Shown: positions 1 through 19,865 of the stretch, piece by piece | How the letters are laid out: the number at the start of each line of letters is the position of its first letter | How positions within the stretch are numbered: position 1 is the first letter of the stretch | From: Deltaproteobacteria bacterium | GTDB taxonomy: Bacteria; Desulfobacterota; Desulfobacteria; Desulfobacterales; Magnetomoraceae | Assembly: GCA_002753725.1 (NCBI GenBank) | Contig: PEAL01000065.1 | Span: 1 to 19,865 of the forward strand | Length of the DNA: 19,865 nt | Direction of reading: 5' to 3' | Notes under the pieces: generated by a model | Database searches by the model: none | What the model saw: only the letters and a program-made list of their open reading frames with translations | Told to the model about the DNA's origin: nothing | Program-made: the position numbers and the translations under genes

Positions 1-5
1 TGTGC

Positions 6-22
6 CGCCCTTTCAGGGCTAA
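6..22. repeat. Copy 1 of a 17-nt GC-rich direct repeat, cgccctttcagggctaa. It contains a 5-bp stem (gccct/agggc) with a ttc loop.
   Basis: The same 17-mer occurs at 71-87, a 65-bp period. The stem-loop is readable directly in the sequence. The 3' flanks are related: ctaaaaca versus ctaagaaa. Confidence 0.6.
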
Positions 23-40
23 AACACCTCTATGCCATTA

Positions 41-59
41 CCCAGGGCGTTGCCCTGGG
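41..59. repeat. Perfect 8-bp-stem palindrome cccagggc-gtt-gccctggg, lying between the two direct-repeat copies.
   Basis: Read directly. It is built from the same gccct/agggc units as the flanking hairpins, with the arms swapped. Confidence 0.5.
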
Positions 60-70
60 CTGGTATTTAA

Positions 71-87
71 CGCCCTTTCAGGGCTAA
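71..87. repeat. Copy 2 of the 17-nt GC-rich hairpin direct repeat. It is followed by taagaaa, resembling the 3' handle of some CRISPR repeat families.
   Basis: Identical to 6-22. The upstream flank differs (tttaac versus tgtgcc), so the repeat is short or degenerate. Confidence 0.6.
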
Positions 88-116
88 GAAAAAAGTGCAA
101 CTTTTTTGTGTTGCAC
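88..116 (-). terminator. Hairpin gtgcaac/gttgcac (7-bp stem, 8-nt loop). Read on the minus strand it is followed by a T6 run, giving an intrinsic-terminator-like structure.
   Basis: Inverted repeat at 95-101 and 110-116. The A-run at 89-94 becomes a downstream T-run on the minus strand. No minus-strand gene is visible to its right inside the window, so its role is uncertain. Confidence 0.3.
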
Positions 117-364
117 CCCTCTCATTATAGTCAATTACCAATCAATAAAAATGGCCTAACTAAATAGTCTAAACCTTAAAAACTTGCAATTTGGTTTATG
201 GATTCAGTGGATTCAGTTCCAGAATAACATGTTTACAGCGTGACAGTCTGCTTGTAAAATGGTATGTAAGTTTCAAAGAGATAACAAACATTCTCCCTTT
301 GAAAGAAGAGGGATCATACAACGGTCATTCGTATTATCTGACAGAAAAAAAATGCAAACATCAT

Positions 365-967
365 ATGTATCCTGAAAATGAAAAACTTAATCTGAAAATT
401 GATCCTTCAACGGTTTATAGAATATTCCTCATCATATTCTTTTTCAGCGAGGTATTCATATTTTTCTATTTCTATTCATCACCGAATTTTTTCACAATTT
501 CATGGAAATCCTATCTATTGACTGCGCTTCTTTTGCCCATTATTTCAATATTTATTATGGGTATCATTATAGAAAGTTTTAATGCTTTTTTTTACAAAAA
601 TGAAGATAACAGTGAAACAGATCAACGTTTAGTTGATGAAGGCATCCCCCTTGTATTTGATACGCCCTTTTCGTCAATACATCAGTTATGGTTTCGCCTC
701 CCCTTTCTTTTAAGACTGTTTTTACTGATCATTAGCATCATCATTTTTTATTATATCAGCGCATCTGTTGATATAATGATTTATACGTTGTTTGGATTTC
801 TTTTTTTTGCCATTGTAATAGCCTTTATTTATGCTATATTCAGCATGATTTTAAATTATAAGGTAAAAATAGCAAAACTGGATGTGTATTTTTTGACAAA
901 ACAAACGTTAATTGATCAGGACATATCTAAAAGCATCAAACAGATTGCTCCTGACCCAATAAGTTAA
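365..967 (+). CDS. Hypothetical small integral membrane protein of about 200 aa with 4 predicted TM helices. Paralog of the next gene.
   Basis: Open frame 191-967. The first in-frame ATG is at 365; position 191 is a TTG. Four long hydrophobic segments are present. TM2 shares the motif LLPIIS...IIESFNAFFYKNEDNSE with the next ORF (LIVPLLE...ITEAFNIIFLKNDDSKSN). The polar C-terminal tail is also similar. Confidence 0.5.
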   Translation: MYPENEKLNLKIDPSTVYRIFLIIFFFSEVFIFFYFYSSPNFFTISWKSYLLTALLLPIISIFIMGIIIESFNAFFYKNEDNSETDQRLVDEGIPLVFDTPFSSIHQLWFRLPFLLRLFLLIISIIIFYYISASVDIMIYTLFGFLFFAIVIAFIYAIFSMILNYKVKIAKLDVYFLTKQTLIDQDISKSIKQIAPDPIS

Positions 968-972
968 TTGAA

Positions 973-1566
973 ATGAAAAACAATAATATGAAAGGTATTG
1001 TCAGATTTTTTAGGATGGGCGATATTGAGTCTCTCTTTTATTTTTATCTTTGCTTTGTGGGGCTGTCTGAAATTTTTATACTATGTTTCTTTAGAAAGTT
1101 ATCACATGTAACGCATTCGCCTTTTGATTTGAAAACCTGCTTTTTTGCATTGTTAATTGTTCCGCTACTTGAAACAATGGTCTTAGGCTTTATTACAGAA
1201 GCATTTAATATTATATTTTTAAAAAATGATGATTCAAAAAGTAACAAAACCTTCTGGTTTATCGACAGAAAGACCAAGGTTCCATTTATTTTTTCTCTTC
1301 TGTTGGTGATATTTGGTCTTTATAGCGTAATAAATATCGACAGGATATATTTATATTTTAATCAGCCTGAGATGCCTTTTTCAAAATTCATTTCTATTTT
1401 TTTGATTACCTTATTCGTGGGGATTTTTATTCTTTTTGTTTTGCAAGTGTTTTTATCCTATAAGCTCAAGCTAAAAATAATGACGCTTCAGTTATCGTTT
1501 GACCAGAAAAATTATTTATCTAAGCAATCAGAGCAATTGATTTCGTTGGACAACGATGATTCTTAG
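973..1566 (+). CDS. Hypothetical small integral membrane protein of 197 aa with 4 predicted TM helices. Tandem paralog of the previous gene.
   Basis: Starts 6 nt after the previous stop and has the same topology and conserved Pro/Glu TM2 motif. An alternative ATG lies at 988. Confidence 0.55.
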   Translation: MKNNNMKGIVRFFRMGDIESLFYFYLCFVGLSEIFILCFFRKLSHVTHSPFDLKTCFFALLIVPLLETMVLGFITEAFNIIFLKNDDSKSNKTFWFIDRKTKVPFIFSLLLVIFGLYSVINIDRIYLYFNQPEMPFSKFISIFLITLFVGIFILFVLQVFLSYKLKLKIMTLQLSFDQKNYLSKQSEQLISLDNDDS

Positions 1567-1604
1567 GAATGCTCGAAAAATAAGTTCTCCATTTTAGATT
1601 GGAG

Positions 1605-1626
1605 TCCCAAAGCTTTAGCTTTGGGA
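1605..1626. terminator. Hairpin tcccaaagc-ttta-gctttggga (9-bp stem) between convergent genes. Possibly a bidirectional terminator.
   Basis: Perfect inverted repeat read directly. A T-rich stretch (ttcttttat) follows on the plus side. It lies downstream of both the plus-strand gene ending at 1566 and the minus-strand gene ending at 1806. Confidence 0.35.
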
Positions 1627-1793
1627 GTTATTCTCAGGTTCTTTTATCGGATGCCAGAACAAGCAAGAGACCAATAATCGGTGTTAACAAAATGGATCCA
1701 AAAAAATATCCCCAAAAACCAAATTTTCGATTGGCTCCGAAAAGTCCAATGAACAAACAAATCATAAAATAGATTGCATAATGCATATGTGTT

Positions 1794-1814
1794 ATTCCTT
1801 ATTCCTTATTCCTT
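1794..1814. repeat. Three tandem copies of the 7-mer attcctt, overlapping the stop codon of the giant minus-strand gene.
   Basis: Read directly: attccttattccttattcctt. Confidence 0.4.
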
Positions 1815-2147
1815 ATAAAAAATGATGGCTTCGGCACGCCGATTTTTTAGTTTTCCTTCTGGCGTTACATTTTCTGTAATGGGGCGTGTCTCGCCATAAC
1901 CTTTAGATGTCAGTCGCTGGGATGATATGTTAAAGGTTTTAATCAGATATGTTCGGATATAATCCGCGCGTTGCTGTGAAAGCTCTACATTTTTATCTTC
2001 ATCGCCGGAATTATCTGTATGTGCTTCAATCGTCGCATAAACATCAGGATACTGATTTAATAATTTTCCCAGAGCATTGATACGAGCATGGCTGATGGGT
2101 TTAATGGCTGATGCATAAAAATGAACATTTAAATCATAATGAAGCGA
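1806..2147 (-). other. OmpA-like (OmpA_C / MotB-type) peptidoglycan-binding domain at the C-terminus of the giant protein.
   Basis: Motif string ...ATIEAHTDNSGDEDKNVELSQQRADYIRTYL...LTSKGYGETRPI...TPEGKLKNRRAEAII matches the conserved OmpA C-terminal domain signature (TD..G....N..LS..RA..V, GYGE, NRRVE). Confidence 0.8.
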
Positions 2148-5100
2148 TGTGTCTGATGTTGTCAGTTGTGCAAAGGCTGATTGAACAGGGGTTACATTAC
2201 CTGCCCGATCTCGTGCCTGGAGATGAATAAACCATCGGCCATCTTTTTGCGAGAGTGTCGTTTGGGTGATGGATTGAAAGTCACCCGATGGTATGGATGT
2301 CGGTTTTTGATCAATAACATATCGATAGTGAATGATTGGATCATTATCTTTCGCATGCCATGTCCATTGTTTTATTTTTTGAGGAATAATGTCATTAATC
2401 ATTGTATCAAAAACAGGAGGTGTATTATCCAATAATGCAGATACTGTATATACTTCACTGATATTCCCGGCCCTGTCCGTTGCCTGTACATGAATGTATC
2501 TTTTGCCATCACCCTCTGATATTTCAGCGGTATGATGGTCTTTAAAAGGCCCTGATGGCACTGAGATTTCCGATGAGTTGATGACCCATCGAAATGTGAC
2601 CTGTTGATCCATATCTGTAGCATTCCACGACCAGGTTTTCCTTTGTAAGGGTACAGGATCATCCTGAAGTCCATTAATCATCGGTTTTTGATTATCAATT
2701 ATTGCGGATACTGTTTTTACAGCACTGATATTTCCAGCGCGATCCTGTGCTTGTACATGAATATACCATCGCCCATTAACATCAGATAAGTGAGCCTGAA
2801 ATACAGGGCTAAAAACAGTTGATGGTGACGTTTCAGGTTTCTGATCAATATGATATCGGTACAAGATATTAGAATCAGCATCCCTGGCGGTCCATGACCA
2901 TTGAATCTGCTTTTGGGGAATCAAATGGTCTGCCAGACCTTCTATTTCCGGAGGAATCCTATCCAATATTGCGTAAACTGTTTTCGTGGCACTGACATTC
3001 CCAGCCCGGTCTTTGCCCTGGATATGAAAATACCAGACACCATTCGCATTGGAGAGGCCTGTTTCATTTGTGTGCGTAAAAGAACCTGTTGGCTCAGCAT
3101 CTGAGCGTTGATCAAGAAGCCATCGATAAGCAATCTGTTCATCATCATCGTTGGCGCGCCATTGCCATTGTTTGGATTGAACAGGTGTATCGTCATTTGA
3201 AAGGTGAGTGATTACGGGTGGTTTGTTATCTAACACACAATGGACAGTCAATACATTACTGATATTAAACGCCCTGTCTTGTGCCTGAACATGAAGATAA
3301 AACAAACCATTTTCATTTTCAAGCCGTGCTTGGGTTATTTGTGAGAATTGATTTTTCGGTACAGTGTAAGCATTTTGGTCAATGATATATCGATATTGAA
3401 TAAAGAGATCGTTATCTTTAGCGCTCCATTGCCATTGTTTGGATGTTGAAGGGGTGGTATCACTGGCAAGTTGTATTAGAATCGGTGGCTCATTATCCAA
3501 AATTGCTGAAACAGTTTTGACAGAACTTAGATTTCCTGCATAATCTTTCGCCTGAACATGTAAATACCATGTGCCATCTTTATCCGCGATGCGTGCCTTT
3601 GTGATATTTTTGAATAGGCCTGTTGGTATGGACTCAAAATTTTGATCAATAACATATCGATATCGAACATCAGTATGGGCATCATGGCTGTTCCAGTGCC
3701 ATTCTTTTTGTTGATGAGGAACTTTATCATCTTCCAGTCCAAAAATCTTTGGCGATTGATTATCCAATATGGCCACCGCTGTGGTAACCGGACTGATATT
3801 CCCTGCCTGATCTTTTGCCTGAATATGAATATACCATTTTCCATTGGATTGTTTCAACGTGGCTTGAGAGATATTCGTGTATTCTCCAGTTGGCACAGAA
3901 TCAGATGTCTGATCAATGGTATATCGATACAAGCATGACACTTCATTGGCAGCATCCCACGACCAGACCTTTTTTTGAACGGGAGTAAGATAATCAGTAA
4001 TGCCTGTGATTATGGGAGATGAACGATCGATGATTGCAGACACAGTCACGATATCACTCAAATTTCCAGCACGATCCCGTGCCTGTACATGGAGGTACCA
4101 CGTCCCTTCACCATTGGACAATTCACATGAATGATGATCGGTAAATGAGGTTGTTGGAATACCATTTGCCAATTGATCGACCTGATAGCGATATTGAGTA
4201 TATGAGTCATTATCCTCAACCTGCCATTGCCAATGGATGGTTTGTGCTGGTATTAAAACGTTATTCAAGCCGGTTATGACCGGAAGGGTAGTGTCTATCA
4301 CGATAGAAGCAGTGACAACATCACTGATATTATTCGCTGAGTCTCTGGCCTGTACATGAATAAACCAGAGCCCCTCCGTGTGGGACAGGCTCGCCTGGTT
4401 GATGGAATTAAACGAACCGGTTGGTTGTGATCGTTGTTTTTGATCAATGGAATATCGATAGTAAATGTTTGCATCAGTATCTTTGCCATACCATCTCCAA
4501 GTATGTGATTTCATAGGCTGATGAATATCTGAAAGCCCTGAAAGACTTGGGGCTGTACGATCAATAATGGCTGAAACGGTTTTGATGGGACTCAAATTAC
4601 CGGCGGTATCTTTAGCCTGTATGGATAAATAAAACACGCCTTCACCATCAGAAAAACTAACGGTATTGGTATAAGCAAACGTACCCGATGGTTTAATTTC
4701 AGGATGTTGTGTAATCACATAACGATACATCACATGAGGATCATCATCTCTTGCACGCCATGACCATTTTTTTTGCTGTGTTGGAATGGGATCAACGTTG
4801 ATATCCACTATTTCAGGGGCAATAGTATCCAGTCTGGCAGAGACAGTGACCACATTACTTACATTATCCGCCCTGTCCCTGGCCTGAACATGTAAATAGA
4901 ATATGCCATGATTATTGGAAATCTCTGCATATGTTATATCTGAAAAAGGACCAGAAGGTGTATATTGCTCAAAAGGGTTGATCGCATATCGATACATCAG
5001 TTCTGTATCCTGATCCTTTCCATGCCATATCCATTTTTTTTGGCTGACAGGGTTTATATCACTGGATAAGCCTTCAATGGTTGGAGGAATCGTATCAAAA

Positions 5101-8100
5101 TTTGCCCATACTGTTTGGGATGTGCTGATATTGCCAGCCCGGTCTTTTGACTGAACGTGAAGGAACCATCGGCCATTAATATTCTTTCCTGTAAAACAGG
5201 TCGTGGTATCAAAATCAGTTGAAAATTGTGCCTCGGAATGTTGAGTGAACGAATAACGCGATTTTACGCCGCTATCCTGATCAATTAATTGCCAGGCCCA
5301 TTGTTTGGACTGAACAGGATATGCAACAGAGGATAGCCCTTTTATTACAGGAGGAGTATTATCAAGAATACTTGACACTGTAACGATTTCACTGGTATTC
5401 CCAGCGCGATCCAGTGCCTGAACATGAATAAACCATGTCCCTTCAGCATTAGATAGATGAGCAGAGGTCACATGGGTAAAGGATGTTGTGGGGGATGCAT
5501 CGGCACGTTGATCGATAATATAGCGATGCAATACGTCTGGATCATTATCCAGGGTTGCCCATGTCCATGATTGATTCCTGACTGGATACAGATTATCTGT
5601 AAGTCCGATAATTTCAGGCGGGGTGTTGTCAATGATTGCAGAAACTGTGATGTGTTCACTAAGATTTCCTGCCTGATCTTTTGCCATAACATGCAAATAC
5701 CAGATGCCATCACCTTCTTCAATCGTGGCCTTGGCTTCTGGTTTGAATTGTCCAGATGGCGGTGCATCTTTATTTTGATCGATAGAAAATTGATAACTGA
5801 CGGTTTCATCCAAAGGTTCAGAATACCATGTCCATTTTTTCTGGTGTTTAGGTATAGAATCGTTTGAAAGCCCTTTAATGATTGGTGCTGTGTTATCCAA
5901 AATGGCTGAAACGCGAATTATTTCACTCAAATTGCCAGCACGGTCTTTTGCTTGAAGAAAAAGATAGCACATCTGATTTTCACCAGAGATTTCAACAGAT
6001 GTTTCATGCGTGTAAGAGCCGAACGGTTGTTTCTCAAGCGTTTTACTGATAGCATACCGATAGTCAAGGTATGGATCAGCATCATGGCCTTTCCATTGCC
6101 ATTTTTTTCTTTGTGTGGGAACGGGGTCATCATCTAACCCACTAATAACCGGGGCTGTGTTGTCCAGCAATTCAGAAACAGTGGCAACATTACTTTCATT
6201 TCCTGCGCGATCAATGGCCTGAACATGCAAATACCATCGGCCATCACCACTGGATATCGATGCCGTGTTCGTATATTGATAATTACCATCAGGTAAGGCG
6301 TTTTCATTTTGGGTGATTAAATACCGGTATACAATTTGGTGATCAGCGTCTTTTGCCTGCCAGTTCCATTTTATTTTTTTTACAGGATGCATTACAGGAG
6401 ATAATCCCGTGACTACCGGCTTTGTTGTATCGATGAGAGCTTTCACTGTAACCACAGAACTTAAATTGCCAGCAGTATCTTGTGCCTGTACATGGAGATA
6501 CCAAAGACCATCCGTTTCATAAATGGGTGTTGAATGAATCGTTGAAAAAATTCCCAATGGTTTGGAATCATAGAATTGATCAATTAAAATTCGAAAGCGA
6601 ACAGTGGGGTCAGCATCTTCTGCATGCCAAGAAAAAGATTTACTTCTTACCGGCGTTACTTCCCTGTCATCAGAAAGCCCCTTAATAACAGGCGGTAATT
6701 GATCCAACAGACAATATACATGATAAACCTTACTGAGATTGCCTGCCCAGTCTTTTGCCTGAACATGAAGATACCACCGCCCATCGACATCTTTAATTGT
6801 TGCGGTAGTTGTTTTTTTAAATTCTGTTTCAATGAGGGACTGTTCTTTCTGGTCAATGGTATACCGAAATGTCGCATTTTCATTTGAATGGGTTTTCCAG
6901 GCCCATATTTTCTGTTTTTTAGGAACGGAATCATTTTCAATACCCACAATTCTGGGAGGCACATTATCCAGAACCACAGAGACCGTGACAACATTGCTGA
7001 GATTTCCGGCGCGATCTGTTGCCTGAACATGGAGATAGCATAAGCCTTCAATATCTTTGGCAATCGCAGAATGTGTTGAATTAAACGGTCCTTCAGGTTT
7101 TGAATCAGGATGATGATCGATCAAATACCTGAAAAGAATAGTGGTATCATCATCCTTTGCTGACCATGTCCATCGTTTAACTGTTGTGGACGTTAATGAA
7201 TCAGACAGGCCGATAATTATTGGCGCTGTGGTATCAAGAATTGTCTGGACAGTGACAGTATTGCTTTCATTGCCTGCTGTATCGCATGCCTGAAGATGTA
7301 GATACCAGATACCATCATCATAATAATTTTTATCCAGTTGAATCATGCGGGTGAATGTATATGCACCTTTTGGATGAGAATCGGCAAACTGATCGACAAG
7401 ATATCGAAACCGAACATTGGGGTCAGCATCGTTTGCTGATAGCATCCATTTTTGTATGGACACTGGCGTAATCGAATGAGCAATATCATTAATGAGTGGT
7501 GGTATGGTGTCAATTGTAATGGATAACAACTCAGAAATACTGATATTTTCATCACTCTGGGTTTGATAATGTGCAGATAATTCATGTGTCCCTTCAGTCA
7601 AATCAATGTTAAACTGAAAAATATCTGCTGTGATGACTGTCGTTGCCCCTGATAAAGCATTTCCATCAACAAGAAGAACCACTGTCTGGTCGATATCTCC
7701 GAATCCTTGAATGTGTAAATTTTTAGATTGGCGGGTGATCCTATCGGTATTGAAAAAACCTGTATCATGTTCAGGTTCCAAGGATAGATTATATGGTTTT
7801 GGGTAGTGTGAATAAATGCCTTCTCCCCAGAAAATGTCAGCATGTTCTGTTTTATTCACCGCATTTTGTTTATTTCGAATATTGGTATACGCAATTGAAA
7901 TGGCATTGGAATCAGCATATTCAGACAAATAAATTTCATAGGGCATTTGTTCATTCCACAACGTTGCATGCGTCATAGTAAGAGAAGAATGATAAGCAAA
8001 AATGGCAGAGGAAACAGGGGCATCATTAACGGGGTGATTTTGGGTTAAAACCGTGCGAAATATATTTATCGTTGATTTTTGGGCGTAAATGGCTATTCCG

Positions 8101-8693
8101 GAAGTGGCTTTATTGTTCATCAATGTGACATTCGATAAGATCATATCTGAACCCTGACAATATATCCCTGCACCTGAACTGTTTGCTGTATTATGGACAA
8201 TGGCTGTTTGAGTGAGAGTCATGTTAGCGTACACGCAATATATACCACCGCCTTGTTCTGCGGTATTTTCTTTGATAATGACATTCACGAATTGAGGTGA
8301 TGCACCTCTGCAATAGACCCCTCCGCCGAGGTAAAAGGATTTTATGTCAGCTTTTCCATTGATGAGCGAAACATTACTGATGTGCGTTTTTTGATCCACA
8401 ATACCACCCAATGATTCATCAAAAAGCAACACACTTGAACGTTGGCAGCCATCAATGATTGTCTTGTTCTTGTCTTCACCAGACAGCTGAATGCCATTGA
8501 CTTTTGGCCATATAATATTTTCACGATAATTCCCATTTTTAATCAAAATGGTATCGTTGGATGTTGCAGAATTCAATGCTTGCTGGATGGTTTTAAAATC
8601 CGCTGGTACATGTAACATACGTGCATATGTGATTGAACATGCAAATAATAAAAAAAGAATACAAAATAAATATGGTTTAATGCTTGTTCTCAT
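1806..8693 (-). CDS. Giant cell-surface protein of about 2295 aa. It has a signal peptide, a right-handed parallel beta-helix domain, about 20 tandem Ig-like (beta-sandwich) repeats and a C-terminal OmpA-like peptidoglycan-binding domain. Adhesin-like.
   Basis: Continuous ORF 1806-8804. The start is assigned to the ATG at 8693, where the N-terminus MRTSIKPYLFCILFLLFACSITYA-RM is a classic Sec signal peptide. The upstream in-frame part overlaps the preceding gene. The C-terminus carries the OmpA/MotB-type motif HTDNSGDEDKNVELSQQRADYIRTYL...GYGETRP...EGKLKNRRAE. The N-terminal region has GGGVYC/GGGIYC/GAGIYC motifs typical of parallel beta-helix (PbH1) repeats. The middle carries about 20 repeats of consensus W.W...D.D....YRY.IDQ....P.G.F....A.I...DG.WYLHVQA.D.AGN.S.V.TVSAILDNTPP.I.GL. 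Confidence 0.85.
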   Translation of the reverse strand: MRTSIKPYLFCILFLLFACSITYARMLHVPADFKTIQQALNSATSNDTILIKNGNYRENIIWPKVNGIQLSGEDKNKTIIDGCQRSSVLLFDESLGGIVDQKTHISNVSLINGKADIKSFYLGGGVYCRGASPQFVNVIIKENTAEQGGGIYCVYANMTLTQTAIVHNTANSSGAGIYCQGSDMILSNVTLMNNKATSGIAIYAQKSTINIFRTVLTQNHPVNDAPVSSAIFAYHSSLTMTHATLWNEQMPYEIYLSEYADSNAISIAYTNIRNKQNAVNKTEHADIFWGEGIYSHYPKPYNLSLEPEHDTGFFNTDRITRQSKNLHIQGFGDIDQTVVLLVDGNALSGATTVITADIFQFNIDLTEGTHELSAHYQTQSDENISISELLSITIDTIPPLINDIAHSITPVSIQKWMLSANDADPNVRFRYLVDQFADSHPKGAYTFTRMIQLDKNYYDDGIWYLHLQACDTAGNESNTVTVQTILDTTAPIIIGLSDSLTSTTVKRWTWSAKDDDTTILFRYLIDHHPDSKPEGPFNSTHSAIAKDIEGLCYLHVQATDRAGNLSNVVTVSVVLDNVPPRIVGIENDSVPKKQKIWAWKTHSNENATFRYTIDQKEQSLIETEFKKTTTATIKDVDGRWYLHVQAKDWAGNLSKVYHVYCLLDQLPPVIKGLSDDREVTPVRSKSFSWHAEDADPTVRFRILIDQFYDSKPLGIFSTIHSTPIYETDGLWYLHVQAQDTAGNLSSVVTVKALIDTTKPVVTGLSPVMHPVKKIKWNWQAKDADHQIVYRYLITQNENALPDGNYQYTNTASISSGDGRWYLHVQAIDRAGNESNVATVSELLDNTAPVISGLDDDPVPTQRKKWQWKGHDADPYLDYRYAISKTLEKQPFGSYTHETSVEISGENQMCYLFLQAKDRAGNLSEIIRVSAILDNTAPIIKGLSNDSIPKHQKKWTWYSEPLDETVSYQFSIDQNKDAPPSGQFKPEAKATIEEGDGIWYLHVMAKDQAGNLSEHITVSAIIDNTPPEIIGLTDNLYPVRNQSWTWATLDNDPDVLHRYIIDQRADASPTTSFTHVTSAHLSNAEGTWFIHVQALDRAGNTSEIVTVSSILDNTPPVIKGLSSVAYPVQSKQWAWQLIDQDSGVKSRYSFTQHSEAQFSTDFDTTTCFTGKNINGRWFLHVQSKDRAGNISTSQTVWANFDTIPPTIEGLSSDINPVSQKKWIWHGKDQDTELMYRYAINPFEQYTPSGPFSDITYAEISNNHGIFYLHVQARDRADNVSNVVTVSARLDTIAPEIVDINVDPIPTQQKKWSWRARDDDPHVMYRYVITQHPEIKPSGTFAYTNTVSFSDGEGVFYLSIQAKDTAGNLSPIKTVSAIIDRTAPSLSGLSDIHQPMKSHTWRWYGKDTDANIYYRYSIDQKQRSQPTGSFNSINQASLSHTEGLWFIHVQARDSANNISDVVTASIVIDTTLPVITGLNNVLIPAQTIHWQWQVEDNDSYTQYRYQVDQLANGIPTTSFTDHHSCELSNGEGTWYLHVQARDRAGNLSDIVTVSAIIDRSSPIITGITDYLTPVQKKVWSWDAANEVSCLYRYTIDQTSDSVPTGEYTNISQATLKQSNGKWYIHIQAKDQAGNISPVTTAVAILDNQSPKIFGLEDDKVPHQQKEWHWNSHDAHTDVRYRYVIDQNFESIPTGLFKNITKARIADKDGTWYLHVQAKDYAGNLSSVKTVSAILDNEPPILIQLASDTTPSTSKQWQWSAKDNDLFIQYRYIIDQNAYTVPKNQFSQITQARLENENGLFYLHVQAQDRAFNISNVLTVHCVLDNKPPVITHLSNDDTPVQSKQWQWRANDDDEQIAYRWLLDQRSDAEPTGSFTHTNETGLSNANGVWYFHIQGKDRAGNVSATKTVYAILDRIPPEIEGLADHLIPQKQIQWSWTARDADSNILYRYHIDQKPETSPSTVFSPVFQAHLSDVNGRWYIHVQAQDRAGNISAVKTVSAIIDNQKPMINGLQDDPVPLQRKTWSWNATDMDQQVTFRWVINSSEISVPSGPFKDHHTAEISEGDGKRYIHVQATDRAGNISEVYTVSALLDNTPPVFDTMINDIIPQKIKQWTWHAKDNDPIIHYRYVIDQKPTSIPSGDFQSITQTTLSQKDGRWFIHLQARDRAGNVTPVQSAFAQLTTSDTSLHYDLNVHFYASAIKPISHARINALGKLLNQYPDVYATIEAHTDNSGDEDKNVELSQQRADYIRTYLIKTFNISSQRLTSKGYGETRPITENVTPEGKLKNRRAEAIIFYKE
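2190..7505 (-). repeat. Tandem array of about 20 diverged ~265-bp repeats, each encoding an ~88-aa Ig-like domain with a YLHVQA.D.AGN.S motif.
   Basis: The motif WYLHVQA[KRQT]D[RQT]AGN[LI]S recurs about every 88 residues in the translation. The DNA shows recurring blocks such as ccattgccattgtttgga and cctgaacatg(a/t)a(g/a)ataccat at the same period. Confidence 0.8.
7604..8612 (-). other. Right-handed parallel beta-helix (pectate-lyase-fold, PbH1-repeat) domain in the N-terminal part of the giant protein.
   Basis: Consecutive short repeats with hydrophobic/Gly ladders: GGGVYCRGASPQFVNVII, GGGIYCVYANMTLTQTAIVHN, GAGIYCQGSDMILSNVTLMNN, SGIAIYAQKSTINIFRTVLTQN. Confidence 0.6.
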
Positions 8694-8704
8694 GTTCTGT
8701 CCAT

Positions 8705-10858
8705 TTAATTGACGACAATCGAATAAAAATAATAAAAATAACCTGCTATCATAAAAAGAGATAAAAAAAGTCCTGTACATTTTACTCTTGGTATTGCCTG
8801 ACAAAAGCCTTTTCGATTCAAGCCGGCAATAATAAGTGTCAACACAAATGAAAGGCCTGTCATAAGGTAAAGAAGAATAAACCAGTGATCAAATGGGATA
8901 AGATAATCAACAGATATTTCAGACAGGAAGTAATATAAGAACGATACCACTCCCAGGCATGACAGATGGGCAAACATCGCAATCAGTGTATGGGAAGGAA
9001 TGATGAATAAAAGGCAGGATAAAAGACCCATAATAATGCATCCAGGAACAAAACATCGCAACCACTGATGAAAAGAATCTCGATGAATAAGGATTTGAAT
9101 TCTATAATCCGGGTTATGTTCTTGATTAAATTGCGAATAATCAACCTTAGGTTGCGTTGTCATGCCATAAGCATAGCAGCGATTCAGTTTCCAGTTGGAA
9201 AGGTTAAATCGATCATTGTCATTGAGACTGATTTCTTTGTTAATATATCTCATTTCATTACTTTTTAATGTATTATGATAAAAATGAATACCTAACTTTT
9301 GTTTATCAAAAGGGTATGTATGGTACAAAAAATTTATCTTAAAGGATCCCTTAATGCTGTATTTTTTATACAAGACACCATCAAGGGTTCCACTTTCAAC
9401 AGGATCGTCTAAAACAACAGGTGTTGTTGCATTTAAAAAGCAAATATCTGCGGGGTCGATTACCGGGGTGTCATACAAGAATGTCAGAAAAAAATGAGCC
9501 GTAAAGAACGATTCTTTTATATCCAGTTCAACGATTTCAGTTTTTACCTGAACAATCGATACGTGTTGAATATCTGATTCATAAGGATTTGTATGGTTTA
9601 ATTTAGATTTCATGTCCATCAGAAACTGTTGGTGAAAAGGAACAAGTACCCCTTTTTGATAGTGACCCAGACCTGTATTTTTTATTGCATTTCCATTATC
9701 ATCAAAAAAGATATCACCGCAGATTCCTTTAAAAGCATAATCAGGTTTCTTTATATCGGTAAGAAAATTTTTTATTTGACGTCTGTACTGGTAAGATCGT
9801 GCAGTGGGGTCAATTTCCATTTTTCTAAGAATATCTGCCATCAGAAGTGTGGCATCATAATAATTTGTTGCAATAGACGATGGAACGTTACGATATTTTT
9901 CATAATAGGCCTTAAAAAAGTCTACAGATTGAGAATTAAACAAATAATTCGCAAAGATATCATTTGCAGTTGTGAAAACACCATCTGAATAATAACCAGG
10001 AATTGATTTTTCCAGGGCAATTGTTCGTAATTCGTTTTGAAACGATTCATATGAAAATACATGACCATTGGTTATAAAAAAGTGAGGATCAAAAGCGTTT
10101 AATTTTTCAATAATCTGAACAGCCAGGCGATCAGATGTTGCAATAAAAACAGAGCTTTTTGCTTTAGATGTTTTAAACATTCTAACGATGGTTTGCAGTT
10201 GTGGATAAATATTTTTTTCTTCATCAATATCAATTGTATTTTCAATTTTAATGCCGTTATTTTTGAAAAAATTCATATATGTATTTTTGATATCACGACT
10301 ATAAATATCTTTAGATGCAATAATGGTTACAGGTGACCATTTACAATACTGCTTTGAAAACATAGCCAGAAATGTTGCCTGATGGAGAGAGGATGGTATG
10401 GATCGAAAATACCATTCATTGTTTAATGTAACATTCGTTGCTGGTGCTGAGGCGGTAATCGCGGGGATACCTTCTTTTAAATAAACCTGCCCGGCAGAAA
10501 AACTGGCAGCGCTGCTATAATGCCCAATAACAAAAAGCAGATGGTCATTTCTTGAGAATGAATTGGCAACTTTCATGGCAAGATTGGTTTTATTCATGTC
10601 ATCTTTATAGATATATTTCAATTTTTTACCATCAATACCGCCATTTGCATTGATTTTTTCTATACATAAATCAATACCCCGAAGCATTTCTTTGCCATAT
10701 TCTTCATCCGCCCCACTGAATGGGCCTGCAACACCAAACAGGCACACATCTTGATCACTGTGATAGATATCAAATACACTCAATAGTAGTAGTATACCGA
10801 TAAACAGTATCACAATTAAAATAATCAATAGGCCTTTATTTAAAATGAATTGTTTCAT
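8705..10858 (-). CDS. Fusion protein of 717 aa. An N-terminal type I periplasmic binding domain (Leu/Ile/Val-binding, LIVBP/ANF-receptor-like) is joined to a pentameric ligand-gated ion channel core (extracellular beta-sandwich plus 4-TM pore domain).
   Basis: N-terminal TM/signal segment, then the LIVBP-like signature GPFSGADEEYGKEMLRGIDLCIEKINANGGIDGKKLKYIYKDD...LLFVIGHYSSAAS...AITASA. Residues about 432-595 match the pLGIC extracellular-domain pattern: beta1 VSIVQVKTEIVELDIKESFFTAHFFLTFLYDTP, then the Pro-loop hallmark YPFDKQKL (codons 9316-9305), then a pre-M1 Arg in IQILIHRDS. M1 with its conserved Pro follows (WLRCFVPGCIIMGLLSCLLFIIP), then three more TM helices with a short M3-M4 loop, as in prokaryotic GLIC/ELIC-type channels. 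Confidence 0.8.
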   Translation of the reverse strand: MKQFILNKGLLIILIVILFIGILLLLSVFDIYHSDQDVCLFGVAGPFSGADEEYGKEMLRGIDLCIEKINANGGIDGKKLKYIYKDDMNKTNLAMKVANSFSRNDHLLFVIGHYSSAASFSAGQVYLKEGIPAITASAPATNVTLNNEWYFRSIPSSLHQATFLAMFSKQYCKWSPVTIIASKDIYSRDIKNTYMNFFKNNGIKIENTIDIDEEKNIYPQLQTIVRMFKTSKAKSSVFIATSDRLAVQIIEKLNAFDPHFFITNGHVFSYESFQNELRTIALEKSIPGYYSDGVFTTANDIFANYLFNSQSVDFFKAYYEKYRNVPSSIATNYYDATLLMADILRKMEIDPTARSYQYRRQIKNFLTDIKKPDYAFKGICGDIFFDDNGNAIKNTGLGHYQKGVLVPFHQQFLMDMKSKLNHTNPYESDIQHVSIVQVKTEIVELDIKESFFTAHFFLTFLYDTPVIDPADICFLNATTPVVLDDPVESGTLDGVLYKKYSIKGSFKINFLYHTYPFDKQKLGIHFYHNTLKSNEMRYINKEISLNDNDRFNLSNWKLNRCYAYGMTTQPKVDYSQFNQEHNPDYRIQILIHRDSFHQWLRCFVPGCIIMGLLSCLLFIIPSHTLIAMFAHLSCLGVVSFLYYFLSEISVDYLIPFDHWFILLYLMTGLSFVLTLIIAGLNRKGFCQAIPRVKCTGLFLSLFMIAGYFYYFYSIVVN

Positions 10859-10889
10859 AAGTTGCTATAAATTATATAAATTATTATTC

Positions 10890-13037
10890 TTAAAGCGGAA
10901 AACAACAGTTGACCACATAAAAAGATATCATCATTATCGTAATCAAACATGCTGCCTTTCCCAAAAATTGAACGAACGCCATTGATTGCTTATAATGATG
11001 GATCGATAAGCCTATCAGTCCCATTTGAAACATGATTGTCAACCCAATAAAACCATACAAACACATAAACAGCATTTCAGAGAATGTCAGAAATGGTATG
11101 TGTAATTTGAAATATAAATGGCATACAGTAGTGATCATCAGGAATATGATATTGATCACCAATGAAATTTTTATTCGATGCACAGGACAAAAATAACTGA
11201 TCGATGTCAGTAGAAAAAGAATAAGACAGGCAATAAAAATAAGCTTTTCCTGCTGATTCAGGCGCCTTTGAATATGAATATCAACAGCGAATTCAGATGC
11301 GTTATTCTTAATATCTCCTGACAATGGGCTTTTTATTAAATAAGGCATCGCGTCCACAGATAGCCATGTTTCAGAATTCAATTTAAAACTTATTTTATTT
11401 AGCTGATCAATAGCAAATATAAACGTGTTTGTGTTTACGCTTGTATCCCGAAAACTTATGGTCAGTTTTTGGCTGTCTATGGGATATCGTTTAAGGTCAA
11501 AGTGATGATAAAATACACTATCCACGGTGTATAACAGATGTGTGGTACCTTGTTTATTCATAGTTTTTTTAGGATTTTTCAATACAAGCGGAGAAACAGC
11601 GTTGGTAAATTGAATCCATTCAGGTTGAAAATGCTTTTGAAAACTAAACCAGAGATTAAACCGGGCATGAAATGTACCATCTATCGTATTGATTTGATTT
11701 AATTGAATATCATCTATCCTTACATACACTAATTGTTTTTTGATAAAATAATCATCATTGTTTGCCATAACGTCATTATCTAATGCTTTTTGAATCAAAT
11801 CATTGGAAATATCATTGAGTGAAACAGCGATGTATTGATGAAAGGCGGGAATATAATGGCCCTTGTATAATTGAGTGACAATCATTGACTTTTTCGTTTC
11901 GCCAACACCATTAAAAAATATTTTTCCGGTTAAGCCCTCCACACAGTGATTCCTATCATAGAATGTTTCAAGTGCATTTTTGAATTTTTTTCTGATGTCC
12001 CGGATAGCCCCCTGTATCTCAATTTTTCTTAATGCTTCAATGCTAACATGTGCCAGATCATAAGATGTCGTACTGATTAATGAAGGCGGTACTCCATAAA
12101 AGGTATAATAATTCTTTTCAAAAATTCTATTGATTTGTTTTGAAAAATACTGAGAAAACAACGATACAGAGTAGATACCATTTGAATAAAAACCGGGTGA
12201 GGATTGTTCTTTGGGATACGCTTTGAATCCATCGATAAAAATTTGAGATGCCAAGGAATCTGCGCCCATAATGATTTGATTCAGTTGCTTCTTTTTCAAA
12301 CCAACCACCAATTTTACAGACGTATCAGCGTGGGTTGCCAAAAAAAACATATCAGGTTTTAACGCATGCGTATCAATGGCCTGTACAATAGTATCAACCT
12401 GATCATCCATACTCGTTGAACTCGAATCCAATGGATATTGTTCAACAATCTCAATTCCTTTTTCCAGTGCTTGTTCTGTAAATACTGCTGCTAAATTTTT
12501 ACCATATGCCCCTGTATCATAAACAATCGTTGCGGTTTTAAGATTCAATGCTGATTGTGCGTAAGCAGCAAGAAAATCACTTTGACAGGAATTTGGTGGG
12601 ACAATTCTGAACAACCATTCATTCATAATCGGCAAGTCATCAGATGTTGCTGAACCGGTTATTGATGGAATCATGTTGTTTTCATAAATAGAGGCAGCCG
12701 CAGTGCAGCAGGAACTGAAATAATGTCCCAGAACAAAAAGAATGTCCTTGTTTCGAACAATTTGTTTTGCTGCACCGACAGCGCCTTCTTCGGTGCCTTT
12801 ATCGTCAAAAACAAGCAGCTTGATCTGGCTGCCATGAAGTCCTCCTGAGGCGTTTATTTGATCAATATAGAATTGTACCCCTTTAACCATTTCATTTCCA
12901 TAAAAAGACTGGGAACCACTGAATGTACTCGCAACCGCAATATAAAGCGTTTTCTTGCCATAATACAAATGAATCGTATAAAATATGGAAATCAACATGC
13001 TTATCAGTAAAATTATAATAATATATTTTTTCATCAT
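10890..13037 (-). CDS. Paralogous LIVBP-like periplasmic binding domain / pentameric ligand-gated ion channel fusion, 716 aa.
   Basis: Start assigned to the ATG at 13037 (MMKKYIIIILLISMLISIFY...), 2 nt after the upstream stop. The longer ORF to 13094 would overlap the upstream gene. LIVBP signature TFSGSQSFYGNEMVKGVQFYIDQINASGGLHGSQIKLLVFDD...ILFVLGHYFSS...SITGSA. pLGIC hallmarks: VYVRIDDIQLNQINTIDGTFHARFNLWFSF, Pro-loop YPIDSQKL (11486-11475), pre-M1 IHIQRR, M1 LIFIACLILFLLTSISYFCP, and three more TM helices at the C-terminus. Confidence 0.75.
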   Translation of the reverse strand: MMKKYIIIILLISMLISIFYTIHLYYGKKTLYIAVASTFSGSQSFYGNEMVKGVQFYIDQINASGGLHGSQIKLLVFDDKGTEEGAVGAAKQIVRNKDILFVLGHYFSSCCTAAASIYENNMIPSITGSATSDDLPIMNEWLFRIVPPNSCQSDFLAAYAQSALNLKTATIVYDTGAYGKNLAAVFTEQALEKGIEIVEQYPLDSSSTSMDDQVDTIVQAIDTHALKPDMFFLATHADTSVKLVVGLKKKQLNQIIMGADSLASQIFIDGFKAYPKEQSSPGFYSNGIYSVSLFSQYFSKQINRIFEKNYYTFYGVPPSLISTTSYDLAHVSIEALRKIEIQGAIRDIRKKFKNALETFYDRNHCVEGLTGKIFFNGVGETKKSMIVTQLYKGHYIPAFHQYIAVSLNDISNDLIQKALDNDVMANNDDYFIKKQLVYVRIDDIQLNQINTIDGTFHARFNLWFSFQKHFQPEWIQFTNAVSPLVLKNPKKTMNKQGTTHLLYTVDSVFYHHFDLKRYPIDSQKLTISFRDTSVNTNTFIFAIDQLNKISFKLNSETWLSVDAMPYLIKSPLSGDIKNNASEFAVDIHIQRRLNQQEKLIFIACLILFLLTSISYFCPVHRIKISLVINIIFLMITTVCHLYFKLHIPFLTFSEMLFMCLYGFIGLTIMFQMGLIGLSIHHYKQSMAFVQFLGKAACLITIMMISFYVVNCCFPL

Positions 13038-13039
13038 AT

Positions 13040-15721
13040 TTAATTCAGTTGCCAATCTTTGATATTCTGTCCACCAAGAGCCATATGAGACCAATTTTTA
13101 ATGCGTGGTTTTATAAGGTAATGGTCGGTTTCATAGAAAATGGGGATTACAAGCGTCTCTCTTTGGGTCAGAATCTCATCGATCATTAAATAATAGTCTT
13201 TTCTTAAATGTAAATTTTTTTCTTTTATGGCTTTATTCAACACATCAGATAATTCTGTATTGATATAACTGTTCTGGCGGCTAAGCTTGTTATATGAATC
13301 AAACAAAAAACTATTGGCATCAGGAAAAGTCGCATACCAGTCAGAAATGAAAATATGAGCCTGTCTGGGATTGTATGAACCAGGTTCTGTAAGACCGATG
13401 ACAGTGGATTGAAGATTCAATCTTTTTTTAAGTAGTAATGAAATCGCTTTGGCAATTTGTTTATGGGAATCATGGATTCCTGAATCAATTAGAATTGCAG
13501 GGCATCCTTTTCCGCCAGGATAGCCCGCTTCGGCTAACATTTTCATGGCATGAGTGGGATGGTAAACAGGCCGTTTCTCCTGACTTGACAGCAATAATAA
13601 ATCAGGGGGTATAAACATTTTCATTGCCTTTTGTTGCCCATGAATGACGAACCTGGTAATAAATGAGCGATCAATAACAGACGCAATGGCTTTTCGTAAC
13701 AAAACATTATCCACAGGGGATTGATTCACATTGAAAAAAAGGCCGGTTGTAGAAAAATTGGTACGTTCTTGATAGTCATGTCGGGTTTCAGGTTGCTTTT
13801 TGACCGAATCAAGAAAACGCGATGGGATGTTTATAAAAGCCCCCCCAAGAATATCCAGTTGATTGTTTTGATACATATGCAAAGCAAGCAGGCTGTTCAT
13901 GATAACGTTATAACGCACTTCCTGAATGGCAACAGTTGAAGCATCATAATAGCGGTCATTTTTTCGTAAAATAATCAAAGAGCCTTTTTCATGACAAGCC
14001 AGTTGAAAGGGACCATTACTGACAATATGTTCAGGGGCTGTCCATTCAGCAGCCCATTTTTGAATCGTTGCCGAAGGCAGAGGGCTGAAAACAGGCAGTC
14101 CGGTGATTGAAGGAAAAAATGCAGCAGGATAGGACAGGATAAAATCAATGGTATAATCATCAATAACGTTGACCCCCAGTTTTGATGCATCTTTGATGAA
14201 TCCTAGATGAATGTCCTGGGCATTTTTGAGTATGAATAAGTGTTTTACATCCGGGCATTGGGTTTCAGGGGTCAAATTTCTAACTATTGCAAATCTCAGA
14301 TCGTGAGCTGTCACCGGCTGTCCGTTTGTCCAGAACACATTTTTTCGCAATTTAAACCGGTAACGATCTAAGGTTTCATTCGGTTCCCAACTCGTGGCAA
14401 AGTCCGGGGAAGACTGATAGGTGTCAGGATGGTATTGAGTCAGGCGTATAAACAATTGCTTTGATAATTCAGTTGTTATTTTATCATGGGCAAGCCCCGG
14501 GTCTAATCGTGAAACATCATTGTTACAAAACCTGTTTATATTGAAAGAATCGACCAGGTCAAAAAAATCATCCTGCTTTTTTTCTTTTCGATTAATAATG
14601 ACAAATTTTCCATCTTCATATTTTTTAAAAAATAAAGCGGATGGCCCGATATTTCCTTGTCGTGTCAGATGATATTGACTTAAAACACCATCCCAATGTT
14701 CCATGAATCTAAGAGTTGTATTTAAAACCATTGGTAAACATGAATTACTTTTTTCCATTGACGTTTTAAGCAAATGAATCAGATCATAACCCCGGGCAGC
14801 AAATGTTTCAGGCTCAACGCCAAAGGCTTGCGTAAAACTGGAAACAAAATCTTGTGTTAATTTTCTGGGAAGTGTGTTGTCAAAGTTGCTTGGGATGATG
14901 GTTCCTTCAGCTTTTTTTCCAGTATTACTCCAAAAATAGCGTGTGTCAATTTCATCGGTGGCCATAATTGGGGTATTGATATTCAACTCTCTCATCTGAT
15001 TTACCACCAATGCTGCGATGTTATCTCTGCATAATAATAAAACAATGTCAAAGGATTCATTTTTTAAATCACTTAAGATATCTCTGAAATTTGTTTCAGA
15101 TCGAGAAAAGGATTGTTGAGATACAATCGCAAGGCCTTTTTGTGTGGCCTCTTCATAAAAAATATCAGCAAGAATCTTACTGGTTTTCTGGCGGTCATTA
15201 AGGATAATAATGCGCTGATAGTGGTTTTGAGAGAAACATTCAGCAATTCTTCTAACATATACTTGATCTGGCATATAATTATTAAAAATATAGGCCCCGC
15301 CATAGCGTAATAAATCCGCCCCTGTAGAAAAAAATAATATGCCAGCTTCTTTGTATACGATTGATGCAGAAATAGCATTTTGAGGACTAAAATGTCCGAT
15401 AACAGCAAAAACATTTTTATTTTTAGCTAATTTTTCTGCAATGCGAATGGATGTTTTTTCATCATCATAATCATAAAACAAAAGCGGTCTGATCCTTTTC
15501 CCCATAACGCCGCCATCGCTGTTTATTTCATCCATAGCCAGTTTAACGCCATGAGCAAACTGTGTGGTAGCAGGGAATGCGTCCACAATTCCAATGAAAA
15601 GATCATCGGTTGATCGGGTCAAATGCTTCATGCGCTCTTCATTGGAAATAACCTTGTTACATGAAAAAAATGTAAGAAGGAGTACAATAAAAGCAAAATG
15701 TAAAACGATGATTGGTTTCAT
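13040..15721 (-). CDS. Predicted lipoprotein of 893 aa made of two complete solute-binding domains. Residues about 38-375 are type I (LIVBP-like). Residues about 395-893 are solute-binding protein family 5 (OppA/DppA/NikA-like peptide or nickel-binding type).
   Basis: Signal peptide with a Cys at residue 21 (LLLTFFSC, a non-canonical lipobox). LIVBP signature IGIVDAFPATTQFAHGVKLAMDEINSDGGVMGKRIRPLLFYDYDD...VFAVIGHFSPQ...FFSTGA. The second half begins LDPGLAHDKITTELSKQLFIRLTQYHPDTYQSSPDFATSWEPNETLDRYRFKLRKNVFWTNGQPVTAHDLRFAI. That matches the conserved N-terminal block of family-5 SBPs (LDPA.A.D..S...L.......G.I.P.LA.SWE.S.DG..Y.F.LRKGV.FHDG.P.TA.DV.FS) and continues to the end of the protein. 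Confidence 0.8.
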   Translation of the reverse strand: MKPIIVLHFAFIVLLLTFFSCNKVISNEERMKHLTRSTDDLFIGIVDAFPATTQFAHGVKLAMDEINSDGGVMGKRIRPLLFYDYDDEKTSIRIAEKLAKNKNVFAVIGHFSPQNAISASIVYKEAGILFFSTGADLLRYGGAYIFNNYMPDQVYVRRIAECFSQNHYQRIIILNDRQKTSKILADIFYEEATQKGLAIVSQQSFSRSETNFRDILSDLKNESFDIVLLLCRDNIAALVVNQMRELNINTPIMATDEIDTRYFWSNTGKKAEGTIIPSNFDNTLPRKLTQDFVSSFTQAFGVEPETFAARGYDLIHLLKTSMEKSNSCLPMVLNTTLRFMEHWDGVLSQYHLTRQGNIGPSALFFKKYEDGKFVIINRKEKKQDDFFDLVDSFNINRFCNNDVSRLDPGLAHDKITTELSKQLFIRLTQYHPDTYQSSPDFATSWEPNETLDRYRFKLRKNVFWTNGQPVTAHDLRFAIVRNLTPETQCPDVKHLFILKNAQDIHLGFIKDASKLGVNVIDDYTIDFILSYPAAFFPSITGLPVFSPLPSATIQKWAAEWTAPEHIVSNGPFQLACHEKGSLIILRKNDRYYDASTVAIQEVRYNVIMNSLLALHMYQNNQLDILGGAFINIPSRFLDSVKKQPETRHDYQERTNFSTTGLFFNVNQSPVDNVLLRKAIASVIDRSFITRFVIHGQQKAMKMFIPPDLLLLSSQEKRPVYHPTHAMKMLAEAGYPGGKGCPAILIDSGIHDSHKQIAKAISLLLKKRLNLQSTVIGLTEPGSYNPRQAHIFISDWYATFPDANSFLFDSYNKLSRQNSYINTELSDVLNKAIKEKNLHLRKDYYLMIDEILTQRETLVIPIFYETDHYLIKPRIKNWSHMALGGQNIKDWQLN

Positions 15722-15746
15722 GAAATAATTCTATTGGCTGTGATGA

Positions 15747-16616
15747 TTAATTTTTATCACCATTTGTTTCTGTATTCAGAATTAAAGGCAATCCATTCTT
15801 GCCACTGCCAATAATAATAATTTTTGAATTTTGTGATTCTGCAAGTTTTTCAGTGGCTTTAATCCCTTGCCAATTGAGATATTGTTCTTTATTGAAAAGG
15901 GATGATGCAATGGTGTTCAAATGATCTCGGATACCTTCTGCTTCAATTCTTTTTCGGGTTGCTTCTTTTTTTTCTCGCTCAATAACATAAGTATGGGCTT
16001 CCGCCAGATGTTTTTGTTTGATTTTATTACGAATGGATTCGGCCACTTCTTCAGGAAGTATGATCCCCCGAACAAGAACATCATCAATATTGATATAGCG
16101 TTGAGCGACCTGTTCTATGGCTTTATTGATAGCCTCCACAATTAATTTTCTTCCCGTGGTGTAAACTTCTTCAGCATTCAATGTACCAATAATTTCACGA
16201 ATAACAGCTTCTATTTCAGGAATAATCACCTTATCCGCATACTCCATTCCCACTTGCTGATGTAATACACCAAGAAGTTTATATTCAGGCGCATAGCGAA
16301 TAGAGAGTTTAATATGAACTTGCAAACCATTTTTAGTGAGGACATCCATTTCCGGTTTAATTTCCTGGATACGAACATTATAGACGTACATTTTATCCCA
16401 GGGAAGAATTAAGTGAAGACCTTCTGAATAAACAGAAAGGATATCTGTTCCACCAAAAAAACGACTCCAAAACACCGCTGCTTCACCTGGATAAATATTG
16501 TATACAATCATATTAAACAGGAAAGCAAAGGTCAATAAAGCAATCAAAATGGTCAGAATGAGAGAAAAGGTATAATTTTTTAATTTGATAAAAAAGTTCT
16601 TGAACCTGTTTTTCAT
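15747..16616 (-). CDS. SPFH/band-7 (stomatin/prohibitin/HflC-like) membrane-scaffold protein, about 290 aa.
   Basis: N-terminal single TM segment (FSLILTILIALLTFAFLF) followed by the SPFH core YPGEAAVFWSRFFGGTDILSVYSEGLHLILPWDKMYVYNVRIQE...DVLTKNGLQVHIKLSIRY and a C-terminal coiled-coil-like KQKHLAEAHTYVIEREKKEATRKRIEAEGIRD. Start taken at the ATG at 16616 (MKNRFKNFF...). The ORF is open up to 16697. Confidence 0.8.
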   Translation of the reverse strand: MKNRFKNFFIKLKNYTFSLILTILIALLTFAFLFNMIVYNIYPGEAAVFWSRFFGGTDILSVYSEGLHLILPWDKMYVYNVRIQEIKPEMDVLTKNGLQVHIKLSIRYAPEYKLLGVLHQQVGMEYADKVIIPEIEAVIREIIGTLNAEEVYTTGRKLIVEAINKAIEQVAQRYINIDDVLVRGIILPEEVAESIRNKIKQKHLAEAHTYVIEREKKEATRKRIEAEGIRDHLNTIASSLFNKEQYLNWQGIKATEKLAESQNSKIIIIGSGKNGLPLILNTETNGDKN

Positions 16617-16818
16617 GATAAATTTCTTTTCATGGATGATAATTAAACAGTAAAATGGGGTGGAAATCAATGATTGTATTGTTATTATGAACAGCAAATG
16701 ATAATAACTAAAAAAAAATGAAATGTCTATGAAAAAAAATGAAAGAAAGGGCAGCCATCACAAAGCATATGGCAACAAATCTATAAATCATTACATAAAT
16801 ATATAAAGATGTAGACCA
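16617..16818. promoter_or_regulatory. Divergent intergenic region, presumably carrying promoters for the minus-strand five-gene cluster and the plus-strand FAD-dehydrogenase gene.
   Basis: AT-rich region of about 200 bp between divergently oriented starts. It contains an 8-bp inverted repeat gttattat...ataataac (16681-16708, 12-bp spacer) and two copies of aaaaaaaatgaaa spaced about 21 bp apart (16712-16745). No -35/-10 pair could be assigned confidently by eye. Confidence 0.3.
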
Positions 16819-18198
16819 ATGAAAAATTCATACGATGTCATTATTGTAGGCGGCGGTCCTGCAGGACTGTTTTCTGCCTGGTATTTTAGTGAATATTCTG
16901 ATTTGCGGGTCTTGTTGATTGAACGTGGAAAAGCACCATTCAAGCGAAAATGTCCGGTGAGTGATAAACATCCCTGTGTTAAATGTAAACCCTGCAATAT
17001 TTTGTGCGGGATCGGTGGCGCCGGGCTGTTTTCAGATGGAAAACTTAATTATATTCATAAACTGGGGAAAACTGACCTGACACAATTTTTACCGGTTCAT
17101 CAGGCAATGGCACTGATCGATGAAACAGAAACCATTTTTAATCGATTTGGTATGGATGGCCCCATTTATCCCACCAATATGGATGAGGCCAAACGCATTC
17201 GAAAAGAGGCCAAAAAAAATGGCATTGATCTTTTGATTATCAAGCAAAAACACCTGGGTAGTGATTTGTTACCGCAATATATTTCAGGTATGGCAGATGC
17301 GGTTCAGGCAAAGGGAGTTCATTTTCATACAGAAGAAGCGGTTGAAGATATTATCGTTGAAAAAAATCATATTCAGGGTGTCGTTACCACCAAAGATACT
17401 TACCATGCACCCAATGTGATTCTTGCTCCTGGGCGTGTGGGTGCGGATTGGGTCACCCGTGTGGCACGAAAACATGGAATTGGACAAACCCATCGAGGTA
17501 TTGAAACCGGCATTCGGGTGGAAGTTCATAACGATATCATGCAGGATTTATGTGATATTATTTATGACCCAACTTTTTTTATTCAAACCCAAAAATATGA
17601 TGATCAAACACGAACCTTCTGTACCAACAAGGGAGGTTTTGTGACGCTTGAAAATTATAAGCATTTTGTATGTGTCAACGGCCATGCGTATCAAAATAAA
17701 AAGTCCAATAACACCAATTTTGCGTTTCTTTCAAAGGTCATTCTTACAGAACCGGTCACAGATAATCAGGCATATGGTGAAGCCATTGGCAATTTGGCCA
17801 CGCTGATTGGCGGAGGAAAACCGATTCTTCAACGGTTTGGCGATCTCAAAAGAGGGCGGCGAAGTACCTGGCAACGCATCAAAAAAGGATATATCGAACC
17901 GACCATGACCAATGTGGTCTGTGGTGATATTGCCATGGCACTTCCAGAACGTATTTTAACCAACCTCATTGAAGGGCTTGATAAATTAAACACGGTTATC
18001 CCCGGTGTTTCCAACGATGAAACCCTTTTGTATGCGCCTGAAATCAAATTTTTTGCCACCCAAATTGAAACCACAAGTCATCTGGAAACAAAAATCAAAG
18101 GCATGTATGTTGCTGGCGATGGTCCCGGTGTTGCAGGAAATATTGTTTCTGCCGCAGCCACAGGGATTATCCCTGCAAAAGCGATTCTTTCAATATAA
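16819..18198 (+). CDS. FAD-dependent dehydrogenase/oxidoreductase, 459 aa, with an N-terminal Rossmann FAD-binding motif and a ferredoxin-like Cys cluster.
   Basis: N-terminal DVIIVGGGPAGL (GxGxxG dinucleotide-binding fold). Cys cluster C-x7-C-x2-C-x2-C-x3-C (KCPVSDKHPCVKCKPCNILCG, nt 16951-17007) followed by GIGGAGLFSDGKL. Second glycine-rich stretch MYVAGDGPGVAGNIVSAAATG near the C-terminus. This architecture resembles the uncharacterised FAD-dependent dehydrogenase family widespread in anaerobes. Confidence 0.8.
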   Translation: MKNSYDVIIVGGGPAGLFSAWYFSEYSDLRVLLIERGKAPFKRKCPVSDKHPCVKCKPCNILCGIGGAGLFSDGKLNYIHKLGKTDLTQFLPVHQAMALIDETETIFNRFGMDGPIYPTNMDEAKRIRKEAKKNGIDLLIIKQKHLGSDLLPQYISGMADAVQAKGVHFHTEEAVEDIIVEKNHIQGVVTTKDTYHAPNVILAPGRVGADWVTRVARKHGIGQTHRGIETGIRVEVHNDIMQDLCDIIYDPTFFIQTQKYDDQTRTFCTNKGGFVTLENYKHFVCVNGHAYQNKKSNNTNFAFLSKVILTEPVTDNQAYGEAIGNLATLIGGGKPILQRFGDLKRGRRSTWQRIKKGYIEPTMTNVVCGDIAMALPERILTNLIEGLDKLNTVIPGVSNDETLLYAPEIKFFATQIETTSHLETKIKGMYVAGDGPGVAGNIVSAAATGIIPAKAILSI

Positions 18199-18213
18199 AC
18201 AGGTTTTGTAACA

Positions 18214-19716
18214 ATGATTCTTCACATCTCAAAAGTATTTATTTTTTTTATTTATTGCATGGTTGGTTACCTACTGTTGATTGTTCCTGGCCTTTGCCAG
18301 GAAGAGCCGGGAGAAACAGCTTTTGATTTGGGGGTGTTTGCTTTTGAAGACAAGGATTTTGATTCCGCCGAAAGACATTTGTTAAAGGCACTGTCCTTAG
18401 CCCCTGATCAGCCCTTTTACTGCCTTTTTCTGGGCAAGGTTTACCTGGCCATCAATCAGCTTGATAAGGCTGAAAAATTTTTGACAAAAGCCTTTCAGCT
18501 AAATCCAATTATGAACGGCCTGAATTATGACCTGGCATACCTGACATTTAAGCAATCACGCTTTAGCGATGCGGCAGATCGTTTTTCAAAAATTGTCGAA
18601 AACGATCCCCTTACCCAAAATGTACTGGCTTGTTACTATGCCGGCATATCATTTTTTGAATGTAATCAATATGAAAAGGCCATTCAATATCTTATGCGTG
18701 CTGCCGAACGTAGCCCCACAATTAAACCCAACAGTATGTTTTACTGTGGTATCTGCTATTATAAACAACATCAAACCCAAAAGGCCGTTCAACATTTTGA
18801 ATATGTGTTGATGCATGCCCCCGCCGATGAATTAAAAGACCATGCAAAAAAATGGCTTATTGCCCTTCGGGCTCAAAAATCTCAGGAACAGCCCTTTGAT
18901 TGTTTAGTCAAACTCTCGGTTCAGGCAGATGATAATGTCATGATCGTTTCCCCTGACTGGATTACCGGAGACGAATCTGATGGTGTTATGCAATTTTATC
19001 TTGCGGGAAAATATTTTTTTACCCCAAAGGATCGCCATCGTTTGGGGGTCGGATTTCGGCATTATCAAACCGTTCATCAGGATCTTTCAGAATTTGACCT
19101 GATGGGAAATATCATTGATATTGCTTATTCATTCCAAATGCCTTTGATTACGCTGGGCCTGAAATACTCACCATCCGCTTACAGGCTCGATGGCAGACAA
19201 TATATAACACGACACCAGTGGAAAGGTCATGTATTGTGGAACGTTTCGGATAACCTGATGAATCGTTTTGCTTATTCCTGTTATATCCAAAATCATGATG
19301 AAAACAGTGAGCGGGATGGGCACACGCATGACATTTCAATGGATATGTATTATAGGCTTAAAAAACATAAAATGAAACTATTGGCAGGTTTTTCAGCAGA
19401 GGAAAACCATCGAAATGAAATGCGATATCAATATGAGGACTTAAAATTCACTCTGGGCCTGACCAAAAAACTTTTGTATACATTGACATTTCATAGTAAG
19501 CTGGGTATTTCTCACAGACGCCACGAGCAATGGGATGAATTGGGCTTTAAGCGAAAGGATAACAAATTTGAGTTTTCATGTACTATTTTAAAGCCGGTCT
19601 GGCAAAAAGGTATGGAAATAGGGTTTGATTACAGTTATACAAAAAATAATTCAATTTTAGACGCATACGATTATCGACGAAATATTTTTGGTATATCGTT
19701 TTTATATCATTATTAA
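18214..19716 (+). CDS. Outer-membrane protein of 500 aa: signal peptide, an N-terminal TPR-repeat domain of about 200 aa, and a C-terminal beta-barrel-like domain of about 280 aa.
   Basis: Hydrophobic N-terminus (IFFIYCMVGYLLLIVPGLC). TPR-like helical repeats (AERHLLKALSLAPDQPFYCLFLGKVYLAINQLDKAEKFLTKAFQLNP..., AIQYLMRAAERSP..., AVQHFEYVLMHAP). The C-terminal half is rich in alternating aromatic/polar strands and ends with the aromatic tail ISFLYHY typical of OM barrels. The start is 15 nt after the FAD-dehydrogenase stop. Confidence 0.7.
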   Translation: MILHISKVFIFFIYCMVGYLLLIVPGLCQEEPGETAFDLGVFAFEDKDFDSAERHLLKALSLAPDQPFYCLFLGKVYLAINQLDKAEKFLTKAFQLNPIMNGLNYDLAYLTFKQSRFSDAADRFSKIVENDPLTQNVLACYYAGISFFECNQYEKAIQYLMRAAERSPTIKPNSMFYCGICYYKQHQTQKAVQHFEYVLMHAPADELKDHAKKWLIALRAQKSQEQPFDCLVKLSVQADDNVMIVSPDWITGDESDGVMQFYLAGKYFFTPKDRHRLGVGFRHYQTVHQDLSEFDLMGNIIDIAYSFQMPLITLGLKYSPSAYRLDGRQYITRHQWKGHVLWNVSDNLMNRFAYSCYIQNHDENSERDGHTHDISMDMYYRLKKHKMKLLAGFSAEENHRNEMRYQYEDLKFTLGLTKKLLYTLTFHSKLGISHRRHEQWDELGFKRKDNKFEFSCTILKPVWQKGMEIGFDYSYTKNNSILDAYDYRRNIFGISFLYHY

Positions 19717-19753
19717 AACATTCATTCTTTGGATAAATACTATGATTTCTTAA

Positions 19754-19760
19754 AAGGAGG
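19754..19760 (+). promoter_or_regulatory. Canonical Shine-Dalgarno sequence AAGGAGG, 9 nt upstream of the ATG at 19770.
   Basis: Read directly: taaaaggaggaataatagaATG. Confidence 0.55.
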
Positions 19761-19769
19761 AATAATAGA

Positions 19770-19865
19770 ATGAGAAAAATGATTTATTTTTCAATGATGA
19801 TTCTTTTTTTGGCATCTTTATGGATTATCCCATCATCCAGTAACGCTGTAAAAGGTGATTTTAAC
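19770..19865 (+). CDS. 5' end of a secreted (Sec signal peptide) protein. Truncated by the window edge.
   Basis: Translation MRKMIYFSMMILFLASLWIIPSSSNA-VKGDFN has the n/h/c regions of a signal peptide with an AxA-like cleavage site (SNA). It follows the strong SD and is open to the end of the window. Confidence 0.5.
   Translation, partial: MRKMIYFSMMILFLASLWIIPSSSNAVKGDFN

Follow-up and report, generated by a model that had tools for sequence, protein, structure and literature searches.

SiiE and the adhesins of the LapA/MpIBP type are long rods of many tandem bacterial Ig-like (BIg) domains, and the chlamydial Pmp and Vag8 passengers have a Sec signal at the N-terminus and, after it, a right-handed beta-helix bearing Pmp repeats of the GGA(I/L/V) type. 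In MotB, the OmpA-like domain serves to fasten an ion-channel complex to the wall and, to our knowledge, known OmpA-like domains come after a membrane barrel, a lipid anchor or a transmembrane helix. In Salmonella, the giant SiiE is co-encoded with an ion-conducting membrane complex (SiiAB), a peptidoglycan-binding OmpA-like domain being involved, and SiiA is MotB-like (bioRxiv 10.1101/641415). Leptospira OmpL47, a 39-kDa protein with a few domains, is surface-exposed (PMC2698987), and DeCLIC is a pentameric ligand-gated channel (pLGIC) with an added N-terminal periplasmic domain made of jelly-roll lobes (PMC9897478).

The window (the whole stretch of 19,865 nucleotides analysed) derives from the metagenome-assembled genome (MAG) of a Candidatus Magnetomorum, a multicellular magnetotactic bacterium, and contains a single intact giant gene (1806-8693, minus strand), under purifying selection, whose 2295-aa product is arranged as signal peptide, Pmp-type beta-helix, Big_13 domain, 20 tandem units and OmpA-like peptidoglycan-binding tail. 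The features of the gene and its neighbours are as follows:

1634-1786, minus strand: gene for a 50-aa two-helix membrane protein that closes the cassette (called in all three loci checked)
1806-2153, minus strand: C-terminal OmpA-like peptidoglycan-binding domain plus stop codon (aa 2181-2295)
2154-7493, minus strand: 20 tandem beta-sandwich units of 88-91 aa, 267-bp period
6696-6962, minus strand: unit 3, a chimera from an in-register three-unit deletion (DNA identity switch, unit mapping)
7506-7790, minus strand: Big_13 Ig-like domain joining the head to the repeat array (aa 302-396)
7809-8621, minus strand: right-handed parallel beta-helix head with Pmp-type GGxIY/N repeats (aa ~25-295)
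8622-8693, minus strand: predicted type I signal peptide, aa 1-24, MRTSIKPYLFCILFLLFACSITYA, cut before R (sequence, family N-termini)
8705-10858, minus strand: PBP-pLGIC fusion, operon partner (Pfam PBP match, sequence, profile versus PDB)
10890-13037, minus strand: second PBP-pLGIC fusion, 715 aa, operon partner (PBP, sequence, profile; gene call)
13040-15721, minus strand: 893-aa double solute-binding protein, operon partner (Peripla_BP_6 and SBP_bac_5)
15747-16616, minus strand: SPFH/Band_7 membrane scaffold protein, 289 aa, operon partner (PF01145, E 6.5e-25; gene call)

Unlike the giant adhesins of type I secretion (T1SS), the protein has neither RTX repeats (RTX profiles gave no match, which sets it apart from the RTX adhesins) nor a C-terminal T1SS signal, and its cassette holds no ABC/MFP/OMP genes; instead, it has a Sec signal peptide for export and a beta-helix as its head, and the OmpA-like domain is fused to the giant protein itself. 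The co-encoded channels are pentameric ligand-gated rather than MotAB-like as in SiiAB. In contrast to Pmp and Vag8, there is no C-terminal translocator beta-barrel, and the protein ends in a soluble OmpA-like domain after 21 Ig-like domains; autotransporter profiles found no match, nor the 12-stranded C-terminal barrel of type V secretion. Intimin D00-D0 is resembled by the Ig pair alone, and the inverse autotransporter plan of intimin and invasin is not seen, as no LysM or barrel matched and the protein begins with a signal peptide and then a beta-helix. With scores summed over the protein, the units match the OmpL47-type/chitobiase-C-like model NF047446, and they have its aromatic-x-x-x-D-x-AGN strand motif, whereas the OmpL47 equivalog NF047441 scores 114.5 bits against a required 250, and OmpL47 has no beta-helix or OmpA tail. 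Over their whole length, the last 110 residues of the protein can be aligned with OprF, A. baumannii OmpA/Omp38, Pal, MotB and MotY, the binding residues being conserved; however, the domain here terminates a 2180-residue soluble rod. As in DeCLIC, the two upstream genes encode a pLGIC extracellular domain with pro-loop, four transmembrane helices and an added N-terminal periplasmic domain, but this added domain has a type I periplasmic-binding-protein fold (Peripla_BP_6), and the genes lie within a cassette that also encodes an SPFH protein and a giant wall-anchored protein.

Domain architecture of the giant protein

The protein is predicted to be exported through its Sec type I signal, a region modelled as a helix over residues 2-22. 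A lipoprotein was also considered, since 'LLFAC' fits a permissive lipobox; the Cys of 'LFAC' is missing in all relatives, and the motif was thus rejected as a lipobox. The head was recognized both by Pmp (GGA[ILV]/FxxN-type) repeat profiles above cut-off and by its beta-helix fold. Behind it, Big_13 (PF19077, 31.7 bits against a cut-off of 27, searched with the N-terminal fragment) is modelled as a beta-sandwich and brings the beta-sandwich domains to 21 in all, together with the 20 units.

The tail was matched by PF00691 (62.2 bits against 27.2, E 6e-17, aa 2195-2285) and aligned over its full length with the OprF C-domain (5u1h, E 6e-21) and A. baumannii Omp38 (3td3). It keeps the pattern HTDxxG...LSxxRA, reading IEAHTDNSG...LSQQRA where 3td3 has IEGHTDNTG...LSLARA, and the predicted binding residues are conserved in the complete relatives (P0002, P0004-P0009, P0061 and P0062); P0003, whose sequence ends before the C-terminus, was left out of this comparison. 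In the A. baumannii OmpA structure, the conserved Asp and Arg contact the diaminopimelate of the peptide stem. By this likeness, the tail would hold the C-terminus of the protein non-covalently on peptidoglycan.

Profile and fold evidence (PF00691, PF19077 and the Pmp-type repeat models all above their cut-offs) thus bears out the initial annotation, which had proposed a signal peptide, a beta-helix tip, an Ig-like stalk of about 20 repeats and an OmpA anchor; the units counted are exactly 20, of 88-91 aa. Its dismissal of the many antisense ORFs across the gene also stands, these being chance ORFs, although the repeat periodicity invoked as their cause is unnecessary as an explanation.

An old, stable repeat array

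The units follow the consensus P.I.GL..D..P...K.W.W.A.D.D....YRY.IDQ.....P.G.F.....A..S...G.WYLHVQAKDRAGN.S.V.TVSAILDN, and the AF2 model of the tandem unit (pLDDT 94), for which the first alignment left out three rows, had FnIII and BIg domains as structural matches, the BIg domains of SiiE among the best. The NCBIfam OmpL47-type domain NF047446 reached 194.7 bits against 40 when summed over the whole protein; no lone unit passes, and two units give 26 bits. A periodicity of about 265 bp, noted earlier, was recovered as a 267-bp period (z=24). The units are, however, far from each other, sharing 41% identity in protein and ~52% in DNA (DNA range 44-62%), and a unit resembles its neighbours no more than it does units farther off. 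TRF detected nothing on the array because the units are too diverged.

Between relatives, the window units are positional orthologues (dS about 1, dN/dS 0.17), with no concerted evolution, and a single indel event separates the window copy from its relative over that divergence. The array is stable, and its units are ancient, diverged Ig/FnIII-like domains. The one event removed three ancestral units in register and left unit 3 as a chimera, with 70-87% DNA identity to unit 3 of P0002 up to the motif and ~77% to unit 6 of P0002 afterwards; the crossover lies inside the WYLHVQAKD codons, at about window positions 6750-6776. Across the family, unit counts are 6, 8, 15, 20, 23 or at least 26, and unit number changes solely by rare in-register block deletions or duplications with junctions within the conserved WYLHVQA motif. 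Chimeric junctions of older unit losses were sought in the 15-unit lineage and not found, because, outside the closest pair, the C-part that would tell the units apart is too short and too strongly conserved.

The differing unit numbers, and a chimeric unit at the very place where a collapse would produce it, are what could be expected of a fast contraction/expansion (contingency-type) locus or of a collapsed or misassembled repeat region, and the initial annotation had indeed called the array a contraction/expansion and assembly-collapse hotspot. We consider this extremely unlikely. Contingency repeats are recognized by near-identical tandem DNA units, long exact words or recent homogenisation, none of which was found here: sibling units are at most 58% identical in every family member, and the 'long identical words' assumed for the units reach 23 nt, which equals the expectation from codon-shuffled controls, with no excess. 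Units this divergent are kept apart by short-read k-mers, contrary to the suggestion that such assemblies are error-prone, and should seldom undergo RecA-type events or slippage. Moreover, units 3 and 6 of P0002 share words of only 5-6 nt at the junction, too short for k-mer collapse, the reading frame is intact, and the other 20 units run collinearly in an independent assembly. Recombinational change of unit number, as earlier suggested, did occur in the family and in this copy, but a frequent change is contradicted by the single indel at dS about 1. This locus is, consequently, a counter-example, showing that a long and plainly periodic array is not necessarily prone to mutation or misassembly; hazardous and harmless arrays can be told apart quickly by unit divergence, by the length of shared words relative to a codon-shuffle control, and by positional orthology.

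A conserved channel cassette

Six loci share a cassette, conserved down to 34% identity, in which the giant gene comes last among the large genes. The cassette comprises SPFH/Band_7, a double solute-binding protein, one or two PBP/pLGIC fusions and the giant protein; the gene for the 50-aa membrane protein belongs to it as well at the three loci checked (the window, L002 and L003 from HK-1), with 88-90% identity. Both fusions carry the pro-loop (F/Y)P(F)DxQ of pLGICs (here YPFDKQ and YPIDSQ) and four hydrophobic helices, and by profile versus PDB they match GLIC, ELIC, sTeLIC and DeCLIC (E 3e-13 to 1e-8). Single-sequence searches with the channel module remained sub-significant, and a six-sequence profile was needed; this profile matches 230 pLGIC sequences (best E 2.7e-13). 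Pfam Neur_chan models found no match in either fusion, and such PBP/pLGIC fusions go unseen in standard Pfam annotation. The double solute-binding protein has an N-terminal signal and a possible lipobox, and every cassette partner faces the periplasm or the inner membrane. A Slam-like TPR+SlipAM gene (18214-19716) was dropped as a partner, being missing from the conserved neighbourhood of the other loci.

The complete architecture was found in a few clusters only, all labelled members of which are Candidatus Magnetomorum. Three loci from other taxa (L006, L008 and L011) were rejected as relatives, since they are unrelated mosaics with only Big_13/unit-like domains in common. A species-level genome scan returned no full-architecture member, the two named source genomes not being among its matches, and a broad literature search found nothing specific.

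Tether, adhesin or enzyme

The most likely reading, to which we give about an even chance, is that the giant protein is a peptidoglycan-anchored tether with a glycan-binding head that acts with the channel cassette, its location and function being deduced from the domains and gene neighbourhood. In such a model, the 21 beta-sandwich domains would form a semi-rigid rod of roughly 70-80 nm, fixed to the wall by the tail, and the beta-helix head would bind glycan without cleaving it; the protein would serve as a wall-anchored envelope tether or spacer, linked physically or functionally to the co-encoded channel/SPFH complex, and the head may stay within the envelope or reach the cell surface. That the stalk projects from the cell wall, as annotated initially, was an assumption; the protein lacks any module for crossing the outer membrane or being anchored in it, and the partners face the periplasm or inner membrane.

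The main competing explanation, which appears possible though clearly less probable, is a surface adhesin whose OmpA domain sits in the wall, whose Ig rod crosses or passes the outer membrane and whose beta-helix tip binds matrix polysaccharide or a neighbour cell, adding to the cohesion of the consortium, with channel genes that are functionally unrelated or loosely related. Nevertheless, profile searches and family N-termini gave no outer-membrane barrel and no T1SS/RTX, T5SS, T9SS, PEP-CTERM or lipobox signal, only ~15 residues separate the last unit from the OmpA-like domain, and the orientation of the partners also argues against it, as does the conservation of the cassette to such low identity, unexplained if the genes were unrelated. 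An enzymatic head has also to be weighed, in which the beta-helix would work on exopolysaccharide or capsule as a lyase, epimerase or hydrolase while the Ig rod sets its distance from the wall. This seems unlikely: identity between the head and polysaccharide-active enzymes is 8-16%, family-invariant head residues are mainly Gly, Asn and Ile ladder positions, and the five invariant charged residues, with a single invariant Asp, do not resemble GH28- or PL1-type sites. Furthermore, repeats with a Pmp-type signature are usually found in passengers that bind. As the head has no conserved cluster of acidic catalytic residues, its role is probably glycan binding rather than cleavage.

Beyond the tether itself, the cassette may be a tethered envelope signalling device, with a ~75-nm rod held by peptidoglycan at one end and carrying a glycan-binding head at the other, coupled to two ligand-gated channels and an SPFH scaffold; its parts resemble those of tethered animal mechanosensory complexes (channel, stomatin and extracellular tether). 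That it is a device of this kind, peculiar to multicellular magnetotactic bacteria, is a long shot. If true, it would turn mechanical strain, or ligands derived from the matrix or neighbours in the shared envelope space, into ion fluxes that would help coordinate the cells of the consortium. Multicellular magnetotactic bacteria have been described as the sole known bacteria without a unicellular stage, and which genes underlie their cohesion and the coordination between cells is not known (PMC11239054, PMC12954391). In this context, the module, kept over deep divergence, supplies specific candidate genes for how these organisms build their envelope or pass signals.

The giant protein and its repeat array

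One very long minus-strand ORF spans 1806..8804 when counted from the first TTG. Translation from the ATG at 8693, the start chosen in the public gene call, yields a product of 2295 aa; the preceding gene stops 11 nt upstream, at 8705. In this product the following regions were delimited:

aa 302-396: Big_13 domain (profile search)
aa 401-2180 (window 2154-7493, minus strand): unit array (motif anchoring)
aa 2195-2285: OmpA domain (profile search, E 6e-17)

The array comprises exactly 20 units, 88-91 aa apart as anchored by the motif [LIFY][HSF][LIV][QM][ASG].D, with a DNA period of 267 bp. The in-register match fraction was 0.482 at lag 267, against 0.269 ± 0.009 at other in-frame lags (z = 24.5), falling off slowly across multiples of 267, and a repeat search of the window recovered families with up to 17 copies spaced at such multiples; therefore, the periodicity is real and far above chance. 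The initial annotation's description of a giant protein with about 20 repeats, a beta-helix, Ig-like units and an OmpA anchor was essentially correct, and models for OmpA, Big_13 and the Pmp repeats matched.

The head is a Pmp-type beta-helix, the N-terminal 300 residues exceeding the curated cut-offs of both Chlam_PMP and POMP_repeat, and the protein is exported by Sec. Summed over the units, the NCBIfam 'OmpL47-type' domain model scored 194.7 bits. Furthermore, the beta-sandwich array consists of 21 domains in a structure model of high confidence across the linker, and the OmpA-like tail aligns end to end with the C-domains of OprF and A. baumannii OmpA, with the HTD...RA residues kept.

Divergence of the units and changes in their number

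In pairwise comparison, units were 41% identical in protein (29-53%) and 52% in DNA (44-62%), with no closer similarity between neighbours (41 and 52%) than between distant units. The longest exact word common to two units was 23 nt, with one occurrence, and synonymous-codon shuffles gave 17.9 ± 2.2 with a maximum of 23; therefore, no DNA similarity exists beyond the demands of the protein motif, and the claim that the units share long identical words fails. TRF reported no 267-bp array. Alternate-frame ORFs within the gene (38 stretches of ≥50 aa, maximum 154) matched codon-order shuffles (34.9 ± 4.2 stretches; 95th percentile of the maximum, 187), so that antisense ORFs were rightly dismissed as not genuine, but they are chance ORFs for which the repeat periodicity need not be invoked.

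The closest relative, P0002 (69% identical, 23 units), comes from an independent metagenome assembly. Window units pair one-to-one with P0002 units at 57-80% identity (most 70-80%), against ~41% to sibling units, and are ancient positional orthologues without concerted evolution. Between the two genes dS was about 0.9-1.1, with dN/dS of 0.19 for the head, 0.17 for the units and 0.10 for the tail.

Structurally, the window protein departs from P0002 only in lacking counterparts of P0002 units 4-6. Window unit 3 is a chimera, resembling P0002 unit 3 (70-87% in DNA) up to the WYLHVQA codons and P0002 unit 6 (~77%) thereafter, with the crossover at about window 6750-6776; the comparison was also made at the protein level. 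Since P0003 and P0004, which are more distantly related, possess counterparts of P0002 units 4 and 5, the three-unit difference is a deletion in the lineage of the window. At the junction the parental units have only 5-6-nt words in common, which is far too short for k-mer assembly collapse, and the reading frame is preserved.

Arrays of 6, 8, 15, 20, 23 and at least 26 units occur in the family. In the metagenome protein P0062 (1289 aa), a block of three units was duplicated long ago (units 4/7 58% and units 3/6 46% identical) and one unit is disrupted and contains an insertion; the family therefore undergoes expansions as well as deletions. Thus, the headline of the initial annotation, a contraction/expansion hotspot and assembly-collapse hazard, is unsupported by units that are diverged, orthologous by position and, in every family member compared, without siblings more than 58% identical; we consider this reading very improbable. 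Judging from these sequences, repeat number is evolvable via in-register events in the conserved motif, over times comparable to those of species divergence, and the array is neither a contingency locus nor an assembly hazard.

The channel cassette and its distribution

Upstream and on the same strand lie four genes, encoding a Band_7/SPFH protein, a double solute-binding protein and two proteins of ~715 aa. Features around the giant gene were:

18214-19716, plus: TPR protein with a C-terminal SlipAM (surface lipoprotein assembly modifier, Slam-like) barrel, 500 aa
13040-15721, minus: double solute-binding protein, 893 aa, with Peripla_BP_6 and SBP_bac_5/OppA-like folds
10890-13037, minus: binding-domain/pLGIC fusion, ~715 aa (six-sequence profile)
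8705-10858, minus: another such fusion, ~715 aa (same profile)
1792-1816: 3.6 perfect tandem copies of the heptamer TTATTCC (plus strand; coding strand, GGAATAA)
1634-1786, minus: ORF for a 50-aa two-helix membrane protein, just downstream of the giant gene
1605-1626: 9-bp GC-containing hairpin, TCCCAAAGC-TTTA-GCTTTGGGA, just after the 50-aa ORF

Pfam labels both ~715-aa proteins solely as periplasmic binding proteins, and its Neur_chan models miss them. Their C-terminal 310 residues comprise a beta-rich part, which carries a YPFDKQ or YPIDSQ motif, and then four hydrophobic helices. A single-sequence search of this module gave weak matches (E about 0.05), which were exclusively ELIC and nicotinic receptors, and a profile of six copies matched 230 pentameric ligand-gated ion channel sequences (best E 2.7e-13), including GLIC, ELIC, sTeLIC and DeCLIC. 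Motif, helices and profile matches together identify both genes as coding for binding-domain/pLGIC fusions. Extra N-terminal domains are already known among prokaryotic pLGICs (PMC9897478); we found no literature linking Magnetomorum to ligand-gated channels. Neither the permease nor the ATPase of an ABC transporter is encoded in the cassette. The signal peptide of the 893-aa protein ends in a possible lipobox (LTFFSC).

The cassette was found in the window, at loci L002 and L021, and at L003 and L022 of Ca. Magnetomorum HK-1, the last channel gene overlapping the start of the giant gene in three of these five. At the locus of P0061, a relative with 6 units and only 34% identity, the same partners occur in a different order, and their fusion protein scores 98% probability against the channel profile. 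At L021, a HepT-like toxin gene (133 aa, 6026-6427) sits between the two channel-fusion genes. The paralogue P0009 (20 units) is outside the cassette; at L004 it directly follows a 1243-aa DUF748 protein (1332-5063). The TPR-SlipAM gene was rejected as a cassette member, being absent from the conserved neighbourhood at other loci.

The 50-aa ORF is 88-90% identical across three loci, far better conserved than the giant protein, and matches no family (DUF1269, E 0.11). The heptamer repeat begins within the final codons and the stop of the giant gene and continues into the spacer; its first copy supplies that stop, its last may serve as ribosome-binding site of the 50-aa ORF, and a change in copy number would leave the giant protein unaltered. 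The hairpin may terminate the cassette, although the coding strand shows no clear T-run there.

An identical protein is encoded on NCBI contig JADFYV010000091.1 (assembly GCA_015232875.1; 'MAG: OmpA family protein [Candidatus Magnetomorum sp.]'). When 5.8 billion proteins were searched through a word index, broad coverage was limited to nine sequences, two from HK-1 and the others from unlabelled metagenomes. An exhaustive HMMER search with aa 1-489 against 1.84 billion cluster representatives recovered the complete head, Big_13 and unit region in no clusters other than those of the query, P0004, P0009, P0061 and P0062, and the beta-helix head alone was widespread (41,137 matches). No protein of the full architecture turned up when species-level genomes were scanned, and partial matches were rejected as differently built mosaics. 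The giant protein appears confined to multicellular magnetotactic bacteria. In the HK-1 assembly the entire cassette is present as two diverged copies (L003, JPDT01000241.1; L022, JPDT01001924.1), one giant protein having 15 units and the other at least 26 (a contig end interrupts it), which could be true paralogues or two genotypes of the amplified consortium.

Possible role and relation to known systems

An Ig-like domain measures roughly 3.5-4 nm, by which the array would form a rod of about 70-80 nm; the OmpA-like tail would fix the C-terminus to peptidoglycan, and the head may bind a glycan. Of the head residues invariant in the family, most occupy Gly/Asn/Ile ladder positions and just five are charged, which favors glycan binding over catalysis and makes a tethered polysaccharide enzyme unlikely. 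A surface cell-cell adhesin is a better candidate, still well short of an even chance: the rod exceeds the width of the periplasm, and structural and sequence relatives of the protein are extracellular, but profile searches recognized no outer-membrane translocation or anchoring module, and the cassette partners all face the periplasm or inner membrane. For these last two reasons, and because an apparent lipobox Cys in the signal peptide was rejected as not conserved in relatives, we prefer a tether or spacer that is anchored in the wall and cooperates with the channel/SPFH cassette, a reading to which we give about an even chance.

In its way of working the protein is likened to giant Ig-rod adhesins, the nearest parallel being the Salmonella SiiE system, in which a giant Ig-repeat protein is coupled to an ion-conducting complex with an OmpA-like wall-binding domain (bioRxiv 10.1101/641415). 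Membership of the SiiE family is excluded, as RTX repeats, a T1SS signal and T1SS genes are lacking; without a barrel, the protein is neither an autotransporter nor an inverse autotransporter, and it does not match the OmpL47 equivalog model. Head, unit and tail domain types are known singly; their combination, restricted distribution and channel cassette are not described. In brief, this locus is of interest because it appears confined to multicellular magnetotactic bacteria and because its pairing with ligand-gated channel fusions is conserved.

What the first reader, a model, noticed from the sequence alone, without database searches (positions are those of the whole stretch)
8691..16616. 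Compact five-gene minus-strand cluster: SPFH scaffold, dual-SBP lipoprotein, two binding-protein-gated channels, giant OmpA-anchored adhesin
Five genes share one orientation with gaps of 25, 2, 31 and 11 nt. The channel-to-adhesin gap is 11 nt, and the second channel's ATG sits 2 nt after the preceding stop. This argues for one transcript. The only sizeable upstream non-coding stretch is the divergent region at 16617-16818.

The combination is a candidate for an uncharacterised envelope signalling module. It has a free periplasmic ligand-capturing lipoprotein, two channels gated by the same class of binding domain, and a membrane-microdomain scaffold of the stomatin/prohibitin family. In animals that family regulates ion channels. 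These are coupled to a huge peptidoglycan-anchored surface adhesin. I cannot name a described system with this gene content.
Basis: inference. Interest (0 to 1): 0.8.

Follow-up and report, generated by a model that had tools for sequence, protein, structure and literature searches.

The report
Conserved bacterial ligand-gated channel operon
A multicellular magnetotactic bacterium has one tightly packed operon encoding two relatives of animal neurotransmitter-gated channels, a prohibitin-like scaffold, a tethered double binding protein, a giant wall-anchored repeat protein and a tiny membrane protein; most of this set recurs in many other bacteria, so it is a real but untested envelope signalling module.

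Summary
Five intact minus-strand genes lie at the stated coordinates, with gaps of 25, 2, 31 and 11 nt. A sixth gene was missed: a 50-aa two-TM miniprotein at 1786-1634, followed by a hairpin terminator.

The window is from a Candidatus Magnetomorum MAG. Both "channels" are true pLGIC subunits fused to LivJ/Atu2422-type PBP-I domains. A profile of their C-terminal halves hits ELIC/GLIC at E 1e-14 to 8e-18, and an AF2 model matches GLIC with TM 0.65-0.76.

Synteny is strong:
- SPFH, PBP-I+OppA-like lipoprotein and PBP-pLGIC (usually two paralogs) recur in Desulfobacterales, Spirochaetota and KSB3.
- SPFH was present in 10/10 loci with the fused SBP and 0/26 without it.
- The miniprotein was found in 17 loci.
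- The giant beta-helix/89-aa-repeat/OmpA protein is restricted to MMP-type loci, but there it follows a pLGIC gene in 9/9 readable cases.

PBP-I-pLGIC fusions and pLGIC-SBP neighbourhoods were already described by Tasneem et al. (2005). I found no description of the prohibitin-like partner, the tethered dual SBP, the conserved paralog pair, the miniprotein or the MMP-specific giant protein.

Function as a ligand-gated envelope signalling complex is inferred, not shown. The M2 pore helices are atypical, and surface exposure of the "adhesin" is unproven.

The parts
16617..16818 (-). Divergent intergenic region; likely promoter region of the operon (sigma-70-like TAGACA-17-TATTAT at 16729-16701)
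   Evidence: It is the only long non-coding stretch upstream. The consensus scan gives a 10/12 match. A consensus match is not proof of a promoter.
15747..16616 (-). Prohibitin-like SPFH protein, 289 aa. It has an N-terminal TM helix preceded by 5 positive charges, which predicts N-in topology with the SPFH and coiled-coil regions in the periplasm.
   Evidence: Pfam Band_7 E 5e-25. PDB prohibitin-1/2 E 1e-16 to 1e-19 over residues 22-261. hflK/hflC matches are below cutoff. It is 78% identical to the L001 ortholog, the most conserved gene of the set.
13040..15721 (-). Lipoprotein of 893 aa with two binding modules: a LivJ-like PBP-I (about residues 40-380) and an OppA-like SBP5 (about residues 395-880)
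   Evidence: Pfam Peripla_BP_6 and SBP_bac_5. PDB OppA3 3e-61, with E. coli OppA and MppA also hit; PBP-I half hits 4mlc at 1.6e-39. The lipobox Cys is conserved in nearly all orthologs.
10890..13037 (-). Channel subunit A, 715 aa: N-terminal TM/signal anchor, PBP-I flytrap, pLGIC extracellular beta-sandwich ('YPID' Pro-loop) and 4 TM helices
   Evidence: Pfam PBP_6. It is 26% identical to channel B over the full length. It is included in profile A2, which hits ELIC/GLIC. It falls in the position-1 clade.
8705..10858 (-). Channel subunit B, 717 aa, with the same architecture ('YPFD' Pro-loop, pre-M1 Arg593, M1 Pro)
   Evidence: AF2 model: pLDDT 81.6, TM helix 2-36, PBP fold 38-412, beta-sandwich 430-593, four helices 596-716. 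Foldseek matches the PBP part to LivJ/LivK and mGluR flytraps. The C-terminal model matches GLIC/ELIC/GluCl at E 1e-16, TM 0.65-0.76.
1806..8693 (-). Giant envelope protein, 2295 aa: Sec signal peptide, parallel beta-helix N-domain, 20 tandem 89-aa Ig-like/OmpL47-type repeats, and a C-terminal OmpA-like peptidoglycan-binding domain
   Evidence: Pfam Big_13 and OmpA. NCBIfam OmpL47-type domain 2e-58 and OmpA-family hits. Repeat periodicity of 89 aa. Orthologs always follow a pLGIC gene.
1634..1786 (-). Previously unnoticed 50-aa two-TM miniprotein (MHYAIYFMICLFIGLFGANRKFGFWGYFFGSILLTPIIGLLLVLASDKRT), 19 nt after the giant gene, preceded by AAGGA repeats
   Evidence: Sequence and translation. 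Homologs occur in 17 cassette loci and nowhere else among the 153 fetched loci. No Pfam or NCBIfam family.
1587..1626 (-). Terminator-like region: a 9-bp G+C-rich hairpin (1626-1605), then a second hairpin and a U-run, between convergent genes
   Evidence: Terminator scan, sequence and RNA fold (z -1.8 for the 131-nt stretch). Supportive only.

Best explanation
This is one six-gene operon encoding an inner-membrane, periplasm-facing receptor-channel complex.

Shown:
- The genes are contiguous and co-oriented.
- Both 715/717-aa proteins are pLGIC subunits fused to LivJ/Atu2422-type Venus-flytrap (PBP-I) domains.
- The upstream protein is a lipoprotein carrying a second PBP-I module plus an OppA-like peptide-binding module.
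- The first gene is prohibitin-like.
- SPFH, dual SBP, one or two PBP-pLGIC genes and a 50-aa miniprotein form a cassette conserved across several phyla.
- In multicellular magnetotactic bacteria the cassette is extended by a giant OmpA-anchored repeat protein and is present in several diverged copies per genome.

Inferred mechanism:
1. The two paralogs form pentameric channels, possibly hetero-pentamers.
2. Closure of the fused flytraps on a small amino-acid or amine ligand is transmitted to the beta-sandwich domain and opens the pore.
3. Docking or tethering of the peptide-loaded OppA-like lipoprotein through its own PBP-I module may contribute.
4. Opening gives a fast change in ion flux and membrane potential that the cell can read out, for example in motility.
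5. The prohibitin-like protein builds a ring or cage on the periplasmic face, as HflK/C and prohibitins do. This would confine and cluster the channels and the tethered binding protein. The miniprotein would be an auxiliary membrane subunit.
6. In MMPs the giant peptidoglycan-bound protein positions or mechanically couples this complex to the cell wall or to cell contacts.
For: Operon structure:
- Gaps of 25, 2, 31, 11 and 19 nt.
- No room for terminators at the junctions; a hairpin lies after the last gene.
- Orthologous loci have small gaps (up to 48 nt) or overlapping genes, commonly by 4 nt.

pLGIC identity:
- Family profile against PDB hits ELIC/GLIC/GABA-A chimeras at E 8e-18 to 1e-14, from the Pro-loop to M4.
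- Pfam Neur_chan_LBD is found in 5/12 family members.
- AF2 C-terminal model (pLDDT 82) matches whole GLIC/ELIC/GluCl/GlyR subunits, E 1e-16, TM 0.65-0.76.
- The [FY]P[FL]D Pro-loop and pre-M1 Arg are conserved.

PBP-I domain:
- Foldseek TM 0.8-0.89 to Leu/amino-acid SBPs.
- The pocket motif GHYSS...PAITASA aligns with GHF77NS...ITPAAT of the Atu2422 GABA/small-amino-acid receptor.

Linkage:
- 19/44 informative pLGIC loci have an SBP5 gene immediately upstream.
- SPFH is present in 10/10 loci with the PBP-I+SBP5 fusion and in 0/26 others.
- 12/14 fusion loci carry two pLGIC genes.
- Position-1 and position-2 channels form separate clades.
- From the SPFH side, 4/4 sampled homologs sit next to a PBP-I gene.
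- The miniprotein occurs in 17 cassette loci only.
- All five large proteins co-diverge between window and L001: 78/55/46/44/50 % identity.

Giant protein: a PBP-pLGIC gene lies immediately upstream in 9/9 readable loci.

Precedent: Tasneem 2005 predicted chemoreceptor pLGICs cooperating with fused or operonic SBPs.
Against: - No functional data exist for any PBP-pLGIC. DeCLIC, whose NTD is not a PBP, is the only NTD-bearing pLGIC characterised.
- The M2 helices of the two window paralogs are atypical. Channel A has 6' Ile and 9' Met, channel B has 9' Gly and 2' Phe. Both lack the 0' Arg and the SDLP motif that the wider family keeps. Channel A also lacks the M1 Pro. Ion conduction is therefore not assured.
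- The window proteins themselves get no Pfam pLGIC hit.
- The giant protein is absent from all non-MMP cassettes, so it is not needed for the core function.
- SPFH topology and cage formation are inferred from charge distribution and homology only.
- Promoter and terminator calls are consensus matches.
- Heteromeric assembly is inferred from conserved paralogy alone. Some cassettes have a single channel gene (L150, L152, L153).
Confidence: 0.55

Rival explanations
1. Core cassette plus passenger. The conserved functional unit is only SPFH, dual SBP, PBP-pLGIC(s) and the miniprotein. The giant OmpA-anchored protein is an MMP-lineage insertion that is co-transcribed but works independently, as a general cell-cell or matrix adhesin.
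For: The giant protein is absent from every non-MMP cassette. In those cassettes the miniprotein directly follows the last channel or precedes SPFH. In other lineages the same slot holds different genes: an MscS-like giant, DUF481 or DUF697.
Against: In MMP-type loci the giant gene follows a pLGIC gene in 9/9 readable cases, across copies only 35-71% identical, and often with a 4-nt overlap. It sits between the channel and the conserved miniprotein, so it lies inside the operon rather than at its edge. It co-diverges with the other genes.
Confidence: 0.2
2. Contact or mechano-chemical sensor. The giant peptidoglycan-anchored repeat protein acts as a tether that transmits envelope strain or cell-cell contact to the channel/SPFH complex. 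This is analogous in logic to the MEC-2 stomatin / MEC-4 channel / extracellular tether system. Ligand binding would be modulatory.
For: Giant MscS-type mechanosensitive channel homologs (1276-1302 aa) occupy the equivalent position between or after the pLGIC genes in Desulfonema magnum and other loci. PBP-pLGIC-MscS-cNMP fusion proteins exist (the ~1150-1250-aa class has lengths consistent with that architecture). An OmpA-like anchor is a classic way of fixing ion-conducting complexes to peptidoglycan, as in MotB (established knowledge). The OmpA PG-binding motifs are intact.
Against: There is no evidence of physical contact. pLGICs are not known to be mechanosensitive. The cassette works without any tether protein in most taxa. 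The flytrap and OppA-like modules argue for chemical inputs.
Confidence: 0.12
3. Non-conducting receptor. The pLGIC scaffold in these MMP paralogs has lost ion conduction. It serves as a transmembrane conformational sensor or an assembly platform for binding proteins, with the output going through SPFH or the miniprotein rather than ion flux.
For: Atypical M2 pore-lining residues and loss of the 0' Arg and M2-M3 SDLP motif in both window paralogs. Channel A has also lost the M1 Pro. The channels are the fastest-evolving proteins of the cassette.
Against: The intact four-helix bundle and full subunit fold are predicted with good confidence. The wider family keeps a canonical M2 (R 0', S/T 2' and 6', L 9'). 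No cytoplasmic output domain is present.
Confidence: 0.08
4. Nutrient uptake accessory, which is what the database annotation implies ('ABC transporter substrate-binding protein'). On this view the binding proteins feed an ABC importer for amino acids or peptides.
For: NCBI names for P0001, P0003 and P0008. The closest characterised relatives of the soluble modules are LivJ and OppA.
Against: No ABC permease or ATPase gene is in the window or inside any cassette. The PBP-I domains are covalently fused to a pLGIC body. Their conserved partners are SPFH and a miniprotein, not transporter subunits.
Confidence: 0.05

Closest known systems
Prokaryotic pLGICs with N-terminal PBP-I domains and operonic SBPs (ART-LGICs of Tasneem, Iyer, Jakobsson & Aravind 2005)
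   Same: The core architecture is the same: a PBP-I flytrap fused N-terminally to the pLGIC ligand-binding domain and 4-TM channel. The conserved neighbourhood with a stand-alone periplasmic binding protein gene is also shared. A chemoreceptor role was predicted there too.
   Different: That work described single genes, presumed to form homopentamers, in alpha-proteobacteria, with PBP-II partners. Here the SBP partner is an OppA-like lipoprotein that is itself fused to a second PBP-I module. There are two conserved paralogous channel genes. A prohibitin-like SPFH gene and a 50-aa miniprotein co-occur strictly. MMPs add a giant OmpA-anchored repeat protein. My literature searches found none of these described.
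GLIC / ELIC / DeCLIC (structurally characterised bacterial pLGICs)
   Same: The subunit fold is the same: a beta-sandwich with Pro-loop plus M1-M4. DeCLIC also carries a large periplasmic N-terminal domain.
   Different: GLIC and ELIC have no N-terminal domain. The DeCLIC NTD consists of two jelly-roll lobes, not a Venus flytrap. No accessory operon partners are known for them. The M2 lining of the window proteins differs from theirs.
HflK/HflC-FtsH and mitochondrial prohibitin complexes (SPFH cages)
   Same: The SPFH protein matches prohibitin-1/2 over the TM, SPFH and coiled-coil regions (E 1e-19) and weakly matches HflK/HflC. Its predicted orientation, N-in with the domain in the periplasm/IMS-equivalent space, matches these cage-forming members (established knowledge plus charge pattern).
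   Different: There is a single SPFH gene rather than an HflK/HflC or PHB1/PHB2 pair. There is no AAA protease partner. The HflK/HflC equivalog scores are far below cutoff (38 vs 159 bits). The conserved partners are binding proteins and ion channels.
Ionotropic/metabotropic glutamate receptors and SBP-dependent chemoreceptors (flytrap-coupled receptors)
   Same: A LivJ-type flytrap is coupled to a membrane signalling body. Foldseek finds mGluR/CaSR flytraps with probability 1.0. An SBP docking onto a receptor is an established principle (for example MBP-Tar).
   Different: The membrane body here is a pentameric pLGIC, not a tetrameric iGluR pore or a 7-TM domain. The stoichiometry and flytrap dimerisation geometry cannot be the same.
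Leptospira OmpL47-type multi-domain surface proteins / OmpA-family PG-anchored lipoproteins (Pal, YiaD)
   Same: The repeats match the NCBIfam OmpL47-type beta-barrel domain (2e-58), and the C-terminus matches OmpA-like PG-binding domains.
   Different: The protein is 2295 aa with 20 repeats and an N-terminal parallel beta-helix. It is not a lipoprotein in its orthologs. It is always encoded inside a pLGIC operon.

Membership tests
Pentameric ligand-gated ion channel (Pro-loop/Cys-loop receptor) superfamily | Extracellular ~200-aa beta-sandwich followed by four TM helices (M1-M4) in one subunit | tested here: met
   AF2 models show a beta-sandwich at 430-593 and helices at 596-716. Foldseek matches whole GLIC/ELIC/GluCl/GlyR subunits at E 1e-16, TM 0.65-0.76.
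Pentameric ligand-gated ion channel (Pro-loop/Cys-loop receptor) superfamily | Significant sequence similarity to known members | tested here: met
   Single sequences are only sub-threshold (ELIC E 0.1-0.3; no Pfam hit). The 12-sequence family profile gives E 8e-18 to 1e-14 against ELIC/GLIC/chimeras. Neur_chan_LBD is found in 5/12 members.
Pentameric ligand-gated ion channel (Pro-loop/Cys-loop receptor) superfamily | Conserved Pro-loop motif ([FY]P[FL]D), pre-M1 Arg and M1 Pro | tested here: met
   Channel B has YPFD and channel A has YPID. Arg593 is invariant. The M1 Pro is present in channel B but replaced by Ala in channel A.
Pentameric ligand-gated ion channel (Pro-loop/Cys-loop receptor) superfamily | Canonical M2 pore lining (0' basic, polar 2'/6', Leu 9') | tested here: inconclusive
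   The wider PBP-pLGIC family keeps R 0', S/T 2'/6' and L 9'. The window paralogs do not: A has 6' I and 9' M; B has 2' F and 9' G. The alignment in TM regions could be off by a residue.
Pentameric ligand-gated ion channel (Pro-loop/Cys-loop receptor) superfamily | Pentameric assembly and ligand-gated ion conduction | not testable with these tools
   This needs biochemistry or electrophysiology. No multimer prediction was available.
Type I periplasmic binding protein (LivJ/Peripla_BP_6, ANF_receptor flytrap) | Pfam score above gathering threshold and two-lobe flytrap fold | tested here: met
   Peripla_BP_6 scores 131, 114 and 105 bits against a cutoff of 31.7. Foldseek TMt is 0.8-0.89 to LivJ/LivK/Atu2422.
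Type I periplasmic binding protein (LivJ/Peripla_BP_6, ANF_receptor flytrap) | Amino-acid backbone-binding residues (Ser after GHxx, Ala/Thr in the ATA strand) | tested here: inconclusive
   S116, A133 and T135 are invariant or near-invariant. They align with the GHFNS and ITPAAT motifs of Atu2422. The assignment of ligand contacts rests on recalled literature. The second-lobe acidic residue seems absent in channel B.
SBP_bac_5 / OppA-like cluster C solute-binding lipoprotein | Pfam SBP_bac_5 above threshold; similarity to OppA/MppA; lipobox | tested here: met
   212 bits against a cutoff of 32.4. OppA3 3e-61, with OppA and MppA also hit. The lipobox Cys is conserved in orthologs. All NCBIfam equivalog scores are below cutoff, so the specific ligand is unknown.
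ABC importer system (as the database names imply) | Adjacent permease and ATPase genes | tested here: not met
   No BPD_transp or ABC_tran gene is in the window or inside the cassettes.
SPFH / prohibitin family | Band_7 domain above threshold with N-terminal TM and C-terminal coiled coil | tested here: met
   89 bits against a cutoff of 23.6. It aligns to PHB1/PHB2 over residues 22-261.
HflK/HflC protease modulators | Equivalog-level score; paired HflK+HflC genes; FtsH partner | tested here: not met
   hflK scores 38 bits against 159 and hflC 30 against 134. There is a single SPFH gene and no protease gene in the cassette.
SPFH-NfeD operon | Adjacent NfeD gene | tested here: not met
   No NfeD was found in the Pfam scans of the window proteins. 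The conserved small partner is a 50-aa two-TM protein with no family and no OB-fold.
OmpA-like peptidoglycan-anchored envelope protein | C-terminal OmpA_C-like domain with LSxxRA / NRRxE motifs | tested here: met
   Pfam OmpA scores 62 bits against a cutoff of 27.2. The motifs LSQQRA and NRRAE are present.
Surface-exposed adhesin | Export across the outer membrane and binding to a partner | not testable with these tools
   Only a Sec signal peptide is seen, with no beta-barrel, lipobox conservation or recognised secretion signal. Localisation needs experiment.

The most novel reading that the evidence does not exclude
The multi-copy pLGIC cassette of multicellular magnetotactic bacteria could be their fast cell-to-cell signalling device, a bacterial analogue of a chemical synapse.

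On this reading:
- Small amine, amino-acid or peptide signals released into the shared periplasm-like or central space gate heteromeric PBP-pLGIC channels.
- The channels are held in prohibitin cages and positioned at cell contacts by the giant wall-anchored repeat protein.
- This would synchronise membrane potential, and hence flagellar behaviour, across the consortium within fractions of a second.

Hints:
- HK-1 has at least 4 cassettes (L001, L004, L152, L153) and 5 SPFH paralogs.
- In HK-1 one cassette sits directly behind a group II PLP amino-acid decarboxylase, an amine-forming enzyme.
- Sub-second coordinated motility in MMB is said to imply an unknown means of intercellular communication.
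- The wider family is conspicuous in filamentous or multicellular bacteria such as Desulfonema, Thioploca, Marithrix, Trichodesmium, Chloroflexi and KSB3.
Probability: 0.1. Interest if true: 0.95.

Novelty: new variant of a known kind. Interest (0 to 1): 0.68.

Why it matters
What prokaryotic pentameric ligand-gated channels do in the cell has been an open question since they were recognised in 2005. The structural models GLIC, ELIC and DeCLIC have no known partners or natural context.

This locus defines a conserved multi-gene cassette built around PBP-fused pLGICs. It contains a prohibitin-like SPFH protein, a membrane-tethered double binding protein, usually two paralogous subunits, and a miniprotein. 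That gives several concrete things to test:
- candidate ligands (small amino acids or amines, and oligopeptides);
- candidate auxiliary subunits;
- a possible first bacterial heteromeric pLGIC;
- a possible first SPFH-ion-channel partnership in bacteria.

It also points to a cultivable organism with a complete genome, Desulfonema magnum, that carries three pLGIC loci, two of them with the SPFH/dual-SBP cassette, so these ideas can be tested there.

In multicellular magnetotactic bacteria the cassette is amplified and welded to a giant cell-wall-anchored repeat protein. This makes it a candidate for the unexplained rapid coordination and adhesion of these obligately multicellular consortia.

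Finally, database annotation of these proteins as 'ABC transporter substrate-binding protein' hides hundreds of representative sequences of this family (391 at E <= 1e-30).

Tried and rejected
1. Searching with the C-terminal half of channel B alone in the word-indexed protein database gave nothing. Single-sequence Pfam scans of both C-terminal halves also gave nothing. A family profile was needed.
The full-length alignment was used instead, which biases the genome sample to one subclade (pattern G[IV]PA[IV]T[AG]SA[TPS]).
3. Foldseek of the full-length model listed only PBP/flytrap hits in its top 50. A second model of the C-terminal half was needed to see the pLGIC matches.
4. DNA tandem-repeat search in the giant gene found nothing. 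The 89-aa repeats are visible only at protein level.
5. I considered the giant protein being a lipoprotein, because of 'LLFAC' in its signal peptide. I rejected this because the Cys is absent in the three orthologs compared (L001/L002, L003, L004).
6. I considered an ABC importer reading and rejected it because no permease or ATPase genes are present.
7. I considered the nearby Slam-like gene (18214-19716) as an exporter for the lipoprotein. It is not conserved next to other cassettes, so I did not adopt this.
8. A literature search for an SPFH-pLGIC link or a characterised PBP-pLGIC found none. One search was too unspecific to be useful. Jaiteh 2016 does not discuss N-terminal domains or operons.
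9. The plasmid tblastn only showed distant Azospirillum PBP-pLGIC-like genes, which was not informative for synteny.
10. Rfam found no RNA element in the operon or its leader.

Full report
**Observation**

The window carries five intact, co-oriented minus-strand ORFs:
- 16616-15747, 289 aa
- 15721-13040, 893 aa
- 13037-10890, 715 aa
- 10858-8705, 717 aa
- 8693-1806, 2295 aa

Reading each junction gives gaps of exactly 25, 2, 31 and 11 nt. The only long non-coding stretch upstream is 16617-16818, facing a divergent FAD-protein gene.

A sixth gene was missed. It lies 19 nt after the giant gene's stop, behind AAGGA repeats. It is a 50-codon ORF (1786-1634) encoding a two-TM miniprotein. A 9-bp G+C hairpin at 1626-1605, a second hairpin and a U-run follow it. 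The junctions are too short to hold terminators. A sigma-70-like match (10/12) lies at 16729-16701. These are consensus matches only.

The closest database protein is 100% identical and named from a Candidatus Magnetomorum MAG, a multicellular magnetotactic prokaryote.

**What the genes are**

Pfam confirms Band_7 for gene 1, Peripla_BP_6 plus SBP_bac_5 in gene 2, Peripla_BP_6 in genes 3 and 4, and Big_13 repeats plus OmpA in gene 5.

Gene 1:
- It is prohibitin-like. Its best solved relatives are PHB1/PHB2 (E 1e-16 to 1e-19 over residues 22-261).
- HflK/HflC models match far below cutoff.
- Five positive charges precede its single TM helix. By the positive-inside rule I infer that the SPFH and coiled-coil regions face the periplasm, as in HflK/C and prohibitins. 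This differs from cytoplasmic stomatins.

Gene 2:
- Its C-terminal half is OppA-like (Borrelia OppA3 3e-61, also E. coli OppA and MppA).
- Its N-terminal half is LivJ-like.
- Its lipobox Cys is conserved in nearly all orthologs, often followed by Asp or Glu.

Genes 3 and 4:
- They are 26% identical paralogs over their full length.
- Their C-terminal ~290 aa get no Pfam hit alone and only sub-threshold ELIC hits.
- A 12-sequence family profile hits ELIC, GLIC and GABA-A chimeras at E 8e-18 to 1e-14, from the Pro-loop through M4.
- Five of the 12 members reach Neur_chan_LBD.
- AF2 (pLDDT 82) predicts an N-terminal TM helix, a flytrap, a beta-sandwich and four TM helices.
- The C-terminal model matches whole GLIC/ELIC/GluCl/GlyR subunits (E 1e-16, TM 0.65-0.76).
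- The [FY]P[FL]D Pro-loop and the pre-M1 Arg are conserved.
- The flytrap matches Leu/amino-acid SBPs and mGluR flytraps. Its GHYSS...PAITASA motifs align with the Atu2422 GABA/small-amino-acid receptor.

Gene 5:
- It has a Sec signal peptide. The Cys in the window copy is not conserved, so it is not a lipoprotein.
- It has a parallel beta-helix N-domain and 20 tandem 89-aa repeats of the OmpL47 type (2e-58).
- Its OmpA-like domain has intact LSxxRA and NRRxE motifs.
- No route across the outer membrane is evident, so 'surface adhesin' is unproven.

**Conserved linkage**

Orthologous loci from Magnetomorum HK-1 (two contigs), an ENA assembly and a Logan assembly show the same five-gene order with different flanks. 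Gaps there are small (up to about 20 nt) or the genes overlap, commonly by 4 nt.

A genome-wide scan returned 60 loci. A local phmmer map and counts show:
- Of 44 non-redundant pLGIC loci with at least 3 kb upstream, 19 have an SBP5 gene immediately upstream. In 13 it is fused to PBP-I and in 6 it stands alone.
- SPFH is present in 10/10 fusion loci with enough flank and in 0/26 others.
- 12/14 fusion loci have two pLGIC genes.

The cassette occurs in Desulfonema magnum (two cassettes with SPFH and the dual SBP, plus a third locus with a channel pair only), several Desulfobacterales, Spirochaetota, KSB3/Moduliflexus and Ca. Desulfarcum. A simpler SBP5 + PBP-pLGIC pair occurs in Thioploca, Marithrix, Halobeggiatoa and Lentisphaerales.

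A neighbour-joining tree places position-1 and position-2 channels in separate clades. The paralog pair is therefore old and retained, which suggests two distinct subunits.

From the SPFH side, homologs are 50-90% identical, and 4/4 sampled contexts sit beside a PBP-I gene.

The miniprotein has homologs (68-94 bits) in 17 cassette loci and nowhere else among the 153 fetched loci. It lies after the giant gene in MMPs, and after the last channel or just before SPFH elsewhere. It has no Pfam or NCBIfam family.

Starting from the giant protein, every locus with its full architecture and readable upstream DNA has a PBP-pLGIC gene immediately upstream: 9/9, all MMP-type.

All five large proteins co-diverge between the window and L001, at 78/55/46/44/50 % identity.

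**Prior knowledge**

Tasneem et al. 2005 already reported PBP-I-pLGIC fusions and conserved neighbourhoods of pLGIC genes with stand-alone SBP genes. They proposed chemoreceptor function. A 2025 paper states that DeCLIC, whose NTD is a jelly-roll and not a PBP, is the only NTD-bearing pLGIC characterised.

I found no paper linking SPFH proteins with bacterial pLGICs or describing this cassette.

The exhaustive profile search shows the family is large. It has 391 representatives at E <= 1e-30, mostly 700-800 aa with the pLGIC domain starting near residue 430. Sources usually name them ABC-transporter binding proteins.

**Most likely mechanism (inferred)**

I propose a periplasm-facing receptor-channel complex:
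1. Pentamers of the two PBP-pLGIC paralogs are gated through their flytraps by a small amino acid or amine.
2. The inner-membrane-tethered OppA-like/PBP-I lipoprotein adds a peptide input. It may dock through PBP-I:PBP-I contacts.
3. A prohibitin-like ring confines the assembly on the periplasmic face.
4. The miniprotein serves as an auxiliary subunit.
5. The output is ion flux or a change in membrane potential.
6. In MMPs the giant peptidoglycan-bound protein positions the complex or couples it mechanically.

Caveats:
- The M2 helices of the window paralogs are atypical. They lack the 0' Arg. Channel A has 6' I and 9' M, and channel B has 9' G. The wider family is canonical.
- No functional data exist.
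- SPFH topology and cage formation are inferred.
- Some cassettes have one channel gene.

**Verdict**

The core PBP-pLGIC + SBP idea is already known. The giant protein's linkage is lineage-specific. The stomatin analogy is loose.

Novelty: a new variant of a known kind. Interest is fairly high because the cassette gives prokaryotic pLGICs a defined set of partners and a testable physiological context, including in a cultivable organism.

Noticed in passing
window 18214-19716 (+): A 500-aa protein with TPR repeats plus a SlipAM/Slam-like outer-membrane domain (33 bits, above the Pfam cutoff of 22). Slam proteins export surface lipoproteins, and the neighbouring operon encodes a lipoprotein. 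However, this gene is not found next to the other cassettes.
   Followed up: partly
window 41-85 (+): Rfam match to the Acido-Lenti-1 sRNA family (39.7 bits against a gathering score of 37; E 5e-6) at the very start of the window, in a Desulfobacterota MAG.
   Followed up: no
window 191-967 and 973-1566 (+): Two adjacent, very hydrophobic, Phe/Ile-rich membrane proteins (258 and 197 aa) with no family (only a sub-threshold TrbL hit). They converge on the operon's terminator.
   Followed up: no
L153 1805-8224 (Magnetomorum HK-1, JPDT01002329): A fourth HK-1 cassette has a double methyltransferase and a group II PLP amino-acid decarboxylase directly upstream of SPFH and a PBP-pLGIC gene, on the same strand with short gaps. 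The decarboxylase's best PDB hit is 4obu, and it is related to DABA, aromatic-amino-acid and glutamate decarboxylases. It could be a local source of an amine ligand. A second, weaker case is L025.
   Followed up: partly
L059 12469-16374, L062 6174-10001, L032 12410-16258, L023 3-3908: Giant (~1280-1300 aa) MscS-type mechanosensitive channel homologs sit between or beside the pLGIC genes in Desulfonema magnum and other Desulfobacterales. They occupy the slot that the giant OmpA protein fills in MMPs.
   Followed up: partly
P0012, P0015; ~1150-1250-aa class: Some family members of about 1130-1150 aa (P0012, P0015) align over 80-88% of channel B and also carry precomputed MscS-channel and cyclic-nucleotide-binding Pfam domains. 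They appear to be single polypeptides carrying PBP-I, pLGIC, MscS-channel and cyclic-nucleotide-binding domains, that is, two different channel types in one chain; the domain order was not checked. The ~1150-1250-aa class has extra C-terminal sequence that may be the same.
   Followed up: no
L011 5832-6338, L013, L026, L032, L042, L059, L060, L150; L035 1681-4701: DUF697 small membrane proteins flank most non-MMP cassettes, sometimes together with EcsC. In L035 the same stop-to-stop reading frame as the pLGIC protein also matches DUF697, which suggests a fusion and hence a functional link. DUF697 is absent from the MMP cassettes.
   Followed up: partly
L003 6026-6427: A HepT-like toxin gene (133 aa) is inserted between the two channel genes in one otherwise collinear cassette.
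   Followed up: no
L151 9820-12504 (Thiomargarita) and L035 4705-6969: In these variants the miniprotein and SPFH pair with a stand-alone ~420-470-aa PBP-I protein. L151 has no pLGIC gene in the cassette. The tightest trio may therefore be miniprotein + SPFH + PBP-I lipoprotein.
   Followed up: no
locus list: Organisms carrying this PBP-pLGIC subfamily are strikingly often filamentous or multicellular: MMPs, Desulfonema, Thioploca, Marithrix, Halobeggiatoa, Trichodesmium, Dapis, Spirulina, Pleurocapsales, Chloroflexi and Moduliflexus. This was not tested statistically, and the search pattern samples one subclade only.
   Followed up: partly
window 1500-17000: Terminator-like hairpins are more frequent than in shuffles (22 against 9.8 +/- 3.5). 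Most lie inside coding regions or on the antisense strand. The meaning is unknown.
   Followed up: no
L001 19974-20855 and L020 12256-13149: A DUF481 outer-membrane protein gene lies just downstream of the cassette in both Magnetomorum HK-1 and Desulfonema magnum.
   Followed up: no

What the first reader, a model, noticed from the sequence alone, without database searches (positions are those of the whole stretch)
8705..13037. Two tandem genes fuse a LIVBP-type periplasmic binding domain to a pentameric ligand-gated ion channel (Pro-loop receptor)
Both proteins carry the full set of pLGIC hallmarks downstream of a type I periplasmic binding domain. The beta1 pattern is V.V.V..EI..LDI...F.A.FFL. 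The FPFD-type Pro-loop appears as YPFDKQKL and YPIDSQKL, without the flanking cysteines, as in prokaryotic family members. A pre-M1 arginine is followed by M1 with its conserved proline, and a compact 4-TM pore domain ends the protein.

The appended binding domain belongs to the same fold class (LIVBP/ANF-receptor) that forms the amino-terminal domains of eukaryotic ionotropic glutamate receptors and the ligand sites of mGluR/GABA-B receptors. Here it is grafted onto a Cys-loop-type channel. From memory, not checked here, binding-protein/pLGIC fusions have been predicted in comparative-genomic surveys of prokaryotic channels. To my knowledge none has been characterised functionally or structurally. 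Two diverged paralogs side by side suggest either two ligand specificities or a heteropentamer.
Basis: partly seen in the sequence, partly recalled or inferred. Interest (0 to 1): 0.85.

Follow-up and report, generated by a model that had tools for sequence, protein, structure and literature searches.

The report
Binding-protein domain fused to pentameric channel
Two neighbouring genes of a multicellular magnetotactic bacterium each join an amino-acid-binding "Venus flytrap" domain to a bacterial relative of the nicotinic/GABA-A receptor channel, a fusion predicted from genomes in 2004, common in metagenomes, and with no experimental study found in the searched literature.

Summary
Two minus-strand genes, geneA (8705-10858, 717 aa) and geneB (10890-13037, 715 aa), each encode five parts in order:
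- an N-terminal hydrophobic anchor;
- a LivJ-type periplasmic binding domain (Pfam Peripla_BP_6, E 1e-32 and 9e-38);
- a short linker;
- a pLGIC beta-sandwich with a Pro-loop (YPFDKQKL / YPIDSQKL, no flanking cysteines);
- four transmembrane helices.

Pfam channel models miss both proteins when scanned alone. A 14-member family profile hits GLIC/ELIC structures at E 5e-18. An AlphaFold model of the geneA C-terminal part matches whole pLGIC subunits (TM 0.6-0.74).

The architecture is not new. Tasneem et al. (2004) described PBP-I/pLGIC fusions. An exhaustive search found 1455 clusters at 50% identity, and nearly all of the best ones carry the binding domain.

What is added here:
- The pair belongs to a conserved cassette: SPFH protein, a lipoprotein fusing a PBP domain to an OppA-like domain, B subunit, A subunit.
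- A and B are old paralogues kept in a fixed order.
- Both depart from the family's pore-lining pattern, and geneB lacks the M1 proline.
- The residue that recognises the alpha-amino group is Asp in B and His in A.

Verdict: a new member of a known, uncharacterised kind. Gating and ion conduction are inferred.

The parts
8705..10858 (-). geneA: A-type PBP-pLGIC subunit, 717 aa (NCBI name: ABC transporter substrate-binding protein, Candidatus Magnetomorum sp.)
   Evidence: ORF and translation. Identical to P0001 on contig JADFYV010000091.1.
10775..10831 (-). geneA N-terminal hydrophobic segment (aa 10-28): signal anchor or uncleaved signal peptide
   Evidence: Kyte-Doolittle window score 3.55. 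The hydrophobic stretch is about 21 residues long and no obvious cleavage site was seen by eye. The role is inferred.
9680..10735 (-). geneA LivJ-type periplasmic binding (Venus-flytrap) domain, aa 42-393
   Evidence: Pfam Peripla_BP_6 E 1.2e-32 and ANF_receptor E 1.6e-23. PDB phmmer hit to 4mlc at E 1.9e-20 and to LivJ (1z15) at E 3.8e-13.
9080..9559 (-). geneA pLGIC extracellular beta-sandwich with Pro-loop YPFDKQKL, ending at the pre-M1 Arg (aa about 434-593)
   Evidence: AF2 strands 16-175 of the C-terminal fragment. Foldseek matches to GLIC/GABA-A/GluCl. Conserved columns.
8708..9073 (-). geneA four-helix pore domain M1-M4 (aa about 596-717). M2 has 2' Phe, 6' Ser, 9' Gly, 13' Phe and 16' Tyr.
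   Evidence: AF2 helices 178-198, 203-227, 237-265 and 270-298 of the fragment. M2 register taken from the alignment with GLIC/ELIC/GABA-A references.
10890..13037 (-). geneB: B-type PBP-pLGIC subunit, 715 aa
   Evidence: ORF and translation. Gene call of 715 aa on the source contig. 26% identical to geneA over the full length.
11868..12947 (-). geneB LivJ-type periplasmic binding domain, aa 31-390. The Asp of the GADS motif lies at the alpha-amino-recognition position.
   Evidence: Pfam Peripla_BP_6 E 9.2e-38. Foldseek match to LivJ 4gnr, TM 0.89 normalised to the target. Alignments to LivJ and to 4nqr/4obb.
11271..11771 (-). geneB pLGIC extracellular beta-sandwich with Pro-loop YPIDSQKL (aa 423-589)
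   Evidence: AF2 full-length model, strands 423-589. phmmer hit to sTeLIC 6fl9/6fvq at E 1.5e-5.
10902..11258 (-). geneB four-helix pore domain (aa 594-712). It lacks the mid-M1 Pro. M2 has -2' Lys, 2' Val, 6' Ile, 9' Met, 13' Val and 16' Leu.
   Evidence: AF2 helices 594-616, 619-642, 652-679 and 683-712. Column table.
13040..15721 (-). Upstream operon partner: an 893-aa predicted lipoprotein that fuses a Peripla_BP_6 domain to an OppA-like SBP_bac_5 domain. Only 2 bp separate it from geneB.
   Evidence: Pfam SBP_bac_5 E 2.4e-62 and Peripla_BP_6 E 5.8e-30. NCBIfam OppA-type models at E 2.4e-45, below their cut-offs. N-terminus MKPIIVLHFAFIVLLLTFFSC. Syntenic.
15747..16616 (-). First gene of the cluster: membrane-anchored SPFH/Band_7 protein, 289 aa
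   Evidence: Pfam Band_7 E 6.5e-25. One N-terminal TM-like segment. Syntenic in L002, L003, L005, L009 and in 11 genome loci.
1806..8693 (-). Last gene of the cluster: a 2295-aa surface protein with Ig-like and OmpL47-type repeats and a C-terminal OmpA peptidoglycan-binding domain. It starts 11 bp after geneA. Whether it belongs functionally to the cassette is uncertain.
   Evidence: Pfam Big_13 and OmpA. NCBIfam OmpL47-type barrel domain. Syntenic only in the Magnetomorum-like loci L002, L003, L009 and L010.

Best explanation
geneA and geneB encode subunits of a cytoplasmic-membrane pentameric ligand-gated ion channel of the prokaryotic Pro-loop family. Each subunit carries its own periplasmic LivJ-type Venus-flytrap sensor.

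Topology (inferred). An N-terminal hydrophobic helix takes the chain across the membrane. The flytrap domain and the pLGIC beta-sandwich then lie in the periplasm. M1-M4 form the pore domain.

Mechanism (inferred). A small amino-acid-like ligand closes the flytrap. That movement passes through the 20-30-residue linker onto the beta-sandwich. The conserved coupling elements (Pro-loop Asp, pre-M1 Arg, M2-M3 loop Tyr/Phe) then open or modulate the M2-lined pore. A periplasmic chemical signal is thereby converted into an ion flux or a change in membrane potential.

Subunit relationship. A and B are ancient paralogues kept side by side in a fixed order. They therefore most likely work together, either as a heteropentamer or as two receptors of one pathway. 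Their ligand chemistry differs: B keeps the Asp that recognises an alpha-amino group, and A has His there.

Accessory genes. The co-transcribed lipoprotein (flytrap + OppA-like peptide-binding domain) and the SPFH protein are probably accessory sensor and scaffold components.

What is shown and what is not. The domain identities, the fold, the family size and the synteny are shown. Pentamer formation, ligand identity, gating, conduction and heteromer formation are all inferred.
For: Domains.
- Peripla_BP_6 and ANF_receptor score above Pfam cut-offs.
- The flytrap fold matches LivJ at TM 0.89.
- The family profile hits GLIC/ELIC structures at E 5e-18.
- geneB alone hits sTeLIC at E 1.5e-5.
- The geneA C-terminal model matches whole pLGIC subunits.

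Gating hardware, counted over 157 relatives.
- Pro-loop Pro is kept in 151 and Asp in 138; both are present in A and B.
- The pre-M1 Arg is kept in 141 and is present in both.
- The M2-M3 loop Tyr is kept in 129; A has Tyr and B has Phe.

Ligand site.
- The equivalents of LivJ Tyr18 and Ser79 are kept in both A and B.
- The position mutated in the Anabaena protein (N280D) is Asp in all 5 B-types examined. It is His, Asn or Asp in A-types. In that Anabaena protein the wild type was crystallised with a 3-methyl-2-substituted compound (name truncated in the output) and the mutant with a compound whose name is truncated.

Not a transporter part. No ABC permease or ATPase gene lies in the cluster in the window or in the syntenic loci.

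Operon. Five same-strand genes are separated by gaps of 25, 2, 31 and 11 bp.

Co-function.
- The cassette is conserved in L002, L003, L009 and L010.
- Its core (SBP5 gene directly upstream of a PBP-pLGIC gene) occurs in about 24 of about 54 genome loci. These include the cultured Desulfonema magnum.
- A-clade members are 38-66% identical to each other and B-clade members 42-62%, against about 25% between the clades.
- First and second genes of tandem pairs fall in separate clades.
Against: - Neither protein alone reaches any Pfam pLGIC model.
- M2 departs from the family pattern of 0' Arg, small or polar 2' and 6', and 9' Leu. geneA has 0' Ala, 2' Phe and 9' Gly. geneB has 0' Ser, 2' Val, 6' Ile and 9' Met, so its predicted lumen is entirely hydrophobic.
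- The M2 register is uncertain by about one residue, because the GLIC and ELIC alignments disagree.
- geneB lacks the M1 proline.
- Several B-type orthologues lack the pre-M1 Arg.
- Flytrap domains usually act as dimers, which sits awkwardly on a five-fold assembly.
- No multimer model, no ligand and no electrophysiology are available.
Confidence: 0.62

Rival explanations
1. The proteins keep the pLGIC scaffold but no longer conduct ions. They would act as periplasmic ligand receptors or structural hubs, for example by recruiting the SPFH protein, the lipoprotein and the giant OmpA-domain surface protein. The four helices would serve only as a membrane anchor or oligomerisation module.
For: - Pore-lining positions diverge from the family consensus in both paralogues. 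In geneB every predicted lumen position from 2' to 16' is hydrophobic, and geneA has 9' Gly and 2' Phe.
- geneB has lost the M1 proline.
- B orthologues often lack the pre-M1 Arg.
- Both proteins are too diverged for the Pfam channel models.
- The genes are tightly linked to a huge cell-surface protein in this lineage.
Against: - Both proteins keep the Pro-loop Pro and Asp and the pre-M1 Arg; the M2-M3 loop residue is Tyr in geneA and Phe in geneB.
- A- and B-specific M2 motifs are themselves conserved among orthologues, for example CLG in 7 of 8 A-types. That argues for selection on M2.
- Hydrophobic M2 gates are normal in closed pLGICs (established knowledge of the family).
- A heteromer could combine a small 9' residue (A) with a bulky one (B).
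Confidence: 0.2
2. A and B form two independent homopentameric channels that sense different ligands. Their adjacency would reflect only co-regulation, not a heteromer.
For: - The flytrap binding-site residues differ systematically. At the alpha-amino-recognition position B has Asp and A has His, Asn or Asp. At the LivJ Thr102 position B has Thr and A has Pro or Ser.
- Many relatives occur as single genes, so homomers must be viable in the family.
- Tasneem et al. argued for homopentamers in bacteria.
Against: - The B-then-A order is conserved at only 44-45% orthologue identity.
- First and second genes of pairs form separate clades across Desulfobacterales. This pattern is expected of obligate partners.
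- Each paralogue alone has an odd M2, 9' Gly versus 9' Met.
Confidence: 0.3
3. The database annotation is right: these are substrate-binding proteins of an ABC amino-acid importer.
For: - NCBI names them 'ABC transporter substrate-binding protein'.
- The N-terminal 390 residues are a genuine LivJ-like binding domain.
Against: - About 300 further residues form a pLGIC core.
- No permease or ATPase gene lies in the five-gene cluster, here or in four syntenic loci.
- NCBIfam LivJ-type models score far below their cut-offs (83.7 and 91.9 bits against 477).
Confidence: 0.02

Closest known systems
PBP-I + ART-LGIC (Cys-loop homologue) fusions predicted by Tasneem, Iyer, Jakobsson & Aravind 2004 (Genome Biol 6:R4, PMC549065)
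   Same: - The domain order is the same: an N-terminal type I periplasmic binding domain, then the pLGIC ligand-binding domain, then the 4-TM channel.
- That paper also noted operon links between bacterial pLGICs and stand-alone PBP-II-type binding proteins. The SBP_bac_5 gene upstream here resembles that link.
   Different: - Their examples were single genes in alpha-proteobacteria.
- Here there is a fixed pair of old paralogues in Desulfobacterales.
- The pair sits in a cassette with an SPFH protein and a lipoprotein that itself fuses a PBP-I domain to an OppA-like domain.
- Both paralogues have an atypical M2.
- I did not place the window proteins and the 2004 examples in one tree.
GLIC, ELIC, sTeLIC (structurally solved prokaryotic pLGICs)
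   Same: - The extracellular beta-sandwich, a Pro-loop without cysteines, the pre-M1 Arg, a four-helix pore domain and a short M3-M4 loop are shared.
- They are the best sequence and fold matches.
   Different: - They have no N-terminal binding domain.
- Identity to them is only 12-14% in the fold alignments.
- The window proteins have a shorter extracellular domain (about 165 aa) with a low-confidence segment between the last two beta-strands.
- The window proteins have different M2 lining.
DeCLIC (Desulfofustis pLGIC with an N-terminal domain)
   Same: - It is a prokaryotic pLGIC from the same broad group of sulfate-reducing deltaproteobacteria.
- It also has an extra periplasmic N-terminal domain that modulates gating.
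- A 2022 paper states it is the only NTD-bearing family member with a solved structure (PMC9897478).
   Different: - The DeCLIC N-terminal domain is two beta-rich jelly-roll lobes and the channel is calcium-sensitive.
- Here the extra domain is an alpha/beta Venus flytrap of the LivJ family.
Eukaryotic ionotropic glutamate receptors and class C GPCRs (mGluR, GABA-B)
   Same: They use the same LIVBP/ANF-receptor fold as an extracellular sensor or modulatory domain placed ahead of a membrane signalling module. mGluR ectodomains appear among the sequence and fold hits.
   Different: - The membrane module is unrelated: a tetrameric P-loop channel or a 7-TM receptor, against a pentameric Pro-loop channel here.
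- Those flytrap domains work as dimers.
- This is a resemblance of design, not family membership.
LivJ/LivK-type ABC-transporter substrate-binding proteins
   Same: - These give the best sequence and fold matches for the N-terminal 390 residues.
- Several ligand-contact positions are kept.
   Different: - The domain here is covalently tethered to a channel.
- No ABC transporter genes lie nearby.

Membership tests
Pentameric ligand-gated ion channel (Pro-loop / Cys-loop) superfamily | Extracellular ten-stranded beta-sandwich domain directly preceding the membrane domain | tested here: met
   AF2 models show strands at 423-589 (geneB) and at 16-175 of the geneA fragment. Foldseek aligns about 315-320 columns to complete GLIC, GABA-A and GluCl subunits with TM 0.6-0.74 and E about 3e-15.
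Pentameric ligand-gated ion channel (Pro-loop / Cys-loop) superfamily | Pro-loop motif (aromatic-Pro-aromatic/aliphatic-Asp) between beta6 and beta7 | tested here: met
   The motif is YPFD in geneA and YPID in geneB. In the aligned columns Pro is present in 151 of 157 relatives and Asp in 138 of 157, in register with GLIC and ELIC. There are no flanking cysteines, as in the prokaryotic members.
Pentameric ligand-gated ion channel (Pro-loop / Cys-loop) superfamily | Pre-M1 arginine followed by four transmembrane helices M1-M4 | tested here: met
   Arg is at the conserved column (141 of 157 relatives) in both proteins. Four helices are seen in both models and four hydrophobic segments in the hydropathy scan.
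Pentameric ligand-gated ion channel (Pro-loop / Cys-loop) superfamily | Conserved proline in the middle of M1 | tested here: inconclusive
   geneA has it (VPG). geneB has Ala at that column, where 135 of 157 relatives have Pro. Three of four other B-type orthologues keep the Pro. The feature is met for geneA and not met for geneB.
Pentameric ligand-gated ion channel (Pro-loop / Cys-loop) superfamily | Significant match to the curated family models (Pfam Neur_chan_LBD / Neur_chan_memb, TIGR00860) | tested here: inconclusive
   Neither protein hits a Pfam model at E<=1. TIGR00860 matches geneB at E 0.036. Relatives do hit: 5 of 14 match Neur_chan_LBD (best 3.6e-6) and 2 of 14 match Neur_chan_memb. 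The family profile against PDB pLGICs gives E 5e-18.
Pentameric ligand-gated ion channel (Pro-loop / Cys-loop) superfamily | M2 pore lining with a hydrophobic 9' Leu/Ile gate and small or polar 2' and 6' residues | tested here: not met
   The wider fusion family fits the pattern: 0' Arg in 104 of 157, 6' Ser/Gly/Thr/Asn, 9' Leu in 81 and Ile in 21. geneA has 2' Phe, 6' Ser and 9' Gly. geneB has 2' Val, 6' Ile and 9' Met. The register is uncertain by about one residue.
Pentameric ligand-gated ion channel (Pro-loop / Cys-loop) superfamily | Assembly as a pentamer around a central pore, with ligand-gated ion conduction | not testable with these tools
   Only monomer prediction was available. No experiment was possible.
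Type I periplasmic binding protein / LIVBP (Peripla_BP_6, ANF_receptor) | Sequence match above the curated cut-off and a two-lobed Venus-flytrap fold | tested here: met
   Peripla_BP_6 scores 114.4 and 131.2 bits against a cut-off of 31.7. Foldseek matches the model to LivJ 4gnr with TM 0.89 normalised to the target and rmsd 2.3.
Type I periplasmic binding protein / LIVBP (Peripla_BP_6, ANF_receptor) | Amino-acid main-chain recognition residues of LivJ (Tyr18, Ser79, Ala100-Thr102, acidic residue for the alpha-amino group). The LivJ residue roles are recalled from memory. | tested here: inconclusive
   The Tyr18 and Ser79 equivalents are kept in A and B. The Thr102 equivalent is kept in B and is Pro in geneA. 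The acidic position (the N280 site of Anabaena 4obb/4nqr) is Asp in B and His in geneA.
ABC-transporter substrate-binding protein (functional class, as annotated by NCBI) | A free or lipid-anchored binding protein encoded with permease and ATPase genes | tested here: not met
   The domain is fused to a 300-aa channel core. No permease or ATPase gene lies in the cluster in the window or in L002, L003, L009 and L010.
PBP-I + pLGIC fusion architecture (Tasneem et al. 2004) | A single polypeptide: PBP-I domain, then pLGIC extracellular domain, then 4-TM channel | tested here: met
   Of 161 relatives with the channel domain, 154 also carry the PBP domain. The architecture is described in PMC549065.
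DeCLIC-type NTD-bearing pLGICs | N-terminal domain made of two beta-rich jelly-roll lobes | tested here: not met
   The N-terminal domain here is an alpha/beta LivJ-type flytrap. The DeCLIC domain is described in PMC9897478.

The most novel reading that the evidence does not exclude
The conserved cassette (SPFH scaffold, lipoprotein with flytrap + OppA-like peptide-binding domains, two co-evolving flytrap-pLGIC subunits) is a dedicated chemical-to-electrical signalling device. In Magnetomorum a giant surface protein is added to it. It would be used for communication between the cells of multicellular and filamentous bacteria: magnetotactic multicellular prokaryotes, Desulfonema, Thioploca/Beggiatoa relatives, filamentous cyanobacteria and Chloroflexi. 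In that reading it is a prokaryotic analogue of a heteromeric neurotransmitter receptor with auxiliary subunits, gated by a released amino acid or peptide.
Probability: 0.1. Interest if true: 0.85.

Novelty: new member of a known kind. Interest (0 to 1): 0.5.

Why it matters
pLGICs are the receptors for acetylcholine, GABA, glycine and serotonin. The bacterial members GLIC and ELIC became the structural models for the whole family. A 2022 paper states that DeCLIC is the only one with an extra N-terminal domain whose structure is known, and its extra domain has a different fold.

A Venus-flytrap/pLGIC fusion would show how a separate ligand-binding module can drive or tune a Pro-loop channel. 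It is the same design logic that eukaryotes use in glutamate receptors, on an unrelated pore.

This analysis gives experimenters concrete handles:
- a large natural family (1455 clusters at 50% identity);
- members in a cultured organism with a complete genome (Desulfonema magnum);
- a conserved A/B pair that may be a rare bacterial heteromeric pLGIC;
- candidate auxiliary proteins (SPFH, OppA-like lipoprotein);
- a binding-site residue (Asp against His/Asn) that predicts different ligands.

It also corrects a systematic misannotation, since these proteins are labelled "ABC transporter substrate-binding protein".

Tried and rejected
- Pfam and NCBIfam scans of the two proteins alone gave no pLGIC hit at E<=1, apart from TIGR00860 at E 0.036 for geneB. 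A family profile was needed.
- The search for homologous proteins with the geneB C-terminal 306 aa found nothing, not even geneB itself. The two-sequence full-length profile worked.
The full-length alignment worked through a PBP motif, so that sample is biased towards close PBP sequences.
- Foldseek with the full-length model returned only binding proteins among the 50 listed hits. A separate C-terminal model was needed.
- The afdb50 fold library was not available.
- The promoter and terminator scan gave no more promoter-like sites than shuffles (52 against 60.5 expected) and is not used as evidence.
- The paper PMC7306758 (DeCLIC structure) is not held in the library.
- The idea that the genes are ABC-transporter binding proteins was rejected (see rival explanations).
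- The idea that the C-terminal part is a generic 4-TM bundle without a beta-sandwich was rejected.
- I tried to read ion selectivity from the -2'/-1'/0' positions. I dropped this because the GLIC- and ELIC-based registers differ by one residue and the residues (Leu-Ile-Ala in A, Lys-Ile-Ser in B) fit neither canonical signature.

Full report
**1. What is in the sequence**

The finding spans two adjacent ORFs on the minus strand. geneA lies at 8705..10858 (717 aa). geneB lies at 10890..13094 as an ORF, with the sensible ATG at 13037 giving 715 aa.

The window is the reverse complement of most of contig JADFYV010000091.1 of assembly GCA_015232875.1. The same two genes are called there. NCBI names geneA [quoted passage not shown]. 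The genus belongs to the Desulfobacterales. From my own knowledge, Magnetomorum is a multicellular magnetotactic prokaryote.

The two proteins are 26% identical over their whole length.

**2. N-terminal half**

- Both proteins match Pfam Peripla_BP_6 (E 1.2e-32 and 9.2e-38) and ANF_receptor (E 1.6e-23 and 5.6e-21), well above the curated cut-offs.
- They match LivJ/LivK-type structures by sequence.
- The AlphaFold2 model of full-length geneB has mean pLDDT 80.3 and pTM 0.73.
- That model superposes on LivJ-type binding proteins. The best is 4gnr, with TM 0.89 normalised to the target and rmsd 2.3.
- Metabotropic glutamate receptor ectodomains also appear among the hits.

**3. C-terminal half**

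Sequence evidence:
- The motifs YPFDKQKL and YPIDSQKL are there, without flanking cysteines.
- On their own the proteins do not reach Pfam Neur_chan_LBD or Neur_chan_memb even at E<=1.
- geneB gives TIGR00860 (LIC) at E 0.036.
- Against PDB sequences, geneB (aa 471-687) hits sTeLIC at E 1.5e-5 and GLIC at about 2e-4. geneA hits ELIC only at E 0.11.
- A two-sequence full-length profile retrieved 13 full-length relatives of 700-793 aa.
- The profile of the 14 C-terminal domains hits GLIC, ELIC and their chimeras at E 5e-18 to 3e-14, from the Pro-loop through M4. The beta1-beta2 strands align weakly in the expected place.
- Five of the 14 members hit Neur_chan_LBD individually (best 3.6e-6), and two hit Neur_chan_memb.

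Fold evidence:
- The geneB model shows strands at 423-589 and then helices at 594-616, 619-642, 652-679 and 683-712.
- A separate model of the geneA C-terminal 299 residues (pLDDT 79.4) shows the same layout.
- Foldseek matches that model to complete pLGIC subunits (GLIC, GABA-A, GluCl, glycine receptor). E is about 3e-15, TM is 0.6-0.74, and about 315-320 columns align.

The literal "Pfam hit" test, however, succeeds only at family level.

**4.

I aligned 157 channel domains of the family with GLIC, ELIC and GABA-A alpha1 segments taken from tool output.

Conserved in the family and present in both proteins:

| Feature | Relatives with it (of 157) | geneA | geneB |
|---|---|---|---|
| Pro-loop Pro | 151 | yes | yes |
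| Pro-loop Asp | 138 | yes | yes |
| Pre-M1 Arg | 141 | yes | yes |
| M2-M3 loop Tyr | 129 | Tyr | Phe |
| Mid-M1 Pro | 135 | Pro | Ala |

Three of four other B-type orthologues keep the mid-M1 Pro.

The wider family has a canonical M2: 0' Arg in 104 of 157, 6' Ser/Gly/Thr/Asn, 9' Leu in 81 and Ile in 21. The two window proteins do not:

| M2 position | geneA | geneB |
|---|---|---|
| -2' | Leu | Lys |
| 0' | Ala | Ser |
| 2' | Phe | Val |
| 6' | Ser | Ile |
| 9' | Gly | Met |
| 13' | Phe | Val |
| 16' | Tyr | Leu |

- The A-specific motif Cys-Leu-Gly is conserved in 7 of 8 A-type orthologues. These are therefore selected states, not decay.
- The register is uncertain by about one residue, because the GLIC- and ELIC-based alignments differ.
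- Each protein also has one strongly hydrophobic N-terminal segment (aa 10-28 in geneA, aa 6-24 in geneB) in addition to M1-M4.
- At roughly 18-21 residues it looks more like a signal anchor than a cleaved signal peptide. This is inference; no signal-peptide predictor was available.

**5. How common is it**

- An exhaustive HMMER search of 1.84 billion cluster representatives used the two channel domains as a profile. It gave 1455 proteins at E<=1e-3 and 473 at E<=1e-10.
- Most of the 150 best are 700-800 aa long, with the channel domain starting near residue 410-440.
- With my own HMMs, 154 of 161 channel-bearing relatives also carry the binding domain.
- Sampled members confirm Peripla_BP_6 by Pfam.
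- In species-representative genomes the family occurs in several groups:
  - Desulfobacterales, including three loci in the complete genome of cultured Desulfonema magnum;
  - Thiotrichaceae (Thioploca, Marithrix, Halobeggiatoa);
  - cyanobacteria (Xenococcus PCC 7305, Dapis, Pleurocapsa, Spirulina, Trichodesmium);
  - Chloroflexi, Lentisphaerales and others.

**6. Is it known**

- Tasneem et al. [quoted passage not shown] They draw the parallel to NMDA and metabotropic glutamate receptors.
- They also note operons with stand-alone PBP-II proteins, and they propose a chemotaxis-receptor role.
[quoted passage not shown] Its N-terminal domain is two jelly-roll lobes. A 2025 paper still treats DeCLIC as the model system for such accessory domains.
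- Full-text searches found no functional or structural study of a PBP-pLGIC fusion.
- The library lacks many subscription papers, so absence is not proof.

**7. Context: a conserved cassette**

In the window, five minus-strand genes follow each other with gaps of 25, 2, 31 and 11 bp:

1. An SPFH/Band_7 membrane protein at 15747..16616.
2. An 893-aa protein at 13040..15721. It has a lipoprotein-like N-terminus (…LLLTFFSC) and fuses a Peripla_BP_6 domain to an OppA-like SBP_bac_5 domain.
3. geneB.
4. geneA.
5. A 2295-aa protein at 1806..8693 with Ig-like and OmpL47-type repeats and a C-terminal OmpA domain.

Conservation of the arrangement:
- The same five-gene order occurs twice in Ca. Magnetomorum HK-1 (L002, L010), in a Logan assembly (L003) and in an ENA contig (L009). 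In L010 the contig starts inside the lipoprotein gene, so the Band_7 gene cannot be seen there. In L009 a HepT-like gene is inserted between B and A.
- Distant single-gene relatives (P0011, P0012) have a stand-alone SBP_bac_5 gene immediately upstream.
- P0009 has Band_7, the PBP6+SBP5 fusion and two PBP-pLGIC genes.
- I scanned all fetched loci with my own HMMs. Among about 54 genome loci with the fusion:
  - an SBP5 gene, fused to PBP6 or alone, lies directly upstream in about 24;
  - a Band_7 gene is present in 11;
  - tandem pairs occur in about 13.
- None of these clusters shows ABC permease or ATPase genes next to the channel genes.

**8. The two paralogues**

- A-type proteins (geneA, P0002-P0008) are 38-66% identical to each other.
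- B-type proteins (geneB, the HK-1 B protein, P0020) are 42-62% identical to each other.
- A and B are only about 25% identical. That is no closer than either is to unrelated family members.
- In a rough neighbour-joining tree, the first and second genes of tandem pairs form separate clades, both in the Magnetomorum group and in other Desulfobacterales.
- A fixed, long-lived gene pair is the pattern expected of partners. It does not prove a heteromer.

The flytrap binding sites also differ:
- Both keep the equivalents of LivJ Tyr18 and Ser79.
- The LivJ Thr102 position is Thr in B and Pro or Ser in A.
- The position that distinguishes Anabaena 4obb (Asn) from its N280D mutant 4nqr/4nv3 (Asp) is Asp in all five B-types examined. 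It is His in geneA, and Asn or Asp in other A-types.
- One search gives the truncated descriptions: 4obb "in complex with (3S)-3-methyl-2-…" and 4nv3 "N280D mutant … in complex with v…".
- I infer that B senses an alpha-amino acid and A something else. The assignment of LivJ residue roles rests on my memory of the LivJ/LivK literature.

**9. Most likely mechanism**

Each gene encodes a subunit of a cytoplasmic-membrane pentameric channel whose periplasmic flytrap binds a small ligand. Closure of the flytrap is transmitted through the linker to the beta-sandwich. It then passes through the conserved Pro-loop / pre-M1 / M2-M3 coupling elements to M2. The OppA-like lipoprotein and the SPFH protein are probably an auxiliary sensor and scaffold.

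The domain identities, fold, abundance and synteny are shown. Topology, pentamer formation, ligand, gating, conduction and heteromer formation are inferred.

The main rival is a non-conducting receptor or scaffold, suggested by the odd M2 lining and the lost M1 proline of geneB.

**10. Verdict**

The object is a new member, with lineage-specific peculiarities and a newly described gene cassette, of an architecture predicted in 2004 that is abundant in metagenomes and still uncharacterised as far as I could find. It is of moderate interest as an experimental lead. It is not a surprise to specialists.

Noticed in passing
P0014 (1127 aa) and P0015 (1146 aa), relatives found; not in the window: These proteins carry Peripla_BP_6 plus a pLGIC-type extracellular beta-sandwich. 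In P0014 my channel HMM aligns only through positions 16-206, at residues 415-623. In P0014 what follows is not the pLGIC four-helix bundle but MscS-type channel domains (Pfam MS_channel_2nd; MS_channel_3rd too in P0015) and a cNMP_binding domain. In P0015 the channel HMM aligns over positions 12-322 (residues 432-769), so the bundle may be retained there. A pentameric-family ectodomain on a channel from a heptameric family (my recollection of MscS) would be an unusual chimera.
   Followed up: partly
P0039 (878 aa), relative found: The protein has PBP + pLGIC through M3, then a cyclic-nucleotide-binding domain (aa 742-829) before the last ~50 residues. The domain apparently sits in the M3-M4 loop position, like a eukaryotic-style intracellular domain.
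   Followed up: no
P0076, P0087, P0094, P0100, P0111, P0112, P0159, P0057: About 25 of 161 relatives carry a second extracytoplasmic domain after M4: SBP_bac_1/SBP_bac_8, Bmp/PnrA-like, or cadherin. These channels have a binding protein at both ends. This parallels the separate SBP5 lipoprotein in the window's operon.
   Followed up: partly
window 13040-15721 (-): An 893-aa predicted lipoprotein fuses a LivJ-type Peripla_BP_6 domain to an OppA-like SBP_bac_5 domain, with no membrane domain. It ends 2 bp before geneB. The same fusion, or a stand-alone SBP5 gene, precedes PBP-pLGIC genes in many distant genomes.
   Followed up: partly
window 1806-8693 (-): A giant 2295-aa protein has a lipoprotein-like N-terminus, Ig-like (Big_13, Big_6) and OmpL47-type barrel repeats, and a C-terminal OmpA peptidoglycan-binding domain. 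It starts 11 bp after geneA. It is syntenic with the channel pair in four other Magnetomorum-like loci (1545-2762 aa, some truncated by contig ends).
   Followed up: partly
loci L011-L064: Many of the genomes holding this family are, from my own knowledge, filamentous or multicellular bacteria: Desulfonema magnum, Thioploca, Marithrix, Halobeggiatoa, Trichodesmium, Dapis, Spirulina, Pleurocapsales, Chloroflexi, Ca. Moduliflexus and Ca. Magnetomorum. No control for genome size or sampling was done, and the search motif biases the sample.
   Followed up: no
L009 6026-6427: A HepT-like (toxin-antitoxin nucleotidyltransferase-substrate family) gene is inserted between the B and A channel genes in one syntenic metagenomic contig.
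   Followed up: no
window 191-967 (+) and 973-1566 (+): These are two small plus-strand ORFs at the low-GC (0.30-0.33) end of the window. The first has only a weak TrbL/VirB6 match (E 7.6e-4, below the cut-off) and the second has no family. On the source contig, gene calls in this stretch are sparse (a 50-aa and a 149-aa gene) and do not correspond to these two ORFs.
   Followed up: no
window 16819-19716 (+): Two genes are transcribed divergently from the cassette: an FAD-dependent oxidoreductase (459 aa) and a TPR protein with a C-terminal SlipAM-like (surface lipoprotein assembly modulator) beta-barrel (500 aa).
   Followed up: no

Follow-up and report, generated by a model that had tools for sequence, protein, structure and literature searches.

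Results

Organization of the gene cluster

The analysed stretch of DNA, a window of 19.9 kb, carries a run of genes on one strand in the order SPFH protein, binding-protein fusion, two channels and giant repeat protein, with gaps of 2–31 nt. The fusion is encoded by an 893-codon open reading frame at positions 13040–15721 of the minus strand, which the ORF list and translation show to be open throughout. In its product (893 aa) a LIVBP-like binding protein of type I precedes an OppA-like one of family 5. The gene 25 nt upstream (15747–16616, minus strand) encodes a prohibitin-like SPFH/Band_7 membrane protein of 289 aa that has an N-terminal anchor and matches Band_7 (E 6.5e-25) and prohibitin-2 (1.4e-19). 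Downstream, the start codon of channel subunit 1 (10890–13037, minus strand; 715 aa) lies 2 nt past the fusion stop codon in the junction sequence. Channel subunit 2 (8705–10858, minus strand; 717 aa) is paralogous to subunit 1, with 26% identity across the full length. A giant protein of about 2,295 aa (1806–8693, minus strand), made of roughly 100-aa repeats with an OmpA-like domain at its end (Pfam OmpA and Big-type matches), starts 11 nt after the second channel gene. Its position is conserved in loci L001–L003, and in Magnetomorum-type loci, but not elsewhere, it probably closes the operon.

The assignment as an operon is based on spacing and synteny; the promoter scan was uninformative (52 promoter-like sites against 60.5 expected), and the terminator scan gave none that was clear within the operon. 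The 19.9 kb contain no gene for an ABC permease or ATPase, which confirms for the whole window what the original prediction had stated for the vicinity of the fusion. A TPR/Slam-like outer-membrane protein is encoded at 18214–19716 and is not conserved beside the cluster in relatives; such a protein might move the lipoprotein to the cell surface.

Architecture of the fusion protein

The first 21 residues (15659–15721, minus strand) read, by sequence pattern, as a signal peptide with a lipobox, MKPIIVLHFAFIVLLLTFFS-C21. The lipobox is LTFFS-C21, and Cys21 is kept in at least 90% of 25 aligned homologues. Signal peptide and lipobox cysteine mark the fusion, as far as sequence can tell, as a bacterial lipoprotein. 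The N-terminal half, residues about 36–378 (14588–15616, minus strand), was delimited with Pfam Peripla_BP_6 and PDB 4mlc. Peripla_BP_6 (PF13458) matches residues 53–367 with an E-value of 5.8e-30 and 105.5 bits against a cut-off of 31.7, covering profile positions 19–337 of 343, and a PDB sequence search finds 4mlc/4q6b at 3.5e-40 with residues 8–353 of the 356 of 4mlc aligned. With a pLDDT mostly above 85 in the AlphaFold2 prediction, this half is a full-length type I fold that scores above the curated family threshold.

The C-terminal half, residues about 394–893 (13043–14542, minus strand), is OppA-like by SBP_bac_5, the NCBIfam OppA model, OppA3 and Foldseek. Pfam SBP_bac_5 (PF00496) matches residues 438–810 (E 2.4e-62, 211.6 bits against a cut-off of 32.4), and the OppA model aligns to residues 391–875 with model positions 37–522 of 543 covered, so that this half is full length. 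Its PDB sequence matches include Borrelia OppA3 (1e-61) and Salmonella OppA (9e-43), and a Foldseek search with the predicted structure retrieves OppA, DppE and MppA with target TM-scores of 0.76–0.89. The C-terminal half is thus a complete OppA-type fold of about 500 aa. The N-terminal family-5 block quoted earlier (LDPG...SWEP...YRFKLRKNVFWTNGQPVTAHDLRF) is present in the translation.

Between the two modules lies a flexible linker of ~15 residues (about 379–393; 14543–14587, minus strand), delimited by pLDDT and alignment. Residues 379–391 are the sole stretch with a pLDDT below 50, and the mean pairwise identity of the linker is 30% against 45% in each half, while its length is near-constant across homologues. 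Both halves are therefore under equal constraint. The AlphaFold2 model, built with 25 homologues, has a mean pLDDT of 84.9 with both halves confident; its pTM of 0.56 is uninformative on any fixed arrangement of the two halves. AlphaFold2 and Foldseek present both as complete, open flytraps. Residues 36–893 are wholly covered by the two SBP folds, and there is no fused permease membrane domain. Pfam, with each family above its cut-off, agrees with the OppA model, PDB, AlphaFold2 and Foldseek on the original prediction of one lipoprotein with two complete, unrelated solute-binding proteins.

Authenticity and distribution of the fusion

Two neighbouring SBP genes joined by a frameshift or a chimeric contig could produce the same reading frame. 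We consider the chance of this negligible, and evidence in its favour was sought in the comparative data and none was found. The same single-ORF architecture occurs in more than 40 independent assemblies (NCBI, ENA, JGI, Logan) at 34–99% identity, among them the complete genome of the cultured Desulfonema magnum, which carries the fusion on its chromosome. The junction of the two halves aligns across all fusion homologues, with a near-constant length. An independent, near-identical assembly (99.875% over 16.8 kb) contains the same 893-aa ORF. These comparative data answer the concern, raised with the original prediction, that the junction might be a frameshift.

An exact-sequence look-up of the 893-aa protein returned no entry, and the 99% relative P0001 was used instead. 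We found 27 full-length proteins with both domains at 34–99% identity to the fusion, at least 15 additional full-length genomic copies in species-representative genomes, and about 30 clusters at 50% identity among 1.84 billion representatives. The two-class tandem is hence real and rare, as had been supposed, but polypeptides with several SBP modules are not unique as such: representative and metagenomic proteins include SBP5 x2, SBP5 x4 and Peripla_BP_6 x3 arrangements. The literature searched holds no description of the SBP_bac_5 plus Peripla_BP_6 architecture or of its gene cluster (DUF697 included), and none of a Magnetomorum cluster with a ligand-gated channel.

The channel subunits and their binding domains

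In channel subunit 1, the type I PBP domain matches Peripla_BP_6 at 9.8e-38, and residues 490–706 match sTeLIC and GLIC. Pfam at E-values up to 10 is blind to the C-terminal halves of both channels, and their identity accordingly rests on PDB sequence and profile searches. Single-sequence matches to sTeLIC and GLIC range from 1e-5 to 1e-4, and the channel family profile finds pLGICs at 1e-15 to 1e-17 (ELIC-GABAA chimera 1e-17, GLIC about 1e-15) over about 255 positions comprising the extracellular domain and transmembrane helices. The Pro-loop motif is YPFD/YPID, with YPFD in subunit 2. By these searches the two downstream genes encode pentameric ligand-gated ion channels, each with a type I PBP domain, and they fit the family plan of a beta-sandwich extracellular domain with a Pro/Cys-loop and then four transmembrane helices.

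The N-terminal half of the fusion is homologous to this channel domain (23% identity, E 5e-24) and is encoded together with the channels. It might then act as a ligand buffer or decoy, a tethered protein that competes with the channels' binding domains and shapes their response, much as molluscan AChBP buffers ligand for nicotinic receptors. We regard this as very improbable: the N-terminal half is far nearer to free SBPs (4mlc, 3.5e-40) than to the channel domains, so that a ligand specificity shared with the channels is not indicated, its stand-alone relatives occur without a channel nearby, and the OppA-like half and the SPFH link are left unexplained. For the same distance to the channel domains, an origin of the N-terminal half as a recent duplicate of the channels' PBP domain was rejected.

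Ligand-site residues

In Salmonella OppA, Arg413 and Asp419 anchor the peptide termini, Asp419 being the anchor of the peptide N-terminus. In the HMMER alignment to 1b05, Asp419 corresponds to Thr798 of the fusion (codon 13328–13330, minus strand) and Arg413 to Ile792. The motif R..WCADY is kept in most relatives outside the window's clade and reads ISDWYATF in the window's protein. The N-terminal half shows parallel changes, with GHFSP in the window's clade against GHxxS in relatives and 4mlc, and an SPGATxP loop that is 3 residues shorter, the placement of the deletion differing between MAFFT and HMMER. In LivJ numbering, for which we take Ser79 and Ala100–Thr102 to be the elements that bind the alpha-amino-acid group, the window's protein appears to be without the Ser79 equivalent and to have a shortened Ala100–Thr102 loop; most relatives keep these elements. 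With anchoring residues altered in the C-terminal half and apparently also in the N-terminal half, the ligands of the window's clade are probably non-canonical or absent. On the residues available, ligand sensing by the window's copy is uncertain: it may recognise a different ligand or else act mainly as an adaptor. The dual-ligand coincidence detector of the original prediction is weakened for this copy.

These substitutions bear on whether the fusion of the window's clade is a non-sensing adaptor or assembly factor, its flytraps linking or chaperoning the SPFH protein, the channels and perhaps the giant protein. That the anchoring elements of both halves are apparently lost together, and only in this clade, fits such a role, as do the clade's gain of the downstream giant OmpA-domain gene and the separate protein partner that gene context assigns to each half. 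Both halves nevertheless show the same degree of conservation as in clades that have the canonical motifs, and their predicted folds are complete, open flytraps. The loss of anchoring is judged from only a few pocket residues, and NikA and AccA are examples of family-5 SBPs that bind ligands even though they have no such Asp. Among the alternatives that we weigh, this one ranks as the most probable, though we think it rather unlikely.

Conserved gene neighbourhood

Wherever upstream sequence is available, the gene immediately before the fusion is a Band_7/SPFH gene. A PBP-pLGIC gene comes immediately after the fusion in 14 of 18 non-redundant loci with downstream sequence among the matches listed. 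The loci without a pLGIC at this place are of the Electrothrix type; they combine the fusion with SPFH and DUF697 genes and have no adjacent channel, so the channel is not an obligate neighbour. The one constant partner of the fusion is the prohibitin-like SPFH gene before it rather than the channel. The fusion form, with its extra N-terminal PBP-I module, occurs in Desulfobacterota and Moduliflexus. Named carriers among the matches listed are Ca. Magnetomorum, Desulfonema, cable bacteria and Moduliflexus, and in this sample, which is not a census, they are mostly multicellular, filamentous or giant bacteria.

Relatives of the single halves separate the two associations. Stand-alone N-half relatives have a Band_7/SPFH gene directly upstream in three of three cases and occur with no channel gene in the vicinity. 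In Thiomargarita and Parabeggiatoa (Beggiatoaceae), and also in metagenome loci, the gene of a stand-alone SBP5 lipoprotein stands before a PBP-pLGIC gene, and in Thiomargarita a gene for an OPT oligopeptide transporter comes after. In Thioploca and Marithrix only the stand-alone SBP5 was detected, with no channel beside it. In one genome (locus L023) the C-half type forms a single polypeptide with an MscS channel. A pLGIC gene directly downstream of the fusion or of a stand-alone SBP5 thus recurs across Desulfobacterota, Moduliflexus, Beggiatoaceae and metagenome loci. Viewed from the channels, for which the metagenome scan was seeded with a narrower alignment, the first channel alignment being too diverse, 15 of the 34 assessable loci with channels below 900 aa have the SBP5 subfamily directly upstream, against 0 of 17 with longer channels; among these same listed matches, more than half of the related channels below 900 aa are without an SBP5 neighbour. 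Gene context thus pairs each half with a different partner, SPFH for the N-half type and the channel for the C-half type.

ABC importer genes were found near the fusion in none of roughly 25 related loci, a BPD_transp-type permease in no Pfam-annotated locus, OppBCDF/DppBCDF-type permeases or ATPases neither in the window nor in the annotated related loci, and LivHMGF-type importer genes neither in the window nor in related loci. The ABC_tran genes near some relatives, considered as the missing importer, were rejected as exporter-type half-transporters. SBP genes are often orphans, and certain SBPs, DppA for one, act in transport as well as in signalling; the fusion could be an orphan transport component that feeds Opp/Dpp-type and Liv-type importers encoded elsewhere, in a neighbourhood that is coincidental or loosely co-regulated. 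Both halves are indeed close homologues of bona fide transport SBPs, and most members keep R..WCADY and the LivJ-type GHxxS and SPGAT motifs. We nonetheless judge a transport role improbable. Within about 10 kb, neither the window nor the annotated related loci encode an importer permease or ATPase, the nearby ABC proteins being of the exporter type. The SPFH/pLGIC synteny is kept in Desulfobacterota, in Moduliflexus and, as regards the C-half, in Beggiatoaceae. One tethered protein would also need to fit two permeases of different structure, and the canonical anchoring residues are lost in the window's clade.

Discussion

The constant SPFH neighbour and the usual channel neighbour suggest that the fusion probably senses for the channels instead of feeding a transporter. 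The original prediction of a sensor or ligand-delivery factor, not a transport part, gains from the lack of an ABC importer near the fusion in the window and roughly 25 related loci. Its further proposal, action on the adjacent channels, is favoured by the identity of these neighbours as PBP-pLGICs and by the conservation of the link, and is tempered by the finding that the invariant neighbour is the SPFH gene. Our preferred reading, drawn from gene context and in our estimate about as probable as all else together, is that the fusion is a tethered periplasmic accessory sensor or adaptor linking an SPFH scaffold to the channels.

In this accessory sensor or adaptor, two rigid Venus-flytrap modules on a short flexible tether would be membrane-anchored in the periplasm, as part of a putative chemo-electrical signalling cluster of an SPFH scaffold, the dual binding protein and one or two PBP-bearing channel subunits. 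The SPFH domain, the lipoprotein and the binding and extracellular domains of the channels would all face the periplasm; for the SPFH domain, this orientation is suggested by the positive-inside rule and by analogy with prohibitin and HflK/C. The N-terminal half may dock on, or be organised by, the SPFH assembly, and the OppA-like half may dock on the channel's binding or extracellular domain and bias gating on ligand, which in most family members would be peptide-like. With one half at the SPFH protein and the other at the channel, the fusion would hold the channel's sensor inside a scaffolded membrane patch.

Some SPFH proteins scaffold or regulate channels and proteases: prohibitin and HflK/C form cages, and stomatin and MEC-2 act with ion channels. 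The present cluster resembles these systems in that a prohibitin-like, N-terminally anchored SPFH protein is encoded with ion-channel genes. We know of no SPFH protein that partners a periplasmic binding protein. NfeD, the usual bacterial SPFH operon partner, is absent here.

Prokaryotic LGICs with a fused PBP-I domain were described by Tasneem, Iyer, Jakobsson and Aravind (Genome Biol 2004/2005; PMC549065), who in 2004 also noted operons that pair stand-alone PBP-II proteins with prokaryotic LGICs and proposed that PBP domains, whether part of the channel or encoded in its operon, cooperate with it; stomatin and Band 7 are not mentioned in that paper. The window's channels share the PBP-I-LGIC architecture of those proteins, whereas the partner in the present cluster is a family-5 lipoprotein, with SPFH and DUF697 genes in addition. 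The PBP-II superfamily includes the OppA fold. Among N-terminal domains of pLGICs, the jelly-roll of DeCLIC is the only one studied experimentally so far (PMC12664993).

Binding proteins that stimulate membrane receptors are listed in a 2021 review, with LuxP-LuxQ and BasB-BasT as examples, and the term 'ion channel' does not occur in its text (PMC8050422). The fusion is like these proteins in that its gene adjoins that of a membrane signalling protein and not of a transporter, action on a channel being proposed only; it differs in that the known receivers are chemoreceptors, kinases and cyclases, served by a single SBP module and not by a hetero-class tandem. MBP-Tar and DppA-Tap are further pairs, DppA also being a family-5 SBP. 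Conserved adjacency of SBP and receptor genes across lineages, a hallmark of such pairs, is found for the fusion or SBP5 with the pLGIC.

Tandem-SBD importers such as GlnPQ, whose binding domains are fused to the permease, and metagenomic homo-tandem SBPs likewise hold more than one SBP module per polypeptide. Those modules are repeats of one class, whereas the fusion joins two classes, and unlike GlnPQ it lacks a membrane domain, having a lipid anchor alone, and no importer is encoded nearby. A parallel in layout comes from eukaryotic ionotropic glutamate receptors, in which a LIVBP-like amino-terminal domain is followed by a PBP-II ligand-binding domain (PMC549065). The fusion shares the N-to-C order of type I then type II flytrap and the association with a ligand-gated ion channel. 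In the glutamate receptors, however, both modules reside in the channel polypeptide, the PBP-II domain is LAOBP-like and the pore is a tetrameric P-loop pore, while the fusion is a separate lipoprotein with an OppA-like module beside a pentameric channel. We treat the likeness as an analogy, not as demonstrated homology of the arrangement.

A bolder and decidedly speculative proposal, which we think unlikely, is that the cluster encodes a bacterial ionotropic receptor complex. Its OppA-like auxiliary module would give pLGICs sensitivity to peptides or other secreted signals and its type I module would hold the sensor in a periplasmic prohibitin-like cage, so that multicellular, filamentous or giant bacteria could signal rapidly from cell to cell or from the environment to the membrane potential. 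Such a complex would have arrived independently at a counterpart of the PBP-I plus PBP-II layout seen in glutamate receptors.

Prokaryotic pentameric channels serve as structural models for neurotransmitter receptors, and their natural ligands and physiology are largely unknown. The cluster points to candidate ligands (peptides) and partners for such channels, with a cultured host, Desulfonema magnum, whose genome is complete. It also embodies a Rosetta-stone prediction, since the N-half type, found with SPFH, and the C-half type, found with the channel, are joined here in one polypeptide. Should the coupling prove real, solute-binding proteins would be seen to drive ion channels as well as the signalling proteins already listed, and SPFH proteins would gain a new type of periplasmic client.

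A lipoprotein that joins two classes of solute-binding protein

The fusion gene (13040-15721, minus strand) is an uninterrupted ORF of 893 residues. Its N-terminus is a signal peptide ending LTFFS-C21, the cysteine of which is retained in at least 90% of homologues. In the profile searches suggested with the original prediction, both halves score far over the curated Pfam thresholds, with Peripla_BP_6 at residues 53-367 (E 5.8e-30) and SBP_bac_5 (SBP5) at residues 438-810 (E 2.4e-62), and residues 391-875 align to positions 37-522 of the 543 in the NCBIfam OppA model. Of the proteins with solved structures, the binding protein 4mlc/4q6b aligns with the N-half over almost its full length (3.5e-40), and the C-half matches Borrelia OppA3 (1e-61), OppAIV and Salmonella OppA (9e-43). 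Foldseek likewise relates the C-half to OppA, DppE and MppA, with unliganded open forms superposing best. The AlphaFold2 model (25 homologues) has a mean pLDDT of 84.9, dropping under 50 only around the lipobox, in linker residues 379-391 and in two short loops; its pTM, 0.56, is consistent with two modules that are each well folded and whose mutual orientation is undefined in the model. Family models, solved-structure alignments and the predicted fold thus agree with the original prediction that each half is a complete binding protein.

The same architecture is found in 27 full-length two-domain proteins of 34-99% identity, recovered from 5.8 billion clustered proteins (NCBI, ENA, JGI and Logan), and a HMMER search of all 1.84 billion 50%-identity representatives yielded about 30 clusters that match the fusion end to end. 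Listed matches in species-representative genomes include full-length copies in Desulfonema limicola, on the complete Desulfonema magnum chromosome at about 7,927,400-7,930,160 of NZ_CP061800.1 (locus L020), in MAGs labelled Desulfosudis and Desulfatirhabdium, in several Desulfobacterales MAGs, and in Ca. Moduliflexus and Ca. Electrothrix. The junction is alignable throughout the homologues and the linker is of almost constant length, while mean pairwise identity is 45% in either half and 30% in the linker. Three longer fusions of 946-1,030 aa, at the compared loci L015 (2735-5575), L016 (8620-11472) and L018 (6658-9750), carry their additional ~50-130 aa past the start of the SBP5 half, outside the inter-domain linker; SBP_bac_5 still begins at residue 439 in the L015 protein, and the representative-library matches split near profile position 512-562. 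With the architecture recurring over this identity range in all four protein sources and on a complete chromosome, an artefactual two-SBP fusion is almost inconceivable. The ORF, both domains and the aligned junction confirm that one polypeptide joins the two classes.

Over 16.8 kb the window differs by only 17 mismatches and 4 gaps (99.875% identity) from a contig, JADFYV010000091.1, in the MAG of a Ca. Magnetomorum sp. (GCA_015232875.1; locus L001), where the same 893-aa fusion ORF is present; the window therefore comes from a population of multicellular magnetotactic prokaryotes.

The view that such a tandem is unusual holds in part. We found no literature description of a separate lipoprotein that carries PBP-I and family-5 modules in a hetero-class tandem, but multi-SBP polypeptides are not unique: SBP5 occurs in two and four copies, Peripla_BP_6 in three, and one protein combines a beta-helix with Peripla_BP_6 and SBP5 (large examples from the representative-library HMMER pass: P0126, P0133, P0171 and P0194). 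The four-copy SBP5 proteins measure 2,704-2,843 aa, and one of them carries BTAD and AAA_16 domains at its N-terminus; the three-copy Peripla_BP_6 protein measures 1,188 aa. In the beta-helix/NosD protein (1,672 aa) the order of the two SBPs matches that of the fusion.

A probable operon with a prohibitin-like protein and pentameric channels

Five minus-strand genes lie head to tail with successive gaps of 25, 2, 31 and 11 nt, encoding a Band_7/SPFH protein (289 aa), the fusion, proteins of 715 and 717 aa, and a repeat/OmpA protein of ~2,295 aa. The SPFH protein is prohibitin-like (prohibitin-2, 1.4e-19), with weaker matches to HflK/HflC. Its N-terminus is Lys/Arg-rich and is followed by one hydrophobic helix; the positive-inside rule and analogy with prohibitin and HflK/C would place the SPFH domain in the periplasm. 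Both the 715-aa and 717-aa proteins begin with a Peripla_BP_6 domain and continue with a C-terminal half that matches sTeLIC and GLIC, which are prokaryotic pentameric channels. A profile of 26 such C-terminal halves matches an ELIC-GABAA chimera (1e-17) and GLIC (~1e-15) across the extracellular domain and transmembrane helices, and the hallmark YP[FI]D loop is there too. The window's two subunits share only 26% identity with each other. The last gene (1806-8693) encodes a signal sequence, a beta-helix-like start, ~20 tandem units of ~100 aa with the recurring motif WYLHVQA.D.AGN.S, and a C-terminal OmpA peptidoglycan-binding domain; its position is maintained in L001-L003, and it is missing at more distant fusion loci.

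The 19,865-nt window encodes no part of an ABC transporter, in keeping with the earlier remark that permease and ATPase genes are not nearby. At two distant loci an exporter-type ABC half-transporter of ~540 aa (weak ABC_membrane match plus ABC_tran) lies near the cluster (L007:8159-9778 and L171:1343-2977, both plus strand) and might export a signal; other ABC_tran genes are close to the L004 and L006 clusters.

At 18214-19716 (plus strand), 2.5 kb from the fusion gene, a 500-aa protein has N-terminal TPR repeats and a C-terminal beta-barrel match to SlipAM (surface lipoprotein assembly modifier, Slam-like; E 4.9e-8). With this putative exporter the lipoprotein could be surface-exposed; the gene is not beside the cluster in the relatives L002 and L003. 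Two adjacent AT-rich plus-strand ORFs (191-967 and 973-1566) encode multi-pass membrane proteins that gave no significant match in the family search; common motifs such as ES/EAFNxxFxKN-D suggest that they are paralogues.

Conserved neighbours and separated halves

A Band_7 gene is immediately 5′ of the fusion at every locus with upstream sequence (L001-L004, L006-L016, L018-L022, L024, L056, L089, L110, L131, L137). Of the 18 non-redundant loci with downstream sequence, 14 have one or two channel genes with a type I PBP domain (PBP-pLGIC) immediately after the fusion; at L013 a channel-type PBP gene begins before the contig ends. The four loci without a channel are Electrothrix-type and have two or three DUF697 genes instead. 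DUF697 genes, for whose small products (~170-200 aa, often in 2-3 tandem copies) we found no functional literature, flank many other fusion loci too. They border the cluster at L002, L004, L006, L008, L010-L021, L137, L169 and L171, and only Band_7 is a more constant neighbour. That the fusion is an orphan transport SBP is distinctly unlikely: at the loci compared an importer gene is never adjacent to it, and its synteny with SPFH and channel genes extends across phyla.

A metagenome scan seeded with the channel C-terminal half gave 51 listed loci with enough upstream sequence. Among these listed matches, this SBP5 subfamily is directly upstream of 15 of the 34 channels shorter than 900 aa (5 fusions and 10 stand-alone or partial proteins) and of 0 of the 17 longer ones, which carry additional C-terminal domains. 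Long channels (900-1,250 aa) occur at L015:9876-13274 and L004:15962-18523 (both plus strand) and at many metagenome loci (L116-L151). One combines Peripla_BP_6 and a pLGIC-like region with both an MscS beta-domain and a domain for cyclic-nucleotide binding, and another has Peripla_BP_6, a pLGIC-like region and cNMP_binding.

Stand-alone relatives of each half have different companions. In Thiomargarita and Parabeggiatoa, an OppA-like lipoprotein of 543-599 aa, 34-40% identical to the window C-half, is encoded immediately upstream of a PBP-pLGIC; in Thiomargarita an OPT-family oligopeptide transporter gene (PF03169; L026:4986-6731, E 8e-60; L029:13857-15701, E 3e-64; both plus strand) comes third, a second peptide-related gene within the cluster. 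No adjacent channel was detected beside the stand-alone SBP5 genes of Thioploca and Marithrix, or beside that of a further Parabeggiatoa locus. In a Desulfobacterales MAG (L023:961-3843, plus strand), a 960-aa protein is a covalent fusion of an SBP_bac_5 module from this subfamily, 41% identical to the window C-half, with a mechanosensitive channel of MscS type; downstream of its gene lie a separate MscS gene and one for a PBP-pLGIC. Close stand-alone relatives of the N-half (374-399 aa) are preceded by Band_7 in three of three cases, with DUF697 also at two; the available sequence of these loci, one contig of which stops 54 nt past the gene, holds no SBP5 or channel gene. From these neighbours, the N-half type accompanies SPFH and the C-half type accompanies the channel, and the fusion unites both.

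Ligand sites and proposed role

In Salmonella OppA, Asp419 forms a salt bridge to the peptide N-terminus and Arg413 binds the C-terminal carboxylate; Thr798 and Ile792 of the window protein align to these residues. Across 41 family members, R..WCADYPDA is retained in most fusions, most Beggiatoaceae stand-alone proteins and the SBP5-MscS fusion, and is replaced in the window's clade by ISDWYATF, DYSASY and GWHCNY; the Desulfonema magnum fusion is one of the canonical members. In the N-half, relatives and 4mlc have GHxxS, which we take to be the LivJ Ser79 position, and an SPGATxP loop, presumably carrying LivJ Ala100-Thr102. The window's clade alone has GHF[SD]P and a loop three residues shorter, the placement of the deletion varying between aligners. 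Family-wide, to judge from these motifs, the C-half looks like a candidate peptide binder and the N-half a candidate amino-acid-type binder; in the window copy both predicted ligand sites appear remodelled. That the fusion of the window's clade is an adaptor without ligand sensing is unlikely, though credible.

The best-supported reading, from gene context and related systems, is that the fusion acts as a tethered periplasmic accessory sensor or adaptor. Its lipid anchor would hold it at a membrane, the SPFH assembly would associate with the N-half, and the OppA-like half would report to the PBP-pLGIC channels; joined by a short and flexible linker, the two flytraps would be free to act independently. 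Conserved channel synteny and the lack of an adjacent importer favour the original prediction of a sensor or delivery factor for the adjacent channels over transport and so support it in part; its alternative, a dual-ligand coincidence detector, is weakened for the window copy by the apparently remodelled sites. A ligand decoy is highly improbable.

Cooperation between binding proteins and channels is not a new concept, since Tasneem et al. (PMC549065) described both PBP-I-LGIC fusions, an architecture common to the window's channels, and operons encoding PBP-II as a stand-alone protein, and suggested a cooperative relationship. We found no description in the literature of the tandem's invariant prohibitin-like SPFH pairing and frequent DUF697 pairing, the split partnership of the N-half and C-half types, or the SBP5-MscS fusion. 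Chemoreceptors, kinases and cyclases are the receivers listed in a 2021 review of signalling driven by SBPs, which never mentions ion channels, and in papers from 2022-2025 the only characterised pLGIC N-terminal domain is that of DeCLIC. The cluster offers prokaryotic ligand-gated channels a concrete candidate partner, a candidate ligand class and a cultured test organism.
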